A stretch of DNA of 64,000 bases from an uncultured delta proteobacterium (lineage in GTDB: Bacteria; Desulfobacterota; BSN033; UBA1163), in assembly GCA_963827685.1 (NCBI GenBank), contig CAWHBU010000002.1, forward strand, positions 288,001-352,000, written 5' to 3'. Position numbers and translations under genes: made by a program. The notes beneath the pieces were generated by a model that did no database searches, had not been told where the DNA came from, and saw only the letters and a list, made by a program, of their open reading frames with translations. This document shows positions 1-64,000 of the stretch, in pieces (within the stretch, counting starts at the first letter, position 1; each line of letters starts with the position of its first letter).

Positions 1-1
1 G

Positions 2-406
2 CGTATCAACTTACGATACTATTTGCCACCGCTTACTGTCAAAGAGACAGAAGAGTATATCGGGAAGAGATTAAAAATTGCAGGCGCCAAGGAACCTATT
101 TTTACGGGGAAAGCAATTAAAGAAATTTATCTGAAATCGGGGGGGATACCACGATTAATCAACATTCTCTGTGACAACGCATTATTAAATGGATACGCTC
201 TGGACCAAAAGCTGGTTGATAAAGGGTCAGTAAAAGAGGTCGCTAAGGATCTAAATCTTAAGAAGGGGTCTCGTAGAATTTTGATTTTGTTTTTTATCTA
301 CATTTCTATTGGCGTAGGCATTCTATTATTCGTTTATTTGGGAAGGGGCGGGTATCTGTCGTCCCTTTATAAGGAAATTCTCCGAGGCTTCCAACATATT
401 TTTTAA
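2..406 (+). CDS. ExeA/GspA-family AAA ATPase, C-terminal part (5' end outside window); typical of PEP-CTERM/EPS loci
   Basis: Frame open from the window start (RINLRYYLPPL...). Contains SGGIPRLINILCDNALL, characteristic of ExeA-type ATPases, then a TM helix. Confidence 0.8.
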   Translation, partial: RINLRYYLPPLTVKETEEYIGKRLKIAGAKEPIFTGKAIKEIYLKSGGIPRLINILCDNALLNGYALDQKLVDKGSVKEVAKDLNLKKGSRRILILFFIYISIGVGILLFVYLGRGGYLSSLYKEILRGFQHIF

Positions 407-551
407 AGAGATATTGAATGAAGGAGTTTCAAGATTTTTCCAGTTTCTTTGAATGAGAACGCTATGCTCTACGAATTATTTCTAACGGAAGCGCTGCGGC
501 GCCGCAGTACGGTGGCACTTTCTATTCCCTATACGCTCTGCGAGGTTTTGA

Positions 552-1409
552 ATGAGTCGAGTTTATAAAGCCCTTGAAAAGGCGGAAGAAGAAAAAAGGC
601 GAAAGGTAAAAGAAGAGCCCTCTCTGAAAGTATTTGAAGAGAAGGCTGTTTTGAGGAAAGAAGCGCCGACTTTGAAATTTCCTGATGAAAAAATAGCGAA
701 GATTGAGAAGTCAGAAGAGCTGGGACTTCCTTCAAGAGAAGAAGTTCCTCTTCTGGTTGTCCCGCCCAATTCTATTGCAGAAGAAGAATTTCGAAAACTG
801 AAGACTCAAGTTTTTCTTCGTTTGCCTAACCCTCCTCATTCAATTCTTATTACCAGTACGGCACCTGGGGAAGGAAAGACAACCGTGTCTGTCAATTTAG
901 CGATGGCTATTTCAAAGGAAATTCATAGAAAGGCTATACTCATCGACGGAGACCTCCGGAAACCAAGTATCCGTCTTGAACAAAGTCGGAACAGAAAGGG
1001 TCTATCGGATTACCTTTCAAACAGGACTCCTTTGACAGAAATCCTGATGAATTCTCAAATGGAAAACCTCCGGATCATTATGGCAGGGCCTTCTACCAAT
1101 AAATCCTCAGAGCTGATCGGATCGAAAAGAATGGAAGAACTTCTGAAGTCCCTCAGTGAGTCCGGGGACAGTACTTATATCCTGATCGATTCCCCACCCA
1201 TTATTGCTACCACCGAGCCCACTGTGCTCTCGAAAATGGTAGATGGGATTATTCTGGTGGTGAGGGCAGACCGGATCCCAAGAGAGTCAATTCGAAGAGC
1301 AGTGAAGTCCATCGATCGTCAGAAGATCATTGGGGTGGTTTTTAACCAAATCGACATGAAGCCGTCCAGTTACTATGCAAAATATTATTACAAATATTAC
1401 CAAAGGTAA
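552..1409 (+). CDS. CpsD/CapB-family polysaccharide tyrosine autokinase (BY-kinase)
   Basis: Walker A PGEGKT, LIDGDLRKP, LIDSPP and a C-terminal Tyr cluster YYAKYYYKYYQR. Confidence 0.92.
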   Translation: MSRVYKALEKAEEEKRRKVKEEPSLKVFEEKAVLRKEAPTLKFPDEKIAKIEKSEELGLPSREEVPLLVVPPNSIAEEEFRKLKTQVFLRLPNPPHSILITSTAPGEGKTTVSVNLAMAISKEIHRKAILIDGDLRKPSIRLEQSRNRKGLSDYLSNRTPLTEILMNSQMENLRIIMAGPSTNKSSELIGSKRMEELLKSLSESGDSTYILIDSPPIIATTEPTVLSKMVDGIILVVRADRIPRESIRRAVKSIDRQKIIGVVFNQIDMKPSSYYAKYYYKYYQR

Positions 1410-1457
1410 ATTTCGCTATGCGCTGTGTCCCATGCGCTTTGCAGTTAGGTGTGAGTT

Positions 1458-2844
1458 ATGCTTAGCATGAACGGGTATAGGTCCTCAGCGGGTTTGTTAT
1501 TCGGATTGATCGATGGCTTCCTTATTCTGACGGGGGTATTCGCGGGAGCTCATCTGAAATTCTGGGGAGATGGTAGCTCTATTTTTCTTTTTGATCATCT
1601 CGTCCTTAAATTAATGCTTGTCGTTTTTACGATTCAAATCGCATACTACTATTTTGACCTTTATGATTTTAAAATTTTTCGCAAGGCGACAAAAGTGGGC
1701 ATCCTGCTCTTAGAATCCCTTGGAGCCTCAGCCATTTTCTTAGCAGTCATCTACTACTTCCTTCCCTTTCTTATGATAGGCAGGGGAATACTTGCGATCA
1801 GCTTATTTCTGATTTTGCTGTCTACCTTTTTATGGCGCTTCCTTTATGCATGGATGTCCAAGGCATTGCTAAATAAAGAAAGAATTTTAATTATCGGTAC
1901 AGGCGAGTTGGCAAGAAAGATTAAGAGTGAAATCCTTGATAACGGTTACGATGGTTTTGAAATTGTGGGGTTTATCGATGAGAACAGAGACAATATTGGA
2001 AACAGGGTCTAACCCAGTGATTGTAGGTGACTACACACAGATTTGCTCCATTGCCAGAGCAGGTGGCGTTGACAGAATCATTGTGGCATTGGACGAGAGA
2101 CGGGGAAAATTTCCGCTCGAACAGTTGCTCTCTTGTCGGTTGAACGGTATCCGTGTGGAAGATGGGATGGCTTTCACCGAACAACTTGCTGGAAAGCTCT
2201 CGGTGGAGAATCTCCATCCCAGTGTTCTTATTTTTTCAGATGGGTTTAAGAGATCGGCGATTTTTAAACAAATGAAAAGAGTTTTTGATATCTTGGCATC
2301 AGCAGTCGGTCTCACCTTATTTTTCCCCTTCGGCTTGATAATCGCCTTAGCCATCAGGCTCGATTCGAAGGGCCCGATTCTTTACCGGCAAGAAAGGGTA
2401 GGGAAGGATGGAAGGATATTCCGCCTTTTGAAATTCCGGTCGATGTGTATGGATGCGGAAGAAAGCGGTCCGGTGTGGGCAAGGGTGAATGACCCGCGAA
2501 TTACCCGGGTAGGTCGAATGATCAGAAAGTTGAGGTTAGACGAAATCCCGCAGATGATCAATGTCTTAAAAGGGGAAATGAGTTTTGTAGGCCCGCGGCC
2601 CGAAAGGCCCTTCTTTACGGAGCAATTAAAGATCGAAATTCCTTATTTTTCTCAAAGGCATGTCACTAAACCGGGGATCACGGGTTGGGCGCAGATTTGT
2701 TACCGATACGGATCATCAAAAGAGGATGCCTTAGAGAAGCTGAAATACGATCTCTATTATATTAAGCACATGTCCTTGTTTTTTGACCTGGTGATCATTT
2801 TTGAGACGGCCAAAATCGTACTTTTAGGGAAGGGATCAAGATGA
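1458..2844 (+). pseudogene. Priming sugar-phosphate transferase (PEP-CTERM/XrtA-associated EpsB type), split by a frameshift near 2008-2012
   Basis: ORF 1458-2012 has 4 TM helices and ILIIGTG. ORF 1927-2844 in another frame continues NPVIVG... with KFRSM, RLDEIPQ, GPRPERP and KPGITGWAQI of bacterial sugar transferases. Could be a sequencing error. Confidence 0.85.
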
Positions 2845-2909
2845 TAAACCCCGCATGCCTTATGCGCCTTTGCTATGCGGTGGGTTGGATAAAAATGGAG
2901 GTTTTCCAA

Positions 2910-3197
2910 ATGTCAATGGAAAATGAGATTAGAAAGTTTATCGGGGAAAGTTTCATATTGGAGGAGAATGATCACCTCGGCGATGAAGACTCTTTGTTAG
3001 AAAAGGGAATTATTGACTCAACGGGAGTCCTCGAACTGGTGGCCTTTCTCGAAGAGAGCTATCACTTCAAGATTAAGGACGAGGAACTGGTCCCCGAGAA
3101 TTTGGATTCAATTAAAAATATCTCTAATTTTGTCAAAGGGAAGATTAGAGATTTAACTGCAGAACCCCAGCATTGTAGTACTGCAGCAGTGAATTAA
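2910..3197 (+). CDS. Acyl carrier protein
   Basis: GIIDSTGVLELVAFLEE phosphopantetheine-site motif; GGAGG upstream of ATG 2910. The C-terminal ~12 aa are encoded by 8-nt periodic repeat DNA. Confidence 0.85.
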   Translation: MSMENEIRKFIGESFILEENDHLGDEDSLLEKGIIDSTGVLELVAFLEESYHFKIKDEELVPENLDSIKNISNFVKGKIRDLTAEPQHCSTAAVN

Positions 3198-3259
3198 GCA
3201 GCTTATAACACCTTGTTCCTGACTCCTTCCGTTTTACGGTCTTAAGGAATATAGAGAAA

Positions 3260-4237
3260 ATGAGAGCTTTTAACCAAAAAATATTAGAAATCGATTGTGA
3301 TACCGAATCAAAAAAAATCTGCGAATTCATGAAGAGGACAGTTTTGAAGGATTTCCGGAAGAAGGGTGTGGTAGTGGGGTTAAGTGGTGGAATTGATTCT
3401 GCTCTCACGGCGGCCTTGTCCGTGAAGACTTTTGGAAAGGAGAGGGTGCTTGGAGTGATTCTTCCAGAGAAGGAATCGAGTTCAGAGAGTGAAATTCTGG
3501 CGCGGCAACTGGCAAATTGGCTCGGAATAAAAACAGAAACGGTTCCTATTACTCCAATCCTTCAAAGCTTGGGCGTTTATCAGAGGAGAGAAGCAATCGT
3601 AAGAAAATATTTCCCTGAGTTTGTAGAGGGCTGGAAATACAAGCTTGCGATTTCGAAGGATACCCTTGAAAAAGAAGGGCTCAATTTCTTCTATCTTGTT
3701 GCCATAGATGAGGATGGAGCAGCTCATAAGGGGCGTCTTTCTCTGAACGATTATCTGGAAATGGTTGCGGCTACCGAAATGAAACAACGGACTCGAATAA
3801 TTTAACTCTATTTTTATGCAGAAAAGAGTAATTGCATTGTTGCAGGTACTACGAATTGATCGGAGCTTGTCCGGGGTTTCTTCGTTAAGTATGGCGATGG
3901 AGGGATGGATATGGAGCCAATTGTCCATCTTTATAAGATGCAGGTGTTTCAGCTTTCCGAATTTCTTGGTGTTTCCCAGGAAATTATTAGAAGGATACCG
4001 AGCCCCGACACCAAGACCGCCGGAGTCAGTGATGAGGAGTTCTACTTCAGGATTCCATTCGATCTCTTGGATTTATTGCTCTATGCACATGAGAAACAAG
4101 TTCCATTGGAGGACGTTTCAAATGTTTTAAATATGCCCTCCAAGAAGATTTTAAGGTTCTATAAAGATTTTGATGGTAAGAGCAAAGCAACCTGGCATTT
4201 ACGAACCATGCCACCTAACCTGATTGATCATAAATGA
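3260..4237 (+). pseudogene. NAD(+) synthetase-like (NadE paralogue) ATP-dependent amidotransferase with two in-frame stops
   Basis: GLSGGIDSA PP-loop. One frame reads MKQRTRII*LYFYAEKSNCIVAGTTN*SELVRGFFVKYGDGG, with TAA at 3803-3805 and TGA at 3857-3859, continuing into ORF 3905-4237. Confidence 0.85.
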
Positions 4238-4284
4238 GTTAAACGCTATGCGCTTTGCTCTATGGTATAGATAGGAGTTAGATA

Positions 4285-5277
4285 ATGCGTATTTGTTTAC
4301 GTTGTGTATTGCCCGAAACATTTCCAACGGTCGAATTTGATCACCAAGGCGTCTGTAATTACTGCAGGTCTTTCAAAGGGGAGGAGCACCAAAACGAACT
4401 TAAAAAAGAATATAGAGAAAGATTCCTAAACCTGGTGAAGGATTGCAAGGGCAGCGGTGATTACGATGTTCTGATGGCTTATAGCGGGGGCAAAGACAGT
4501 ACATATACATTAGACATTTTTAAAAACCATTTTAGCCTTCGTGTCCTTGCCCTTACCTTTGATCATGGTTTTGTTTCCCCTTATGCGATGAAGAATATGA
4601 GAGCAGTCGCTGAGCGATTGGAGATCGACCATATCATTTTCAAACCTGATTTTCAAGTCATGAGCAAGGTGTTCAACATCTCGATCAAAGGGAATCTCTA
4701 TTCGAAAAAGACCTTGGAAAGGGCAAGCACCATCTGCACTTCGTGTATGAGTTTTGTAAAATTCGTTACACTGAAGCTATCTCTTGAAAAAGAAATACCT
4801 TTCGTCGGTTACGGTTGGTCACCAGGGCAGGCTCCAGTCCAGTCATCCGTGATGAAGACCAGTGCTGCTTTTGTGCAGGCAACTCAGAAGGTTATCTACG
4901 AACCTCTCCATAGAACAATTGGCGATAAGATCAATCCTTATTTTTTGGAGGAAAAGCATTTTAAGCTTTCTGATAAATTTCCATATAACATTCACCCTCT
5001 TGCCTTTCTCGAATACAACGAAGAAACAATTTACAAACGAATTAAAGAGCTGGGGTGGGAGCCACCCAAGGATACGGATCCAAATTCTACAAATTGTCTG
5101 ATGAATGCCTTCGCCAATCAGATTCATCAAGGCCAATTCGGGTTTCATCCCTATGCGTTTGAAATGGCGGGTCTCGTCCGCATGGGTGTTCTATCGCGGG
5201 AAGAAGGTCTCAAGAGATTAAACGAACCCGCCGATGAAAAAATCCTTGAAGAAGTTAGGCTAAAGCTTGGCATTTAA
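4285..5277 (+). CDS. PP-loop N-acetyl-sugar amidotransferase-like protein (WbpG/PseA-like)
   Basis: N-terminal CxxC...CNYC, SGGKDS PP-loop, internal CTSC. Confidence 0.7.
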   Translation: MRICLRCVLPETFPTVEFDHQGVCNYCRSFKGEEHQNELKKEYRERFLNLVKDCKGSGDYDVLMAYSGGKDSTYTLDIFKNHFSLRVLALTFDHGFVSPYAMKNMRAVAERLEIDHIIFKPDFQVMSKVFNISIKGNLYSKKTLERASTICTSCMSFVKFVTLKLSLEKEIPFVGYGWSPGQAPVQSSVMKTSAAFVQATQKVIYEPLHRTIGDKINPYFLEEKHFKLSDKFPYNIHPLAFLEYNEETIYKRIKELGWEPPKDTDPNSTNCLMNAFANQIHQGQFGFHPYAFEMAGLVRMGVLSREEGLKRLNEPADEKILEEVRLKLGI

Positions 5278-5406
5278 AATACGGCAAGGGGGAAGGCTTA
5301 ACAGCTCTAACGACTAACGCCATTGCGACTTGCGCCTTACGACCGGCGGTCTTTACAGTAAATAACGCTTTGCGCTATGCACTCTGCACTATGCGAGGTT
5401 TTGTAA

Positions 5407-5904
5407 ATGGAAAACTGGTATGTGATTCAAACAAAACCGAAAAAAGAAGAAGAGGCGACATCTTATCTCTCTACAAAAGGAGTGGAAATCTTCAGCCCTC
5501 TTATTGAAACGTTTACATTAAGAAATGGCAGGATGAATAAAGAGTTAAAGCCGCTATTCCCAGGGTACGTATTTGGAAAGTTTGATCTCGACCAGAATTA
5601 TCCTCTGGTTAGGTGGGCGAGGGGAGTTAAAAAAATACTGGGCTTCGGAGAATATCCCACCTCAATTTCTGAAGAAGTGGTGGAGATCATTAAGGAAAGA
5701 ACAGATACTCAGGGGATTGTGAGAGTTAAGCATCATTTTGAACCCAATGACGTAGTGAGAATCAAAACAGGACCCTTGAGAGATCTCTTAGGAATCTTTG
5801 AAAGATGGGTTTCTGATAACGAGCGGGCCAGGATTCTTTTGAATTTGATCGGATATCAACCGGCTGTGGAGATTCATTATTCGATGATAGAGAAAGTAGC
5901 ATAA
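5407..5904 (+). CDS. rfaH: NusG paralogue, RfaH-like transcription antiterminator
   Basis: WYVIQTKPKKE and PLFPGYVF (NGN domain); VRIKTGPL (KOW). An ops-like site lies ~190 nt downstream. Confidence 0.85.
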   Translation: MENWYVIQTKPKKEEEATSYLSTKGVEIFSPLIETFTLRNGRMNKELKPLFPGYVFGKFDLDQNYPLVRWARGVKKILGFGEYPTSISEEVVEIIKERTDTQGIVRVKHHFEPNDVVRIKTGPLRDLLGIFERWVSDNERARILLNLIGYQPAVEIHYSMIEKVA

Positions 5905-5907
5905 AAA

Positions 5908-6005
5908 GCTTGAGTTTATTGCGTTTCTTGAGTCTATTGAGTTTATTGTGTTCTTTGAGTTGAAACCCAATTAACACAATGAACCCAAGCAACTCGATAA
6001 ACACT
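5908..6005. repeat. Inverted pair of degenerate 9-nt tandem arrays (about 6 x NNTTGRGTT, then 4-5 x AACYCAANN)
   Basis: gcttgagtt tattgcgtt tcttgagtc tattgagtt tattgtgtt ctttgagtt / aacccaatt aacacaatg aacccaagc aactcgata. Confidence 0.85.
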
Positions 6006-6090
6006 AAAGAATAACCTTAACCCACACTTATCGTGGATCTTACACTACAATATTTTGATCTTTTTCGTAGAATTGAATGAAATTCGAACC

Positions 6091-6102
6091 GGCGGTAGCT
6101 TG
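6091..6102 (+). promoter_or_regulatory. ops-like RfaH recruitment element
   Basis: GGCGGTAGCTTG matches the enterobacterial ops consensus GGCGGTAGnnTG, between the rfaH-like gene and ~40 kb of co-oriented genes. Confidence 0.75.
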
Positions 6103-6207
6103 CATTGGGTTTGTTGAGTCCATAGAGTTATTGGGTTTCTTGTGTTCCGTAGATTGAGTGATCCAACAAACTCAATAAACACAATGGACCTACCGAACCC
6201 AAGGGAC
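6103..6207. repeat. Second inverted pair of 9-nt arrays directly upstream of the four-helix-bundle gene
   Basis: cattgggtt tgttgagtc catagagtt attgggtt tcttgtgtt ... aactcaata aacacaatg gacctaccg aacccaagg. Confidence 0.8.
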
Positions 6208-6209
6208 AA

Positions 6210-6668
6210 ATGAAGATAGCTCGTTTTGAAGATATAGAGGCATGGCAAGAAGCAAGAAAACTTGTGACAATGGTTTACGATGCCATAAAGAAGAACCCCC
6301 AGTTTCGGAGGGATTTCCGCTTGGTAGGTCAGGTGCAGGACGCTGCAGTATCCTGCATGTCAAATATTGCGGAAGGTTTTGCGAGAAGGAGTAACAGGGA
6401 GTTTATCCAATTCCTTTTTATATCCAAGAGTTCGGCAGCAGAAGTTCAAAGTCAATTCTACGTAGCCTTAGATCAGGGGTACGTTATCAAAGATGATTTT
6501 GGGAGGATTTATGACCAGGCTGAGATAGTATCTAAACTGGATTCGGGTTTTATAAAGTATCTGAATTCGACGTTTGAGAATCGTCCTAAACGCAATCAAC
6601 TCAACAAACCCAATAAACCCAACGAACCCAATAAACCCAACGAACCCAATGAACCCAATAACTCATAG
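6210..6668 (+). CDS. Four-helix-bundle protein (23S rRNA IVP / bAvd-like family) with a repeat-encoded NKP/NEP tail
   Basis: RFEDIEAWQEA, QVQDAAVSCMSNIAEGFAR and EFIQFLFISKSSAAEVQSQ are family hallmarks. 6590-6666 is a 9-nt tandem array. Confidence 0.9.
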   Translation: MKIARFEDIEAWQEARKLVTMVYDAIKKNPQFRRDFRLVGQVQDAAVSCMSNIAEGFARRSNREFIQFLFISKSSAAEVQSQFYVALDQGYVIKDDFGRIYDQAEIVSKLDSGFIKYLNSTFENRPKRNQLNKPNKPNEPNKPNEPNEPNNS

Positions 6669-6694
6669 ACTTTTAAGAGATAGCGGAGGTACCC

Positions 6695-6880
6695 ATGATT
6701 ATCAAAGCTTGTTTAAAATGTAAATTTCATGAGATTAAACAGGACGGAAAAGAAGAGGCGAGTCACTGTAGGAGGGAAAACTGTTGGTCTCGGTACTCCA
6801 AGTGTGTCCTTGCAAAGGCCCTCGAAAAGTTTTTGAAAGAAGAATCCTCTCGACATGAACAATCCCTCTCCGCCTTTTAA
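6695..6880 (+). CDS. Small Cys-rich hypothetical protein
   Basis: GGAGG RBS; CLKCKFH...HC...C...C pattern in 61 aa. Confidence 0.6.
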   Translation: MIIKACLKCKFHEIKQDGKEEASHCRRENCWSRYSKCVLAKALEKFLKEESSRHEQSLSAF

Positions 6881-6974
6881 TTTGTTTTGCTTATTTATTA
6901 GCGCGCTGCGTCATGCCTGCCATCCGCAAGGCTTTTGGAAGCGGGTACTTGGCTCTATGTATCGTATCAGCAAG

Positions 6975-7132
6975 ACCGCAACACAACAGTACTTAACAAC
7001 TTATTGTCTATTATCTCAATAACTCACTCGCTTAATAACTTGATAACCCAACAAACTCCATAAACCCATTGAACTCAAATAACCTTGTTACCGCAGCACC
7101 CAATAACCCAATAACCCATTTACTTACTAACT
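6975..7132. repeat. Stack of degenerate short-period repeats (8-mer, taactt/taactc type and 9-mer AACYCAAT)
   Basis: aacccaaca aactccata aacccattg aactcaaat ... gcagcacc caataacc caataacc. Confidence 0.75.
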
Positions 7133-7133
7133 A

Positions 7134-8714
7134 ATGAAATTATCTAAGTCTAAACGTCTATGGGTTATCATATTGATCGCACTCTTGTTGTTTGCCGCAA
7201 AGGCCTATTACGACACCAACTCCATCGAGGTCAGGCATTACCAGATCGAAAATTCATCATTGGGAGAAGTTTTAAATGGTTTAAAAGTGGCCCACCTTTC
7301 GGATCTTCACGTCAAAACCATCGGTTTGAGGGAAAGCAAGATATTAGAAATCCTGAAAGAAGAAAAACCAGATCTTATTTTTATTACTGGGGACTTAATA
7401 AGTTTTCAAGGACCTTATGAACCGGTGATGTCATTTCTCTATCAATTGAAACCTCCTCTTGGTGTTTATGCTGTTTTAGGCAACACAGAATATTCCAATG
7501 AAAATGGTTCATGTACCCTCTGCCATAAAGAAAAGTCAAGAAACTTAAAAGAGAGTCATGGTGTAGTTTTTTTGAGGAATTCCTCTGGACCTTTAAAAGT
7601 CAATGGAAAGGTCATTAACATTATTGGAGTGGATGACCCTGTTTTGAAAAAGAGTGATTTGAAAATTGCACTGAAGGGGGCGAACCCTGATCATCCATCA
7701 ATTGTGTTGGCCCATTCCCCGGAGATTTTTGACGAGGCATCTGAATTTGGATTTGATCTTCTTCTCAGCGGCCATACCCACGGAGGCCAAATCTTTCTCA
7801 CTAAGTATCTCAGAAAGATATTTCCTCTCGAAGCGTCTCTCGAATTCATCGAAGGATTCTTCCAGAAGGGAAAGCTGCTGATGTATGTAAGCCGAGGCAT
7901 TGGAACGAGTTACGTTCCTTTCCGTCTCGGTGTAAAACCTGAAATCACCTTCTTCAAGTTCTCGAATAATACGAGTAAAGAAAAGATGCGAATGGCCCAA
8001 ATGGACAAAGCAAACCAGTCAAATTCATCCCGTGAAGTGCCAAGCCTATTTCACTGGGACTCAACCAACCCAAGTAACTCAACGAACCAAACAAGCTCAA
8101 TGAACTCAACGAACCGAATAAGCTCCCTTCTAATCTCCAACCATCCTTCCAATACTATCTTTTCAGGCATTAGCATTTCTTCTATATTGGAGACTTTCGA
8201 TCTTCTGAGTATCATTCGCAAATCATTTGCATCGAATCATTCGCGAGATTCAAATATTTTATTCGACTTCGAATCAGATTCTGATTTAAAGCGGCTGAAC
8301 TGGCAGTGCCATAAATGGTTCGAGCTTTCCGAAGAACATGCAACCTCCGGTAAACATAGCCTTAAGGTTATCCTACCACCAGGTCAATATCCAGGAATAA
8401 GTTTTAAAGATATAAAGAAGAATTGGTCGAGCAGCCATTATTTTAAAATGGATATCTTTAATCCTTCAGATGAGACATTAAAGTTTCATATCCGCATCGA
8501 TGACAACAAGAGCGGTTGGGAATATGCCAACCGTTTCGACATTAATTTCTATTTAAGACAAGGAACAAACTGTGTTTCAATTCCTGTAGATTCAATCAAA
8601 ACGAATATCGATCATCGGCCTCTCAATTTAAAGAAAATAAAAGGGATGATGGTTTTTGTTCCCAATAGTACGAAAAAAAGAGAGATCTATCTCGACAACA
8701 TCCGATTGGAATAA
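7134..8714 (+). CDS. Metallophosphoesterase (YkuE-like) fused to a C-terminal carbohydrate-binding-like beta-sandwich; carries an in-frame repeat insertion at ~7993-8125
   Basis: DLH, TGD, GNTE, AHSP and GHTHGG motifs, N-terminal signal/TM, and a C-terminal LFDFES...IYLDNIRLE domain. Confidence 0.8.
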   Translation: MKLSKSKRLWVIILIALLLFAAKAYYDTNSIEVRHYQIENSSLGEVLNGLKVAHLSDLHVKTIGLRESKILEILKEEKPDLIFITGDLISFQGPYEPVMSFLYQLKPPLGVYAVLGNTEYSNENGSCTLCHKEKSRNLKESHGVVFLRNSSGPLKVNGKVINIIGVDDPVLKKSDLKIALKGANPDHPSIVLAHSPEIFDEASEFGFDLLLSGHTHGGQIFLTKYLRKIFPLEASLEFIEGFFQKGKLLMYVSRGIGTSYVPFRLGVKPEITFFKFSNNTSKEKMRMAQMDKANQSNSSREVPSLFHWDSTNPSNSTNQTSSMNSTNRISSLLISNHPSNTIFSGISISSILETFDLLSIIRKSFASNHSRDSNILFDFESDSDLKRLNWQCHKWFELSEEHATSGKHSLKVILPPGQYPGISFKDIKKNWSSSHYFKMDIFNPSDETLKFHIRIDDNKSGWEYANRFDINFYLRQGTNCVSIPVDSIKTNIDHRPLNLKKIKGMMVFVPNSTKKREIYLDNIRLE

Positions 8715-8904
8715 CCCGTAAACACTGCAAGCCGCAAGGTGTTAAGGGTAGGCAGAATGAAACTTAAACGGCAACACTGCAGAATAGCAGCACCGCAGAG
8801 CATGGACACCCAGTCCTCTGTCCACTGTTTTTCAAATTCGCCTCGCACCTCACGCCTGACGCTTTGAATCTATCGCTAAGCGCTACAGATTTTAAGGTCT
8901 AATT

Positions 8905-10881
8905 ATGTGTGGCATCGCCGGAATTATTGATTTTGGCTCCTCCGAGCCAAAAGAACAACTCCTTCGTCGTATGCTGGGGTTTATCCGTCATCGTGGCCCC
9001 GATGCATTCGGCATTTATACAGATCGGATTGCGGGAATAGCCTCCGCTCGGCTGAGTATTATCGACCTTAGTGGTGGAGACCAGCCCATTCATAATGAAG
9101 ATCAATCCATTTGGGTCGTTTATAATGGAGAGATCTTTAACTACCCAGAGATTCGGCAGGATCTGGAGGCTCGAGGTCATAGATTCTACACTCGATCCGA
9201 TACGGAAGTCTTGGTCCACTTGTACGAAGACGAAGGCCCGGAGCTTTTCAAAAATCTTAACGGCCAGTTTGCCTTCGCTCTATGGGATAAGTCAAAGGAA
9301 TGTTTACTTCTTGGTCGCGATCGCATTGGCATTCGCCCCCTTTTTTATTATCTGGAAAATGACCGTCTGGTTTTTGGTTCGGAGGTGAAGGCTATATTTG
9401 CAGACGCAAGGGTTCCCAGATCCCTCGATTTCCAAACCTTATCAGACGTATTTACCTGTTGGGCGCCCTTGGGACATCTCACAGCTTATCAAAGAGTTTA
9501 TCAACTCCTCCCAGGGCATTATGCACTGTTCTCACGTCAGGGAATGGTTACCCGTCCTTACTGGCAACTCTCCTTTTCAGAATCATACGATAATGGGGCT
9601 CGTTCCCTGGGTGAATGGACTGATGAATTGGCAGCACTCTTGTGCGACGCTACCAGAATTCGTCTTCGCGCAGATGTCCCTGTAGGATCTTATCTTAGCG
9701 GTGGACTGGATAGTACCTATATTACTTCTCTTGTAAAACGGTTTTTTAATAATAAACTCTGCACCTTTTCGGTTAGTTTTACAAACAGTCGTTTCGATGA
9801 AGCCTCATATCAGGAGAAGGCTGTTCGGTCCCTACAGACCGACCATCAAACCATTCGTTGTACGGAGAAAGATATCGGAGAAGTTTTTCCTCAGGTCGTA
9901 TGGCACACCGAAGCACCCATTCTTCGCACAGCGCCAGCTCCTCTGTTTATGCTTTCCAAATTGGTTCGAGAAAACAACTTTAAAGTAGTTCTTACGGGGG
10001 AAGGATCCGACGAAATCTTCGCTGGTTATGATATATTTAAGGAAGATCGAGTACGGCGTTTCTGGGCTCGGAAGCCAGAATCCCGAATGCGCCCAAAGCT
10101 TCTCAGAAGACTCTATCCTGACGTATTTCGCAAAGAGGATTCCCGGGCGGGAGCATTTCTTGAGGGCTTCTTCAGGAGGGGGCTTGACCAGGTGAATTCT
10201 CCAGCTTATTCTCACATGATTCGCTGGGAGAATGCTAACTTCATAAAGACGTTTTTTGCCGATGAACTACAAAAAAGGATTGGATATGAAGATGGTTTTG
10301 TCAACCGATTTATATCTATGCTTCCTCAAGACTTTTTGAAGTGGGATCCACTTTCAAGGGCTCAATATGTGGAGATTTCCATTTTCCTTTCGAACTACTT
10401 GCTCTCCTCTCAGGGAGACCGCGTAGCGATGGCACACTCCGTAGAGGGGCGGGTACCTTTTCTTGATTATCGGGTCATTGAGTTTGCATGCAAGGTTCCC
10501 CCGCGATTTCGTTTGAACGGTCTTAAAGACAAGTATATCTTACGTAAAGCCGCCCATAACCTTATTCCAGCAGGAATGGACAATAGGCCAAAACAACCCT
10601 ATCGTGCACCCATCAGCCAATGTTTTTTGGGAAATCATAATCATGATTATGTAGAGGAACTACTTTCAGAAGGTGCGCTTCGGCAAACTGGATATTTTCA
10701 CCCAGGCAAGGTAGCAAAACTTTTGGAGAAATGCCGGAAACAGGAAGGATACCTGCTGAGCGAGCGCGAAAACATGGCGCTGGTTGGAATTATTTCCACC
10801 CAGTTGTTGGATTATCAATTTGTTCGAAATTTTCTAAAGTACCCAATTCACGAACCAGAAATTGTTAAGACTTTCAGATAA
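8905..10881 (+). CDS. asnB: Asparagine synthase (glutamine-hydrolysing) family amidotransferase
   Basis: MCGIAG, HRGPD, RLSIID, NGEIFN, LSGGLDS, GEGSDE, EGRVPFLD. Confidence 0.92.
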   Translation: MCGIAGIIDFGSSEPKEQLLRRMLGFIRHRGPDAFGIYTDRIAGIASARLSIIDLSGGDQPIHNEDQSIWVVYNGEIFNYPEIRQDLEARGHRFYTRSDTEVLVHLYEDEGPELFKNLNGQFAFALWDKSKECLLLGRDRIGIRPLFYYLENDRLVFGSEVKAIFADARVPRSLDFQTLSDVFTCWAPLGHLTAYQRVYQLLPGHYALFSRQGMVTRPYWQLSFSESYDNGARSLGEWTDELAALLCDATRIRLRADVPVGSYLSGGLDSTYITSLVKRFFNNKLCTFSVSFTNSRFDEASYQEKAVRSLQTDHQTIRCTEKDIGEVFPQVVWHTEAPILRTAPAPLFMLSKLVRENNFKVVLTGEGSDEIFAGYDIFKEDRVRRFWARKPESRMRPKLLRRLYPDVFRKEDSRAGAFLEGFFRRGLDQVNSPAYSHMIRWENANFIKTFFADELQKRIGYEDGFVNRFISMLPQDFLKWDPLSRAQYVEISIFLSNYLLSSQGDRVAMAHSVEGRVPFLDYRVIEFACKVPPRFRLNGLKDKYILRKAAHNLIPAGMDNRPKQPYRAPISQCFLGNHNHDYVEELLSEGALRQTGYFHPGKVAKLLEKCRKQEGYLLSERENMALVGIISTQLLDYQFVRNFLKYPIHEPEIVKTFR

Positions 10882-10924
10882 ATAATGCAAAACGGATCCG
10901 TTGGAATGATAACGGCAGCCAACA

Positions 10925-11152
10925 GGACCCTCGAGCGCTTGAATCGTTGACGTCTTTAGAACACCTTACGCTTTATGTTTGACGTTCGTTATTGAATTTA
11001 CCATGCGCTCTGCTTCATGCATTGTTAAAGCGGCACCGCGGCACCGCCACACATATAAAATCACCTTAGCCCATCGGCTTGCGCCTTACGCATAACTTAG
11101 AAGACTCAATAACCCAATAAACCCAATGACCCAATCAACTCAATAAACCCAT
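10925..11152. repeat. Intergenic stack of several repeat families (ttgaatc, ccttacg, ccatgcg, gcggcacc and the 9-mer)
   Basis: gaccctcgagcgcttgaatcgttgacg; ccatgcgctctgcttcatgc; gcggcaccgcggcaccgcc; cttgcgccttacg; aacccaata aacccaatg acccaatc aactcaata. Confidence 0.7.
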
Positions 11153-11165
11153 AGTGGAGTTAACC

Positions 11166-12809
11166 ATGCCAGAATATTCATCTACTCCCACAGGTGAAAA
11201 ATTTCCATTACCGGAGTCGGGAGACTACATTAAAGAGTTCGAGCGATTACGAGAAATGGCAAATAGCCAACGTGCTTTAGGCCGGGAGATCGTTTTAGTA
11301 ATGGGGTTGGGGTTTGTAGGGGCTGTTATGGCAGCTGTGATTGCTGACGCAGAAGATAAGAAAGGCAATCCTACAAAGTTCGTTATTGGGATGCAGCGGC
11401 CAAGCCCTCGGAGTTATTGGAAGACACCTTTGCTTAATCGTGGAATATCACCGGTGAGTTCGGAAGATCCTGAGGTTCCATTGATGATCAACCGCTGTGT
11501 CAATGAAAAAAAGACGCTGATGGCTACGTACACATACGATGCGCTCAAGCTTGCAGATATAGTGGTGGTGGATGTTCAATGCGATTATTTAAAAGAATCG
11601 CTTGGGAATGTGAAGGATGGTCGGGCAGGTATGGAGGCATTAGAGGAGTCTTTGGAGATCATAGGGCAACATATCAATCCGGAGACGTTGGTTTTGATCG
11701 AGACAACTGTGGCTCCGGGTACAACAGAACAGGTGGCGTACCCGATCATAAAAAAGATGTTTCGGAAACGTGGCATCGAAAAAGACCCGCTCCTCGCCCA
11801 CAGCTTTGAACGGGTAATGCCAGGGAGAAATTATGTATCGAGCATCCGCGATTTCTGGAGGGTATGCAGTGGAGTAAATGAAGAATCCACGCGGAGAGTT
11901 GCCAAGTTCTTGAACGAAGTGCTGAATACGGAGAAGTTTCCATTGACAGTACTCGATAGACCTATCGAGTCTGAGACAGCCAAAATCGTTGAGAATAGCT
12001 TTCGGGCAACGATTCTTGCTTTTCTCGACGAGTGGAGCCTTTTTGCAGAACAAAATGGTGTGGACTTAATCAAGGTGATCAATGCAATCAAGGTCCGCCC
12101 TACACATAGCAATATCATATTTCCGGGGCCGGGCATTGGTGGTTACTGCCTTCCTAAAGATGGTGGCTTAGGTCTTTGGGCATACCGACATATCCACGGA
12201 TTTGAGGATAATATTTTTAAAATGACACCACTTGCGATCGATATTAATGATACCAGGTCACTTCATGTGGCACAACTTGCCCGTGATGCACTCAGGAACA
12301 TGGGGCGACCCATTGCATCCGCAGAGATTCTGGTGCTGGGAGCTTCTTATAGGGAAGATGTAGGAGATACAAGATACAGCGGCTCTGAGTTGATCGTCAG
12401 GCGGTTGACAGAAATGGGAGCAGAATTGAGGGTTCACGATCCTTATGTGCTCCACTGGTGGGAATTTGAAAAACAGGATGAGTATCCTGTCTCTTCACAT
12501 AGTTTGAAGAGATTTTTCCGTGGCCAGGAGAAACTAAAAGATCTTCGGGTAGAACAGGATGTGAAAAAGGCATTGCGTGGTACGGACGCGGTCATTCTTG
12601 CGGTAAGGCACAAACATTACTTGGATCTTGATCCGGACGATGTGGTGAAAAGCGCAGGCGGGTCGATAGCCGTGATTGACTGTTTCGGTATCCTCGATGA
12701 CAAAAAGATAAGACGCTACTTCGAACTTGGATGTGAGGTCAAAGGTCTAGGCCGGGGGCACGTAAAACGAATCAAGGATCAAGTGCAGAGGGAAAAGAGT
12801 AACAAGTGA
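11166..12809 (+). CDS. Nucleotide-sugar dehydrogenase (UDP-glucose/GDP-mannose dehydrogenase family)
   Basis: GLGFVG, ETTVAPGTT, ERVMPG, GPGIGGYCLPKD, DTRYS. Confidence 0.88.
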   Translation: MPEYSSTPTGEKFPLPESGDYIKEFERLREMANSQRALGREIVLVMGLGFVGAVMAAVIADAEDKKGNPTKFVIGMQRPSPRSYWKTPLLNRGISPVSSEDPEVPLMINRCVNEKKTLMATYTYDALKLADIVVVDVQCDYLKESLGNVKDGRAGMEALEESLEIIGQHINPETLVLIETTVAPGTTEQVAYPIIKKMFRKRGIEKDPLLAHSFERVMPGRNYVSSIRDFWRVCSGVNEESTRRVAKFLNEVLNTEKFPLTVLDRPIESETAKIVENSFRATILAFLDEWSLFAEQNGVDLIKVINAIKVRPTHSNIIFPGPGIGGYCLPKDGGLGLWAYRHIHGFEDNIFKMTPLAIDINDTRSLHVAQLARDALRNMGRPIASAEILVLGASYREDVGDTRYSGSELIVRRLTEMGAELRVHDPYVLHWWEFEKQDEYPVSSHSLKRFFRGQEKLKDLRVEQDVKKALRGTDAVILAVRHKHYLDLDPDDVVKSAGGSIAVIDCFGILDDKKIRRYFELGCEVKGLGRGHVKRIKDQVQREKSNK

Positions 12810-12901
12810 CGAATAAAAAGTGATGAGTGACGAGAATTAAGAAATTGATTAATAACTCATTCACATGATAACTTGATAACCCAGAGAACCCAAAGAACCC
12901 A

Positions 12902-14386
12902 ATGAACCCAGATACTCGAAAAACCAAAATACTCAGTGATGTTTATGCTGTCATCCTTGCGGGTGGGTCTGGGACAAGGTTTTGGCCTCTAAGCAGGGAG
13001 ACTCGTCCCAAACAAATGCTTCAGATTGTGGGAGAAGACACCTTGCTTCGGCAGACCGTTAATCGTATCGATGGATTAGTCCCCCCAGAGAATATCTGGA
13101 TTGTGACAACAGAAGACATGGCTTTAGATATTCGTTTCCATTTGGAATCATTTGGAGAATTAGCAAAGAAGATTAAATTTATCAAAGAACCTATAGCGAA
13201 AAACACAGCTCCAGCAATTGGTTTGGCTGGTATTTATCTCAATCATTTATTCCCTCAATCGGTGATGATTGTGATGCCTTCTGATCATGCCATTCCTGAT
13301 AGAGAAAAGTTCTTAAGTGACTTAAAACTCGCAATCCAAGGGGCGAGAGAAGATCATCTTGTGACTTTTGGAATCAAGCCGAGCCGGCCTGAAACTGGTT
13401 ACGGATATATCAAGGTTGAGAACGCTTCAAATATCGAGAAAAAAGGTCTTCGCAAGGTTGAATGCTTTGCTGAAAAACCTGACCTTGAAACTGCAAAGAA
13501 GTACCTTTCTAATGGGAGCTATTACTGGAACTCTGGGATCTTCATCTGGAAGACCTCCAAAATCCTCTCCGAAATCGAAAAATATCTTCCCGACCTTTAC
13601 AAGGGTTTAAAAGAAATGGAGTCGCTTCTGTTTGAACCCAATCAACCCAATAAACCCAACGAGCCCAATAAACTCAATAAACTCAAGGAACTCTATTCTC
13701 ATTTGGAGTCCATTTCTATCGATAAAGGCATCATGGAGCGCAGTCGTAACATCCTAATGGTTCCTGCCACTTTTCAGTGGTCTGATTTGGGGAGTTGGAG
13801 CGCTCTGGATGAAATCATTGAAAAAGATAAAGAGGGAAATATCCTCAAGGGGAATACAATTGATATCGGGAGCCAGAACTCAACTATCTATGGAGGCGAC
13901 AGACTCATTGCCACTATTGGGCTTAAGGATATGGTAGTGGTAGATACTCCTGATGCGACTTTGGTAACTCCAAAGGAGAGGGTCCAGGAGGTTAGAAAGA
14001 TTGTTGAGATATTAAAACGGAATGGTCGAGAAGAGCATCTGCTACATAAGACGGTTGAAAGACCCTGGGGGAGCTATACGGTGTTGGAAAAGGGACAGGG
14101 ATATAAAATCAAGAGAGTTGTTTTGAAGCCCGGAGCCAGATTGAGTCTTCAACTCCACAAGAAAAGAAGTGAGCACTGGGTCGTAGTAACGGGAACAGCC
14201 AGAGTAACGAAAGAAAATGAGACATACCTGGTTCATATCAATGAAAGCACTTACATTCCTGTAAACACTAAGCACCGTTTAGAAAATCCTGGGGAAGTTC
14301 TCCTCCAGATCATCGAAGTTCAAAACGGAGAATATCTCGAAGAAGATGATATAGAGCGCTTCGACGACGACTATGGTAGAATTTAG
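12902..14386 (+). CDS. manC: Mannose-1-phosphate guanylyltransferase / mannose-6-phosphate isomerase, with an in-frame 9-mer repeat insertion
   Basis: ILAGGSGTRFWPLSR, WNSGIF, WSDLGSW, and a C-terminal cupin RPWG...LSLQLH..RSEHW. Confidence 0.93.
   Translation: MNPDTRKTKILSDVYAVILAGGSGTRFWPLSRETRPKQMLQIVGEDTLLRQTVNRIDGLVPPENIWIVTTEDMALDIRFHLESFGELAKKIKFIKEPIAKNTAPAIGLAGIYLNHLFPQSVMIVMPSDHAIPDREKFLSDLKLAIQGAREDHLVTFGIKPSRPETGYGYIKVENASNIEKKGLRKVECFAEKPDLETAKKYLSNGSYYWNSGIFIWKTSKILSEIEKYLPDLYKGLKEMESLLFEPNQPNKPNEPNKLNKLKELYSHLESISIDKGIMERSRNILMVPATFQWSDLGSWSALDEIIEKDKEGNILKGNTIDIGSQNSTIYGGDRLIATIGLKDMVVVDTPDATLVTPKERVQEVRKIVEILKRNGREEHLLHKTVERPWGSYTVLEKGQGYKIKRVVLKPGARLSLQLHKKRSEHWVVVTGTARVTKENETYLVHINESTYIPVNTKHRLENPGEVLLQIIEVQNGEYLEEDDIERFDDDYGRI
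13635..13697 (+). repeat. In-frame 9-nt tandem array inside manC (EPNQPNKPNEPNKLNKL)
   Basis: aacccaatc aacccaata aacccaacg agcccaata aactcaata aactcaagg. Confidence 0.9.
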
Positions 14387-14480
14387 CACTTAACACAGCT
14401 GCAAAGTGGCGCAGCAGCACCGCAACACTGCGGCGCTTGGTATAACCCCTTACTCCTTACGACCTACGCTTTACGTATTT

Positions 14481-15407
14481 ATGAATAAAACTATTCTCCT
14501 AACCATCGACGTAGAAGATTGGTTCCAGGTAGAAAACTTCAAGGAACACATTCCATTTTCTTCCTGGCCGGAGTGTGAACTGCGCGTCGAAAAAAATGTC
14601 CATAAGATCCTCGATCTTCTCGACTCCATTAAACTCAATAGCTCAATAAACCCAATGGACCCAATAAACCCAATGAACCCAATAAACTCGATAAACCCCA
14701 AAGCAACCTTCTTCATTCTTGGCTGGATCGCAAAACGGTTGCCTCATCTTGTCCGTGAAATTCAAGCCCGGGATCATGAGGTTGCCTCCCATGGATATGA
14801 GCATAAACTTTGCAGAGACCAATCAGTGGATGATCTGAAAAAAGATTTGGTTAAAAGCAAGAAACTTCTTGAGGATTTGATTGGAAATCCCATTTACGGC
14901 TATCGCGCCCCCAGTTTTTCTATCGATAATGGTATCCTGAAAATAGTGGAGGAAGCGGGCTATTCTTATGATTCAAGTTTTAATTCTTTCAAGCTGAATA
15001 GACGATATGGACAAATCAGTCTAACAAATAATGGGAATAATGGGATTTATCATCAAATTTCTGAAAAGTTTTACGAGCTTCCAATCAGCAATCTAAAAAT
15101 TGGAAATCAGGTGATCCCGTGGGGAGGCGGAGGATACTTTCGGCTAATGCCTTTGCCGCTGTTCAAACGAGGAGTTGAGAAAATACTCAAGAAAAAGGGA
15201 GCTTACCTTTTTTACTTGCATCCCTGGGAGATTGACTCTGATCAACCCAAGATTTCGGAGATCGCTCGATCTTTTAAATTCAGACACTATTTGAACCTCG
15301 ATAAAACATACAGAAAGTTATCTATGCTTCTGAAATCATTCAAAGGGTGTCGTTTTCCAACTTGCATGGAGTTTCTTCGAGGTATCCATGAACCAACACC
15401 CAACTAA
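14481..15407 (+). CDS. Polysaccharide deacetylase, PEP-CTERM-locus subfamily (DUF3473), with an in-frame repeat insertion
   Basis: TIDVEDWFQ, ATFFILGW, HEVASHG, GYRAPSFS, GGGYFR, YLHPWE. Start inferred at MNKTILL. Confidence 0.9.
   Translation: MNKTILLTIDVEDWFQVENFKEHIPFSSWPECELRVEKNVHKILDLLDSIKLNSSINPMDPINPMNPINSINPKATFFILGWIAKRLPHLVREIQARDHEVASHGYEHKLCRDQSVDDLKKDLVKSKKLLEDLIGNPIYGYRAPSFSIDNGILKIVEEAGYSYDSSFNSFKLNRRYGQISLTNNGNNGIYHQISEKFYELPISNLKIGNQVIPWGGGGYFRLMPLPLFKRGVEKILKKKGAYLFYLHPWEIDSDQPKISEIARSFKFRHYLNLDKTYRKLSMLLKSFKGCRFPTCMEFLRGIHEPTPN
14622..14703 (+). repeat. In-frame 9-nt tandem array inside the deacetylase (SINPMDPINPMNPINSINP)
   Basis: aacccaatg gacccaata aacccaatg aacccaata aactcgata. 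Confidence 0.9.
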
Positions 15408-15560
15408 CCCGATAAACTAAAGTAACCCAATGAAACCATTGAACCGCAGCACCGCAGTACAGCAGCACATAATAACTTATTCACTTAATAACTTGACAAC
15501 CCAATGAACCCAAGCAACCCAATCAACTCCAGTAACTCAACAAACTCAATAGACCCGACA
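15390..15560. repeat. Intergenic stack of 9-mer and 8-mer (gcagcacc) repeats
   Basis: aacccgata aactaaagt aacccaatg; ccgcagcaccgcagtacagcagcac; aacccaatg aacccaagc aacccaatc aactccagt aactcaaca aactcaata. Confidence 0.8.
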
Positions 15561-17126
15561 ATGACTTTAATACATCATTTTCTCGAACGGAGCGCTAATC
15601 TTTTCCCTAACAAGACCGCTCTTGTTCACGGCAATGTAAGGGCTACCTACAACCAGATAAACAACCGGGCAAATAACCTTGCTGTTCACTTAATCGAAAA
15701 TGGACTTACTCCGGGTGACAGGGTTGCGCTCCTCATGGAGAACTGCCTTGAATACGTCATCAGCTATTACGGAATATTGAAAGCCGGGGCAGTTGTAGCT
15801 CCACTCAACAGCGACTTGAAATCGGAAGGGCTAAGAGCAATTCTAACCGAACTTGAGGCCAAGTGTGTTATCTCATCATCAAGATGGGAGAAGCTTTTGC
15901 AGGAGGTGGACTTGGCAGCATGTGGTATTCAAGAACTAATCTTGAGAGCCCCTAAGCTAAAATGGTCATCAGCACCATACGTGGTGAGCGACTTGGATAG
16001 CCTGTCTGAAGCTCGGCAAACACGAAATCCGGATATCCAAATTCAGGAAAGCGATCTGGCAAGCATCGTTTATACATCCGGGTCTACTGGTGGCCCCAAA
16101 GGGGTTATGTTATCTCAACAGAATGTTGTTCACAATACCTTCTCCATCTGTGAATACCTCCATCTTACCCACGAGGACATACAGATGGTTGTTTTACCCT
16201 TTTTTTACGTGATGGGGAAATCGCTTCTAAATACCCATTTTGCAGTGGGCGGATCTATTGTGATCAATAACAAGTTTGCCTTTCCAGCCACGGTCCTCAA
16301 CGAGATGATCTTGGAGAAGGTAACAGGATTATCGGGAGTACCATCGACATTTGCCTACCTTCTGCATCGCTCTCCTCTGGCTAATAGCCGCGATAAGCTG
16401 AGCTCACTCCGATATTGCAGTCAGGCAGGCGGACATATGTCGACGGCAATCAAAGAGGAGTTGAGGCGTGTTTTACCGACTCATACAGCGATTTACGTCA
16501 TGTACGGAGCGACTGAGGCTGCCGCCAGACTTTCCTACCTTGAGCCTTTACGGTTCGAGGGCAAGATGGACTCAATTGGAGAAGCTATACCTGGTGTCAC
16601 CCTGAAGGTTCTGAATGATAGTGGAGAAGAGGTTCCTGTAGGCCAGGTTGGTGAGCTGGTCGCAGCGGGAACCAATATTATGAAGGGCTACTGGAAGAAT
16701 CCGGAGGCTACGGCGAAGGTTTTGGTTGATGGATGGTATCATACTGGTGATCAGGCTTATCAGGATGAGGAAGGGTTTTTCTACCTCATGGGGAGGAAAG
16801 ACGATTTACTCAAAGTAGGCGGGCATCGTATTAATCCCCAGGAGATTGAAGATACACTTATGAAATCAGGAATGTTTATAGAAGCCGTGGTTGTGGATGT
16901 TCCCGACAAACTCCTTGGCAACAAGCTGGTCATCCTGGCGGTTCCAATAAATGGTGAGTGTAGCAAGAACAAGGTCCTCGTTTACTGTGCGGATAAATTA
17001 CCCAAATACAAAATGCCTTCTGATTTGAAATTCATGCGTACACTACCAAAGAAGACCAGTGGCAAGATCGACCGCAATTTCTGCCGTGACCTGTACAAGC
17101 AACTGCAACCAACTTACAGCGGATAG
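15561..17126 (+). CDS. AMP-forming acyl-CoA/acyl-ACP ligase (ANL superfamily)
   Basis: YTSGSTGGPKG, YGATE, HTGD, GRKDD, SGKIDR. The extra N-terminus called from 15504 is repeat-derived. Confidence 0.9.
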   Translation: MTLIHHFLERSANLFPNKTALVHGNVRATYNQINNRANNLAVHLIENGLTPGDRVALLMENCLEYVISYYGILKAGAVVAPLNSDLKSEGLRAILTELEAKCVISSSRWEKLLQEVDLAACGIQELILRAPKLKWSSAPYVVSDLDSLSEARQTRNPDIQIQESDLASIVYTSGSTGGPKGVMLSQQNVVHNTFSICEYLHLTHEDIQMVVLPFFYVMGKSLLNTHFAVGGSIVINNKFAFPATVLNEMILEKVTGLSGVPSTFAYLLHRSPLANSRDKLSSLRYCSQAGGHMSTAIKEELRRVLPTHTAIYVMYGATEAAARLSYLEPLRFEGKMDSIGEAIPGVTLKVLNDSGEEVPVGQVGELVAAGTNIMKGYWKNPEATAKVLVDGWYHTGDQAYQDEEGFFYLMGRKDDLLKVGGHRINPQEIEDTLMKSGMFIEAVVVDVPDKLLGNKLVILAVPINGECSKNKVLVYCADKLPKYKMPSDLKFMRTLPKKTSGKIDRNFCRDLYKQLQPTYSG

Positions 17127-17306
17127 CGCATAGCGGTTTTGATGGGCCACCCTATAGGATATAACTCAAAACTGGTCCCGTAAGAAGTGGTCAAATTTAG
17201 ATTCCATGATTCAAAGATGAACAGTCGCAATGTCCATGTATCGATTAAGATTCTCGATTACGCTATGCTCTGGCTATACGCTGCGCTCATCTGATGAGGT
17301 ATCCCA

Positions 17307-18158
17307 ATGAACTCAACAAACTCAATCAACCCAAGTAACTTAAAATTATTTACTATAAGCTTGATCATGTCAATCATCATCAGTTGTGGAGGAAAAATGG
17401 ACGAGAAGAAAAAGGTATTTCCGTCAATAAAGGACGTTCCGGAGGCTTCATGGAAGAAGCTTGCCGAGAAGCGCATTTATTTCGGCCACCAATCTGTGGG
17501 ATATAACATTCTTGACGGTATGAGAGACATCATGAAGGAAAATCAACAAATAATATTGAACATTGTCGAAACCAGTAACCCAGAAGACTTTAAAGCCCCG
17601 ATATTTGCCCACTCCCGGGTTGGAAAGAATGAAGATCCCAAATCAAAGTGCGATTCTTTTGCAGATATCATAGAAAAGGGACTTGGAAATAAAACAGACT
17701 TTGCCTTTTTTAAATTTTGTTTTGTAGATATTACAGTTGGAACGAATGTTGAAAAAGTTTTTAATGATTATAAGAGCACAATGTCTGCATTAAAACGAAA
17801 ATATCCTCAAGTAGTTTTTATTCATTTTACGAGTCCTCTTATGACGGTACAAACGGGTATAAAGGCCTTAATTAAAAAAATAATTGGAAGATCTATTGAT
17901 GGATACGATGAAAACATTAAAAGAAATCAATTTAACGAAATGCTAAGGAAAGAATATGAGGGAAAAGAGTTAGTATTCGATCTCGCGCAAATCGAATCAA
18001 CTTTTCCAGATGGGACGAGAGCAACCTTCAATAGAAATGGGAAGACGTATCTGAGATTGGTTTCAGACTATACAAATGATGGTGGCCATCTGAATGCTAA
18101 GGCTCGAAAAAAAGTAGCGGAGCTACTACTGATCCTACTAGCAAATATCTCAAGGTAA
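17307..18158 (+). CDS. Putative lipoprotein with SGNH/GDSL-like fold
   Basis: Lipobox-like IIISCGG, FGHQSVG and DGGHLN; start codon uncertain. Confidence 0.6.
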   Translation: MNSTNSINPSNLKLFTISLIMSIIISCGGKMDEKKKVFPSIKDVPEASWKKLAEKRIYFGHQSVGYNILDGMRDIMKENQQIILNIVETSNPEDFKAPIFAHSRVGKNEDPKSKCDSFADIIEKGLGNKTDFAFFKFCFVDITVGTNVEKVFNDYKSTMSALKRKYPQVVFIHFTSPLMTVQTGIKALIKKIIGRSIDGYDENIKRNQFNEMLRKEYEGKELVFDLAQIESTFPDGTRATFNRNGKTYLRLVSDYTNDGGHLNAKARKKVAELLLILLANISR

Positions 18159-18213
18159 TCGACAATTTTGTTTTTACTATCACCTATCAGCAATAAGCCA
18201 TAAGCCTGCTTGA

Positions 18214-18306
18214 TAACCCAATCAAACCGATTACCCCAAATAACCCTATGAACTTAACGAACTCGGTTAACCAAGAAACCCAACGACCCCAATAAACCCA
18301 GGCAAC
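18214..18306. repeat. Last 9-mer array of the 5' part of the cluster
   Basis: aacccaatc aaaccgatt accccaaat aaccctatg aacttaacg aactcggtt aaccaaga aacccaacg accccaata aacccaggc. Confidence 0.8.
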
Positions 18307-18462
18307 TCTTCTGCTCTTATTCTGATTACTGTTGACCCGGGGGATAGTTCCATGTGGAAATATTTCGGGAATGTATTCCATTTTCTTTGTGGGCATTTTG
18401 TGAAAGCCAAGCACTTTATTAGATATTATTATTCCGTTTTCCTGGATTATGTTCGAGGATAA

Positions 18463-19614
18463 ATGAAGGTGCTTTTAGGGCACTGGTTGTTCTGGGGATC
18501 GCTGTTTATGGTGGGATACATTTATTTTGGCTATCCCTTTTTAGTTTTAATTCTGGCTGGGATAAAGGATAAAAAAGTGAGGAAGACCCCATCTACCCCT
18601 TTCGTATCGATTATTATAGCTGCCTACAATGAAGAAAGGTATATTGAAGAGACCATAACGAATAAACTTACCTTGGATTACCCAGGAGACAAATGCGAGG
18701 TCATCGTTATCTCGGATGCCTCTGAAGATAGGACTGATGACCTGGTGAGGAAATATGAACATCTGGGAGTGAGACTTATCCGACAGGACCCGCGGTCCGG
18801 AAAAACGTCTGCCCTTAATCGTGCAGTGCTGGAAGCAAAAGGAGACATCATTGTATTTTCGGATGCCAACTCGATATACGAATCTGATGCTCTGGAAAAA
18901 CTTGTTCAGAACTTTAATGATCCTGAGGTTGGATATGTAACAGGGAAGATGGTCTACACGAACCCCGCTGGCGCCCTTATCGGAGATGGATGCACCGCTT
19001 ATATGAAGTACGAAAATTTCCTTAGAAAAATGGAAACGAAACTGGGCTCAATAGTTGGGGTGGATGGGGGAGTTGATGCTGTTCGTAAATCGCTCTATCG
19101 GCCAATGAAGCCCGACCAACTTCCTGATTTCGTCTTGCCTTTGAAGGTCTTCGAACAAGGCTACCGAATTGTATATGAACCGGAAGCCGTTCTCAAAGAG
19201 GCGTCCTCGAAGTCCTCCACGGATGAATTTAAAATGCGGACCCGGGTGTCCTTGAGGGCCTTCTGGGCCTTGAGAGATATGTGCGGCCTCCTGATTTTCA
19301 GACCTTCGAGGCTCTTCGCATGGCAGATATGGTCGCATAAAGTCTTCCGATATTTCTGCTTTGTATTTCTTTTGGGAGCTTACTTTGGCAATATCTTTCT
19401 TTGGTCTGCGGGCACTTCCTACAAACTCTTTTTTATTGCCCAAAATTTGGCATACCTTGGAGCTATGGTGTCTCCGTTTCTCGAGCGAAAAGGGCACCGT
19501 TTCTTATTCGCGCTAAACTACTTTGTATTGCTTAACGGGGCTGCAATGTATGCATTCATAAAGTTCATCGCGGGCCAAAAACAGGTAATATGGACTCCCA
19601 GAAAAGGACAGTGA
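18463..19614 (+). CDS. Glycosyltransferase family 2 (CESA-like) with TM helices
   Basis: IIAAYNEE, SDASEDRT, GKTSALN, FSDAN. Confidence 0.9.
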   Translation: MKVLLGHWLFWGSLFMVGYIYFGYPFLVLILAGIKDKKVRKTPSTPFVSIIIAAYNEERYIEETITNKLTLDYPGDKCEVIVISDASEDRTDDLVRKYEHLGVRLIRQDPRSGKTSALNRAVLEAKGDIIVFSDANSIYESDALEKLVQNFNDPEVGYVTGKMVYTNPAGALIGDGCTAYMKYENFLRKMETKLGSIVGVDGGVDAVRKSLYRPMKPDQLPDFVLPLKVFEQGYRIVYEPEAVLKEASSKSSTDEFKMRTRVSLRAFWALRDMCGLLIFRPSRLFAWQIWSHKVFRYFCFVFLLGAYFGNIFLWSAGTSYKLFFIAQNLAYLGAMVSPFLERKGHRFLFALNYFVLLNGAAMYAFIKFIAGQKQVIWTPRKGQ

Positions 19615-19697
19615 CGGGCTATGTTTATTTTATGGGCCAGTGAAATGCCAAGCAGCACCTTTAACATCTTACTCACTAAGGAGGCTATATATCCACC

Positions 19698-20579
19698 GTG
19701 CCCCCTTTAGTCTCGGTAATCATTGCAACCTATAATATGGGACGCTATGTTCGAGAGGCTATCGATTCGGTGCTTGGACAAGACTACCCAAGCGTTGAAC
19801 TCATTGTTGTGGACGACGGTTCGACGGACGATACGACGAGGGTGCTGTCTCTTTACTCCAACGATCCACGTGTGGTCGTTATCAGGCAACCCAATCAAGG
19901 GCAAACAATAGCTAAAAATAGAGGGTTCAATGAGGCAAAGGGAGAATATATAGCTTTTTGCGATGCAGATGACACCTGGATTGAGCATAAACTTACTCGT
20001 CAGATACCATTATTTGATAACGAGAGTAAAATCGGAGTCGTATATGCCGACATCCTTATGATTAGTTCTAACGGATGCCCACTGCAGACCCCGAAGATGA
20101 GAAGGTACAGTGGTAATATTACTCGCCACCTGCTGGTAGACAATTTCATTCCTTTCGTAACAGCGGTGGTTCGCCGTCAAGTAATGGAAGAATTCGGGGG
20201 ATTTGACGAAAACCTGCCCATGGGAATTGATTATGATCTATGGCTGAGGATCTCAGTCAAATACGAATTCCGATACATAGATGAACCTTTAGCTCACTAC
20301 AGGGTTTGGGATGGCCAAATGTCCCGCCGCGTGGAAGAACGCTTTGAGAACTATTTTAGGTTTGCAGAACGCTTCCTCGCAACCTTCCCAGAGAGCGTAA
20401 GTACCTCTGATGTCAGGAGAGCCTGGGCTCACACCTATGTGTCAAGAGGCATCTGGCGGTTATCTCTGCATGAAAAGAAGTTAGCCTTCCAGGATTTCAT
20501 ACTGGCTTTTCGATATCGCCCCTATGATGTTCGCCTTTTGAAAACTGTGGTCAAATTCATTATCGGTTGGAAGAGATAG
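19698..20579 (+). CDS. Glycosyltransferase family 2
   Basis: VSVIIATYN, VDDGSTD, FCDADD, DYDLWLR. Confidence 0.92.
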   Translation: MPPLVSVIIATYNMGRYVREAIDSVLGQDYPSVELIVVDDGSTDDTTRVLSLYSNDPRVVVIRQPNQGQTIAKNRGFNEAKGEYIAFCDADDTWIEHKLTRQIPLFDNESKIGVVYADILMISSNGCPLQTPKMRRYSGNITRHLLVDNFIPFVTAVVRRQVMEEFGGFDENLPMGIDYDLWLRISVKYEFRYIDEPLAHYRVWDGQMSRRVEERFENYFRFAERFLATFPESVSTSDVRRAWAHTYVSRGIWRLSLHEKKLAFQDFILAFRYRPYDVRLLKTVVKFIIGWKR

Positions 20580-20680
20580 ATAAATAGACAGATGTAGCGG
20601 TATCTTATTCTCGGCTTTTCAGTTTCCCAACAATTTAAGATTGCCAAGTAAAGGATCACGGTAAGAGACAAACAGCGTTT

Positions 20681-22204
20681 ATGAATACAGCCTTTAACCT
20701 CTTTAGAAGTTCGGTGGCACGAACGGCATTAATGATGTTGACTATCGCTGTAGGTTTCTTTATGATGCCGTTTCTTGTGAGCAAACTGGGTGATCAATGG
20801 TATGGTATCTGGACGATCATCGGTAGCTTAACCGGATATTTTTATCTTGTTGATTTTGGCCTGGCAACAGCCGTCACAAGGTATGTCACTCAGTACATTA
20901 CGAGAAATGATCACGAGGCGGCGAATATCGTCATTAATACTTCACTCGTTGTTTATTCCGGCATGGCCCTGGGAATAACTTTGCTTACATTAGTCATTAT
21001 CATTTTCGCCGACTCTTTCATACAAAACCCACAAGCCCTATCAATAATCAGACTGACCATTTTGGTTATGGGATTCAATATGGCAATCGAGTTTCCATAT
21101 AAAGCTTTTGCCGGCATTATTGGGGCTTACGTACGCTATGACCTTTTAACTTATTCTCACTTCTTGATGCTCCTGGTTAGTACGGTAGCTACGGTAATTT
21201 TCTTGAGCAAGGGATATGGCATCTTGACTCTTGCACTCATAGGTTTCCTGAGTTCACAGCTCTCTAATATTCTGTTCTTCTTGATCTCCAAGCACCTCTA
21301 CTCCGGTATGGTGATTCGCTGGAAGTACTTTAGAACGAGCCAGGTTCGCACGTTATTCGGTTACAGCGTCTGGTCTTTTCTGGTACAGATTTCCGACCAG
21401 GTGAGATTCAAAGTGGATTCGCTGGTAATCGTTTGGGCGCTGAGTGCAAGTCATGTTACTCACTATTTTATCGGTGCAAGATTGGCAGAGTATTTTATTA
21501 CTTTGATTTTCAAAGCGACCAATATACTCATGCCAGTGTTTACGCAATATTATGCAGACAATAACTATGAGGAGATTCGTTCTAAGTTGCTGTTTCTGAC
21601 CAAGGTAAATACTGTTCTTGCCGTGTTCGGCGGAGGCCTTATCATAATGGTTGGTCTGCCGTTTATCTCACGATGGATGGGAAACCGATATCTGGATGCA
21701 TACCCTGTGTTGGTGGCATTGATAATAGCGTTTATGGCGGAGGGGATCTACAACCCCTCGAGCAATGTCATGTATGCGATTGCCAAGCATCATTATTTGG
21801 CTGCTGTAAACTCAGCAGAGGCGGTCCTGAATTTGGTTTTAAGTATTGTTTTCGTTCATTACTGGGGTATTTTGGGTGTTGCTATCGGCACTGCTATCCC
21901 TCTGCTAATATCGAGACTGTTTGTTCTTCCTTTGTATACATGCAGATTCATAGATCTACCACTCAGAAAATACTATTCGAACATATTGATTACCATATTC
22001 TTCACTATAAGCTATCAAGTTTTGTTTTACATGGGGATCAAAAATATGTTAAGTGTCCCGCAATACGGAACCATTATAGGTGTCTGTCTCTCAGCGCTGC
22101 CGATTTACTTATTAGCTATTTTATTCGTTGCTTTTGATAAGTCTGATCGGGCACTGCTTAGAACAATGATACCATATAAATTGTGGTTCGGCGTCGGGCG
22201 GTAA
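20681..22204 (+). CDS. wzx: Wzx-type oligosaccharide flippase
   Basis: 507 aa with about 12-14 TM segments; YGIW...DFG pattern of PST exporters. Confidence 0.85.
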   Translation: MNTAFNLFRSSVARTALMMLTIAVGFFMMPFLVSKLGDQWYGIWTIIGSLTGYFYLVDFGLATAVTRYVTQYITRNDHEAANIVINTSLVVYSGMALGITLLTLVIIIFADSFIQNPQALSIIRLTILVMGFNMAIEFPYKAFAGIIGAYVRYDLLTYSHFLMLLVSTVATVIFLSKGYGILTLALIGFLSSQLSNILFFLISKHLYSGMVIRWKYFRTSQVRTLFGYSVWSFLVQISDQVRFKVDSLVIVWALSASHVTHYFIGARLAEYFITLIFKATNILMPVFTQYYADNNYEEIRSKLLFLTKVNTVLAVFGGGLIIMVGLPFISRWMGNRYLDAYPVLVALIIAFMAEGIYNPSSNVMYAIAKHHYLAAVNSAEAVLNLVLSIVFVHYWGILGVAIGTAIPLLISRLFVLPLYTCRFIDLPLRKYYSNILITIFFTISYQVLFYMGIKNMLSVPQYGTIIGVCLSALPIYLLAILFVAFDKSDRALLRTMIPYKLWFGVGR

Positions 22205-22364
22205 AGCAAGCGGGGAGAGCTCAAGGCAGTAATTAGTCAGGGACTTATATTGCATTGCGTATGTCTCAACAGTGTCAAAGGATAAATGATCACCAGAATA
22301 TATGCGAGGACATGTATTGGAAGGTATGGACAGTCTTTGCTAATTTGGAGGAGCATAGATAAGA

Positions 22365-23735
22365 ATGCCTCTGGCGCCTTTTTTGAGAAGGTCAGTGGTT
22401 ATACCACTTTGGACATTTAAGGATCATAGCCCAAGACTATCTTACCTCAGGGAAATGGAGCGATCTCAATACCGGGATCCTCTTGAGCTAAGAAAACTGC
22501 AGCTCGCACGACTGAAAGAAATGCTTACACATGCTTACGAAAACACTTTCTATTATAAGACAAAATTCGATGAGCTTAAAGTTCATCCGAAGGACGTAAA
22601 GGATTTTGATGACTTTAAGAAGCTCCCGCTACTAACGAAACGTCAAGTGCAAGAGCATTCCGCAGCAATGATAGCAAAGAATTATCGTAAAAGTTCATTG
22701 GTTCCTTTTAAAACCGGTGGATCAACAGGTAAGTCTTTAACGGTATTGTGGGATTTTCAGGCCATGGAGAAAGGAGTGGCGAGCGCTATAAGATCCTTCC
22801 GGTGGGCAGGTTGGGAAATGGGCGAGGGATGGGGAAGGATTTGGGGGAACCCCCCGCAGAACAAGAAACTGAAAGACAAGTTGAGAAATAGGCTCATCGA
22901 ACCCCAGATCTTCCTGGATACAATGAACCTGAATGATGCAGCGGTACTCGAATTTGCTAATCAATGGAAAATTAAGAACCCGGCACTTTTACATGGACAC
23001 GCCCATTCCATTTATGTTTTCGCAAAGATTTGCAGGAAACTCCATATCGATGGCACATTTAGGCCGAGGGGGATTATTTCAACATCCATGATGCTGCTTC
23101 CGTCAGAAAGGGAAGTAATCGAAGACATTTTTGATCGTAAGGTAACGGACCTATATGGTTGTGAGGAAGTCGGGCTTATAGGCTGTGAATGTGAAGAGCA
23201 TAGAGGTCTGCATATTAATGCTGAAAACCTGTATGTGGAGTTCCTCAACTCAGATCGAAGGGACGTGAGCCCGGGCGAGGAAGGTGCAATTGTAGTAACC
23301 AGCTTGCTGAATGAAGCTATGCCTCTTATCCGGTATAAAATAGAGGATATGGGTATCCCTTCGAGCCGCACATGCAAATGCGGGAGAGGGTTGCCCCTTA
23401 TGGAAACCGTTTCGGGACGGATAGCTGATTTTCTCGTGAGACGGGATGGTAGCCTTGTCGCTGGTCTTTCCTTGATAGAAAGGACCTTGACTGCGCGCGC
23501 TGGAATTCAGCAGATGCAAGTCATTCAAGAAGATCTTAATACGATTAGCTTGAATATTGTGAAAGGCAGCGCTTATGGAGTGACCACCGAGGAGTTCTTG
23601 CAGAGAGAGTTTGAAAGGGTCTTCGGAAAAGGCATGAAGTTGATCTTCAACTACGTCGAGAACATCCAGCAAAGTGAAAATGGGAAATATAGATTCTCTA
23701 TATCGAGGGTGAGCAAACAATACGATGACGCTTAA
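22365..23735 (+). CDS. CapK / phenylacetate-CoA ligase-family adenylating enzyme
   Basis: TGGSTG, YGCEE, MPLIRY, GRIAD, NGKYR. Confidence 0.85.
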   Translation: MPLAPFLRRSVVIPLWTFKDHSPRLSYLREMERSQYRDPLELRKLQLARLKEMLTHAYENTFYYKTKFDELKVHPKDVKDFDDFKKLPLLTKRQVQEHSAAMIAKNYRKSSLVPFKTGGSTGKSLTVLWDFQAMEKGVASAIRSFRWAGWEMGEGWGRIWGNPPQNKKLKDKLRNRLIEPQIFLDTMNLNDAAVLEFANQWKIKNPALLHGHAHSIYVFAKICRKLHIDGTFRPRGIISTSMMLLPSEREVIEDIFDRKVTDLYGCEEVGLIGCECEEHRGLHINAENLYVEFLNSDRRDVSPGEEGAIVVTSLLNEAMPLIRYKIEDMGIPSSRTCKCGRGLPLMETVSGRIADFLVRRDGSLVAGLSLIERTLTARAGIQQMQVIQEDLNTISLNIVKGSAYGVTTEEFLQREFERVFGKGMKLIFNYVENIQQSENGKYRFSISRVSKQYDDA

Positions 23736-24297
23736 GGATTATATCCATCTGGTAGAGTCTGATCTCTATAGGTACACTGGCAGGATAAGCCGCCTGAAGT
23801 TTCTGACAACATTCTTCAAGCATGTTGGCTTTAAATACACGTTTCTGTTAAGAACAACGGCAATGTTCAGACAGCACAAGGCGTGTTTTCCATTTTATGT
23901 ATTAAGTTATCTAATCCTCAAAAGGTATACTTACAAATTCGGAATCATTATTTCTCATGATACCAAGATCGACTCCGGTTTTTACATTGGGCATTTTGGT
24001 GGAATCATCATTAATCCACATATCATCATTGGAAAAAACTGCAATATACCCCCAGGGGTAATCCTTGGTCAGGCAAATAGAGGGTCTAAGGAGGGGTGTC
24101 CTGTTACTGGTGATAATGTTTTTATAGGTCCTGGTGCAAAGATAATTGGCCTCATACGGGTGGGTAATAACGCCGCTATTGGGGCAAACTGTGTTGTTAC
24201 AAGAGATATCCCAGACAATGCTGTTGTAATTGGTATTCCTGGTCAGATTATTTCATACAATGGCTCCGAAGGTTACATCAATAGAATTGATTACTGA
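23725..24297 (+). CDS. Serine O-acetyltransferase-like (WcaB-like) LbH acetyltransferase
   Basis: Hexapeptide repeats, IGHFGGIII, GDNVFIGPGAK, VIGIPG. Confidence 0.85.
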   Translation: MTLKDYIHLVESDLYRYTGRISRLKFLTTFFKHVGFKYTFLLRTTAMFRQHKACFPFYVLSYLILKRYTYKFGIIISHDTKIDSGFYIGHFGGIIINPHIIIGKNCNIPPGVILGQANRGSKEGCPVTGDNVFIGPGAKIIGLIRVGNNAAIGANCVVTRDIPDNAVVIGIPGQIISYNGSEGYINRIDY

Positions 24298-24571
24298 TAC
24301 CGACTTCTTGGTCATAATCTAAAATAAGATTGCCAAGAAATAATCACTTAGAACAACCCGGGGTATTATCCTTTGTCTAAAATCTGTTAGCCAATTTATC
24401 TTGATGGAAGGTTTTTGGGATTTCTTTTTCGGGAAGGCACGCTGGTCCATTTCCCTGCTGCCTTGAGCGATACGAATTTAACTAAATGAGAAGAACTGGA
24501 CTCCATTGAAGAAACAACCAACAATTACAGACAACTATATCATACTTTAATAATGCGGGAGTAGCACAGTA

Positions 24572-25744
24572 ATGGGGAAAATAGCTCTTCTAGTTAGAAG
24601 TGCACAACAAGGTGGGGTAGAAAGCCATGTTTATGAACTCCTCAGGAACATTCCTTCACTCGGTTACCATCCAGTACTTATCAGTCTTTCTGACGGGCCA
24701 ATTGACTATAGATTTCGAGAATTAGGTATCGAAATCATTAGCTTAAAAGATAAGAAGGCCCGGTCCTTCCGCTCGCTATCAAATGTATTTTACTTATATA
24801 AAGCGTTAAAGAAATTGAAACCAGAGATAGTTCATTGCCATGGCACAAGACCTATTTTTATAGGAACTATTGCTGCAAAAATGGCCGGGATAAAAACGAT
24901 CATAGTGACGGTTCACAATTCTTATAAACTGATGACCTACGATGATTATGGAATTCCTAAGCGTAACCTTCTTGCGCTAAGTAAAGTTATGCACTTTATG
25001 GGTTTTACTATTTCAAAATGTATAATAACTGTTTCGAGAAGTCTAGCTGACGAAATTAAATGTGATTTTGGAAATTGGCCCTTAGCAAATGCTCATGTTA
25101 ATAACAAAATAAAAATTATTCATAATGGCTTTAATTCAGAAAAGTATAAGAAAATAACAGATAATGTAACTCTTAAAAAAAGTCTCAATATAAGTAATAA
25201 ATTGAAAGTAATAGGGACGGTTGGAAGGCTTGAACCCATGAAGGGTATACACATTTTGTTGCAAGCGACGAAGTATCTGTTTAACGCAGGATATCTTTTT
25301 GAACTCATAATAGTAGGAGACGGCCGTTCAAGAAAAGATTTGGAGAAATTGACCATCGAATTGGGCATAAAAAGGAACGTACATTTTTTGGGTTATATTG
25401 AAGATCCCGTGGATATTTATAATATTATGGATATTTTTGTTCTACCTTCTTTATCAGAAGGGTTTGCTATGGTCATCGTTGAAGCGATGGCCTGTCAACT
25501 TCCTGTTGTTTCTACTAACGTCGGATGTGCATCTGAAATTATAATAGATTCTACTAATGGTATTATCGTCCCGACTAACAATATAAGTGAAATTGCTAAT
25601 GCGATAAAACGTTATCTTTGTGACGAAGGATTTAGTTGTAAAATTGGCGCGGAGGCGATGAAAACGACAACATCTTATACAAACAAGTATATGGTAGAAA
25701 GAACATTTAGTGTGTATAAAAGTTTGGCAAGGGAAGAAACATAG
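24572..25744 (+). CDS. Glycosyltransferase family 4
   Basis: GGVE, VGRL...KG, PSLSEGF...EAMA. Visibly AT-rich. Confidence 0.9.
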   Translation: MGKIALLVRSAQQGGVESHVYELLRNIPSLGYHPVLISLSDGPIDYRFRELGIEIISLKDKKARSFRSLSNVFYLYKALKKLKPEIVHCHGTRPIFIGTIAAKMAGIKTIIVTVHNSYKLMTYDDYGIPKRNLLALSKVMHFMGFTISKCIITVSRSLADEIKCDFGNWPLANAHVNNKIKIIHNGFNSEKYKKITDNVTLKKSLNISNKLKVIGTVGRLEPMKGIHILLQATKYLFNAGYLFELIIVGDGRSRKDLEKLTIELGIKRNVHFLGYIEDPVDIYNIMDIFVLPSLSEGFAMVIVEAMACQLPVVSTNVGCASEIIIDSTNGIIVPTNNISEIANAIKRYLCDEGFSCKIGAEAMKTTTSYTNKYMVERTFSVYKSLAREET

Positions 25745-25849
25745 TGTCAATTATTATAAACAAGATATTCTTTTTGTGTAGAGCTGGAAATATGATGTAT
25801 GAAGCAACAATAATTAAGGTAGAAAAATCTATTTCGGAAAGTATTTTAT

Positions 25850-26276
25850 GGGATTATAAAAGTCGCTCCGGATAACCTGGAAGAGTGAACGAAGGAACAG
25901 AGAATTATCTCGAGCACATGATATTAAATTATACGAACTATTAGAAATTGGTAGTATCAATAATAGAATTATTAAGTACCTGTTTGGAGTTATGAAAACA
26001 ACGATAATCTTATTTCGAGAGCGGCGCAATATTGTTATCTGTCAAAATCCGTCAATTGTATTGGCATTATTTTTGACGATGGTAAAATATTTTATAAGAA
26101 TAAAGGTATGCGTAGATGCACATAACGCTGGAATATTTCGTCGTGAGGGTAAGTCTAATGTTCTTAATATTCTATCTTCTATTATTCAAAAAACGGCAGA
26201 TTTGACCCTTGGAGCAAATAGTGCATTGAAGGATTATGTAGAAACAAAAGGAGGAAAAGCATTAAATCATATTTGA
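25850..26276 (+). pseudogene. Fragment of a glycosyltransferase N-terminal domain
   Basis: ITWKSERRNRELSRA, then QNPSIVL...VDAHNAG, in broken frames; no C-terminal domain. Confidence 0.5.
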
Positions 26277-26998
26277 AGCGGTCAAGACTTATGCGCAGCC
26301 TCGTAAAAGCCGTGAAATCCGATCTCAGCATGCTGTGTTCGGAGGCTCTCAGGATATATGGATTGGCTTGGAGATCTAGAAAGATCCATAAGTATCTTGA
26401 CTGCCAAAAAGAAAAAAAACTGCATCTTGGGGCTGGCTCGAATGTTCTCGACGGATGGTTGAATACAGACATAATGCCTCAATCCCGTGAGATCATTTAC
26501 TTAGACATCACCGAGCCATTGCCTTTCGCCGATGGAACATTCAGCTGTATCTTTAGTGAACACCTCATTGAGCATATTTCTTACGAAAGTGCTGTAACTC
26601 ATTTGCAAGAATGCTATCGTGTTCTCTGTTCGGGCGGGAGGATCAGAATATCAACTCCAAACCTTGAGTTCCTTATCAATCTCTATACAAGTTCACAAAA
26701 GACCGGAGCCCAACAGAAGTATATGGAGTGGACCGTAAAGAATTGTTTCCCCGGAGCGGGCGTTTATAATGAGGCATTTGTCGTAAACAATTTTCTTAGA
26801 AGCTGGGACCACAAATTCATATACAATACTGTGACGCTTGAAAACATCGTAAGACAGGCAGCATTTGGCAATATCAAGTGGTGGCCGGTTGGACAAAGTG
26901 ACGATTCAAGGCTGCAGAACATAGAAAAGCATGGAACTCTGGTAGGAGAGGATTTCAACCTTCTGCAAACCATGTGTTTGGAGGCCATCAAGATCTAG
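26273..26998 (+). CDS. Class I SAM-dependent methyltransferase
   Basis: LHLGAG, GWLNTD, EHLIEH, RVLCSGG. Confidence 0.85.
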   Translation: MKRSRLMRSLVKAVKSDLSMLCSEALRIYGLAWRSRKIHKYLDCQKEKKLHLGAGSNVLDGWLNTDIMPQSREIIYLDITEPLPFADGTFSCIFSEHLIEHISYESAVTHLQECYRVLCSGGRIRISTPNLEFLINLYTSSQKTGAQQKYMEWTVKNCFPGAGVYNEAFVVNNFLRSWDHKFIYNTVTLENIVRQAAFGNIKWWPVGQSDDSRLQNIEKHGTLVGEDFNLLQTMCLEAIKI

Positions 26999-27101
26999 AT
27001 GGTCAGCCCAAAGCAAGTTCCTATCAAAAAAATAGAACAAACAGAGTGGTTTCAAGTGCAATATCCCTTCGATCCCCGATCTCATTTGGCAAGAGTATCA
27101 G

Positions 27102-28178
27102 ATGACCGCTAAATCACACCTGAAATCATTTGTTAGTAACCTGTTCTACTACACGGGAGCTCTTAGCAGTATCCGGTTCTTCTATAATATCCTAGGCAAA
27201 AGGTTAACAATAGTCACTTATCATCGCGTTACTGAAGACGAACTTGCCGATATTGACTACTCACTACCATACTTATTTATAACTGCAAATACCTTAAACA
27301 AGCATGCAATCTTCTACAAAAAATATTATACAGTGATAAGCTTCAAGGATCTACTGGAGTTTGAAAGGTGCAAGGATCTACCATATAACTCCCTTATCAT
27401 TACCTTTGATGATGGCTACGAAGACAACTATACCACCGCATTGCCAATACTGAAAAGGTTTAATCTGCCCTTCACACTATTTATTTCTGCAGACAAAATT
27501 GGAAAATTAGAAGTTCCTTGGTGGGACGAGGTGTTTGCACGCCTTAATTTTCTGAAAAAGAAGCAGCCAGGCACTAATGGATCAGAAATCAACAAAACCG
27601 TTACAAATATTTATGCTGACTTTATTAAGGATTCTTCGAAGCTTTTCGCACAGTTAAACAAATGGAGTGAACATAAAATAAGTGAATTACTTGAGTCCTT
27701 AAGAAATTGTACGAGTATATCCGAGCAACTTCTTGTTGAGAGAAACAGATATCTCAATTGGGATCAGCTAGATGAAATATCTGAGATCGGTTCCCATGGG
27801 AGGTCACACATCTCATTAGTTTCTCTAGATATTTCCCGGATTAAGGACGAGATATTCATATCGAAGAACGAAATAGAAGATAAATGTCGCGAAAGAGTGC
27901 TTGCTTTTTCGTATCCTGCCGGGCATTATACAGCGCAAGTACAAGAACTTGTTAAGCAATCTGGCTATAACTATGCAGTCACACAAGATGGAGGAATTAA
28001 CAATCTTAATAATAAGTATGCTCTTAAACGCCTCAATTTGTGGGAGGGGGATGTTAACGCCACAGCCGGAACATTTTCAAAACCAGATTTTGCGTTTCGC
28101 TTATCAGGGCTTTACACGTCTTATGCACTTCCTTTGCTGCGACGGTTAAGGATAAGAACAATAGTATGTTGCAATTAG
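27102..28178 (+). CDS. Polysaccharide deacetylase (CE4/NodB)
   Basis: YHRV, ITFDDGY, GSHGRSH, FSYPAG. Confidence 0.88.
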   Translation: MTAKSHLKSFVSNLFYYTGALSSIRFFYNILGKRLTIVTYHRVTEDELADIDYSLPYLFITANTLNKHAIFYKKYYTVISFKDLLEFERCKDLPYNSLIITFDDGYEDNYTTALPILKRFNLPFTLFISADKIGKLEVPWWDEVFARLNFLKKKQPGTNGSEINKTVTNIYADFIKDSSKLFAQLNKWSEHKISELLESLRNCTSISEQLLVERNRYLNWDQLDEISEIGSHGRSHISLVSLDISRIKDEIFISKNEIEDKCRERVLAFSYPAGHYTAQVQELVKQSGYNYAVTQDGGINNLNNKYALKRLNLWEGDVNATAGTFSKPDFAFRLSGLYTSYALPLLRRLRIRTIVCCN

Positions 28179-28216
28179 AATTGTAAGAGAGTTCTGGATT
28201 GAACAGGACGAAGCCG

Positions 28217-29170
28217 ATGCGAGATCATAAGTATACTGTTTCAGAGGCGACGACGGAGGATTTTAAGGAGGTTGAATCTTTCCTCATAGGTCAAGCTTCC
28301 GTGATAAAAAACAGCCGTGTGTTTCAATGGAAGTACTTGGATAACCCGGGAGGCCGAGCCCGTGTGTTTGTAATTAGGGATGAAGAAATGCACATCAAAG
28401 GAGTACTATCTTATCTCCCCAGAATCCGCGAGAGCCAAAATTCAGAACGCTTTCTTATAATGCAGGCGGTAGATGCTTTTGTCTCACCAGATGCGAGAGG
28501 ATATTTTCTTTACGACCAACTTATTCGGTATTCTTCAGCAAAGCTCGCGACACCAATATACACATTTCCAAACAAAACCGCAGAACGAATCGAGCTGAGA
28601 AATGGCTGGGAAATTATTGCTCCCCTAAATTCCTGGTACTTCCCAATCAGGATTGGGCTACTTCTTTGTCATACAAGATTCAGGGTTCTTGCTCCATTAC
28701 TCAATCTCATCTCCAGACTCTATGCTTTCGGAAGGCTGAATCAACAGAGCCATTTTGAACTGCGTAGGGTTATTGAATTTGATGACGATTTCTGCATAAG
28801 AGCAAGCGGCCCATTCATTGAAAGGACAGGGAAATTTCTTAATTGGAGATTCATTAATAATCCAATTAGTGAATTTGTATGCCATGAAATTTATATATCT
28901 GGTGAACTTGTCGGTTATTTTGTATACACTGTAAAGGGAGCGGCTGCGGTGATCTACGACTTTGTCGCTCTAAAAGATCGAAGGGCTTGCATAATAAAAA
29001 TTCTCGAGTATCTCCAAGCCCAAAACGTTAGCCATCTTGTGTTTCGATGCGTAGGTATGGATTTAGGAAAATACGGTTTTATCAGGAGAAGGTCGAATGC
29101 CAATATTATTGTTCATAATCTGAAGAACGCATCGCCAGTTTTTACGTTAGGCGATAGCGATTGGGATTAA
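28217..29170 (+). CDS. GNAT-family acyltransferase
   Basis: WKYLDNP, DAFVSPDARG, LNWRF, C-terminal GDSD. Confidence 0.75.
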   Translation: MRDHKYTVSEATTEDFKEVESFLIGQASVIKNSRVFQWKYLDNPGGRARVFVIRDEEMHIKGVLSYLPRIRESQNSERFLIMQAVDAFVSPDARGYFLYDQLIRYSSAKLATPIYTFPNKTAERIELRNGWEIIAPLNSWYFPIRIGLLLCHTRFRVLAPLLNLISRLYAFGRLNQQSHFELRRVIEFDDDFCIRASGPFIERTGKFLNWRFINNPISEFVCHEIYISGELVGYFVYTVKGAAAVIYDFVALKDRRACIIKILEYLQAQNVSHLVFRCVGMDLGKYGFIRRRSNANIIVHNLKNASPVFTLGDSDWD

Positions 29171-29372
29171 AGATCTTTTTTGTTTTCCTAGAGGCAAGGG
29201 GAGGTTATTTCCTGCCCATGTTCAGTGCGAAAGGCAGAAGAAACAGTCTACTTTCCTTGGAGGACATCTTTAAAGAGCGTGATGTTTATTTCGGAAACCT
29301 TTTGCTTTAGCATCTTGTAGATTTCTTGCAGGCGAGAACTTATTCTCGAGTTTAATTGTTAAGGAGAAGAAT

Positions 29373-30266
29373 CTGAATCCGGCGGAATCCCATTTCTTTT
29401 TTCTAAATGGTGGCTACAGGCTTTTTGGTGTGCTTCATCAGCCAATGAGGGGCATACAAGAAGGACCCGAAACATCAAATGCAACAGGCATCATTTTCTG
29501 CCATCCCTTTTTTGAGGAGAAATTGATTGCCCATCGGGTAATGGTAAATTTTGCCCGGGAGCTGGCCAATCGTGGATACGCTGTCCTTAGATTTGATTTC
29601 ATGGGACAGGGAGACAGCGACGGTAACGCCGAGGACGCAACGATCGAAAGTAACTTATCCGACTTAGAACGAGGCGTGGAGGTCCTCCGAGAAATAACGA
29701 AAGTAAGACGGACTGCTTTGATCGGTGTGCGCTTCGGTGCGACACTGGCCGCCTTGTTTGCAGCAAGAAACCATGGCATCGATGTCCTTACACTTATATC
29801 TCCCGTTGTCAAAGGTGGCCCTTATATCGAACACTGTTTGCGTTCAAACTTAGCTACTCAAATGTCTACTTATCGTAAGATTATCAAGACCAGGGATCAA
29901 CTCGTCAGGGATTTGATGAGTGGTGAGATGGTCAATATTGATGGGTACCTGTTGACGAGGGAGCAGTTCATTGAAATCAAGGATGTGGACCTCAGCAATC
30001 CCTTAACCAACCTCCCCGCAAACGTGAGAATTATGATAATGCAAGTTTCAAAGAATGACGGTCAGAATATAAGTAACGAATTCCTGTCACTGATGTCTGC
30101 TTTCCAGAGCAATGGCAACAAGGTGGATGTTATGAACGTGAAAGATAATTATTTTTGGGCGGAGTCAAAAACTCATATTACAGAGGCCAAACCCATTTAT
30201 TCATCCGCCATTGACTGGCTTGATCAGTCTTCTTTAAACACCCGTTCGCTCGACATGCGCGGTTAG
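29373..30266 (+). CDS. Alpha/beta hydrolase, exosortase-A-associated hydrolase 2-like
   Basis: HPFFEE, RFDFMGQGDSDG, GVRFGA. The frame extends 19 codons upstream of 29430 to a CTG after AAGGAG. Confidence 0.8.
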   Translation: MNPAESHFFFLNGGYRLFGVLHQPMRGIQEGPETSNATGIIFCHPFFEEKLIAHRVMVNFARELANRGYAVLRFDFMGQGDSDGNAEDATIESNLSDLERGVEVLREITKVRRTALIGVRFGATLAALFAARNHGIDVLTLISPVVKGGPYIEHCLRSNLATQMSTYRKIIKTRDQLVRDLMSGEMVNIDGYLLTREQFIEIKDVDLSNPLTNLPANVRIMIMQVSKNDGQNISNEFLSLMSAFQSNGNKVDVMNVKDNYFWAESKTHITEAKPIYSSAIDWLDQSSLNTRSLDMRG

Positions 30267-30268
30267 CG

Positions 30269-31240
30269 ATGGGCGGCTTTCACAAAGATATGGAAGAGCC
30301 AATCACACTTTTGAACCATAGAAATGAACGGCTTTTTGGAATTGTCCACATTCCGGAAGATTACCATCTTAAGCGCCCTGCAATTGGAATAAATTTGCTG
30401 AATCCCGGGGTCAAAAGTCGCGTAGCTCCTAATCGCCTTAACGTGAAACTATCCCGTATGCTGTGCCGGAAAGGGTATTTCGTACTCCGCTTCGACCCCA
30501 CCGGCATCGGCGATAGCGAAGGGGAAATTGGACCAGCAGAACCCCTCACCAGTGTTTGGGGAAAAATCCAACGGGGCTTGTTTGTACCAGACGTCAGGTT
30601 GGCCAATCAGTGGTTCAAAAAAAAGTACGGGCTGGACAAGTTATTCGTTGCGGGAAATTGCGGAGGTGCGGTTACGGCGCTGTTAGCAGCTTCTGGTTCG
30701 CAAGAAGTTGATGGATTGGTACTGATTGATTTACCGATCACCGTTGACGGCGAAGGTAAGGATAACTCCACCCTCAGCGAAGTACAGCTTCCCGACCGGT
30801 TTGTCCGTAAGACTCTGCTCATGTACCTCTACAAACTCAGATCAACAGAAGCCTGGGGACGTCTCTTAACTCTTAGATCCAATCTGGAGGAGATCAGGGC
30901 AGCAATGAGCTCTATCCTGAAGAGGCGGATATCGGATGCCAGGAGGCCTGATTATGGAATCCACGGCCTCAATCAAGAGGCAGTATCATCACTTAGCACT
31001 TACCTTAATACCAGGAAACAAGTCCTTTTTGTTTTGGCAGGAAATGATATAAGGAATATCGTTCTTACGGAAAAATTCTTCCCAAAGTATTTTACCCGGG
31101 ACCATTACAATACAGGCCAGGTTGAAATCTTGATGATTCAAGATGCTAACCATATTTATACGCTCTATCCATGGCAAGAGGAATTGTTTGATAGGATATA
31201 CAATTGGATCAGCAAACTTGAACTTAATCAGAATGGTTAG
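30269..31240 (+). CDS. Alpha/beta hydrolase, exosortase-A-associated hydrolase 1-like
   Basis: RVAPNR, RFDPTGIGDSEG, GNCGGA nucleophile elbow, ANH. Confidence 0.8.
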   Translation: MGGFHKDMEEPITLLNHRNERLFGIVHIPEDYHLKRPAIGINLLNPGVKSRVAPNRLNVKLSRMLCRKGYFVLRFDPTGIGDSEGEIGPAEPLTSVWGKIQRGLFVPDVRLANQWFKKKYGLDKLFVAGNCGGAVTALLAASGSQEVDGLVLIDLPITVDGEGKDNSTLSEVQLPDRFVRKTLLMYLYKLRSTEAWGRLLTLRSNLEEIRAAMSSILKRRISDARRPDYGIHGLNQEAVSSLSTYLNTRKQVLFVLAGNDIRNIVLTEKFFPKYFTRDHYNTGQVEILMIQDANHIYTLYPWQEELFDRIYNWISKLELNQNG

Positions 31241-31254
31241 GGGTAACGCAGGAA

Positions 31255-32403
31255 GTGTCTCGCAAAATAAGGATATTGTATATAATTGACCAGATAGAGC
31301 ACCTGAGAGCTGGGACCGAAAACCAGCTTTCAAAGCTAATAAGAGGTTTAGATCGAAACATATTCGAAATTCACCTGTATTGTTTGATGCCCTCAGAATG
31401 GGTTAATAGCAACGGTTCGCGCGCTCTAAATTGCCCCATAGCAGTAAAAGAATGCTGCAAATTTCTTAATCCCTTAACTTATCTCAATATGGTCGAACTT
31501 GTGTCGTCCATAAGGAGGTTGGAACCTGATATCGTCCATACCTTTTTCCCGAATGCTAATACAATCGGGGTGCTTGCAGCTTACCTCGCAGGGGTCAGGT
31601 ATATCATATCGAGCAGGCGGGATCACGGACAATGGATGAACCCTGTAAGCCTATTCTTTACAAAAATAGCCAACAGGTTCGCTTTTGCAATTCATACCAA
31701 TTCCTACACGGTAAAGGAACTGACTGAGAACATAGAGGGCGTAAGTAACGATAGGATTCATGTAATTTACAACGGTATTGATCCGTATGAATTCGCGCGC
31801 ACGATCAATCCCGATACAACGAATGTTAAATCTCGTCTAGGTATCCCTTCGATGCACAGAGTAGTTGGAGTGGTGGCCAATCTAAGGCCAATGAAACACC
31901 TCCATACTTTTGTTAAGGCCGCTGCTAAGGTAAGAGAAGAAAGAAAAGATATAAGCTTTGTTATGGTTGGCGACGGGCCAAGCCGTGGAGCCCTACAAAC
32001 GTTGGTTCTAAACTTGAAGCTTGAAGAAAGTGTCTTCTTTGCTGGCAGCCAGGAAGATGTCAATGCCTATTTACGGGTCTTTGATATAGCAGTGAATTGC
32101 TCGGCGCAGGAGGGGCTTTCGAATGCCATAATCGAATATATGATGGCTGGAGTGCCCTGTATAGTGGCCGAAAGTGGGGGAAATACGGAGTTGATAGAGA
32201 ATGATTGGAATGGATATACCTTTCCTTTAGACGACCATCAAACCTTAGCTGAGCTAATCCTGAAGTTAATCATGGACAAGGGAAAGAGGCAGTTGTTTGC
32301 AGAGAGATCAAGAGCTAAAGCTAAGGAGATGTTCCCGAAGGAAAAAATGATTAGAGACTTTGAGCATTATTATACCAACCTTCTAAAGACCCCTGGGAAC
32401 TAA
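31255..32403 (+). CDS. Glycosyltransferase family 4
   Basis: GTE, VANLRPMK, EGLSNAIIEYM. Confidence 0.9.
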   Translation: MSRKIRILYIIDQIEHLRAGTENQLSKLIRGLDRNIFEIHLYCLMPSEWVNSNGSRALNCPIAVKECCKFLNPLTYLNMVELVSSIRRLEPDIVHTFFPNANTIGVLAAYLAGVRYIISSRRDHGQWMNPVSLFFTKIANRFAFAIHTNSYTVKELTENIEGVSNDRIHVIYNGIDPYEFARTINPDTTNVKSRLGIPSMHRVVGVVANLRPMKHLHTFVKAAAKVREERKDISFVMVGDGPSRGALQTLVLNLKLEESVFFAGSQEDVNAYLRVFDIAVNCSAQEGLSNAIIEYMMAGVPCIVAESGGNTELIENDWNGYTFPLDDHQTLAELILKLIMDKGKRQLFAERSRAKAKEMFPKEKMIRDFEHYYTNLLKTPGN

Positions 32404-32489
32404 GCGGGTTCCTTATATTGTATTGAGCCAGGGAGACATCCTGCGCAGGACAGATAAGCAGGGGAGATGAATGTTCGTTATGAAAAAAT

Positions 32490-33740
32490 ATGAATAAGAT
32501 TGGTTTTAGATTATACTTACTCTTTACGGTCAGCTGGTTTCTCCATCTCACAGCAAGATTCTCTTTCCTGGGGCTACTCCGCTTCGACTTATTGCTTATA
32601 CTGGTAATTCTCGCAACAATGGTGGTTGGCAAGAAAGGCGAGATACAGCAAAGCCCGAGCAATGATACCAGTAGAGCTTTAAAGATCCTGTTTGTCTACG
32701 TACTAGTAACTCTACCATTTGTTCAATGGCCCGGGAGCGTCCTCAATGCCGGGATACCAAACTTCATTAAGGCAGTCGTTTTCTACTATTTCAGCATCTT
32801 TTTCTTAACATCAGAAAAGAAGCTCAAAATATTTATAGCTGTATTTCTCTCCTGTCAATGCATTCGGGTTTTCGAACCCGTTTATCTGCACTTGACGCAA
32901 GGCTATTGGGGATCTTTCGCAACGATGGGAGGGTACGAATTTATGGACAGGTTGGCAGGAGCGCCGAGCGACATTGTCAACCCGAACGGCTTGGCTTTTA
33001 TAATCTTGTCTACGGTACCATTTCTTTACTATTTCAGCTTTCTGTCTTGGGGACATAGAATCCTTTCATTGACCGTCCTTCCAGTACTTCTTTATGCTCT
33101 CGCTTTAACCGGTTCACGGTCTGGTGTCATTGGCCTCTTAGCGATTATGATAGGAATTGTTATGAAGAGCAGGAAGAAAATGGTGCTATTGATAGCTTTT
33201 GTGGGTGTAATCGCTCTTATCTATGCAAGCTTGAATGCAGACCAGAAAGATAGATATTTGTCCATATTTGATAGCGATACAAAAAATGCCGCTACGGCGT
33301 CTGGACGAATGCAAGGAACACTTGCAGATTTCGAAGTGGCTCTTCGTAAACCATTCGTTGGCCACGGATTAGGGACATCTCTCGAAGCCAACGCGAATTT
33401 TGCGGGGATTGATATACGTGCCCATAACCTTTGGGCCGAGGTCGCTCAGGAACTTGGTTTTGTGGGGCTAATAATCTTCGTCTATTTCGTAAGATCGATA
33501 ATAATGAACTTTTTGAAAAGTATGAAAGGGCTGAAGGAAGTTAAGTTTGAAAGAAGCTACCTTGGCTATCTTGTCAGCTCAATGCAGGTATGGTTGCTCA
33601 TGAACCTAATTTTTAGCTTTGCGAGTTACGGATTGTCGAGTTACGAATGGTATCTTTTTGCGGGTTTGTCCGTGGTTGCAAGAAGACTTTCGGAGGTCCA
33701 TAAGAACATTTTGCCAATGGCCTCTGGCTCGGGATTATGA
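32490..33740 (+). CDS. O-antigen ligase / Wzy-like polymerase
   Basis: Multi-TM; NPN, TGSRSG, GHGLG and AHNLW...ELG (Wzy_C) motifs. Confidence 0.85.
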   Translation: MNKIGFRLYLLFTVSWFLHLTARFSFLGLLRFDLLLILVILATMVVGKKGEIQQSPSNDTSRALKILFVYVLVTLPFVQWPGSVLNAGIPNFIKAVVFYYFSIFFLTSEKKLKIFIAVFLSCQCIRVFEPVYLHLTQGYWGSFATMGGYEFMDRLAGAPSDIVNPNGLAFIILSTVPFLYYFSFLSWGHRILSLTVLPVLLYALALTGSRSGVIGLLAIMIGIVMKSRKKMVLLIAFVGVIALIYASLNADQKDRYLSIFDSDTKNAATASGRMQGTLADFEVALRKPFVGHGLGTSLEANANFAGIDIRAHNLWAEVAQELGFVGLIIFVYFVRSIIMNFLKSMKGLKEVKFERSYLGYLVSSMQVWLLMNLIFSFASYGLSSYEWYLFAGLSVVARRLSEVHKNILPMASGSGL

Positions 33741-33860
33741 AGAATCGTTTACATTGGACGATTGGAAATTGCTCAAAGCTGATTATTACAGATCTTCAGA
33801 CTCAAAAAATACTGATAACATAAGTAAGCTCACAATAAAATTGGATTTAGCAGGTTAAAT

Positions 33861-35018
33861 GTGAAGATATTGATGCCAATTAGATATCCTATAGGTGGTA
33901 TAAGAACCTATCTCAAATATACCTATGGTAACTTTAAGTCGGACAAGTATGATTTAACAGCTCTCATTCCGAACGAATACTCAAGCCATAAGGATGTCGA
34001 GGCGCTCAAATACGACTTTAAAAAAGTGAAATTAGAGTTGGTGTCAGTGAAGGGCCCTATTCCTTTATTTTCTATGGCTCTTTACCTATTACGATATCTG
34101 TGCCGGGGGAAGTACGATCTAATACATTCTCAAGGAACTACATGCGGCATAATTGCAGCCATGGTTAATCAGTTGTTTCGAATACCTCACTTAATTACCT
34201 TCCATGAGACTTTTGAAGATAAGATGTTTGAAAGCCGCTTTGGCTTTCTGAAAAGAAAACTGATTTTGGGATTTCTGCGGAAGGCAGATGTTCTGAACGT
34301 GGTAAGTGAAGACGCCAAGGCGAATTTATTAGGAACGTTTCCCAAGTTGATGAACAGCTTGGACAGGGTCCTCGTGATACAAAATGCGGTTGATATCGAT
34401 TATTTTCGGCAGGAGGTCGAGGACGGAAAGAGCTTATTGGGCATCGACGGAATTAACCCAGATAGTTTCGTGATTGGCTATTTAGGCCGATTCATGCCAG
34501 AAAAAGGGTTCGGGTTTCTGATCGATGCAATTGAGATTCTGCGCAAAAACCAGAACGAGAAGACAAAGAAAATAAGGGTACTTTCTTTAGGGTGGGGGGC
34601 ATTCATCAGAGAGTATCAATCGATTATAAGGAATAAAGGCTTAACTGAGTATTTTGTTTTTATCGAATTTCAGCCAGACGTTCGGTGGGTCTTAAGGCAA
34701 ATTAATCTATTAGTATTGCCTTCGCTCAGAGAGGCTTCACCGCTCGTTCCGATGGAGGGCCTTGTATCAGGCACACCTATTGTTGCATTTAACAGCATAG
34801 GATTGAGAGAAGTGCTCAAAGACACCCCCGCCAGGATGGTTTCAGTGGGCAATACTCAAGCATTGGCAAGCGAAATTATTAATACACTGGATACGTATAG
34901 TGTTTTTAAAAAGCAGTTTCTCGATTTTATGCCACAGGCAGCAAAGCGATTCGATGCGAAAAGGTCCGCATCCAAGTTAGAAGAAATTATACTTTCATTG
35001 CAGGCTAACCGGACATAA
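33861..35018 (+). CDS. Glycosyltransferase family 4
   Basis: GGIRTY, GRFMPEKG, PSLREA...MEG. Confidence 0.88.
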   Translation: MKILMPIRYPIGGIRTYLKYTYGNFKSDKYDLTALIPNEYSSHKDVEALKYDFKKVKLELVSVKGPIPLFSMALYLLRYLCRGKYDLIHSQGTTCGIIAAMVNQLFRIPHLITFHETFEDKMFESRFGFLKRKLILGFLRKADVLNVVSEDAKANLLGTFPKLMNSLDRVLVIQNAVDIDYFRQEVEDGKSLLGIDGINPDSFVIGYLGRFMPEKGFGFLIDAIEILRKNQNEKTKKIRVLSLGWGAFIREYQSIIRNKGLTEYFVFIEFQPDVRWVLRQINLLVLPSLREASPLVPMEGLVSGTPIVAFNSIGLREVLKDTPARMVSVGNTQALASEIINTLDTYSVFKKQFLDFMPQAAKRFDAKRSASKLEEIILSLQANRT

Positions 35019-35099
35019 CATAAATAGAGAGGTTGTCAAGGAAGCGTGTTAAAATCGGAGTAGATTTCTATCATTTGTTCTTCCAAGGAATGGATTAGG

Positions 35100-36350
35100 A
35101 TGAAAACGAAGAAGATACAAATCCTTCCTTTTCCTGATGGAAAGGATTTTGCCGTCTCTTTCATTGATGACACAGATTTGTCGACGAGAGAGAATACCGA
35201 ACCGGTCTACGAATTCTTGTACAATCATAACATTAGAGGAACCAAGACCGTTTGGGTTACCAGGCAAAAAAGAACGTCTTCCTTCCGAAGGGAAGATGAA
35301 AAATCTGTTGATTCTGAAAGTGGAACGGGCTCCACCTTAGAAGACAAAGACTATTTACAGTTTATCTATGAGCTGGAAAGGAAGGGGTATGAAATAGCTT
35401 TGCATGGGATTGCGGCGGGCAATTCGTATCGTAATGAAATAATAGAGGGCATCGAGAGGTTCAAAACAATTTTCGGAGCGTATCCAAAGATAAACGTTTT
35501 TCATGAGCGGAATATTGAGAACCTTTATGCAGGTAGTCACAAATTGGATTTCTGGCCTTTCAAGATACTTGAAAAGCTAAAGGATAGGAGCGACTACCTG
35601 GGTCATGTTGACGGGAGCCCTTATTTCTGGGGAGATATTGCAAAAAACATAAAATACATGAGACTGCCCTTTCATAATATCGAAGCCGTGAATACACTTA
35701 AAGTGAATCCGAATATGCCGTTTCATGATTCAAAACGACATTACGTCAATTACTGGTTTAGCAGTTCTGACGGGGCGGATTGTGAGCGTTTTGTTAGACT
35801 TCTACGAGACGATAATATTAGGAAATTGGAAAAGGAAAGAGGCGCGTGTCTAATCTACACACATTTCGCCAAGGGCTTTGCTAAGAAAGTGAACAATTCA
35901 TATCAGTTGGATGAAGGATTTAGAAAGGTAATAACTAATTTAGCTAACAATAGTAATGCTTGGTTTCCAACAGCTTCTGAATTACTTGACAGGCTCTTGG
36001 CTATCAAGATGGTAACGGTTGAGCAATCGGGTCAGACTGTTTCTGTTGTTAATGGGGGCGGAGACGATATAGTGAATCTTGTATTAAAAGTATCGCCGGG
36101 CTTTGAATTGACTGATGAAAGAGGCAAGATACACCACGCCTCTGAAGAGGGCAAGATTAGTATTGATTGTTTAAAGGGACATTCAACGCTAATTATGCAT
36201 GCTAACCAAACGGGGTACTCGTTGCTTCCTTCAAGAGATACCTCAATTTCATGCCGGGAGAGGACCAAAATTGAATTTTATAACTACTACAGCCTATTGA
36301 AACATCAACTGTCGAACCATGCAGTGCTTAGGATCAGGCGTCTGAAATAA
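35100..36350 (+). CDS. Hypothetical protein, divergent polysaccharide-deacetylase-like
   Basis: SFIDDTD, EIALHG and YTHF resemble CE4 metal ligands. Confidence 0.55.
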   Translation: MKTKKIQILPFPDGKDFAVSFIDDTDLSTRENTEPVYEFLYNHNIRGTKTVWVTRQKRTSSFRREDEKSVDSESGTGSTLEDKDYLQFIYELERKGYEIALHGIAAGNSYRNEIIEGIERFKTIFGAYPKINVFHERNIENLYAGSHKLDFWPFKILEKLKDRSDYLGHVDGSPYFWGDIAKNIKYMRLPFHNIEAVNTLKVNPNMPFHDSKRHYVNYWFSSSDGADCERFVRLLRDDNIRKLEKERGACLIYTHFAKGFAKKVNNSYQLDEGFRKVITNLANNSNAWFPTASELLDRLLAIKMVTVEQSGQTVSVVNGGGDDIVNLVLKVSPGFELTDERGKIHHASEEGKISIDCLKGHSTLIMHANQTGYSLLPSRDTSISCRERTKIEFYNYYSLLKHQLSNHAVLRIRRLK

Positions 36351-36389
36351 AGGCGAAATACGTACTCGTGCGGCACAGGTCTTTGAATA

Positions 36390-36626
36390 ATGCTTAGAAT
36401 CCTTAAACGCATAGCCGGAATCCTGCCAATTAGGTTGCAGCAAGAACTTAAGATGCTTCTCTATGCCTGGCAAATTCGGAAGCATTGGTTCGGGAGCAGC
36501 CAGCCAGAATATCAACTCGTAGACCTTTTTGTGTCGGAAGGGGTACCCGAACAAGGAAAGCCTTGCAGGAGAGTGTTGTTGTTTCGGAGATTATTGGTAG
36601 CTCCATCTGCCCCAATAGTTAGCTAA
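36390..36626 (+). pseudogene. Short ORF, possibly the truncated N-terminus of an FkbM-like methyltransferase
   Basis: Resembles the segment preceding an FkbM SAM motif (PEYQLVDLFVSEG) but stops before any such motif. Confidence 0.3.
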
Positions 36627-36630
36627 AAGC

Positions 36631-37629
36631 ATGATTGAAGATAGACTTGATCTTCAAGTGATTATCCCATGTAGGAATGAGGAAGATCAAATAGGCAGGT
36701 GTTTAGATGCCTTGCTGCTCCAAAATCAAGGGGTGTTGGCTGGGAGTATTATCGTAGTTGACAATGGTTCAACGGATCGAACGGTTCAAATAATTAAAGA
36801 TTATGGAGATAGGGTCCATTTATTATCCCTTCCCAATGCAAACATTTCTGAGTTAAGAAATTTTGGAGCACAAGCGACCAGAAAAGCTTGGCTTGCCTTT
36901 GTGGATGCGGATATTGAAGTTACACCTAATTGGTTGAATGCCATTTCTACGAGAATTGGAATAATTAGCCAGGATCTCGAATGTTCAAAAAAAACCTTGT
37001 TTGGATCACATTGCAAGATACCAAACAACCCTACTTGGATCGAAAGAGCGTGGTATGAACAACTTGACTTTAAATATCAGGCCGCGCCACGGTACCTCAA
37101 CTCAGGGAATATGATCGTTAATCATAACATTTTTGATAAAGTGGGTGGTTTCAATAAAAAGTATTCGACAGCGGAAGATGTAAAACTTTGCGATGATATC
37201 CGAGCTGCAGGAGGAATAATTATTTATGATCGGAGGGTTGCAGCCATACATCATGGATATCCAAAAACTCTTAAAATGTTCTTTCGCAGGGAGAGGTGGC
37301 ATGGAATGGGAATGGCAGGGAGTCTCTTACAGCCATGGAAGTCCAAACCTTTAATGCTAGCGATTTATAACCTGATATTTCTTTTTCTGTTCATTCTAAG
37401 CTTGTTTATCTTTAAAGGTCAGCAATTTCATTTATTACCTCTTTTTTTATTTATTGCTTTTGCCCCTTTGGTTCCAATTGCATGGAAAAGAGGCGGCAAG
37501 TCACTTTATAATAAGTTTCTATTGATAATTCTTTATTGGGTTTATGGTTGGGCGAGAGCTGCTTCCTTGATCGATATAATTATTGCATTCGTAAATAAAT
37601 CTCGTACTAAAGTACTATTAGAATTGTAA
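36631..37629 (+). CDS. Glycosyltransferase family 2
   Basis: IIPCRNEE, VDNGSTD, AFVDAD, ED; C-terminal TM helices. Confidence 0.9.
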   Translation: MIEDRLDLQVIIPCRNEEDQIGRCLDALLLQNQGVLAGSIIVVDNGSTDRTVQIIKDYGDRVHLLSLPNANISELRNFGAQATRKAWLAFVDADIEVTPNWLNAISTRIGIISQDLECSKKTLFGSHCKIPNNPTWIERAWYEQLDFKYQAAPRYLNSGNMIVNHNIFDKVGGFNKKYSTAEDVKLCDDIRAAGGIIIYDRRVAAIHHGYPKTLKMFFRRERWHGMGMAGSLLQPWKSKPLMLAIYNLIFLFLFILSLFIFKGQQFHLLPLFLFIAFAPLVPIAWKRGGKSLYNKFLLIILYWVYGWARAASLIDIIIAFVNKSRTKVLLEL

Positions 37630-37697
37630 ATCAGCGGCATTCGTTAAAGCCGGGAGCATAAAGCTGTGAATCGCTTGAAGGATAAGCCTTAATGTTG

Positions 37698-38250
37698 GTG
37701 CGCCGGGAGACCGGCAGAAAGTAGCGGGTGAAAGTTCCATACGATGAAGGCCTAGCCGGCCACATTGGCCTCGAGTCATGCGTACATGTTTGTAAGGACA
37801 TGGGCGAAGCGTTGAGAGGGGGAAGGGTGGGCCAGGTATTGAGCCGCGAAAGTAGGTTGAGTCCAGGGCGCCGACGACGTCAACTCGATCGGAAGGTCAT
37901 ACAGGGCACCTCGATAAGGCGAGAGGTGTTCTGGCCCTGCGTGGTAGAAGACCCTGCGCACGTCTGGAAACTTTCTGCACGGGAACCGGGAGATCCCACG
38001 TTTGCCCTTGGGGAGCTAACCATGGGCCGCACTGAGAACCCTGAGGGGGCACGTCAGCGATGGATGGACATGGGTAGCAAGACCCATAGTACCGAAGAAA
38101 CAGCCGAACATGGTGCAGTGAGAGGCTGCTCGGTGGAGGAGGTGGAGGGAAGGGGTCTGGCTGAGGGGAATCCGATCTACGAAAACAAGCTCTGGGCACA
38201 GTATCGGAAAAAGCCTGTAAATTAAGGTAGAGCGGATACGGCAAAAAACA
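37698..38250 (+). mobile_element. 5' fragment of a group II intron (domains I-III and the first codons of the RT ORF), truncated
   Basis: Starts GTGCGCC. Has the typical segments gaaagtagcgggtgaaag, gtattgagccgcgaaa, gggaaccgggagatccc, catagtaccgaagaa and gtggagggaaggg. Ends at VERIRQK, like the start of bacterial intron-encoded RTs; no RT or domain V follows. Confidence 0.8.
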
Positions 38251-38294
38251 GGTCATGAGAAATATCCGTTTATTGGCAGGTTATTGAACGTCAT

Positions 38295-39593
38295 GAGACC
38301 TTTGCACAACCGTGCCAAAGTTAGCCAGAGAGAAGGCTGGGAGACCGAGAAAACGTGATTGGAAGTAAAAAGACCAGGTCAAAAACAAAGTAACTAAATG
38401 AAATAAATTGATAATTTAATTAAAAGAAGGCATAATTTCTCCACCAATACCATTAATTTGGAGGAGAAATGGGATACAAGCATTGGAATCCGAATATGAG
38501 TTTTGCTGAGATGGCCCTGGTGAGTCCCAGATGGAAAAAGCTCTGAATTCCATGGGGCAAGTCTTTGGATAAAAACAGATGATTAGAAACCACGTGTCCC
38601 GTTAAATGAGGTTATCATTTTTAACTGGGATGGATCAAATTAATCGAGTGATTGACTGGACCAAAGTAGCCGCCGGCCCGGCTTCCAGCCCGTAGGTTTA
38701 GACTGGAGGGATGGGCCTCTGGCCCGGAGGGAGGAAGGGCTGAGGGACGAACCGCCGTTTTCTCAATCTGAACCAAATCCAAGATGGGATTATGGCTCCG
38801 CCCCGGAGAGGGTGGGAATGTTTTTTGTATATGCAATAAAAAGTATATTAAATAATCAAGTCTATAAAGGACAGGCGAATAGCTTGGACAAAAGAATAGA
38901 TAGACATAATAAGGGTTATGTCAAATCAACAAAAGAAAGAAGGCCTTGGGAATTGATAGCCTTTCAAGGATTTCAAACCAGAGAAGAAGCTCGATGGCAA
39001 GAATTCCTTTTGAAAGAATCACATGGTTGTAGAGCAACGTGGTTAACTGAGTTTGCTATCCAGGCTCCGCTCTCGGAGGGTTTCCGACCTGGAGGGGGCT
39101 CCACCCCGGAGGGAGAAAGGATACAACCACGGCCAAGCTGACCGAATACGAGAAAGAACGCAATAAGAAGATATCCAAAAAACGTTACATCCGCTTCCAG
39201 CCCGTAGGGCTTCCATGCCGGAGGGTTGAGCTGTACTTTGGCTTCCTGCCTGGAGGGCCTTCAGCCCGGAGGGATTAAGCCATTTACATCAAGGAGCTTA
39301 CCGGGCTCGGTTTACCACCCTGTTCAAGAACACAATGGCCGCGATGTTCCGGCAGATGGCTTTTAATCTCTTTAGGGGTTCAAAAATCATACTGGCCACC
39401 TAATCCAAAACAGAAGTCAAAGCCCCCAAGGGGAAGGAAAGCTGGCTCCCGGAACGGAGTTGCCCCCTGGTTGGGGTTCATATTGGGAAAAATTAGAATT
39501 TTAATCCAGGTATTGAGATAAAAATCCAATAAGAATTTTAAAAATATCTCACTTTTAAAAAGTTGATCTCTAAACCATTAATTCAAAGCTCTC
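38295..39593 (+). mobile_element. Degenerate IS5-family element, copy 1 (internally deleted and interrupted)
   Basis: Imperfect TIRs gagacctttgca / ttcaaagctctc. Transposase remnants MGYKHWNPNMSFAEMAL and MDQINRVIDWTKV (38469-38668), and ERNKKISKKRYI-VE-YFG-LSHLH...RARF...FNL (39121-39403). Confidence 0.75.
38818..39141 (+). CDS. Stand-alone GIY-YIG nuclease-family protein
   Basis: FVYAI...YKGQ...RIDRHN...STK.RRPW...EA...E...K pattern; flanked by GC-rich cccggaggg repeats. Confidence 0.8.
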   Translation: MFFVYAIKSILNNQVYKGQANSLDKRIDRHNKGYVKSTKERRPWELIAFQGFQTREEARWQEFLLKESHGCRATWLTEFAIQAPLSEGFRPGGGSTPEGERIQPRPS

Positions 39594-39648
39594 TTAATCT
39601 TAATACAAATCAGTTGCGGATAAGCACTTAGCAAGAGGGATTAGCCAA

Positions 39649-40248
39649 ATGTCGTTGAGAATACTCAAGAAGGGATTGAAGGATCCTATTACGGCTTCGA
39701 AGTATTTGATGACAATTTTAAATGGATTCTACTACAAAATGAAATATAAAATTACGAACAAGAGAGTTACAATCGGAAAAAACTTTAGAGTTAGACATAG
39801 ATTGTCAATTAGAGGGACTGGAAGAGTTGTGATAGGAGATAATGTTTTTATAGATGGAACTTCCCATGCAGTTACTCCTTGGACGTATAGTAAGTATGCA
39901 ATTATAATAATAGGGAACAGAGTTTTTTTGAACGGAACTCGTTTTGGTTGTAGGACAAAAATAGAGATTGGCGACGACTGTATTATCGCTGATTGTAGAA
40001 TTCTGGACACCGATTTTCATAGCGTTTTACCAAACAAGAGAAACGATCCCGATTTCGTCAAATCAGAGCCTATCCGAGTCGGGAAAAATGTATGGATTGC
40101 CTTGGATTGTGTTGTATTACGCGGTGTAACCATTGGAAGTAATTCGACTATTACCGCCAAATCCGTTGTGACAAAAAATGTCCCGGAGTATTGTGTTTTT
40201 GGTGGGAATCCGGCAGTTTTGATAACCGAACTTAAACATGATGATTGA
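39649..40248 (+). CDS. LbH (hexapeptide) O-acyltransferase
   Basis: IGDNVFI, ILDTDFH, VGKNVWI, GGNPA. Confidence 0.88.
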   Translation: MSLRILKKGLKDPITASKYLMTILNGFYYKMKYKITNKRVTIGKNFRVRHRLSIRGTGRVVIGDNVFIDGTSHAVTPWTYSKYAIIIIGNRVFLNGTRFGCRTKIEIGDDCIIADCRILDTDFHSVLPNKRNDPDFVKSEPIRVGKNVWIALDCVVLRGVTIGSNSTITAKSVVTKNVPEYCVFGGNPAVLITELKHDD

Positions 40249-40315
40249 TATGATTATTCCCCGAGTTGATTTCGGTTATCAGAGTTCCAATTAGGGGATA
40301 AGGCAAACAGGTAAA

Positions 40316-40979
40316 GAGACCTTTGCACAACCGTGCCAAAGTTTGGGGGAAAGAAGATTGATAAGCCAGAGAAAGTTTACTGGGAAGTAGGAAAAAAAGT
40401 CAAAAGATAAATAACTAACTGAAATTACTTAACAAACACAAGATAAAAGGATAAAGTTTCTCCACCGAAACTATTACAAGGGGGAGAAATGGGATATAAA
40501 AGGTGGAATCAGAATATCAGCTTTGTAGATATAGCGTTGAGTAGTCCCCAATGGAAAATACTCCATATTCCACGGGGCAAGTCTATGGGAAAAGAGGAGG
40601 GATACTGAAACCATGTGTCCCGTTAAATGGAAAGCATATTTAACTGGGATGGAACAAATCAACCGGGTGATTGACTGGACGAAAGTAGCCGCCGGCCGGG
40701 AGGGCCTTTGGTCCGGAGGGGGGAACGGCTGAGGGACTATTACCTGGTTGGAAGACAAGAAGAAGGGGTCGATGCTTATCCTCCGGATTGAAGGTTCCAC
40801 CTTCCTGCATATTTGCATTGCTTCGCTTGCCGCTTTATATCGAACCGAACCAAATAAACCAAACAAACAAAGTTGACCCAAAAGACAATCGTATTGTTGA
40901 AATAAAAAATCCCCCCAAAAAATAAAAAAACTTGAGTTTTTAAAAAAGTTGATCTCTAAACCATTAGTTCAAGGCTCTC
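40316..40979 (+). mobile_element. Degenerate IS5-family element, copy 2 (shorter)
   Basis: Same left end gagacctttgcacaaccgtgccaaag and right end gttgatctctaaaccatta.ttcaa.gctctc as copy 1; MGYKRWNQNISFVDIAL and MEQINRVIDWTKV remnants. Confidence 0.75.
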
Positions 40980-41119
40980 AGGTCCTGCCTGCCTGCAGGC
41001 AGATGTGCCTCAGTGGTAAACCTGGTTTTAATAGAGGCCAATGTCAATGAAAACTTCCAATGAATTCAACCCAGCTGCCAAGAACTTCTGCTCATCTTGG
41101 ACAGCAGTTCAAGAACATA

Positions 41120-42565
41120 ATGACATTTAATTCGTCAGCTTTTTTCATCTTTTTCTCCGTAACCTTCTGTCTCTATTATCTGTTGCCCCATCGCTGGCAG
41201 AACAGGATGCTCCTATCTGCGAACTTTCTTTTTTATGGATGGTGGGATTGGCGGTTCTTAGGTCTAATCCTTATCTCCATTTCAACCGATTACTTCTGCT
41301 CGTTGCAGATAAACCACCATCCCGAACAAGTGTCGAAAAAAAAATTCCTTGCATTGAGCATTACCATCAATCTTGGCATCTTGGGGTTTTTCAAGTACTT
41401 TAATTTTTTCATTTCGAGTTTTGCAGATGCTCTGAAATTTGTGGGCCTTCAGCCCCACCTTCCTGTTCTCCAAATCATACTTCCTGTGGGGATCTCTTTT
41501 TACACCTTTAAGACGATAAGCTACTCAGTGGATGTGTACCGAGGTGAAATAGAGCCAACGAAGAATTTCACGGATTATGCCCTGTTCGTATCTTTCTTCC
41601 CGCAGCTCATTGCCGGCCCCATTGAGAGAGCTGGAAACCTTTTACCTCAAATTCAAAACAAGCGACGGTTTGACAAACGGCAACTTAAGGATGGGCTCCA
41701 GCTTTTCTTCTGGGGCTTGTTTAAGAAAGTATTTGTTGCTGATAATCTTGGCCTGATCGTTGACCAGGTTTATGGGAATCCGCAGGCCTCAGGAGCCGAA
41801 TACATCGTTGCAACCTGGGCGTTCGCATTTCAAATATATAGTGATTTTTCAGGATATTCGGATATGGCGCAAGGGCTGGGGAAGTGCCTGGGTTTCGAAA
41901 TGATGCAGAACTTCAAACAGCCCTATTTTGCCATCAGTCCGTCAGACTTCTGGCGCCGATGGCACATAAGCCTTTCAACATGGATGAGAGATTATCTCTA
42001 TATTCCGCTTGGTGGGAACAAGAAAGGGCCGTCAAAAACCTATCGAAACCTCATGCTCACAATGCTCCTCGCTGGACTGTGGCATGGTGCGGCCTGGAAC
42101 TTTGTTATCTGGGGAGGATATCATGGGCTACTCCTGGTCGGCCATAGAATGATGGGAGCCGGGAAAAAACTGAAAAAAGCCGCGACATCGCCGCTTATCA
42201 TTTATTTGCTAAAGGCATTTTTCATGTTTCAATTTGTCTGTATTGGGTGGATCTTTTTTAGGGCGCAAAGTCTTGAGCATATCTTTCAGATAATCAGCAG
42301 GATCTTAAACTATCTCCAGCCCGCACCTGAGGCAGGAATCATACTGGAAAACACATGTTTCTTGATTGCCTTTCCACTTGTGGTCATGGCAGTTAGGACT
42401 CTTCAGGAGATTCGACCTTCGATGTTTGAGGGGGGGGCGGTTCTTAGGTACCTGAAGTTTTCTCAACAGCCGATTTACCTGAAAAGCTTTATTTATGGGG
42501 TAATGGCTTATCTGGTTTGCTTACACGGTGTGGCAGCGAAGAGCTTTATATATATGCAGTTTTAA
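41120..42565 (+). CDS. MBOAT O-acyltransferase (AlgI/DltB-like)
   Basis: LPVGISFYTF, FFPQLIAGPI, DFSGYSD, FWRRWHISLSTW, GLWHGA. Confidence 0.93.
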   Translation: MTFNSSAFFIFFSVTFCLYYLLPHRWQNRMLLSANFLFYGWWDWRFLGLILISISTDYFCSLQINHHPEQVSKKKFLALSITINLGILGFFKYFNFFISSFADALKFVGLQPHLPVLQIILPVGISFYTFKTISYSVDVYRGEIEPTKNFTDYALFVSFFPQLIAGPIERAGNLLPQIQNKRRFDKRQLKDGLQLFFWGLFKKVFVADNLGLIVDQVYGNPQASGAEYIVATWAFAFQIYSDFSGYSDMAQGLGKCLGFEMMQNFKQPYFAISPSDFWRRWHISLSTWMRDYLYIPLGGNKKGPSKTYRNLMLTMLLAGLWHGAAWNFVIWGGYHGLLLVGHRMMGAGKKLKKAATSPLIIYLLKAFFMFQFVCIGWIFFRAQSLEHIFQIISRILNYLQPAPEAGIILENTCFLIAFPLVVMAVRTLQEIRPSMFEGGAVLRYLKFSQQPIYLKSFIYGVMAYLVCLHGVAAKSFIYMQF

Positions 42566-42570
42566 GACCA

Positions 42571-43734
42571 ATGGACCAAAGACGGGGTAATGGGATTGTC
42601 TCTAAGGTAATCATTGTAGTAAGGCTTGGATTCGCCTTCCTGGCGTTTTTCGTCTCGATGGAGCTTTGCGCCCGTATTGACGACAGCTTCAAGTATCAAG
42701 CACCGATATTCGGGGCTTACAGTTCTGATATACTTCGCGCGACCGATAAGGACGGAATCAGGCACAATGTACCCAGCAGCCGATTTGAGAAATGGGAGAT
42801 CAACAATTTTGGATTTAGGGGTAAGCCTTTCGGCACAGAGAAGCCGCGGGGAGTCAAGCGGATTGTCTGTATGGGTACCTCCGAGTCTTTCGGTTTGTAC
42901 GAAGACCCAAACATGGAATGGCCTGCCCAATTAAACGCCATGCTTCAGCATCACAAAAGGTACGAGGTCATCAATGCTTCGGTTGTCGGGTTGGGGATCG
43001 AATACTTTGTTCCGTATTTGAAAAAATATGTTTTTCATTTGCGGCCGGATATAGTAATTTTGTATGTAAATCCATATTTTTATCTTGGCGGTAAAATAAT
43101 GAAAAAAGCCAGGAGGCAAAACAATCCTTCTTCCCAAAACGTTACCGATAAAGTTTCAAAAAAGGTGAAAATTAAAATATCGGACCGCCTGAAACCAAGA
43201 TTGCTTCCAAAAATAAAGCAGGCAGTCAAACAGCGCATGCCGAAGGCCCTACTCAGGACCTATCAGGTTTGGGACATGTCACGCCAGGTCAGAGAGCTTG
43301 AGGAGCGCGATTTAAAAGGAAAAACCCCATTAGATGTTGTACCAAAGGAATATATGGAATCATTTGAATTGGATATGACCAGTCTTGTTGACTTTTTAAA
43401 GCATCATCAAATACAGGTTATTCTAAGTACTTATCCTACCCTTGCCACTGAAGAAAACCTGAAGCATCACCCCGAAATTTTCCTGGATGCCAGAAGGTTC
43501 TCTATTTGGTTATCTTTCAATGGAATGATGGATGCATCCAGGCGGTTCAATGATGTCCTTCGATTGGTTGCTGAGAAAACCGGGGTTGGTCTTGTTGACA
43601 GTTCCCGAATTGTTCCAGGAAATATTCAATATTTCGGTGACAATGTGCATTATACCAATGAAGGCGCGACATTAGTTGCCCAAGGCTTTGCAGATTTTAT
43701 TCTCTCAGACATGTCCATGGCATCGGGTTTTTGA
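42571..43734 (+). CDS. SGNH/GDSL-family protein (partner of the MBOAT acetyltransferase)
   Basis: N-terminal TM, INNFGFR, GTSESFG, DNVHYT. Confidence 0.8.
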   Translation: MDQRRGNGIVSKVIIVVRLGFAFLAFFVSMELCARIDDSFKYQAPIFGAYSSDILRATDKDGIRHNVPSSRFEKWEINNFGFRGKPFGTEKPRGVKRIVCMGTSESFGLYEDPNMEWPAQLNAMLQHHKRYEVINASVVGLGIEYFVPYLKKYVFHLRPDIVILYVNPYFYLGGKIMKKARRQNNPSSQNVTDKVSKKVKIKISDRLKPRLLPKIKQAVKQRMPKALLRTYQVWDMSRQVRELEERDLKGKTPLDVVPKEYMESFELDMTSLVDFLKHHQIQVILSTYPTLATEENLKHHPEIFLDARRFSIWLSFNGMMDASRRFNDVLRLVAEKTGVGLVDSSRIVPGNIQYFGDNVHYTNEGATLVAQGFADFILSDMSMASGF

Positions 43735-43823
43735 AGAAATCCTGGTTGAGGTAAATGACGTGTGGCATTTTAGATATAGTTTAGTTATACTGGTCGCTAA
43801 ACATCTAAAGAATTTGTCCTAAT

Positions 43824-43839
43824 TGGCATGCGACTTGCA
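43824..43839 (+). promoter_or_regulatory. sigma54 (-24/-12) promoter
   Basis: TGGCAT-gcgac-TTGCA with exact GG-N10-GC spacing, upstream of 44038. Confidence 0.7.
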
Positions 43840-44037
43840 TTATAAAATCATTCACCAACCTTAATCCGCAAAAAAGTAACAGCTTCAGTACCAGCCAGCA
43901 GCACAACCTGCTCTGGAGCTGCGGCGGAAAACAAAAAGTTGGCAGTTTCATTGTTCTAAATAATCAAGTCCTCGTACGTTAGGGACCAAGTTTGGCAGGA
44001 GAACCTTTATCTGCGTTATTCCAATGGAGGTGCGGAC

Positions 44038-45225
44038 ATGTATTTAAAGCATTATTTCATTGTACGGAGAAAGATTCAATATCTCGGCAGAGAAAAACTG
44101 CCGCAAAAGGGCTTCATAACGATTTACGGTCTACATTTCTTTTTATTCAGTATGTTTTTCTTGATACTTTTGCAAGGCGTTCCTACCCAGCTTTTGGCTG
44201 CCCCAAATATCACAGGCGTCGCTGGCACCATTGCCAATGGTCAACAAATAACCATCAGCGGTTCCTCTTTCGGAACAAACGGCCCTACTGTTCTTCTATT
44301 CGATGACTTCGAGGGCGGGACAAATGGGAATCAGTTATCACTTAACCTGGCTCCTGTGGGAACATGGTCAGGAATCTCAACAGCAGATCATACAAGCTAC
44401 TCCAACGCTAACAAAGTGAGTGGAAGTTTAGCTGCAAGGTTTAACATTTACAACTATCCTGTAAATAATAATCCTGTAATATGGGTTACCGCTCCTTCTG
44501 CATTTGATTCTTTCTATGTCTCATGGTGGGCTATGTTGCCTGCGGGAACTGTATTTCCGGGAACTGGTAATCCTGATGGTACTAACTGGAAAGTGATGTG
44601 GGTCTGTAAAGATGATGCCTGTAATGATGCAGATGTTGATTTAGTCGGCCTTAGCTCGACAGGATGGGCACTTAGTGGAAATGATTATCCTAATGTATAT
44701 TCTATATGGTTCGATTTTAGCCTGTCAACAGGGGTTTGGTATCGGTTTCAGGAATGGATAAAAGGACGAACAGATAGCACCGGACATGAAACGATATGGA
44801 CAACAGATAGTTCAAATAAAACGGTACTCCGTAAAGATAGAGATGTTCAGACATTAAATAGTGGTGATACAAACAAGAGGCGAGTGATTTTCGTTAACGG
44901 TTATGTTAGGGATACAGCAAACTCTTATCCCACATTTGACGATGTTTATATTGCCACAGGTGAGTATGCACAGGCAAGGGTTGAGATAGGAAATGCTTCA
45001 ACTTATGCAAACTGCTCTAATCTCACAATAACCACTCCAACCTCGTGGAGTGACACTCGAATTGTAACGACAGTTAGGCAAGGGAGTTTTTCCTCTGGCC
45101 AAACAGCATATCTTTATGTCTTTGATGCAAATGGGAATGTAAATTCAACAGGTTTTCCGATAACCATTGGCGGCAAATCTGACAATTCGCGACCCATTCC
45201 TCCAGCCGGCGTTAAAATGTATTAA
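44038..45225 (+). CDS. Secreted beta-rich hypothetical protein (lectin/lyase-like fold suspected)
   Basis: GGAGG RBS, hydrophobic signal segment, FDDFE, FDDVYIA, Ser/Thr/Gly/Asn-rich, C-terminal RPIPPAGVKMY. Confidence 0.7.
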   Translation: MYLKHYFIVRRKIQYLGREKLPQKGFITIYGLHFFLFSMFFLILLQGVPTQLLAAPNITGVAGTIANGQQITISGSSFGTNGPTVLLFDDFEGGTNGNQLSLNLAPVGTWSGISTADHTSYSNANKVSGSLAARFNIYNYPVNNNPVIWVTAPSAFDSFYVSWWAMLPAGTVFPGTGNPDGTNWKVMWVCKDDACNDADVDLVGLSSTGWALSGNDYPNVYSIWFDFSLSTGVWYRFQEWIKGRTDSTGHETIWTTDSSNKTVLRKDRDVQTLNSGDTNKRRVIFVNGYVRDTANSYPTFDDVYIATGEYAQARVEIGNASTYANCSNLTITTPTSWSDTRIVTTVRQGSFSSGQTAYLYVFDANGNVNSTGFPITIGGKSDNSRPIPPAGVKMY

Positions 45226-45226
45226 T

Positions 45227-45391
45227 TAGGGTCTGTCCATAAATGCCGTAATCGTCCTTTTTGTCATTCCCGTGACCCGCTGGGGCTCGCGCGTTAGCGC
45301 GGCGAGAAACGGGAATCCAGTATTTCCAATACGTTCTGGATACCCGCCTTCGCGGGTATGACGAACAAACTGAATTTATAGACAGACTCTA
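45227..45391. mobile_element. Nested MITE-like element containing a GTCATTCCCG-type palindromic repeat
   Basis: TIRs tagggtctgtccataaat / atttatagacagactcta (16/18 match); inner gtcattcccg...gggaatccag...ctggatacccgccttcgcgggtatgac. Confidence 0.7.
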
Positions 45392-45553
45392 ATTAGGGTG
45401 TGAGGCAACGATTTGCTATGAAATATTTTAAATTTACGACTTAATGTCAGATGTTATCTGAATCGAATAAAGTATAGTAAAATCATTAAGTTGCCTATAA
45501 AACAATAGATTTCCCCTACCAATTCTTACATTTTTTCTCCATTTTATGCGAAA

Positions 45554-46717
45554 ATGAGAATTCTTCATATTATTGATAGCGGAGGCCTATATGGTGCTGA
45601 GGCAATCGTTTTAAACTTGATGGAAGTCCATAAAAGGATGGGGCATCATCCAATGCTTTTGAGCCTGGGCGACCTTCGAGTGGGTCCCAAGGGTATTGAA
45701 GTTGAGGCGGAAAATCGCGGATTTGAAACTTATTCTTTGCGGTTTCGGAACGGTCTCAATCTGAACGGTTCAATGAAAATATTGCATTATGCATGGGATT
45801 TGGGGGCACAAATCATCCATAGCCATGGCTACAAAGGCGACATCCTCCTTGGAATAATTCCCCAAAGATGCCGTAAAATTCCTGTTGTCACAACTCTTCA
45901 TGGGTGGACTTCTACCCGGCTGTTTTCAAAAATTAGGATTTATGAATGGATGGATGCTTTGTTCATCACGAGACTGGATAAGATCGCGGTAGTTTCTTCA
46001 GCCATGCGGGACCATCGCCGCTTAAGGATGCTTGGTATCCGGCCAGCTGTCATTCATAACGGAATACCTTTATTAGATTTTGAACCCGGTATTTTTCGGA
46101 GACAATGTCTTGAAGTAGCAAAGTCTTGCGAGAATAAATTCAAAATTATTTTCGTGGGAAGATTGTCTCCTGAGAAGGGAGTCAATGACCTTATCCGGGC
46201 CATTGCCAAGATCGTGTCCCGGGGTATCAATGCCTGTCTCGTTTTAGTCGGTGAGGGAAGTGAAAAGTCTTCTCTTCGTCGGTTAGCGGTGGAGAACGGT
46301 TTATCGGACAGAGTGCATTTTGTTGGGTATCGGGAGAAGGCCTACCAACTTTTTCCCTATTTTGATCTCTTTGTTCTTCCATCGTATGCCGAGGGCTTGC
46401 CTATAACCCTTCTTGAAGCTATGCAATCAGGAGTCCCTGTTGTTGCGACAAATGTAGGGGAGATACCAAGGGTTTTAGATTTTGGGGAATATGGAGAAAT
46501 AGTTGAGCCAGGGAATCCAGAACGGTTAGCAAACGCTATCGAAAAAGTATGTCGAAATAGGGAAGAGGCAATGGCTAAAGCTTCCGCTGCTAAGGTAAGG
46601 GTTTTGGAGGAATATAGTGTTGAAAAAATGGCAAATCAGTACCTTGAGATATATAAAGACCTCATATCTAAAAGAGGAAAAATAACTGAGCCTCGAGGAG
46701 TACGGAGGATAGAATGA
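45554..46717 (+). CDS. Glycosyltransferase family 4
   Basis: GLYGAE, HSHGYK, VGRLSPEKG, EGLPITLLEAM. Confidence 0.92.
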   Translation: MRILHIIDSGGLYGAEAIVLNLMEVHKRMGHHPMLLSLGDLRVGPKGIEVEAENRGFETYSLRFRNGLNLNGSMKILHYAWDLGAQIIHSHGYKGDILLGIIPQRCRKIPVVTTLHGWTSTRLFSKIRIYEWMDALFITRLDKIAVVSSAMRDHRRLRMLGIRPAVIHNGIPLLDFEPGIFRRQCLEVAKSCENKFKIIFVGRLSPEKGVNDLIRAIAKIVSRGINACLVLVGEGSEKSSLRRLAVENGLSDRVHFVGYREKAYQLFPYFDLFVLPSYAEGLPITLLEAMQSGVPVVATNVGEIPRVLDFGEYGEIVEPGNPERLANAIEKVCRNREEAMAKASAAKVRVLEEYSVEKMANQYLEIYKDLISKRGKITEPRGVRRIE

Positions 46718-48096
46718 TTTTCAAAAAGAATATCTTATGCATAGGTGCGGGTTATGTAGGAGGGCCCAGCATGGCGGTAATTGCTTTGAAGTGTCCTGAA
46801 TACAGAATCACGGTGGTGGATATTAATGAAGAAAGAATTAGGGGGTGGAACTCAGATCATTTGCCAATTTTTGAACCCGGATTAGAAGAAATACTGAAGC
46901 AGACTAGGAATAACAATCTCTTTTTTTCAGCGGACATAAAGAAAGGCATCAAGGAGGCAGATATTATTTTTGTTTCTGTAAATACCCCAACTAAAACCTT
47001 CGGCCATGGCGCTGGTATGGCTTCTGATCTCCAATACTGGGAGAAAACAGCTTATCAAGTTATTGAAAATTCAGAGAATCCCAAGATCATTGTTGAAAAG
47101 AGCACACTGCCGGTCAAAACAGCTCAAGCTATGGAAAGAATATTAAAAGAAAATAGGAATCATCTTCATTTTGAAGTGATCTCTAATCCTGAATTCTTAG
47201 CTGAGGGTTCTGCCATTAGAGACCTTATGGAACCGGATCGAGTGTTAATTGGTTCTCACCAGACCGAATCTGGGTTGAAAGCAGCCCGAGAGATCATTGA
47301 TATTTATGCCCACTGGGTTCCTAAAGAAAAAATCATTACTACGAATTTGTGGTCTTCAGAGCTTTCTAAGCTCGTGGCAAATGCTTTTTTAGCACAGAGG
47401 ATTTCTTCCATTAATTCGATTTCGGCGCTTTGTGAAAAAACTGAAGCAGATGTTTCAGAGATTTCTTTTGCTGTGGGTAGCGATGGACGGATCGGGCCAA
47501 GATTTCTCAATGCCAGCATTGGATTCGGAGGTTCGTGCTTCAAGAAAGATATTTTGAACTTAGTTTATATCGCAAGAAATTACGGCTTAGATGAGGTGGC
47601 AGATTACTGGGAAATGGTGGTTAAGATCAATGCATACCAACAAGAGCGATTTGCGACAAACATCCTGAAAGCGATGTTTAATACTGTTGTAGATAAAAAG
47701 ATTGCATTTTTTGGCTTTGCATTTAAGGCAAATACGGGTGATACACGGGAATCGCCAGGTATCTACGCTGCGAAGAAATTATTGGAGGAAAAAGCGATTC
47801 TTTCCATTACCGACCCGAAGGCTCTTGACAATGCCCAGTTAGACCTCGCGGGAGTGGATGGGGAAGTAACTTACGAATTCGATCCTTATCAGGCGGCCAT
47901 GGATGCCTCAGCCATCGTCGTGGTTACAGAATGGGAATTGTTCAAAACCCTTGACTATGAGCGCATTTTTAAAGGGATGAAAAAACCTGCCTTTATTTTC
48001 GATGGGCGAAATATTCTGAACCATCAAGAATTGTATAATATCGGATTCAATGTTTTTCCATTGGGTAAGCCTTATCTCACCCATTTTATGGATTGA
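46714..48096 (+). CDS. ugd: UDP-glucose 6-dehydrogenase
   Basis: GAGYVGG, EKSTLP, SNPEFLAEG, GFGGSCF, DTRES, FDGRN. Confidence 0.95.
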   Translation: MIFKKNILCIGAGYVGGPSMAVIALKCPEYRITVVDINEERIRGWNSDHLPIFEPGLEEILKQTRNNNLFFSADIKKGIKEADIIFVSVNTPTKTFGHGAGMASDLQYWEKTAYQVIENSENPKIIVEKSTLPVKTAQAMERILKENRNHLHFEVISNPEFLAEGSAIRDLMEPDRVLIGSHQTESGLKAAREIIDIYAHWVPKEKIITTNLWSSELSKLVANAFLAQRISSINSISALCEKTEADVSEISFAVGSDGRIGPRFLNASIGFGGSCFKKDILNLVYIARNYGLDEVADYWEMVVKINAYQQERFATNILKAMFNTVVDKKIAFFGFAFKANTGDTRESPGIYAAKKLLEEKAILSITDPKALDNAQLDLAGVDGEVTYEFDPYQAAMDASAIVVVTEWELFKTLDYERIFKGMKKPAFIFDGRNILNHQELYNIGFNVFPLGKPYLTHFMD

Positions 48097-48701
48097 GTAA
48101 GTTTCAGACCTATCTTTTTAAGGGGTCACACGTGGGACACGTGTTGACTAGGTTGAATAACTTTTCAGGATAATAGTTAAGTTAATAAGTTTATTGGGGA
48201 AATCTTTCGCAGAAAAGGCATTAGATTTGATTCCCCACTATTGGCCAGTTGAGCAGCGTATAATACTGAATTTTCAAATACATTGTCTGCCCAGGAATTT
48301 AAGGATTGAATGAAGAGTTGGAAAGCTGCTCATTGAGCAATCTTCTTAAACTATCCTCACACCTCAACAATTAGGTAAACATTTCTTCCACTGGAACAAA
48401 TTCTCCTAAATCGTAAACAGTGATGGCTATAAAAATGTAAGGCTTCGCTGCGTTGTCGGATGTTGCATATTGAATTTAGAAGACAGGGGGTCGATGGAAA
48501 TTGGAAATCTACGGACTGCGTTCTATTGGCGGAGGTTAAACAGTTCATCAAACGTCCTCAAAGTGTGGGAAGGGGCTTGAAGAATTTTAGGAAAAAGTTC
48601 GGGACTTTTGTGAAAATTACTTCCACTTCCAATTTCCGTTAAAATCGTATATTTTTTATTAAGTTTAATAATTACAATATGTTACGATGATTTCGAATGA
48701 C

Positions 48702-48717
48702 TGGTATTTAAATTGCT
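48702..48717 (+). promoter_or_regulatory. sigma54 promoter of the large repeat protein gene
   Basis: TGGTAT-ttaaa-TTGCT, with an AT-rich IHF-like tract and a candidate activator region upstream. Confidence 0.65.
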
Positions 48718-48939
48718 TATACAGGAAGAATGGCTGCCACTGAAAGCCTTTGTCGTCAAGAAATTGTTAGTCTTTTGTAAAAATCATGGAATTAAAAATC
48801 TAAGCTCTAAACTCTTTTTTTTGAAAATGATATGCGTTTCCTACCAGGAGCGAGGATCGTGTCGTATTGGTCAACACCAGAGGAAGACTCTTAAGTGTTT
48901 GGTTATCACGAACTAAAAGGGGGAAGAAGGAGAACAGCA

Positions 48940-50679
48940 ATGAAAAAAAGTTGCATTTTTTGGGTGAGTATTTTGATATTTGTCTTAGCGGGTTTGTTTT
49001 GCACCACCCTGTGTAGCGCTAGCATACTTATAGTATCTCCCCATCCCGATGATGACGTACTTATGGCTGCAGGCATTGTATACCGAGCAAAGCAAGATAA
49101 TAGCAACGCTGTTATCAAGATAGTTTATATGACAAACGGTGACTACACCGGTGGTACTGCGATGGGGATTACTAGGGAAGGAGAGGCTGTAGCGGGCCAA
49201 AGCGTTCTCGGGATACAAGAGAATAATTTGATTTTTTTGGGTTATCCTGATGCGTATTTATATACAATATTTAATGATTACCCTCCCACAGATCAAACCG
49301 ACTACTTGACAACACCAAATAATAGCCTATATCAAACTTATGGAAGCCGTGGATTGGGCGGCTCGGATTATCATTACTACAGATTCGGATCCCATGCACT
49401 TTATAACAGTTACTACATACTCATGGATCTTAAAGATATTATTACTACTTATAACCCAGACCATATATTTGTCACTTGTGAATTCGATTCTCATCCTGAT
49501 CACAGTACAACATACCAATTCGTGCAGCTTGCAATAGCGGCCGTTCATAGCAGTAACCCGAACTATACTCCTACTGTTCACAAAACGATCATAGAGTGGT
49601 CACAGACTGCGTACACTTGGCCAGACCCTATCGATCCGACTGCGTATTTTACTGAGCCTCCGGAATTATCCACCTATACGAATCTTAACTGGAGCTCGAG
49701 AGAAAGCATCGATGTTCCATTATTGATGCAGTCAACCGATTACACAGTTAATCCAAAATACCTTGCGCTTTCAGCCCATGTGTCCCAAGGAGGAGGCAGC
49801 GGTGGGCCCGATCACAGCTTCTTGGGCAGATTCGTCCATAAAGATGAGTTTTTTTGGACCGAAAACCTTGTGGGAAGTAATCATCCGCCCGTACCCAATG
49901 CAGGCACCGATCAGACGGTTAATGGAGGGGTTGTGGTTACACTGGATGGATCTGGTAGTTTTGATCCGGACAGTAATCCTCTGTCTTTTCAATGGTCACA
50001 AATTGGAGGTATTCCAGTCACGTTGTCAAATGCGAACACTGCGCATCCCACTTTTACGTCCCCCACTGGTTTGACGCAGGATGCAGTCTTGAGTTTTGAA
50101 CTTGTTGTAAATGACGGCACGGTGAGCAGTATACCAGATTCGGTTACTGTTACTGTGAAAGCGGCAAACGGTTATGGGAATATCGCTCCCTTGGCAACCG
50201 TGACGTGTTCAAGTCAAAACCTTCCCGATCAGGGTTGTGTTAAGGCGGTGGATGGGGTTGTAGATGGGTATCCTCATGACCCCACAAAGGAGTGGGCCAC
50301 GGTTGGTGAGGGGGCTGGGGCATGGATTCAGTTGGATTGGCCGATTTTTTATGTGGTGGACCGGGTCGTTCTTCATGATCGAATAAACCTTAGCGATCAG
50401 GTCATGGCAGGAACCTTGATTTTTAGTGATGGTTCAACGGTTCCGGTGGGAACTTTGAACAACGATGGAACGGGAACCGAAGTTACTTTTACAGCGACAG
50501 TGACTAATTCGCTTAGATTCAGAGTAGATGGAGTCAGTGCTAGTACCGGGAGCGTGGGGCTAGCCGAGATTGAGGTATACGGGTTCCCTCAGACCTATAC
50601 GGTGACAGCTTCAGTCGTTAACTCGTCAGGGGGTCTGTCACGCCAGCGAGCCAGACCGCCGGCTACGGCGGCACGGTGA
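48940..50679 (+). CDS. N-terminal part of a large secreted protein: signal peptide, PIG-L/LmbE-like deacetylase, PKD-like and discoidin-like domains (frameshifted from 50676-55082)
   Basis: AGGAG RBS and MKKS signal peptide; PHPDDD and HPDH; NAGTDQTV...LDGSGSFDPD; KAVDG...EIEVY. Confidence 0.85.
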   Translation: MKKSCIFWVSILIFVLAGLFCTTLCSASILIVSPHPDDDVLMAAGIVYRAKQDNSNAVIKIVYMTNGDYTGGTAMGITREGEAVAGQSVLGIQENNLIFLGYPDAYLYTIFNDYPPTDQTDYLTTPNNSLYQTYGSRGLGGSDYHYYRFGSHALYNSYYILMDLKDIITTYNPDHIFVTCEFDSHPDHSTTYQFVQLAIAAVHSSNPNYTPTVHKTIIEWSQTAYTWPDPIDPTAYFTEPPELSTYTNLNWSSRESIDVPLLMQSTDYTVNPKYLALSAHVSQGGGSGGPDHSFLGRFVHKDEFFWTENLVGSNHPPVPNAGTDQTVNGGVVVTLDGSGSFDPDSNPLSFQWSQIGGIPVTLSNANTAHPTFTSPTGLTQDAVLSFELVVNDGTVSSIPDSVTVTVKAANGYGNIAPLATVTCSSQNLPDQGCVKAVDGVVDGYPHDPTKEWATVGEGAGAWIQLDWPIFYVVDRVVLHDRINLSDQVMAGTLIFSDGSTVPVGTLNNDGTGTEVTFTATVTNSLRFRVDGVSASTGSVGLAEIEVYGFPQTYTVTASVVNSSGGLSRQRARPPATAAR

Positions 50680-53600
50680 CCTTCAGCGTGACAACGAATA
50701 ATGGCTATACGGCTTCGGTCTCTGAAGGGACGCTGGTGGGCGCTACCTGGACGATTACGAACGTCACCACGAGTCATACAGCGACCGTTACGTTCACCGC
50801 AATTACCTACACGGTGACAGCTTCAGTCGTTAACTCGTCAGGGGGCTCTGTCACGCCAGCGAGCCAGACCGCGGGCTACGGCGGCACGGTGACCTTTAGC
50901 GTCACAACGAATGCTGGCTATACGGCTTCGGTCTCTGAAGGGACGCTGGTGGGCGCTACCTGGACGATTACGAACGTCACCACCAGTCATACAGCGACCG
51001 TTACGTTCACCGCAATTACCTACACGGTGACAGCTTCAGTCGTTAACTCGTCAGGGGGCTCTGTCACGCCAGCGAGCCAGACTGCGGGCTATGGCGGCAC
51101 GGTGACCTTCAGCGTCACAACGAATAATGGCTATACGGCTTCGGTCTCTGAAGGGACGCTGGTGGGCGCTACCTGGACGATTACGAACGTCACCACGAGT
51201 CATACAGCGACCGTTACGTTCACCGCTATTACCTATACGGTGACAGCTTCAGTGGTTACCCCGTCAGGGGGCTCTGTCACGCCAGCGAGCCAGACCGCGG
51301 GCTATGGCGGCACGGTGACCTTTAGCGTCACAACGAATGCTGGCTATACGGCTTCGGTCTCTGAAGGGACGCTGGTGGGCGCTACCTGGACGATTACGAA
51401 CGTCACCACCAGTCATACAGCGACCGTTACGTTCACCGCAATTACCTACACGGTGACAGCTTCAGTCGTTAACTCGTCAGGGGGCTCTGTCACGCCAGCG
51501 AGCCAGACTGCGGGCTATGGCGGCACGGTGACCTTCAGCGTCACAACGAATAATGGCTATACGGCTTCGGTCTCTGAAGGGACGCTGGTGGGCGCTACCT
51601 GGACGATTACGAACGTCACCACGAGTCATACAGCGACCGTTACGTTCACCGCTATTACCTATACGGTGACAGCTTCAGTGGTTACCCCGTCAGGGGGCTC
51701 TGTCACGCCAGCGAGCCAGACCGCGGGCTATGGCGGCACGGTGACCTTCAGCGTCACAACGAATAATGGCTATACGGCTTTGGTCTCTGAAGGGACGCTG
51801 GTGGGCAGTACCTGGACGATTACGAACGTCACCACGAGTCATACAGCGACCGTCACGTTCACCGCTATTACCTACACGGTGACAGCTTCAGTCGTTAACT
51901 CGTCAGGGGGCTCTGTCACGCCAGCGAGCCAGACCGCGGGCTATGGCGGCACGGTGACCTTCAGCGTCGCAACGAATAATGGCTATACGGCTTCGGTCTC
52001 TGAAGGGACGCTGGTGGGCGCTACCTGGACGATTACGAACGTCACCACGAGTCATACAGCGACCGTTACGTTCACCGCTATTACCTATACGGTGACAGCT
52101 TCAGTGGTTAACTCGTCAGGGGGCTCTGTCACGCCAGCGAGCCAGACTGCGGGCTACGGCGGCACGGTGACCTTCAGCGTCGCAACGAATAATGGCTATA
52201 CGGCTTTGGTCTCTGAAGGGACGCTGGTGGGCGCTACCTGGACGATTACGAACGTCACCACGAGTCATACAGCGACCGTTACGTTCACCGCTATTACCTA
52301 TACGGTGACAGCTTCAGTGGTTACCCCGTCAGGGGGCTCTGTCACGCCAGCGAGCCAGACCGCGGGCTACGGCGGCACGGTGACCTTCAGCGTCGCAACG
52401 AATAATGGCTATACGGCTTCGGTCTCTGAAGGGACGCTGGTGGGCGCTACCTGGACGATTACGAACGTCACCACGAGTCATACAGCGACCGTTACGTTCA
52501 CCGCTATTACCTATACGGTGACAGCTTCAGTGGTTACCCCGTCAGGGGGCTCTGTCACGCCAGCGAGCCAGACCGCGGGCTACGGCGGCACGGTGACCTT
52601 CAGCGTCGCAACGAATAATGGCTATACGGCTTCGGTCTCTGAAGGGACGCTGGTGGGCGCTACCTGGACGATTACGAACGTCACCACGAGTCATACAGCG
52701 ACCGTTACGTTCACCGCTATTACCTATACGGTGACAGCTTCAGTGGTTACCCCGTCAGGGGGCTCGGTCACGCCAGCGAGCCAGACCGCGGGCTACGGCG
52801 GCACGGTGACCTTCACAGTGACAACGAATAATGGCTATACGGCTTCGGTCTCTGAAGGGAGCCTGGTGGGCAGTACCTGGACGATTACGAACGTCACCAC
52901 GAGTCATACAGCGACCGTTACGTTCACCGCTATTACCTACACGGTGACAGCCTCAGTCGTTAACTCGTCAGGGGGCTCGGTCACGCCAGCGAGCCAGACC
53001 GCGGGCTACGGCGGCACGGTGACCTTCACAGTGACAACGAATAATGGCTATACGGCTTCGGTCTCTGAAGGGAGCCTGGTGGGCGCTACCTGGACGATTA
53101 CGAACGTCACCACGAGTCATACAGCGACCGTTACGTTCACCGCTATTACCTACACGGTGACAGCTTCAGTCGTTAACTCGTCAGGGGGCTCGGTCACGCC
53201 AGCGAGCCAGACCGCGGGCTACGGCGGCACGGTGACCTTCACAGTGACAACGAATAATGGCTATACGGCTTCGGTCTCTGAAGGGAGCCTGGTGGGCGCT
53301 ACCTGGACGATTACGAACGTCACCACGAGTCATACAGCGACCGTTACGTTCACCGCTATTACCTACACGGTGACAGCTTCAGTCGTTAACTCGTCAGGGG
53401 GCTCGGTCACGCCAGCGAGCCAGACCGCGGGCTACAACGGCACGGTGACCTTCACAGTGACAACGAATAATGGCTATACGGCTTCGGTCTCTGAAGGGAG
53501 CCTGGTGGGCGCTACCTGGACGATTACGAACGTCACCACGAGTCATACAGCGACCGTTACTTTCACCGCTATTACCTACACGGTGACAGCTTCAGTTGTT

Positions 53601-53786
53601 ACCCCGTCAGGGGGCTCTGTTGCGCCAGCGAGCCAGACCGCGGGCTACAACGGCACGGTGACCTTCACCGTGACAACGAATAATGGCTATACGGCTTCGG
53701 TCTCTGAAGGGACGCTGGTGGGCAGTACCTGGACGATTACGAACGTCACCACGAGTCATACAGCGACCGTTACGTTCACCATTAAT
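50593..53786 (+). repeat. 15 near-identical 213-bp (71-aa) Thr/Val/Ser-rich tandem repeats (InlB B-repeat-like); the first copy lacks 1 nt
   Basis: Unit starts at 50593, 50805, 51018 and every 213 nt to 53574. Two related 213-bp units (GYHFVQWSDG) follow at 53787 and 54000. Confidence 0.95.
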
Positions 53787-55082
53787 ACCTACACCCTGAC
53801 CTACGATGCGGGGGCCAACGGCACGATCAGTGGGAGCAGTCCCCAGACAGTCAGCTACGGTGGAAGCGGGACAGCGGTGACGGCGGTTCCGGCCACGGGC
53901 TATCACTTTGTCCAGTGGAGCGACGGTTTAACAACCGCCTCGCGTACCGATACCAACGTCAAAGCGAATATTACGGTGACGGCCATCTTTGCCATTAATA
54001 CCTACACCCTGACCTACAATGCGGCGGCGCACGGCTCGATCAGTGGGAGCAGTCCCCAGACAGTCAGCTACGGCGGAAGTGGGACAGCGGTGACAGCGGT
54101 TCCGGCCACGGGCTATCACTTTGTCCAGTGGAGCGACGGTTTAACAACCGCCTCGCGTACCGATACGTACGTCACAGCGAACATTACGGTGATGGCCAGG
54201 TTTGCCATTAATATGTATGATGATTTTAACGGGGATGGTAAGTCAGATTTAGCTGGGATCGCTTCGAATGGACATATTTATTATACGACGGATCTTCAGA
54301 CCTGGACTCGAATCCTAGGGGCGCTTTCGCAATTGGTGATTGGGGATTTTAATGGGGATGGTCTAGCTGATTTAGCTGGGATCAATTCGAATGGGTCTAT
54401 TTATTATACGACGGATCTTCAGACCTGGACTCAAATCCCGGGAGTGCTTTCGCAATTGGTGATGGGGGATTTTAATGGGGATGGTAAGTCAGGTTTAGCT
54501 GGGATCAATTCGAATGGCTCTATTTATTATACGACGGATCTTCGGACCTGGACTCAAATCCCAGGGGTACTTTCGCAGTTGGTGGTGGGGGATTTTAATG
54601 GGGATGGTAAGTCAGGTTTAGCTGGGATCAATTCGAATGGGTCTATTTATTATACGACGGATCTTCGGACCTGGACTCAAATCCCAGGGGTACTTTCGCA
54701 GTTGGTGGTGGGGGATTTTAATGGGGATGGCCTAGCTGATTTAGCTGGGATCAATTCGAACGGATCTATTTATTATACGACGGACCTTCAGACCTGGACT
54801 CAAATCCCAGGGGTGCTTGAGGAATTGGTGGTGGGGGATTTTAATGGGGATGGCCTAGCTGATTTAGCTGGGATCAATTCGAACGGATCTATTTATTATA
54901 CGACGGATCTTGAGACCTGGACTCAAATCCCAGGGGTGCTTGAGGAATTGGTGGTTGGGGATTTTAATGGGGATGGTAAGTCAGATTTAGCTGGGATCAA
55001 TTCGAATGGCTCTATTTATTATACGACGGATCTTGAGACCTGGACTCAAATCCCAGGAGTGCTTTCAGAATTAGCCAAATAG
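50676..55082 (+). CDS. C-terminal part of the large secreted repeat protein (B-repeat stalk plus 7 FG-GAP/VCBS-like repeats)
   Basis: Continues the upstream ORF once the missing C near 50634 is restored (~2047 aa total). Confidence 0.85.
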   Translation: MTFSVTTNNGYTASVSEGTLVGATWTITNVTTSHTATVTFTAITYTVTASVVNSSGGSVTPASQTAGYGGTVTFSVTTNAGYTASVSEGTLVGATWTITNVTTSHTATVTFTAITYTVTASVVNSSGGSVTPASQTAGYGGTVTFSVTTNNGYTASVSEGTLVGATWTITNVTTSHTATVTFTAITYTVTASVVTPSGGSVTPASQTAGYGGTVTFSVTTNAGYTASVSEGTLVGATWTITNVTTSHTATVTFTAITYTVTASVVNSSGGSVTPASQTAGYGGTVTFSVTTNNGYTASVSEGTLVGATWTITNVTTSHTATVTFTAITYTVTASVVTPSGGSVTPASQTAGYGGTVTFSVTTNNGYTALVSEGTLVGSTWTITNVTTSHTATVTFTAITYTVTASVVNSSGGSVTPASQTAGYGGTVTFSVATNNGYTASVSEGTLVGATWTITNVTTSHTATVTFTAITYTVTASVVNSSGGSVTPASQTAGYGGTVTFSVATNNGYTALVSEGTLVGATWTITNVTTSHTATVTFTAITYTVTASVVTPSGGSVTPASQTAGYGGTVTFSVATNNGYTASVSEGTLVGATWTITNVTTSHTATVTFTAITYTVTASVVTPSGGSVTPASQTAGYGGTVTFSVATNNGYTASVSEGTLVGATWTITNVTTSHTATVTFTAITYTVTASVVTPSGGSVTPASQTAGYGGTVTFTVTTNNGYTASVSEGSLVGSTWTITNVTTSHTATVTFTAITYTVTASVVNSSGGSVTPASQTAGYGGTVTFTVTTNNGYTASVSEGSLVGATWTITNVTTSHTATVTFTAITYTVTASVVNSSGGSVTPASQTAGYGGTVTFTVTTNNGYTASVSEGSLVGATWTITNVTTSHTATVTFTAITYTVTASVVNSSGGSVTPASQTAGYNGTVTFTVTTNNGYTASVSEGSLVGATWTITNVTTSHTATVTFTAITYTVTASVVTPSGGSVAPASQTAGYNGTVTFTVTTNNGYTASVSEGTLVGSTWTITNVTTSHTATVTFTINTYTLTYDAGANGTISGSSPQTVSYGGSGTAVTAVPATGYHFVQWSDGLTTASRTDTNVKANITVTAIFAINTYTLTYNAAAHGSISGSSPQTVSYGGSGTAVTAVPATGYHFVQWSDGLTTASRTDTYVTANITVMARFAINMYDDFNGDGKSDLAGIASNGHIYYTTDLQTWTRILGALSQLVIGDFNGDGLADLAGINSNGSIYYTTDLQTWTQIPGVLSQLVMGDFNGDGKSGLAGINSNGSIYYTTDLRTWTQIPGVLSQLVVGDFNGDGKSGLAGINSNGSIYYTTDLRTWTQIPGVLSQLVVGDFNGDGLADLAGINSNGSIYYTTDLQTWTQIPGVLEELVVGDFNGDGLADLAGINSNGSIYYTTDLETWTQIPGVLEELVVGDFNGDGKSDLAGINSNGSIYYTTDLETWTQIPGVLSELAK
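54218..55079 (+). repeat. Seven 123-bp FG-GAP-like repeats (GDFNGDGKSDLAGINSNGSIYYTTDLQTWTQIPGVLSQLVV)
   Basis: 41-aa unit with a DxNGDG Ca-binding loop, seven copies. Confidence 0.92.
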
Positions 55083-55341
55083 AGGCTTGGGTGGACGCAT
55101 GGGAGGAGACATCCTATATTATTTCTGTCAAGAGAAAAAGTAAGAAAAATAAAACCTTTAAAAACAACAGATTCTAAATGACCGCTTGTCGCTGAGAACA
55201 CTTCTCCTGTCAAATTACTTCAAAGATTCTCTTGTTCTGGTTTCGACGAATTTCTCGCCCATAACGAACTCTGAATCTCAGCGTTATCATTATCCGGTGT
55301 GCCACACCCTGGTGGCCACCAAGCATCCTTTATCCAGATCC

Positions 55342-55740
55342 TTACAGTTTGGCCCTTACCCATGAGAATACCTCTTTTATCTCTTTCAACTTTTTATAGG
55401 GGTATAGGCTTTAGTGCATTTCTTATAGAACGCTTTATTTGCATCAGGCTATTGCGCCTCGAAATGAAATTCCATAAATTCACGTAGCTTGATGAGTATT
55501 CTTTCAGGGATCTTAACTCCTGATTTTTTTGCTAAGTAGGGAAGCGAATGGCTAAATGGAGCGTGTGTTTTTGTATATTTCACAACAAATGCCTTGAGAA
55601 GCTTTTCCAGTGATAGATGTCCCATGAAAAGTGGATATGGATACTTTTTTGCTCTTAAACATTGCATTGGCGACGCGCAAATCGTATTTAGCACCTTCAA
55701 GCCAGTAAGATAGTGTTTTCTCTATATCAAATGCTTTCAT
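55342..55740 (-). pseudogene. HEPN-domain protein, frameshifted and with a stop
   Basis: YWLEGAKYDL..A..MF, LFMGHLSLEKLLKA, HSLPYLA. The expected RYP reads Q*P; frameshifts in A-tracts. Confidence 0.75.
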
Positions 55741-56022
55741 TATTTTACGGGATTCTTTCGGTTGTTCTGCTGACATCCAATATACCCGAATCTCATTTGA
55801 ATGGCAAGGAGCTTGATGATTTCTCGAGATTCGCCGTTTTCGCTTTAGGGGCCTACAACTCTTAGGGGAGTATTTGGTTTTAATCAGCAAGGGTTGGAAA
55901 GAGCTCAATGCGGATAGGCCCACTCATTTGAGAAAATAATTTCCAAAAAATTTTAGATCTAATCCCTCCATATTGGCAGTTGAAAAGTATTTTCTTCTTT
56001 CAACTGTCACAAATAAAGACAC

Positions 56023-56056
56023 AAAAAAAGCCGGCAAGGTCCTTGCTGGCTTTTTT
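56023..56056. terminator. Rho-independent (bidirectional) terminator
   Basis: aaaaaaagccggcaagg-t-ccttgctggctttttt, just downstream of the minus-strand PEP-CTERM gene. Confidence 0.75.
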
Positions 56057-56075
56057 ATTAAGTGCTCAGGGGCTT

Positions 56076-56285
56076 TCATTTGTCCTTTGACTTCAAGACC
56101 TTTTTTCTTAACATAATACCCACTCCAAGCATTCCGAAACCCAAAAGGAATATGCTTACAGGTTCGGGGACTACTGATGCTATTGCGGTTTTGTCGGCTA
56201 TATGATGATTGATCGTATAGCTAAAAGCTTGATATGAAAAAAGCAGAATTAAAAACATACACCCGAACAAAAGCATTTTCTTCAC
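56076..56285 (-). CDS. Minimal PEP-CTERM protein
   Basis: AGGAGG RBS and GTG start; signal peptide; VPEP + TM (SIFLLGFGMLGVGIML) + RKK tail. Confidence 0.85.
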   Translation of the reverse strand: MKKMLLFGCMFLILLFSYQAFSYTINHHIADKTAIASVVPEPVSIFLLGFGMLGVGIMLRKKVLKSKDK

Positions 56286-56427
56286 TTTCTCCTCCTATCC
56301 TGGATCCGGGGTTGATCCATAAGTATAATGGTATTCCCGGAACATCTACCAGCAGCGACTATTTGTTATTCTCTCTGTTTATTCAGTTCTTTGTCTTGCA
56401 AATTTTTTATAGATTATAGGTTAAACT

Positions 56428-56443
56428 TGCAAATTTAGGGCCA
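56428..56443 (-). promoter_or_regulatory. sigma54 promoter of the PEP-CTERM gene
   Basis: Minus strand TGGCCC-taaat-TTGCA; IHF-like taactaattgttttt nearby. Confidence 0.7.
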
Positions 56444-56597
56444 GACATGCATTAAGTTATAACTAATTGTTTTTATAAGTTTATTTAATTTTGTCAATCT
56501 CCAACCATCATGGAAAGTGGAAGGAGTTTTCTCTTTTTTACCGATTGCTTTCCACAAAAAGTTGAAGAGTCTTTCCTATGTATCAAGAGCCCGTGAA

Positions 56598-56790
56598 GTG
56601 CATAGTGCATAGAGCATAGGGTAGATGCTCGTTTTAGGGGTAAGGCGTAAAAGGGTAAGGCGAAAAATCTTTCACCCACTCACGCCCTCGCAATTTACGG
56701 CTCGGGTGAGAAGGTGTTACCGTGGTGCGGTGTTGCAGTGGGGTTAAGATCACAAGGATTCAAGGTATCGAGGGGTCAAAGATTCAAGTG
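56598..56790. repeat. Reverse-complement block of four short-period repeat families also seen at 0.4-18 kb
   Basis: gcatagtgcatagagcatagg; gggtaaggcgtaaaagggtaaggcg; gtgttaccgtggtgcggtgttgcagtg; aaggattcaaggtatcgaggggtcaaagattcaagtg. Confidence 0.75.
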
Positions 56791-56904
56791 GCAAGACAAA
56801 TATAAGTGTTGTCACGATTTTGTCACGATTCTTGCATTTATCAACGAATCTTGGTAATATGCCTCCAGCCCTTAAACTATTTTACGAGTCAGTTGTTTAT
56901 CCGC

Positions 56905-57080
56905 CTACGCAGAAGACCACGGCCTTTGGCCGTGGATGAATGCGTAAATCGTTGCAGAATCTATCATAAGTGGAGGTTCGGCTGCTCCGGCGGATTTCGC
57001 TGTTGGCGGATAACCCGCCGAAGCCTTGGCGTAGGCGGGTATCTCACGGAGGGACCACGGGCTTTGCCCGTGGGGCTCCA
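56905..57080. mobile_element. Cluster of REP-like / IS200-IS605-end-like hairpins
   Basis: ccacggcctttggccgtgg (56917-56935), cccgccgaagccttggcgtaggcggg (~57014-57039), ccacgggctttgcccgtgg (57055-57073). Confidence 0.55.
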
Positions 57081-57098
57081 TCACATGAGGGAAGGATA

Positions 57099-57998
57099 AT
57101 GTCATTCAAGTACGGGATATTATGTATTGCTCTTTTCATTATTGTTCTCTTCCTCGCTATCAAGACTTATGATGCACTGACCCATCCTCTGAATCTGACG
57201 CTTGATAAGAGAGCAGCGAAAAAACCAGTGCCAAGAGCGGAGAATTCCCCAGCGATGGGAGTCGTAAAAAACCCCACATCCGCAGCATCCTATAATTTGA
57301 TCGCTGAGAAAAATATTTTTAGCCCGGAAAGAAAAGATTTCCAGCGGACGGGGCCCGGTTCCGCGTTGAATACTGTAGCAAGGCCTCAGGTCATCTTGTA
57401 TGGGGTCACGATTGCCGGGAATTACCAATCTGCCTCGCTGGTCAATCCTGGCAGATCCCTGAAAAAAGGGGAGAGGGATCTGATGACTTTAAAATTGGGG
57501 GAACAAATTGGGGAGTATAAGCTGACAAAAGTATTATCTGACCGGATCACTTTAGAGGCGCAGGGGGATAGCTTTGAAGTTCTTCTCTACGATCCCAAGG
57601 TGCCAAAGAAAAGAGAGGGTGGGCCTCCGGGGGTCCCTTCTCCAGCATTGACTCCAACGGGTACTCCAAGACCTTTTGTTCGCAGAGAGACAGCGCAACG
57701 ACCGAGAGAATAGACTCAGGAGAAGACTTCCCCTTCCCAGATGCCTGAGCCGGTGCTTCCTTCCGTCAGCCCTTGAACGACCCCCCGGGCCTTACTCCCA
57801 CAGCAATGCCTGGGCCGACTCCCAGGCCAATCCCTGGGCCTGCTCCCACACCAACGCAAACTCCTACTCCTTATGATACCAACCCCGATTGTGCCTCCGT
57901 TTACTCCTACACCTTTGACTCCACCCTCTGGAATGGGCCAGCCAATTCCTCTGCCATCCGGAGTCCCAATGCAACCGCCATCATCAGGAGGGAATTGA
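57099..57998 (+). pseudogene. GspC/PilP-like membrane-anchored protein whose Pro-rich tail is broken by stops and frameshifts (intact part 57099-57713)
   Basis: N-terminal TM, NIFSPER, LYGV...A...GEQIGEYKL..V..DRI (T2SS HR-like). Pro/Thr-rich coding continues past the TAG at 57711 in shifting frames. Confidence 0.55.
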
Positions 57999-58252
57999 AA
58001 AGAGGAGTCCTCAGCAAATGCGATCGGCGAGAATCGCATTCTCATACCCTTCAATCCTCTCTGCATTCCTCCGGTCATTTCTCCCTTCTTTGATCCCTTA
58101 ATAATTGGCGATTAGTCTTTTGTCACAACATTGTCAGTGGCTTGCAAAATTGTACCAAGATAGAGTGATAAAAATAAATCCATCCTTTACCCCGTTTAAT
58201 TCTAATTAATCCCATTTCTCTTGATAAAAAACAAAAATTGGTAGTCACTGCA

Positions 58253-58268
58253 TGGCATTCTTATTGCT
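58253..58268 (+). promoter_or_regulatory. sigma54 promoter
   Basis: TGGCAT-tctta-TTGCT upstream of 58597. Confidence 0.65.
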
Positions 58269-58596
58269 ACTCTTAGCCAACAACACATCTCTCAAACGGC
58301 ATCAGCTAACGCATCAACTAAAAGGGAAGATCAGGTAAGCAATGGGTGGTCAATTTTTTCAGTAGTGCTTAGGGTGTTTCTTTGATCGCTTTGGATGCCA
58401 CTTTGAACCCGCTTCAACTCGGAACCTAACTGTATAAGAACAATGAAGAATAATTATTAGAAAATTCTAACTTGACTTTGTTATTCCAATGATGGAAAGA
58501 AATTACATAATAGTGGCAAATCATTTCCAGTCCATTTGATTTTTTGGAGGGAAGAAAAATATTTTGTACCGAAAAAGGATTAAATGGAGGTAAATC

Positions 58597-59856
58597 ATGT
58601 CAAACGGAAGAAACATATTAGATAAAAGATTCTTAGACTTCTCCATAAAGACGATGAAAGTCTTTTTGTTCATTCTATTTTTTACACTCCCCCTAATAAC
58701 ATTTCGATTCGGATGGGCTGCTCAGATAAAATTGGCATGGGATCCAAACACTGATCCTGATCTGGCGGGCTATAATATTTATTTTGGCACTTCGCCTCGG
58801 ACTGGCACCGACCCGAAGGTTTGCGGGCTGTGCGGCTATTCAACCAAGATTGCTGCTGGAAATGTAACAGCTTTTAGAACAATTGACCTCACTCCCGGGC
58901 AGAATTATTATATCTCTGCTACAGCCTATGATACATCCAATAATGAGAGTGTTTTTTCAAATGAGGTGAGTGGAATTGCAAGAGGAACCAAGGATGATTT
59001 TAATGGAGATGACCTTTCTGATTTAGTTGGGATCAATTCGAATGGCTTTATTTTTTATACGACGGACCTTCTGGCATGGACTCAAATTCCAGGAGTGCTC
59101 TCGCAGTTGGTGGTTGGGGATTTTAATGGGGATGGCAAGTCAGATTTAGCTGGGATCAATTCGAATGGACATATTTATTATACGACGAATCTTCAGACCT
59201 GGACTCAAATCCCAGGAGTGTTTTCGCAGTTGGTGGTTGGGGATTTTAATGGGGATGGCAAGTCAGATTTAGCTGGGATCGATTCGAATGGACATATTTT
59301 TTATACGACGGATCTTCGGACCTGGACTCAAATCCCAGGAGTGCTCTCGCAGTTGGTGGTTGGGGATTTTAACGGGGATGGCAAGTCAGATTTAGCTGGG
59401 ATCGCCTCGAATGGATCTATTTATTATACGACAAATCTTAAGACCTGGACTCAAATCCCAGGGGTGCTCTCGCAGTTGGTGGTTGGGGATTTTAACGGGG
59501 ATGGCAAGTCAGATTTAGCTGGGATCGCTTCGAACGGATCTATTTTTTATACGACGGATCTTAAGACCTGGACTCAAATCCCAGGGGTGCTTTCGCAGTT
59601 GGTGGTTGGGGATTTTAATGGGGATGGCCTACCTGATTTAGCTGGGATCAATTCGAATGGGTCTATTTTTTATACGACGGATCTTAAGACCTGGACTCAA
59701 ATCCCAGGGGTACTTTCGCAGTTGGTGGTTGGGTATTATAATGGGGGTAGCAAGTCAGATTTAGCTGGGATCAATTTGCATGGCTATATTTATTATACGA
59801 CGAATCTTCAGACCTGGACTCAAATCCCAGGGGTGCTTGGGGAATTTGGAGAATAG
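58597..59856 (+). CDS. Secreted FN3-domain protein with seven C-terminal FG-GAP-like repeats
   Basis: LAWDPNTDPDLAGYNIY...YYISATAYD..NES.FSNEV (FN3), then 7 x 41-aa repeats from 58993. Confidence 0.88.
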   Translation: MSNGRNILDKRFLDFSIKTMKVFLFILFFTLPLITFRFGWAAQIKLAWDPNTDPDLAGYNIYFGTSPRTGTDPKVCGLCGYSTKIAAGNVTAFRTIDLTPGQNYYISATAYDTSNNESVFSNEVSGIARGTKDDFNGDDLSDLVGINSNGFIFYTTDLLAWTQIPGVLSQLVVGDFNGDGKSDLAGINSNGHIYYTTNLQTWTQIPGVFSQLVVGDFNGDGKSDLAGIDSNGHIFYTTDLRTWTQIPGVLSQLVVGDFNGDGKSDLAGIASNGSIYYTTNLKTWTQIPGVLSQLVVGDFNGDGKSDLAGIASNGSIFYTTDLKTWTQIPGVLSQLVVGDFNGDGLPDLAGINSNGSIFYTTDLKTWTQIPGVLSQLVVGYYNGGSKSDLAGINLHGYIYYTTNLQTWTQIPGVLGEFGE

Positions 59857-60249
59857 AGGTTTTCACGCTTCTTGAGTTTGTTTTTGATAATAGATTATAA
59901 GTATATTTTCCATCGCTGTAATTTCCGCTTTTCTCCTTTAATTTATGAATCTTTTTACCTATCACTTCTTAGTTGACGGAGATATTGGTAGCCCTTCACC
60001 TTCATGAGCATGGGCTCAAATCCAAAAGAGCAGCGGCTAACCGTCGGTGCTTCTGATCGCCGTCCTTCCAATACTCAACCTTATATATCTCCTGTCCAAT
60101 TGCGTCCGGGAAGCGTCCACCTTTGGGCAGAAGGCTTCCAAAAGGGAAGTGCCCAAAGAGGAAGAGATAGTAAGAAAACCTTGACATAAGTATCAATTTA
60201 TGTTTAAAAAGGAAAATTGTGGATGTGTTCGAAACGGAATATTAAAGAG

Positions 60250-60610
60250 AAACAGTTGTTCTTGGACACGAAGTTTTAGAATTTAGGAGTGGGGGGAAAT
60301 CGAATAATCCTTAGCGGCCAAAAACAAAGCCCCTATAGTTCTAAAGACTCAATATACAAGAATCTTCAGATCCACCATCATCGAAGTGAGCATTGGGGGT
60401 CGGTTTTGAAACGGCCAGGGTGACAGGGGGAAAGAGATTTTTGATGTCCACCCCAGCGAGGGTAGGTTTGTTCCCATTTCAGCAAGACCCCCTTTAGAAA
60501 GTTCAGGTCTTATTCCCCTTCGGATCATTGAAGTTCAGAACGCTGATGATGTGGCAGAGGATACTATTGAAAGGCTGGAAGATGAATATGGGAGGGAATT
60601 AAAAACATGA
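60250..60610 (+). pseudogene. Remnant of a ManC-type C-terminal cupin (mannose-6-phosphate isomerase)
   Basis: LQIHHHRSEHW and LRIIEVQNADDVAEDTIERLEDEYGR in broken frames match the C-terminus of manC at 12902-14386. Confidence 0.75.
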
Positions 60611-60631
60611 AGTCATTATTTTAGGAGAGAA

Positions 60632-61630
60632 ATGAAGACTGCTTTGATTACTGGTATAACAGGCCAAGATGGCTCCTATCTTGCTGAGTTTCTACTCTCC
60701 ATGGGTTACAAGGTTCATGGAATCGTCAGGAGGGTAGCTATCGAAGACCCGGAGCATAGGCTCTGGCGGATAAGGCATATTCTCGACAAAATAGTTTTAC
60801 ATGCCGCTTCACTCGAAAGCTTTGCGAGCATATTTAATGTGGTAGACAAAGTAAAACCTCATGAATGTTATCATCTGTCAGCTCAGAGCTTTGTAAGCTA
60901 TTCCTTTGAGGATGAATTTTCTACCATTAACACAAATATCAATGGGACCCATTTCGTACTAGCTGCCATCAAGCAAAGAGCCCCTCAGTGTAAGATTTAT
61001 TTTGCTGCATCCAGTGAGATGTTCGGGAATGCCAGAGAAACACCCCAAAATGAAAGTACTCCATTTAATCCTCGGTCACCCTATGGCATTTCGAAAGTCG
61101 CGGGTTTCAATTTAACTCAAAATTATAGGGAAGCTTATGGCCTTTATGCCTCGAGCGGCATTCTTTTCAATCATGAATCGCCAAGAAGAGGATATGAGTT
61201 TGTGACCAGAAAAGTGACAAACACGGTTGCTAAGATCAAATTAGGTTTAGCTAAAGAATTAAGGCTCGGTAACCTTGAAGCGAAGAGGGATTGGGGTTAT
61301 GCCGGGGATTACGTTAAAGCTATGTGGCTTATGTTACAGCAAGAAAGACCGGAGGATTATGTAATCGCTACAGGTGAGGCTCATTCGATAACAGATTTTT
61401 TAGAAATAGCCTTTAGTTACGTTGGTCTTGAGTGGAAGGATTATGTGGTTATCGATGGAATATTCCATCGTCCAGCAGAAATAAACGAACTCAAGGGAGA
61501 TTTTAGCAAAGCGAAAAAGAAACTTGGCTGGGAACCAAAGGTGTCATTTAAAGAACTCGTCCAGATGATGATCGATGCCGATATGGAGGAGCTGAAGTCC
61601 AAATCTAATATCCGAAATCACATCACTTAG
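60632..61630 (+). CDS. gmd: GDP-mannose 4,6-dehydratase
   Basis: ALITGITGQDGSYLAE, AQSFV, PRSPYGISK, FNHESPRRG, FVTRK, RDWG. Confidence 0.95.
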   Translation: MKTALITGITGQDGSYLAEFLLSMGYKVHGIVRRVAIEDPEHRLWRIRHILDKIVLHAASLESFASIFNVVDKVKPHECYHLSAQSFVSYSFEDEFSTINTNINGTHFVLAAIKQRAPQCKIYFAASSEMFGNARETPQNESTPFNPRSPYGISKVAGFNLTQNYREAYGLYASSGILFNHESPRRGYEFVTRKVTNTVAKIKLGLAKELRLGNLEAKRDWGYAGDYVKAMWLMLQQERPEDYVIATGEAHSITDFLEIAFSYVGLEWKDYVVIDGIFHRPAEINELKGDFSKAKKKLGWEPKVSFKELVQMMIDADMEELKSKSNIRNHIT

Positions 61631-61669
61631 ATAGGTCATGAAAAACTCTATGAGTCATTGAAACCCAAG

Positions 61670-62470
61670 ATGAGTCCATCAAAAAAGATTCAACACTTCT
61701 ATAATCAAAGACATTTGATTCAGCAATTGGTTATCAGAGAAATTAAGGGACGATATGCAGGGTCCTCGATAGGCATTTATTGGTCAGTCATCAACCCGCT
61801 GGTTATGCTGGCAGTATATACTTATGTTTTTTCTGCGATATTAAGGGTTAAGTTGGGAGGTGAGCCTGGTATAACTAATTTTGCCCTCTATCTGTTCTGC
61901 GGTTTTCTGGCGTGGAATGCTTTTCAAGAAATAGTTCAAAGGTCAACCACAGTCGTTTTGGATAATGCCCTCTTAATTAAGAATCTATCGTTTCCATCTA
62001 AGGTATTGCCCGTTTCCATTGGGATTAATTCGATCATTAATGAAATCATCGGAATAGCAATTTTAGTTATTGCCGTAAGAATAATTCTTGGTTTCTTTCC
62101 GATATACATTTGGATACTTATCCCTCTCACGCTTTTCCAACTATTCTTGGGGTTGGGTTTAGGATTTATTTTTTCCGCTCTTCACGTTTTTTTTAGGGAT
62201 ACGGCCCAATTAGTGAGCGTCTTTCTGATCATCTGGATGTTTGGGACGCCTCTTTTCTATCCTGAAAGCATGGTCCCTCAGAGATTTAGATTTTTGGTTA
62301 ACATGAACCCCATGGCCTATTTAGTGAGGATGTTCAGGAAAGTTTGCCTTGAGAATATCTCTCCAAACATAAACGATATCATCATATTTGGTATTATTTC
62401 AATAGTTTTTCTTTTAATTGGTTATTTCGTTTATACGAAAAAATTTTATCAATTTGCGGACCAACTATAA
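61670..62470 (+). CDS. wzm: ABC-2 polysaccharide exporter permease
   Basis: REIKGRYAGS..G..W..INP, FRD, TPLFYP, NPM; 6 TM helices. Confidence 0.9.
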   Translation: MSPSKKIQHFYNQRHLIQQLVIREIKGRYAGSSIGIYWSVINPLVMLAVYTYVFSAILRVKLGGEPGITNFALYLFCGFLAWNAFQEIVQRSTTVVLDNALLIKNLSFPSKVLPVSIGINSIINEIIGIAILVIAVRIILGFFPIYIWILIPLTLFQLFLGLGLGFIFSALHVFFRDTAQLVSVFLIIWMFGTPLFYPESMVPQRFRFLVNMNPMAYLVRMFRKVCLENISPNINDIIIFGIISIVFLLIGYFVYTKKFYQFADQL

Positions 62471-62475
62471 TTAAA

Positions 62476-64000
62476 ATGATTGCTTTAGAAGTCAATAATT
62501 TGTCAAAAAGTTTTGATATTTACAGAAAACCGGTCGATCGGATCAAGGAGATCCTGACCTTAAAGAGAAAACAATTCCATCAGGAATTTTGGGCGTTGAG
62601 GGAGATTTCTTTTTCGGTCAGGAAGGGGACAACGATTGGAGTTCTGGGGCAAAATGGATCTGGGAAAAGCACCTTATTAAAGATATTAGCAGGACTGATG
62701 CTCCCCACTGAAGGATATGTAACCGTGAATGGGAAAAAATCTTCCCTCATCGAATTGGGAATGGGTTTCCACCCAGAATTTTCCGGCCGGTCAAATGTCT
62801 ACTTGAATTCGGCCCTGTTGGGAATCCCCAAAGAGGAAATCGATTCTAAATTTGATCAGATTGTAGAATTTTCAGGAATTGGAGATTTTATTGACCGCCC
62901 TGTCAAGACTTATTCCTCAGGAATGTACCTCCGGTTGGCTTTTTCTGTAGTAATTAATATCGATCCGGAAGTACTCTTAATCGATGAAGTACTCGCCGTG
63001 GGAGATGCCCTTTTTTCACAGAAATGCATTCGGAAATTAAAGGAATTCCAGGAACAGGGCGTCACCATTCTTTTTGTTTCCCATGACCTGGGCCTTATCA
63101 AAAATCTTTGTGATGAAGCGATTCTCCTCGATAAGGGCCTTTTGATTGAAAGAGGGGATCCGAGGGATGTTTCAGATTATTACATCGCGCTGATTCAGAA
63201 AAGGTACGCTGAAGAAACGAACCAACTGCATTTCATCCAAAGAATAGAGGATGAAGAAAAGAGAAAAAGGCAGCGATATGGCAGTTTTGATGCCGCTATT
63301 GCCAAAATAAGAGTGACGAATTCATCAGGCGAGGAAACAGGAGCTGTCGTATCGGGGGAAGAATGTATCATCATGGTGACGGCCATTTTTTTTGAGAATG
63401 TTGAGAATGCTGTGGTCGGCTTTTTAATAAGAGATAGGTTCGGGAATGACGTTTTTGGCACAAACACAGGACATCATCATCAAAATACGGGTCCGGTCAA
63501 AAAAGAAGAAATCATAAATGCGGCTTTTTATTTAAAAATGGATATTGGACCAGGCGATTATTCAATCACAGCAGCCGTCCATCCTGACGCATTTGGATTT
63601 AAAGGACATTTTGATTGGATTGACCGGGCTATCTCCCTAAAGGTCTTACCCAGTGAGCCCAGATTTATCGGCCTATCAAGACTAACCACTCGAATAGCCA
63701 TCCATCGCCTGAAGACGATGGATCTTCCCCAAATAGACAATCCATTAAATACGATTTTCCCGGATGCCCCAGATCATATCGATATGAGTGGTGATTTCCA
63801 AAAATTCTTAATCAAAGGTTGGTACCCTGTTGAAAACTGGGAGGGTGCTTCTGTCAGATGGACAAAAAAAGAGTCTGTGTTTGTCATGAAAGTTTCTGGC
63901 AGCAAGATGAAACTTGAAGTTGGCACATTAAAACCCGATGTCCAAAACGAACCTGTTCGGGGAGATTTCTTCTGCAACGGGATCAAGGTGGGAAACTTCA
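62476..64000 (+). CDS. wzt: ABC polysaccharide exporter ATPase with a Wzt C-terminal domain (runs off window end; missing from ORF track)
   Basis: MIALEVNNLSK, FWALREISF, GQNGSGKSTLL, YSSGMYLRLAF, IDEVLAVGD, VSHD. Confidence 0.92.
   Translation, partial: MIALEVNNLSKSFDIYRKPVDRIKEILTLKRKQFHQEFWALREISFSVRKGTTIGVLGQNGSGKSTLLKILAGLMLPTEGYVTVNGKKSSLIELGMGFHPEFSGRSNVYLNSALLGIPKEEIDSKFDQIVEFSGIGDFIDRPVKTYSSGMYLRLAFSVVINIDPEVLLIDEVLAVGDALFSQKCIRKLKEFQEQGVTILFVSHDLGLIKNLCDEAILLDKGLLIERGDPRDVSDYYIALIQKRYAEETNQLHFIQRIEDEEKRKRQRYGSFDAAIAKIRVTNSSGEETGAVVSGEECIIMVTAIFFENVENAVVGFLIRDRFGNDVFGTNTGHHHQNTGPVKKEEIINAAFYLKMDIGPGDYSITAAVHPDAFGFKGHFDWIDRAISLKVLPSEPRFIGLSRLTTRIAIHRLKTMDLPQIDNPLNTIFPDAPDHIDMSGDFQKFLIKGWYPVENWEGASVRWTKKESVFVMKVSGSKMKLEVGTLKPDVQNEPVRGDFFCNGIKVGNF

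Follow-up and report, generated by a model that had tools for sequence, protein, structure and literature searches.

Four-helix-bundle proteins of the PF05635 family are encoded within intervening sequences (IVSs) of 23S rRNA (S23p/23S_rRNA_IVP) in Coxiella, Leptospira and CPR bacteria, the ORF lying inside a stem-loop. In the Coxiella IVS, heptamer direct repeats of variable number lie 5' of the ORF, an observation that the available text of that report does not generalize (PMC4990558). Other partial accounts describe 18 family genes wedged into cas loci (PMC3936711), members scattered over rRNA insertion sites (10.1101/2024.02.27.582315) and a likeness of the family to Avd (PMC10053308), the protein of DGRs such as that of Bordetella phage BPP-1. 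Both Xcc0516 and Avd are described, in the text available, as pentamers; the accessible part of the Avd cryo-EM study (bioRxiv 2023.10.23.563531) reports a pentameric barrel in which all five protomers contact one RNA stem-loop, its flipped-out bases entering the inter-protomer crevices. The family is common (18 copies in the genome studied here) and its structures have been solved since 2006; we found no function for it in the literature covered.

A RAYT gene is flanked by its cognate inverted repeats, and the RAYT/REP/REPIN system, as far as its partial description goes, resembles the elements reported here in pairing a single-copy gene with many gene-less inverted pairs between genes. Intergenic tandem 7-mers, often set as convergent pairs or 5' of start codons, are likewise on record for Xanthomonas (GGGAATC), Nostoc (STRR-type) and Beggiatoa (TAACTGA), with 70 convergent-pair cases in Xcc (available text of PMC4692102 and PMC4679880); a term search of those same texts gave no mention of the four-helix family. 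The accessible parts of PMC7159879 and PMC8195603 held nothing relevant, and throughout the literature covered (mostly open texts without supplements, including parts of PMC10910872 and 10.1101/2021.01.26.428298) we found no description of repeat arms as a family trait, of a link between repeat unit and protein subfamily, or of gene-less satellites.

The cassette described below shares its protein and layout with ORF-bearing IVSs, but neither their location nor their stem, and it lacks defining features of DGRs and of RAYT/REPIN. Whereas the 23S rRNA IVS resides in rRNA and is closed by a near-perfect 28-bp helix, the cassette sits in a protein-coding operon and has a tandem-unit stem with regular mismatches; it differs further from the IVS, as partly described, in that its units are specific to protein subfamilies and each family has satellites without a gene by the dozen. 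A DGR places an RT next to avd; here the predicted product has the fold of Avd (Z 13.1–13.6 at 7% sequence identity), but there is no adjacent RT and no apparent template/variable repeat, and 18 stand-alone copies compare with one group II-like RT genome-wide. RAYT has an HUH (Y1) transposase, whereas the cassette encodes an all-helical four-helix bundle; REPINs and MITEs are near-identical dispersed copies, which the cassette's satellites are not, their units being 6–9-nt tandem degenerate runs; and REPIN-RAYT is described, in the text available, as mostly vertical, whereas the four-helix cassette crosses phyla. The cassette phenomenon is real, general and apparently unpublished, and ORF-bearing 23S rRNA IVSs are probably its rRNA-resident members.

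A four-helix-bundle gene among nine-base arms

The window (the whole stretch of 64,000 nucleotides that was analysed, contig positions 288001–352000) carries an ORF of 152 aa at 6210–6668 (+ strand) that matches PF05635 at 98 bits (curated cut-off 33.8) and TIGR02436 at 96 bits (curated cut-off 24) in profile searches, the domain extending to about residue 120 with Lys73 in helix 3; profile searches returned no transposase family match, and the predicted product is all-helical. The gene belongs to a polysaccharide cluster with several XrtA/PEP-CTERM-type genes and lies, outside any rRNA gene, between the polysaccharide genes and a NusG/RfaH-like antiterminator gene immediately upstream (5407–5904, + strand; PF02357, 71 bits), whose best NCBIfam match is RfaH at a score under the RfaH cut-off. 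This host gene heads two intergenic slots. Two more host features separate them: a conserved small leader hairpin (6021–6036, + strand), found here in most of 22 orthologous loci, and an ops element, GGCGGTAG (6091–6098, + strand), a putative RfaH loading site by the consensus given in the available text of PMC6775461, the longer motif around which occurs once in the genome. Promoter and terminator prediction on the + strand over 5250–7200 called none, and Rfam gave zero matches above gathering score over 5200–7300 (sub-threshold matches to the hairpins were to microRNA and snoRNA only). No RT was found among the ORFs neighbouring the gene; the genome's one PF00078 match, on another contig, looks group II intron RT-like by inspection. 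PF05635 itself has 18 matches in the genome, 3 of them with stops.

All of the arrays listed by the first-pass annotation are present. A matrix scan finds 17 nine-base arms (AACYCAANN) in the first 20,000 nt of the window, where 50 shuffles average 0.1; the remaining 44 kb has a single weak arm, and the whole genome has 58 arms against 3 in one shuffle. When units are picked regardless of position, unit positions 1–3 and 5–7 are fixed (entropy 0.2–0.8 bits) and positions 4, 8 and 9 are free (1.3–1.8 bits). Polarity around the gene is fixed, a GT-form arm standing before it and an AC-form arm after. The upstream slot (slot A) holds a left arm of six 9-nt units (5908–5961, − strand; GT-form on +, AC-form on −) and a right arm of five AC-form units (5964–6008, + strand). 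Beyond the leader, a 5' arm of two runs of three units each (6103–6155, − strand; GT-form on the sense strand) is followed by an inner AC-form arm (6160–6204, + strand) immediately 5' of the start codon, and the gene ends in eight AC-form units (6589–6660, + strand) that are read in frame as the low-complexity NKPNEP tail of the ORF. Two inverted pairs had been said to precede the gene; both are there, but they occupy different slots split by the conserved leader, and the second alone is the gene's.

Further along the operon, orphan arms share the fixed and free positions of the gene's own arms. They lie, all on the + strand, between genes at 7045–7080 (adjoining 8-nt arrays of other families); in the linker of a metallophosphoesterase gene (8058–8120, in frame); ending at the start of a nucleotide-sugar dehydrogenase gene (11111–11154); overlapping the start of a manC-like gene (12878–12913) and again in frame in a loop of that gene (13635–13697); in frame in a polysaccharide deacetylase gene (14631–14702); as two arms within 15397–15560 (15397–15432 and 15498–15560, the latter overlapping an acyl-CoA ligase start) that enclose two 8-nt families; at the start of a 283-aa ORF (17301–17345, by matrix scan); and between genes at 18215 and 18277 (18215–18303), 3' of a 7-nt array. 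The earlier description of AC-rich 9-mers recurring on the sense strand thus holds for orientation, with the correction that those at 8058, 13635 and 14631 lie in frame within coding sequences. Repeat runs enter protein loops and termini in frame, and they enter phage genomes as well (below). At the manC-like loop, orthologs are filled by other repeat families and two distant homologs have no loop; a search for orthologs of the deacetylase-gene insertion among 54 relatives gave one distant match only.

Slot states, arm enrichment and residue 73

Loci with the RfaH-like gene were recovered 25 times, from 24 of 55 genomes; 23 were inspected, and 22 had downstream sequence. Across these 22 orthologous operons, with slot A taken as stop codon to hairpin, slot B as the region after ops, and classes assigned by eye plus HMM, both slots are variously filled, internally deleted, gene-less, swapped or empty. 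Slot A holds a gene-less 9-nt pair at six loci and a partial one at another; one 8-nt family occurs there with a four-helix gene twice, without it four times and as a single arm once; a second 8-nt family occurs with its gene twice, with an internally deleted gene once and without a gene three times; a third 8-nt family accounts for one locus. The 6103–6668-type cassette fills slot B at four loci (one frameshifted), a gene-less 9-nt pair at two (that in G006 followed 3' by a matching small Cys-rich gene) and a different four-helix subfamily, by HMM, at two. Empty sites, which had been sought, are represented by slot A of G066 (24 nt) and by slot B of G017, which has no arm. From this occupancy it follows that the cassette proper is 6103–6668, just 3' of the RfaH-type ops site, and that the first pair, 5908–6008, is a separate gene-less hairpin; RNA fold prediction has 5908–6008 folding by itself and about 6104–6142 pairing with 6624–6672 to enclose the ORF (z −4.56, 20 shuffles). 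The suggestion that gene and inverted arms form one cassette is borne out by its gain, loss and replacement across the 22 operons, the filled and empty orthologs being too diverged at their junctions for a target-site duplication or target to be read.

Arms are a trait of the family. By eye, nearly every one of the 18 PF05635 copies here has its own 6–9-nt unit, inverted across the gene; a k-mer score assigns inverted arms to 13/18 family genes against 83/5131 other ORFs, and when arms were scored de novo, 95 of the 143 distinct family loci had inverted periodic ones, compared with 3 in a control set of 200 ordinary small genes. Arrays are thus indeed commoner beside four-helix genes than beside controls. 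The expectation that repeat family tracks protein clade is likewise upheld at the level of subfamilies. Among the 95 armed loci, an identical 6-nt core is shared by 2–4% of pairs below 40% protein identity, by 55% at 70–79% and by 97–100% at 80% or more, and a period of 9 requires 4 changes on a quick tree against 18.5 with shuffled labels. Related proteins occur together with the AACYCAA unit in records whose titles name WOR-3, Omnitrophota, Dehalococcoidia, Endomicrobia and Desulfobacterota, and therefore gene and arms travel together across phyla.

Within the subfamily (42 proteins, 34 with a callable unit), residue 73 is the best predictor of the unit among 120 alignment columns: Lys73 goes with AACYCAA in 19/20 cases and Met, Val or Leu73 with the sister unit ACCARA in 14/14, giving 33 of 34 called loci. 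At the exception, L056, a sister cassette adjoins the gene; in G214, an apparently matching gene pair has a sister arm upstream and AACYCAA downstream. A later set of 80 metagenome loci, which had no part in the choice of residue (71 distinct proteins passed the motif filter, 64 of them callable), gave Lys73 with AACYCAA in 39/40 and non-Lys with ACCARA in 24/24, a total of 63/64, some organisms possibly being shared with the first set. The rule from both sets together is that Met, Val, Leu or Ile73 goes with ACCARA and Lys73 with AACYCAA, loci from related genomes not being independent of one another. When column 73 is left out, a careful tree requires three changes, and in none of 200 bootstrap trees does a single change suffice; AU tests did not reject a single clade and single origin of the residue-unit link (p 0.14; also 0.22). 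The best tree suggests convergence at residue 73 but, given these two p values, does not establish it. Recognition of the unit by the protein via residue 73 is likely on these sequence comparisons rather than proven, since at p 0.14 one clade is retained and co-inheritance may account for the link.

Constraint within inherited arms points to recognition too. Orthologous arms near the gene (8 arm pairs) differ at 5/198 fixed and 10/99 free positions and at 42/393 flanking non-coding positions; in the gene-less slot A (two pairs only) the differences are 4/82 fixed, 8/39 free and 19/40 flanking, all such fixed and free counts being biased towards constraint by matrix-based arm detection. The one alignable orthologous orphan outside slot A gave no sign of constraint (3/24 fixed, 1/12 free).

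Orphan arms, prophage and distribution

Ten families seeded from this genome's own cassettes have 24–115 arms each, compared with 0–1 in shuffles, and all 101 of their orphan pairs (95 distinct) follow the cassette's order. This 101-to-0 count leaves out five own-cassette seeds with too few arms for pairs, one seed that drifted onto another family, and two relatives' seeds that ended up on an abundant family, with as many as 161 arms and with pairs running opposite to the seed. Nine-base pairs taken over all loci run GT then AC in 26 cases and the reverse in 0. Of 53 single 9-nt orphans, 41 show the AC-form on the sense strand, whereas intergenic singles of the ten families lean the other way (176 to 116); arms of the ten families within ORFs are mostly of the downstream form (17 to 5).

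Nine-base orphans cluster near the gene, 11 of 45 lying within 25 kb where 0.4 would be expected. The same interval holds 15 own-family arms, 5 arms of the family whose gene lies 7 kb upstream and 2 that belong to one other family, the three most abundant families being unrepresented; of the ten families counted there, clear enrichment is confined to the two with a gene in the operon, and most other families do not cluster near their own gene. This clustering is compatible with action in cis and equally with the island having been transferred as a whole. The 8-nt family that has its gene in slot A of G004 is, in this genome, found in this operon only, at three places (two three-unit and two two-unit hits, the two-unit cut-off giving 3 hits in a shuffle).

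A Mu-like prophage has 12 nine-base arms without any four-helix gene. Among 30 viral loci related to it the 9-mer occurs in none, and three have pairs of other families at the matching slot, with no four-helix gene in any of the DNA covered; the prophage protein was not found among 67 relatives, and a single-protein query confirmed no viral copy of the four-helix gene.

In relatives, the three-unit pattern occurs in 7/7 genomes with a homolog of 69% identity or more and in 12/34 without; in a phylum sample of 301 genomes it occurs in 6/11 with a close homolog (two of these six having the sister gene type) and in 12/290 without, the backward control for these searches being uninformative because the pattern reads identically backwards. 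The first-pass expectation that arrays would not be equally abundant in genomes lacking the family holds only in part: G017 and G193, fragmented assemblies, have many arrays (44 and 45 matches) but yielded no close gene (G193 has two homologs of 53–57%).

A predicted ring protein and competing readings

The predicted monomer consists of four long helices (pLDDT 97) and matches Xcc0516 (2GSC) at Z 18.7, TM 0.86 and rmsd 1.5, and BT_0352 at Z 15.4, in addition to the Avd match given above. On balance we favour, at slightly better than even confidence, a minimal self-recognizing mobile cassette with satellites, whose ring protein binds its own repeat. By analogy with 2GSC, 2RLD and Avd, the product would assemble as a five-subunit ring like Xcc0516 and Avd. 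Such a ring may bind its own repeat in single-stranded form, each subunit taking roughly one unit; a nascent transcript would be a somewhat likelier ligand than single-stranded DNA. Binding would keep the fixed unit positions fixed; regular mismatches would weaken the arm-arm stem, so that the arms stay accessible to the protein and neither transcript nor DNA of the host is cut. Ring proteins such as TRAP and Hfq offer analogies for binding of one unit per subunit, and a ring of this kind on a single strand fits both the length of the arms (mostly 3–6 units, as shortened by detection) and periods that range from 6 to 9 between subfamilies. Cassettes enter and leave intergenic slots, loss of the gene between arms yields gene-less hairpins or single arms, and slippage alters unit number. 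Insertion at a new site would depend on an enzyme encoded outside the cassette, either one of host repair or an RT or nuclease in trans.

Arm enrichment, the slot states, the tracking of unit with protein, residue 73, constraint, polarity, the fold match and the contact of all five Avd protomers with one RNA stem-loop speak for this cassette reading. Against it stand the orphan arms, which, unlike ordinary non-autonomous elements, are not copies of each other; the lack of a catalytic partner in the cassette; the AU result, on which co-inheritance may explain the residue-unit link; the unconstrained orphan outside slot A; the three-unit pattern in 12/290 phylum genomes without a close homolog; the strand-symmetric mismatches (below); and the plentiful arrays of G017 and G193, where no close gene was found. 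The finding supplies the family with a predicted ligand, with a candidate specificity switch at one residue and with sites mapped across the genome, and provides a possible origin for the abundant intergenic 6–9-nt tandem arrays that were called uncharacterised in 2015 (available text of PMC4692102); should the code hold, a small ring with tunable repeat specificity would make a useful nucleic-acid-binding module. A bolder version, which we raise tentatively and regard as doubtful, is an element class free of transposase, integrase and RT, in which a ring with a residue-to-base code guides the unit-wise writing or placing of its degenerate repeat in transcribed DNA of both host and phage. Such a class would be the source of many 6–9-nt intergenic arrays, and would unite the ORF-bearing rRNA IVSs and perhaps an ancestor of DGR Avd.

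Two other readings can coexist with the cassette. Unit-by-unit writing at new sites, telomerase-like or protein-directed, would have arrays born degenerate, with both 3' ends of a break extended by GT-form units into head-to-head pairs. Its appeal lies in the make-up of the arms: 48 nine-base arms contain 99 distinct units among 218, no string of three consecutive units is common to two arms (random draws would give 0.2), and neighbouring units resemble each other no more closely than units taken anywhere in the same arm. Spacers of pairs are unique, near-identical pairs among 95 gene-less ones occurring solely in one duplicated segment, and the invariant GT-then-AC order, like the single phage slot holding pairs of different families in different phages with no four-helix gene, also suits writing. 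Since the arms resemble one another no more than strings of randomly drawn units would, there is no sign of whole elements being copied and pasted; in a few other families unit sharing is somewhat above that of random draws.

Slippage plus selection would give a like picture, however, since strains differ by whole units and inherited arms are constrained. Near-identical strains, read from contigs of public DNA runs, have arrays differing by −19 (the cassette 3' arm, shorter in the strain), −8, +17 (the arm at 11111, run X1), −9 (12878, run X2) and −18 nt (14631, run X1), of which −19, and a separate −1 nt, are not whole units; the arm at 8058 is about 81 nt longer in run X1, judging from piece coordinates. 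The four runs are DNA contigs, and long joints in them that run between arrays were left out as evidence of excision or expression. Differences mostly of whole units indicate that slippage resizes arms. On the first-pass preference for templated addition over slippage the evidence points both ways, slippage being active and the arms not being copies of one another either. A deletion route to gene-less pairs is moreover visible, in the internally deleted gene of G057 and the gene-less form of the 6103–6668 cassette in G006, and there is no linked polymerase, the sole RT found in the genome being the group II intron-like copy. We judge unit-wise writing unlikely.

Equally improbable, in our estimation, is a domesticated RNA-binding regulator, whose ring would sit on AC-form arms, often located at start codons, in the long transcript under RfaH control and tune the translation or stability of polysaccharide gene messages. 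The sense-strand AC-form of single 9-nt orphans, their clustering within 25 kb of the gene (with clear enrichment only of families whose gene is in the operon) and the several arms that end at or overlap start codons are what such a regulator would leave, and comparable upstream repeats in Beggiatoa have been proposed as translation signals (available text of PMC4679880). Yet at its slot the gene is absent, broken or swapped for another subfamily in most relatives, 3 of the 18 genomic copies have stops, arms also lie within coding loops and the prophage, and most other families are unclustered near their gene, so that the clustering may reflect transfer of a whole sugar island.

A true mRNA intervening sequence, in which the arms pair and RNase III excises the cassette as in the 23S rRNA elements that encode the PF05635 family, seems to us quite unlikely. 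It would account for the shared protein family and for the predicted pairing of the 6103 arm with the 3' arm around the ORF, and in the Coxiella element, with its heptamers 5' of the ORF, the first repeat is where RNase III cleaves (available text of PMC4990558). The idea that the arms form an RNA stem tuned like that of an IVS is nevertheless not supported by the pairing itself. The sense strand folds better than the antisense in 39/80 gene-less pairs and 44/95 gene cassettes (10/24 in an earlier test), and non-canonical pairs on the sense strand number 122 G.U against 125 A.C in gene-less pairs and 32 against 40 in gene cassettes; these strand-symmetric mismatches give no support for RNA over DNA. 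Between facing arms, complementarity at position 8 is 0.13 where 0.30 is expected, below all 1000 shuffles (orthologous pairs included), and, within this genome alone, 5 of the 7 families that could be tested pair below chance at free positions (p <0.05, per position, uncorrected). Excess mismatch at free positions together with the lack of a sense-strand G.U bias argues against a tuned, excised RNA stem; single arms, besides, are unable to form one, and a cut without ligation would presumably split the operon transcript. Fold-back copying was rejected as a recent source of the pairs, since it predicts above-chance complementarity and most free positions show the opposite. Separately, complementarity at unit position 4 of the 9-mer is slightly above chance (p 0.04, uncorrected).

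Ordinary slippage-born microsatellites in tolerant DNA, near four-helix genes by chance, would explain the whole-unit strain differences and the homogeneity of some arrays (for example in G349) but are contradicted by the enrichment beside the family (95/143 vs 3/200), the fixed polarity, the contrast of fixed and free positions, the unit common to several phyla and the residue-73 rule, and we consider them highly improbable. GxxExxY genes (PF13366) were rejected as a nuclease partner, 0/27 reaching the fixed-period arm score; short inverted arms are visible by eye at many GxxExxY genes.

Leader and genes around the cassette

Comparison of related loci (L176–L200) reveals a conserved leader at positions 6021–6098 of the window, comprising a small hairpin, an AT-rich spacer and then an ops site, GGCGGTAG; this leader, 3′ of the RfaH-like gene, is kept in most of 22 relatives. 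Together with that gene it forms a putative ops/RfaH-type system outside the enterobacteria, the ops element being assigned by consensus. The antiterminator gene sits immediately upstream of its own putative ops site.

The cassette is followed by a Cys-rich 61-aa ORF (6695–6880), whose position is kept in relatives G006 and G011; other relatives carry a different small coiled-coil-like ORF in its place. Further along, 6996–7298 is missing from one contig of X1, a public DNA run of a near-identical strain, a loss that takes with it two arrays and also the 5′ end of the metallophosphoesterase gene. Both an NAD-synthase-like gene (3260–4237) and a sugar-transferase gene (1458–2844) are seemingly broken into overlapping ORFs, possibly by frameshifts.

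Further arms in the source genome

The abundant TTTGGAA/TGGGATT-like 7-nt family numbers ~160 arms across the source genome (G000), and no cognate four-helix gene was identified for it. Arms of the GCAGCAC-type 8-nt family are limited to the window's operon (14414 and 15446 in the window, and G000:C2:285299); their cognate gene, also not found in G000, occupies slot A (between the RfaH-like stop codon and the leader hairpin) in G004 and G043. A Mu-like prophage (G000:C4:768000–812000; L247, L248), with PHROGs matches to a transposase, a transposition protein, a portal and a fused head/protease, carries 12 nine-base arms as well as several seven-base ones and lacks a four-helix gene. Near-identical hairpins belonging to two families lie on a segment present at both G000:C3:84000 and C4:128000, which reflects either real duplication or assembly contamination (genome contamination is 8%).

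Arms and cassettes in other genomes

In locus L153 (G017:C18), ten 9-nt arms, all on the same strand over 9 kb, surround small toxin–antitoxin-like and other genes on the opposite strand, as if the layout were set by a long read-through transcript. In WOR-3 and Endomicrobia records (L047, L055, L114), window-family 9-nt cassettes apparently have tRNA genes on both sides, as judged by eye.

GxxExxY (PF13366) genes of relatives (L280–L306), located between operon genes, bear short inverted arms of 2–4 units with irregular, 9–10-nt spacing, as judged by eye; none of the 27 passes the fixed-period arm score. These genes and their arms are possibly a parallel cassette family with a nuclease fold. 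In two genomes (L157:9345–9778 and L041), a truncated four-helix gene is directly followed by a small GIY-YIG-like ORF, so named by eye.

Long coding repeats

Elsewhere in the window, coding tandem repeats occupy 50593–55066 (15 copies of a 213-nt unit) and 58996–59837 (a 123-nt unit, ~7 copies twice), probably as parts of large surface proteins.

What the first reader, a model, noticed from the sequence alone, without database searches (positions are those of the whole stretch)
13635..14703. 9-nt repeats inserted in-frame into conserved enzymes, read in different frames
Seen: ManC carries EPNQPNKPNEPNKLNKL, the deacetylase SINPMDPINPMNPINSINP, and the phosphoesterase (8058-8125) STNPSNSTNQTSSMNSTN. 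All are the same AACYCAANN DNA read in two different frames, so the DNA rather than the peptide is the conserved unit. Only the 9-mer family, a multiple of 3, sits inside gene bodies; 7- and 8-mer families are intergenic or at gene ends. Inference: the insertion process is blind to coding status and selection keeps only frame-preserving events in tolerant loops.
Basis: partly seen in the sequence, partly recalled or inferred. Interest (0 to 1): 0.8.

Follow-up and report, generated by a model that had tools for sequence, protein, structure and literature searches.

The report
In-frame 9-base repeats inside enzymes
A nine-base DNA repeat that fills many gaps between genes in this Syntrophaceae-like bacterium also sits, in frame, inside flexible loops of three ordinary enzymes; this is a tolerated DNA-level insertion of a broadly known kind, though the repeat family has some unexplained habits.

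Summary
AACYCAANN arrays lie in ManC (13635-13697), the XrtA-type deacetylase (14640-14702) and a phosphoesterase (8058-8120). They are read in the only two stop-free sense frames. Their unit profile matches that of intergenic arrays.

All three are insertions or hypervariable segments:
- ManC relatives at 53% identity or less lack the segment.
- About 50 clade members carry 10-44 extra residues at that same site.
- These extras are mosaics of 9-, 8- and 7-nt repeat families.
- AlphaFold models put the ManC and deacetylase arrays in lower-confidence inter-element segments.
- Contigs of close strains differ from the window by whole-unit indels. One is -18 nt, in frame, in the deacetylase.

Elsewhere 7- and 8-mers occur in frame as blocks of three or more units.

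The family is genome-wide (66 arrays, 17 of them in this exopolysaccharide (EPS) cluster) and was found in 26 of 41 relatives. It forms 19 inverted pairs, always G/T-rich arm first and never the reverse. The same spacer in near-identical relatives can hold unrelated repeat cassettes.

Best reading: slippage-prone, copy-spreading repeat DNA filtered by selection. The polarity is unexplained.

The parts
13635..13697 (+). 9-nt array (about 6-7 units) inside ManC (GMP_PMI, ORF 12902-14386), read as CCC-AAT-NAA: PNQPNKPNEPNKLNKL
   Evidence: NCBIfam TIGR01479; absent from 2x5s and from orthologues at 53% identity or less
14640..14702 (+). 9-nt array (about 7 units) inside the XrtA-system polysaccharide deacetylase (14481-15407), read as AAC-CCA-ATN: SINPMDPINPMNPINSINP
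   Evidence: TIGR03006; coil between helix 36-49 and strand 75-79, with 10-residue block mean pLDDT of 57 and 42; an 18-nt deletion in one contig of run X1
8058..8120 (+). degenerate 9-nt array in the linker of a metallophosphoesterase (7134-8714), read as AAC-CCA-ATN: STNPSNSTNQTSSMNSTN
   Evidence: Metallophos domain at residues 50-217; linker slice is 51-120 aa in 120 orthologues
6589..6660 (+). 9-nt array (8 units) forming the C-terminal tail (NKPNKPNEPNKPNEPNEPN) of a 23S_rRNA_IVP-family ORF (6210-6668)
   Evidence: a 19-nt deletion in one contig of run X1
5908..6008 (.). inverted array pair: G/T-rich arm 5908-5961, then A/C-rich arm 5964-6008
   Evidence: RNA fold -28.9 kcal/mol, z -5.4
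6103..6204 (.). inverted array pair: G/T-rich arm 6103-6155, then A/C-rich arm 6160-6204, ending 5 nt before ORF 6210
   Evidence: z -3.7
7015..7118 (+). 36-nt conserved block (7015-7050), 9-nt array (7045-7080) and 8-nt ACCCAATA array (7098-7118), all upstream of the phosphoesterase start at 7134
   Evidence: an 8-nt deletion in one contig of run X6
11111..11154 (+). 9-nt array directly upstream of a GGAG and the ATG near 11166 of the NDP-sugar dehydrogenase
   Evidence: a 17-nt insertion in one contig of run X1
12848..12913 (+). 36-nt conserved block (12848-12883) and 9-nt array (12878-12913) that supplies the ManC start codon (AACCCA-ATG)
   Evidence: a 9-nt deletion in one contig of run X2
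15397..15560 (+). mosaic of repeat blocks: 9-nt array 15397-15441, 8-mer ACCGCAGC 15443-15468, 36-nt block 15468-15503, and 9-nt array 15498-15560 that overlaps the start of the acyl-CoA ligase ORF (15504)
17301..17345 (+). 9-nt array encoding the N-terminus (MNSTNSINPSN) of ORF 17307-18158
18215..18303 (+). degenerate 9-nt array in the spacer before ORF 18463

Best explanation
The three coding segments are copies of a dispersed DNA repeat family, AACYCAANN. It is one of many 6-9-nt short-tandem-repeat (STR) families that fill the intergenic spacers of this Syntrophaceae-like lineage.

Shown here:
- The arrays change length in whole units.
- The same unit profile occurs in spacers, at gene starts, at gene ends and inside genes.
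- Inside genes the arrays occupy only stop-free frames and hypervariable loops, linkers or termini.
- The same protein sites carry other repeat families in relatives.

Inferred:
- Unit number changes by replication slippage.
- Arrays and whole mosaics of repeat blocks spread between sites by a copying step, either ectopic recombination or template switching seeded by shared arrays.
- Selection then removes every event that shifts the frame, brings a stop, or falls in folded protein.

On this reading the enzymes gain nothing from the arrays; they merely tolerate a disordered N/P/K/S-rich loop.
For: - Unit profile: identical in 153 intergenic, 44 start-overlapping and 21 coding-interior units.
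- Frames: the two frames used are the only two stop-free sense frames. Antisense frames 1 and 2 are almost wholly stop-free (one stop in each of two arrays) but encode I/G/F/L/V/W-rich peptides.
- ManC across relatives: the slice between two anchor motifs is 38 aa in L228 and L230 and 46 aa in L244, all at 51% identity or less. It is 48-82 aa in the other 49 of the 52 loci that had both anchors.
- ManC insert content: mosaics of 9-mers, GCGCTAT and CCGCAAT heptamers and GCAGCACN 8-mers. In L216 and L217 a whole inverted pair is translated through.
- Reading frame: in all 65 loci with both anchors (52 + 13 of 87) the anchors share a frame.
- Deacetylase: the loop slice is 58 aa in the window. 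It is shorter in 75 of 80 orthologues, and 39 aa is the commonest value.
- Phosphoesterase: the linker slice ranges from 51 to 120 aa over 120 orthologues and holds the same repeat-derived peptides.
- Structure: model confidence falls at both arrays. In ManC the 10-residue block means are 75 and 66, against 94-97 before and 88-93 after. In the deacetylase they are 57 and 42, against 97 and 95.
- Strain variation: six of the seven indels listed against contigs of four runs lie inside repeat arrays and are roughly whole units: -19, -8, +17, -9, -18 and a doubtful -1. The seventh (+18 at 6842) lies outside the 9-mer arrays.
- Local copying: a 36-nt block next to the arrays occurs three times in the genome, all three in this operon.
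Against: Slippage plus neutral filtering does not explain the following.
- Polarity: 19 abutting pairs are ordered G/T-rich arm then A/C-rich arm, and none the reverse. With exact patterns the count is 17 distinct sites (my count) in 10 of 41 genomes against 0 of 41.
- Position: the A/C-rich arm ends a few to a few tens of bases before the next start for most + strand genes.
- Persistence: all 16 same-genus or sister-genus loci keep a murG-murC spacer, and 14 of them carry a recognisable repeat hairpin. The repeat family there differs even where MurC is 99% identical.
- Age: the unit is retained across three families of the class.
- RNA pairing: there is a weak excess of G.U over A.C mismatches in the sense-strand hairpins, 34 against 19.

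Limits of the data. No raw reads were available, only contigs, and each indel rests on one contig. No contig bridges the ManC array. My gene calls are crude: longest ORF plus a codon score.
Confidence: 0.55

Rival explanations
1. The arrays are mobile cassettes, comparable to miniature inverted-repeat elements (MITEs) or Rickettsia palindromic elements (RPEs). An unknown machinery inserts hairpin elements built of tandem units into preferred sites. The coding copies are in-frame survivors of such insertions.
For: - Unrelated repeat cassettes occupy the same murG-murC spacer in relatives whose MurC is 89-99% identical, while 7 loci from other families of the class have no recognisable spacer element.
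- A complete inverted pair sits in frame inside ManC of L216 and L217.
- The same unit families recur at dozens of loci, including a prophage-like region.
- RPEs are a precedent for in-frame palindromic insertions (PMC10969869, passages read).
Against: - There is no fixed element length or consensus; arms range from 3 to 11 units.
- No terminal sequences or target duplications were identified, and I did not search for them systematically.
- Strain differences are whole-unit indels, as slippage predicts.
- The 25 Y1-transposase hits show no proximity to the arrays: 14 arrays within 2.5 kb against about 21 expected.
Confidence: 0.2
2. The arrays are functional cis-elements: an RNA leader or hairpin, or binding sites for a symmetric DNA- or RNA-binding protein. 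They would tune translation, mRNA processing or transcription polarity of the EPS operon and of many other genes. Coding copies would be either functional internal sites or spill-over.
For: - Strict polarity and nearness to start codons.
- All unpaired arrays in the window's + strand operon are in sense orientation.
- Hairpins fold far better than shuffles: z -3.5 to -8.7 in the 7 pairs tested.
- G.U exceeds A.C in the sense strand, 34 against 19.
- The murG-murC spacer is kept in 16 of 16 same-genus or sister-genus loci.
- Similar claims were made for paired tandem sites in Geobacter metallireducens (PMC2700814) and for TAACTGA repeats (PMC4679880) (passages read).
Against: - Sequence family and unit number are not conserved at orthologous sites.
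- Pairs precede functionally unrelated genes: rmlD, phage genes, nuo, ftsQ, murC, tyrS, a release factor.
- No Rfam family matches.
- Promoter-like and terminator-like sites are not above shuffles.
- No binding partner is known and no RNA data were available.
Confidence: 0.17
3. The peptides themselves are selected: N/P/K/S-rich flexible linkers that benefit the three enzymes.
For: - The inserts persist in every clade member examined at the ManC site.
- Borg tandem repeats are argued to be selected as disordered regions (abstract of 10.1101/2022.05.18.492195).
Against: - The same DNA is read in two frames and gives different peptides.
- Variation falls at fixed unit positions, not at third codon positions.
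- Peptide content at the same site differs wholly between relatives: PNK, ALCAMHYA, IPQSAIRNPQW, QQHCSTA.
- Orthologues outside the clade do without the segment.
Confidence: 0.05

Closest known systems
Long simple sequence repeats of prokaryotes (units of about 5-11 nt)
   Same: Head-to-tail short units; heptamers are the commonest class; units that are multiples of three are the ones most often seen inside coding regions. This is as summarised in the Introduction of PMC4679880 (passage read; the original survey is recalled, not read).
   Different: Here one unit family is dispersed over dozens of loci and across a bacterial class. It is read in two frames, forms polar inverted pairs, and shares protein sites with 7- and 8-nt families.
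Paired tandem-repeat sites of Geobacter metallireducens ('global regulator binding sites') and its 49 GGACCGG x4 elements
   Same: Three to five tandem repeats of 7-9 nt, mostly in pairs on opposite strands at variable distance. One family is found within genes as well as between them (PMC2700814, passages and supplement legends read).
   Different: The unit sequences differ. The polarity rule, the in-frame reading and the turnover between species are not described in the passages I read.
TAACTGA direct repeats of Beggiatoaceae and cyanobacteria
   Same: Short direct repeats, mostly intergenic, in forward orientation a few bases upstream of start codons. Those in ORFs sit at protein ends (PMC4679880, passages read).
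   Different: TAACTGA has stops in all forward frames, so it cannot be read through. Only one inverted set is reported there. The unit here is 9 nt and translatable.
Rickettsia palindromic elements (RPEs)
   Same: Palindromic repeat DNA inserted in frame into unrelated metabolic genes, and judged compatible with the protein fold (PMC10969869, passages read).
   Different: RPEs are elements of about 150 bp with family consensus sequences. The arrays here have no fixed length and change by unit slippage.
Borg tandem repeats
   Same: Tandem repeats both between genes and in ORFs; fast-evolving; A-rich; in ORFs they create disordered regions; 'conserved hotspots' are reported (abstract and outline of 10.1101/2022.05.18.492195).
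   Different: Per the abstract, Borg repeats arise independently and give perfect amino-acid repeats. Here the copies are imperfect, the unit is shared among many loci and genomes, and the host is a bacterium.
Cyanobacterial STRR heptamers
   Same: Abundant intergenic tandem heptamers.
   Different: This comparison is recalled from memory only; nothing was tested here.

Membership tests
Slippage-prone simple sequence repeat | Head-to-tail copies of one short unit | tested here: met
   TRF period 9, 5.8-8.3 copies; 40 matches against 0.25 expected
Slippage-prone simple sequence repeat | Copy number differs between close strains by whole units | tested here: met
   Contig indels of -9, -18, -8, +17 (9+8) and -19 lie inside arrays. 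Each rests on one contig; no raw reads were available. Unit numbers also differ among ManC orthologues.
Phase-variable contingency locus | Repeat changes switch the reading frame on and off | tested here: not met
   The unit is a multiple of 3. None of the 65 ManC loci with both anchors is out of frame.
MITE / Rickettsia-palindromic-element type | Defined length and consensus with terminal inverted repeats | tested here: not met
   Arms have 3-11 units, the two arms are unequal, and gaps between arms are 0-32 nt
MITE / Rickettsia-palindromic-element type | Target-site duplication | not tested
   No element ends could be defined
MITE / Rickettsia-palindromic-element type | In-frame presence in unrelated conserved genes at tolerant sites | tested here: met
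REP/BIME with a RAYT transposase | Association with a Y1 transposase | tested here: not met
   25 PF01797 hits, but 14 arrays within 2.5 kb against about 21 expected. No test separated RAYT-type from IS-type copies.
Geobacter-type paired tandem sites | Three or more tandem 7-9-nt units, paired on opposite strands | tested here: met
   19 pairs for the 9-mer. 151 of 499 heptamer arrays and 36 of 125 8-mer arrays have an inverted partner within 250 nt, against 4 and 0 for the reversed-unit control.
TAACTGA-type leader repeats | Forward orientation ending a few bases before a start codon | tested here: inconclusive
   The A/C-rich arm ends within about 42 nt of my crude start calls for most + strand pairs, but 3 of the 19 gaps exceed 200 nt. 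Starts are not verified.
Borg-type tandem repeats | In-ORF repeats that form disordered regions | tested here: met
   10-residue block mean pLDDT of 57 and 42 (deacetylase) and 75 and 66 (ManC) at the arrays
Borg-type tandem repeats | Each repeat region arises on its own, with perfect copies | tested here: not met
   The same unit occurs in 66 arrays and in 26 of 41 genomes; TRF reports 65-91% matches within arrays
Intrinsic terminator | GC-rich hairpin followed by a T run | tested here: not met
   13 terminator-like sites against 13.0 expected, none at the arrays. The 3' arm and what follows it are A/C-rich.
Any Rfam RNA family | Covariance-model match | tested here: not met
   0 matches at E <= 0.1 in window 1-20000

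The most novel reading that the evidence does not exclude
The coding insertions are collateral of an undescribed, lineage-wide repeat system. Polar hairpin cassettes built of 6-9-nt tandem units, with the G-rich arm 5' and the C-rich arm 3', are written or copied in front of genes by a dedicated mechanism. They are exchanged between near-identical genomes and act on the transcript next to the start codon. That would be a new class of bacterial repeat element or regulatory layer, not ordinary microsatellite noise.
Probability: 0.15. Interest if true: 0.8.

Novelty: new variant of a known kind. Interest (0 to 1): 0.5.

Why it matters
This is a clean natural case of repeat DNA being read through as protein. 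The same 9-nt unit yields two different peptides in different enzymes. One loop of ManC has hosted at least five repeat families in related organisms without ever losing its frame.

It identifies three sites (a ManC inter-helix loop, a helix-to-strand loop of the NodB-type deacetylase, and a phosphoesterase linker) that tolerate 10-45 arbitrary residues. That is useful for protein engineering and as a caution for annotation, since start codons, C-terminal tails and N-termini here are partly repeat-derived.

The arrays also break short-read assemblies, because contigs end at them.

The wider pattern is strict arm polarity, placement before start codons, and cassette replacement at fixed spacers. 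I did not find it described for this lineage in my literature searches. It could point to a regulatory or mobile mechanism worth testing.

Tried and rejected
- No RNA holder was listed among the sequencing runs, so nothing can be said on expression.
- Read laying failed three times because the machine was busy and answered on the fourth identical request. No contig bridges the ManC array, so its strain-level copy number is unknown.
- The built-in control (the pattern read backwards) is invalid, because AACCCAA reads the same backwards. I ignore it.
- The phosphoesterase gave no relative in genome contigs and only domain-level hits within the family. Orthologues came from the protein database instead.
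- The deacetylase has no close orthologue in 25 relatives (best 47% identity). The two homologues found have short, repeat-free loops.
- Rfam gave no match.
- The sigma-70 and terminator scans are not above shuffles.
- The Y1 transposases show no association with the arrays.
- Phase variation by frameshift: none seen in 65 loci.
- A link to EPS genes only is rejected. Pairs also precede rmlD, phage genes, nuo, ftsQ, murC, tyrS, a release factor and an ArsA-like gene.
- My idea that the polarity exists to avoid a U-rich 3' arm (a terminator filter) is not supported for the 6-8-mers. Their 3' arms are more often T>A (74 against 50); the shared rule is G-rich or purine-rich 5' and C-rich or pyrimidine-rich 3'.
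- L007 was dropped from alignment A1 because its match holds a stop codon.
- Supplementary files of PMC2700814, which hold the alignments of the paired sites, could not be seen and may bear on the polarity question.
Full report
**1. What is there**

The window is G000:C2:288001-352000 of a 5.23-Mb, 14-contig assembly with 46-48% G+C. Its completeness is 94.5% and its contamination 8.0%. The region 7-19 kb is an XrtA/PEP-CTERM-type exopolysaccharide (EPS) cluster. It holds these genes:

| Coordinates | Product (NCBIfam) |
|---|---|
| 7134-8714 | YaeI/LpxG-like metallophosphoesterase |
| 8905-10881 | asparagine synthase / XrtA amidotransferase |
| 11154-12809 | NDP-sugar dehydrogenase |
| 12902-14386 | ManC (TIGR01479) |
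| 14481-15407 | XrtA-system polysaccharide deacetylase (TIGR03006, match in two stretches) |
| 15504-17126 | exosortase-associated acyl-CoA ligase |

The closest named relatives of ManC are metagenome-assembled genomes labelled Syntrophaceae or 'Deltaproteobacteria'.

**2. The observation**

TRF reports period-9 arrays at the three stated places. A two-unit pattern matches 40 times in the window against 0.25 expected. The quoted peptides are in the ORF translations.

ManC reads the unit as CCC-AAT-NAA. The deacetylase and the phosphoesterase read it as AAC-CCA-ATN. The third sense frame is closed by TAA/TGA in every translated array. Antisense frames 1 and 2 are almost wholly stop-free but would encode I/G/F/L/V/W-rich peptides. 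So the 'two frames' are simply the two stop-free, hydrophilic ones.

A fourth translated array forms the C-terminal tail of a PF05635 protein (6589-6660). Arrays also supply or overlap the starts of ManC, of ORF 15504 and of ORF 17307.

**3. DNA unit or peptide**

Unit profiles are the same in 153 intergenic, 44 start-overlapping and 21 coding-interior units. Positions 1, 2, 3, 5, 6 and 7 are near-invariant, position 4 is C or T, and positions 8 and 9 are free. Variation therefore follows the DNA unit and not codon positions.

**4. Are they insertions?**

*ManC.* The solved T. maritima enzyme 2x5s has a 14-residue gap exactly at the array. Genome orthologues at 53% identity or less lack the segment, and L001-L007 carry it at the same site.

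I then examined 87 genome and metagenome loci:
- 52 had both flanking anchor motifs.
- The slice between the anchors is 38 aa in L228 and L230 and 46 aa in L244, all at 51% identity or less.
- It is 48-82 aa in the other 49 loci.
- A looser pattern recovered 13 more loci with both anchors. Their slices are 38-40 aa (distant relatives) or 42-63 aa.
- In all 65 loci the two anchors share a frame.

The DNA of the inserts is a mosaic. It contains AAACCCAAT/AAACCAGAT 9-mers, GCGCTAT x3 (peptide ALCAMHYA), CCGCAAT x4 (IPQSAIRNPQW), GCAGCACN 8-mers (QQHCSTATLQHS), a CAATGACT-like unit (PNDSMTQ) and small GC hairpins. In L216 and L217 a complete inverted pair is translated through.

*Deacetylase.* The slice across the loop is 58 aa in the window. 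It is shorter in 75 of 80 orthologues, most commonly 39 aa. Five orthologues have other low-complexity fillers of 60-84 aa. Two same-genus homologues (44-47% identity) have short, repeat-free loops.

*Phosphoesterase.* The 120 full-length orthologues (54-86% identity) have a linker slice of 51-120 aa. The window's is 101 aa and the median is 77.5 aa. The linkers are filled with NP[ST]N-type and AAPQHxxTAA-type peptides.

**5. Structure**

The ManC model has mean pLDDT 75.8. It places the array between helix 230-243 and helix 258-266. The 10-residue block means there are 75 and 66, against 94-97 before and 88-93 after; the model draws short strands in part of that stretch.

The deacetylase model has mean pLDDT 86.8 and pTM 0.89. 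It places the array in a coil between helix 36-49 and strand 75-79. The 10-residue block means there are 57 and 42, against 97 and 95 in the flanks. Solved NodB-fold proteins align only from about residue 65 onward.

I could not compute solvent exposure.

**6. Variation among strains**

Contigs of four metagenome runs from four studies were laid on 6500-15600. Six of the seven indels listed fall inside repeat arrays:

| Position | Change | Run | Context |
|---|---|---|---|
| 6625 | -19 | X1 | 9-nt array, tail of ORF 6210-6668 |
| 7098 | -8 | X6 | 8-mer array, intergenic |
| 11111 | +17 | X1 | 9-nt array, intergenic |
| 12885 | -9 | X2 | 9-nt array at the ManC start |
| 14644 | -18 | X1 | deacetylase array, in frame |
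| 8067 | -1 | X1 | next to a contig joint, doubtful |
| 6842 | +18 | X2 | outside the 9-mer arrays |

Each indel rests on one contig. Contigs end at the ManC array, so its copy number in these strains is unknown.

**7. The wider family**

With my own crude gene calls, the genome holds 66 arrays of three or more AACNCAANN units. Of these:
- 40 are intergenic.
- 14 overlap a gene edge.
- 9 lie inside a gene on the same strand. By eye, four of these are A-rich chance matches.
- 3 lie inside a gene on the opposite strand. All three are weak.

Seventeen of the 66 lie in C2:283.8-306.3 kb, which is this cluster. About 20 lie in C4:756-832 kb, which includes rmlD, a prophage-like stretch and the nuo genes. 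The family was found in 26 of 41 relatives searched: 13 of 14 same-genus genomes, several other genera, and two further families of the class. It was found in none of the three genomes related only at phylum level.

It is one of many families. The table counts TRF arrays of at least 2.8 copies.

| Period | Arrays | Intergenic | Deep in my ORF calls |
|---|---|---|---|
| 7 | 499 | 351 | 25 |
| 8 | 125 | 78 | 17 |
| 6 | 116 | 66 | 32 |
| 9 | 83 | 37 | 32 |

Several of the 'deep' heptamer arrays lie in long, well-scoring ORFs. The period-9 rows include repeats unrelated to the AACYCAANN family.

**8. Inverted pairs and polarity**

Thirty-eight of the 66 arrays form 19 abutting pairs. Every pair is 5'-(TTGRGTTNN)n(AACYCAANN)m-3'; none has the opposite order. 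With exact patterns the same order is found at 17 distinct sites (my count of 21 forward matches) in 10 of 41 genomes. The opposite order is found in 0 of 41.

The pairs fold into imperfect hairpins, with z-scores of -3.5 to -8.7 in the 7 tested. They lie downstream of one gene. For most + strand cases the A/C-rich arm ends within about 42 nt of the next start as I called it.

Among the 6-8-mers:
- 151 of 499 heptamer arrays and 36 of 125 8-mer arrays have an inverted partner within 250 nt. The reversed-unit control gives 4 and 0.
- Left arms are G>C in 76 cases against 31, and right arms are C>G in 84 against 39.
- Left arms are purine-rich in 78 against 25, and right arms are pyrimidine-rich in 96 against 26.
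- Arrays 50-100 nt upstream of a start are G>C in 103 against 27. Arrays 0-20 nt upstream are C>G in 95 against 73.

In 18 aligned 9-mer pairs, G.U-type mismatches in the sense strand outnumber A.C-type by 34 to 19. This is a weak hint of pairing at the RNA level.

**9. Turnover at a fixed site**

I compared the murG-murC spacer in 16 loci of the genus and its sister genus, where MurC is 89-100% identical to G000's over the first 120 residues:
- 7 carry the AACYCAA inverted pair, with different unit numbers.
- 2 carry an AAACCAGAT/AACTAAA variant.
- 2 carry a CACCCTC/GAGGGTG pair. One of them is L280, whose MurC is 99% identical to G000's.
- 3 carry an AAATGTC/TTTGACA pair.
- 2 are unclear.

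Seven loci from other families of the class show no recognisable spacer element. In G000 the left arm of the pair is read as the C-terminal tail of MurG.

A 36-nt block next to the arrays occurs only three times in the genome, before the phosphoesterase, ManC and the ligase. Two of the copies are 30/36 identical to the third.

**10. Interpretation**

The coding arrays are best read as members of a slippage-prone repeat family that also spreads by copying, and that selection filters: frame kept, no stops, disordered sites only. Confidence is 0.55.

Seven- and eight-nt families also enter genes as in-frame blocks. And the process is not shown to be blind: the same sites are reused, and the intergenic arrays are polar and lie close to start codons.

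Rival readings are a mobile cassette (0.2), a cis-regulatory hairpin or leader (0.17) and selection on the peptide (0.05). The polarity is unexplained. My terminator-avoidance idea fails for the 6-8-mers.

**11. What is known**

- The general rule that multiple-of-three units are the ones seen in ORFs is summarised in PMC4679880 (passage).
- Paired tandem 7-9-nt sites and an intragenic heptamer element are described for Geobacter metallireducens (PMC2700814, passages; supplements not seen).
- In-frame palindromic elements are known from Rickettsia (PMC10969869, passages).
- Tandem repeats that create disordered regions, with conserved hotspots, are known from Borgs (10.1101/2022.05.18.492195, abstract).
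- My searches found no description for Syntrophus or its relatives. The library lacks many subscription papers, so this does not show that none exists.

**Verdict**

This is a real feature and a new variant of a known kind. The enzyme insertions themselves are of moderate interest. The family's polarity and cassette turnover are of higher interest.

Noticed in passing
L263-L285 (murG-murC spacer; G000:C3:767958-768020): The same intergenic spacer carries at least four unrelated repeat-hairpin cassettes within one genus, including in a genome whose MurC is 99% identical to G000's. Other families of the class show no recognisable spacer element. In G000 the left arm is translated as the MurG C-terminal tail.
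   Followed up: partly
window 7015-7050, 12848-12883, 15468-15503: A 36-nt block (itself a degenerate TAATAACT 8-mer run ending in TTGAYAACCCA) occurs only three times in the genome, each just before a 9-nt array upstream of a gene of this operon.
   Followed up: partly
window 50593-53794, 53779-54213, 54222-55066, 58996-59837: Long tandem repeats: a 213-nt unit x15 (96% matches) and a 123-nt unit x6.9 at two places, inside very large ORFs. They are unrelated to the 9-mer family.
   Followed up: no
G000:C4 about 775-812 kb (L172, L173): A prophage-like stretch (capsid PF25209, tail PF13550) whose short gene spacers carry several 9-mer inverted pairs of the host's family.
   Followed up: partly
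G000, 25 places (for example C4:636157-636519): 25 Y1-transposase (PF01797) matches, 18 of them with the same score and length, suggesting an active IS200/IS605-type element. They show no proximity to the repeat arrays.
   Followed up: partly
window 14390-14430 and 15443-15468: The 8-mer family GCAGCACC/ACCGCAGC lies in the spacers here. Read through, it gives 'AQQHRNTAA', the same peptide type found in frame inside ManC and the phosphoesterase linker of relatives (L188, L233, P0010, P0016).
   Followed up: partly
L003 (record labelled Methanotrichaceae archaeon): A 4.2-kb contig binned as an archaeon carries a bacterial-type ManC that is 74% identical to the window's, with the same 9-mer and heptamer arrays. 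It is probably a mis-binned contig.
   Followed up: no
L007:6001-7497: The ManC match of this relative contains one in-frame stop codon. Its insert is non-repetitive filler of similar length.
   Followed up: no
window 6500-15600 (tables 5 and 7): Metagenome contigs end at the arrays or are joined chimerically between different arrays. The repeat family breaks short-read assemblies.
   Followed up: no
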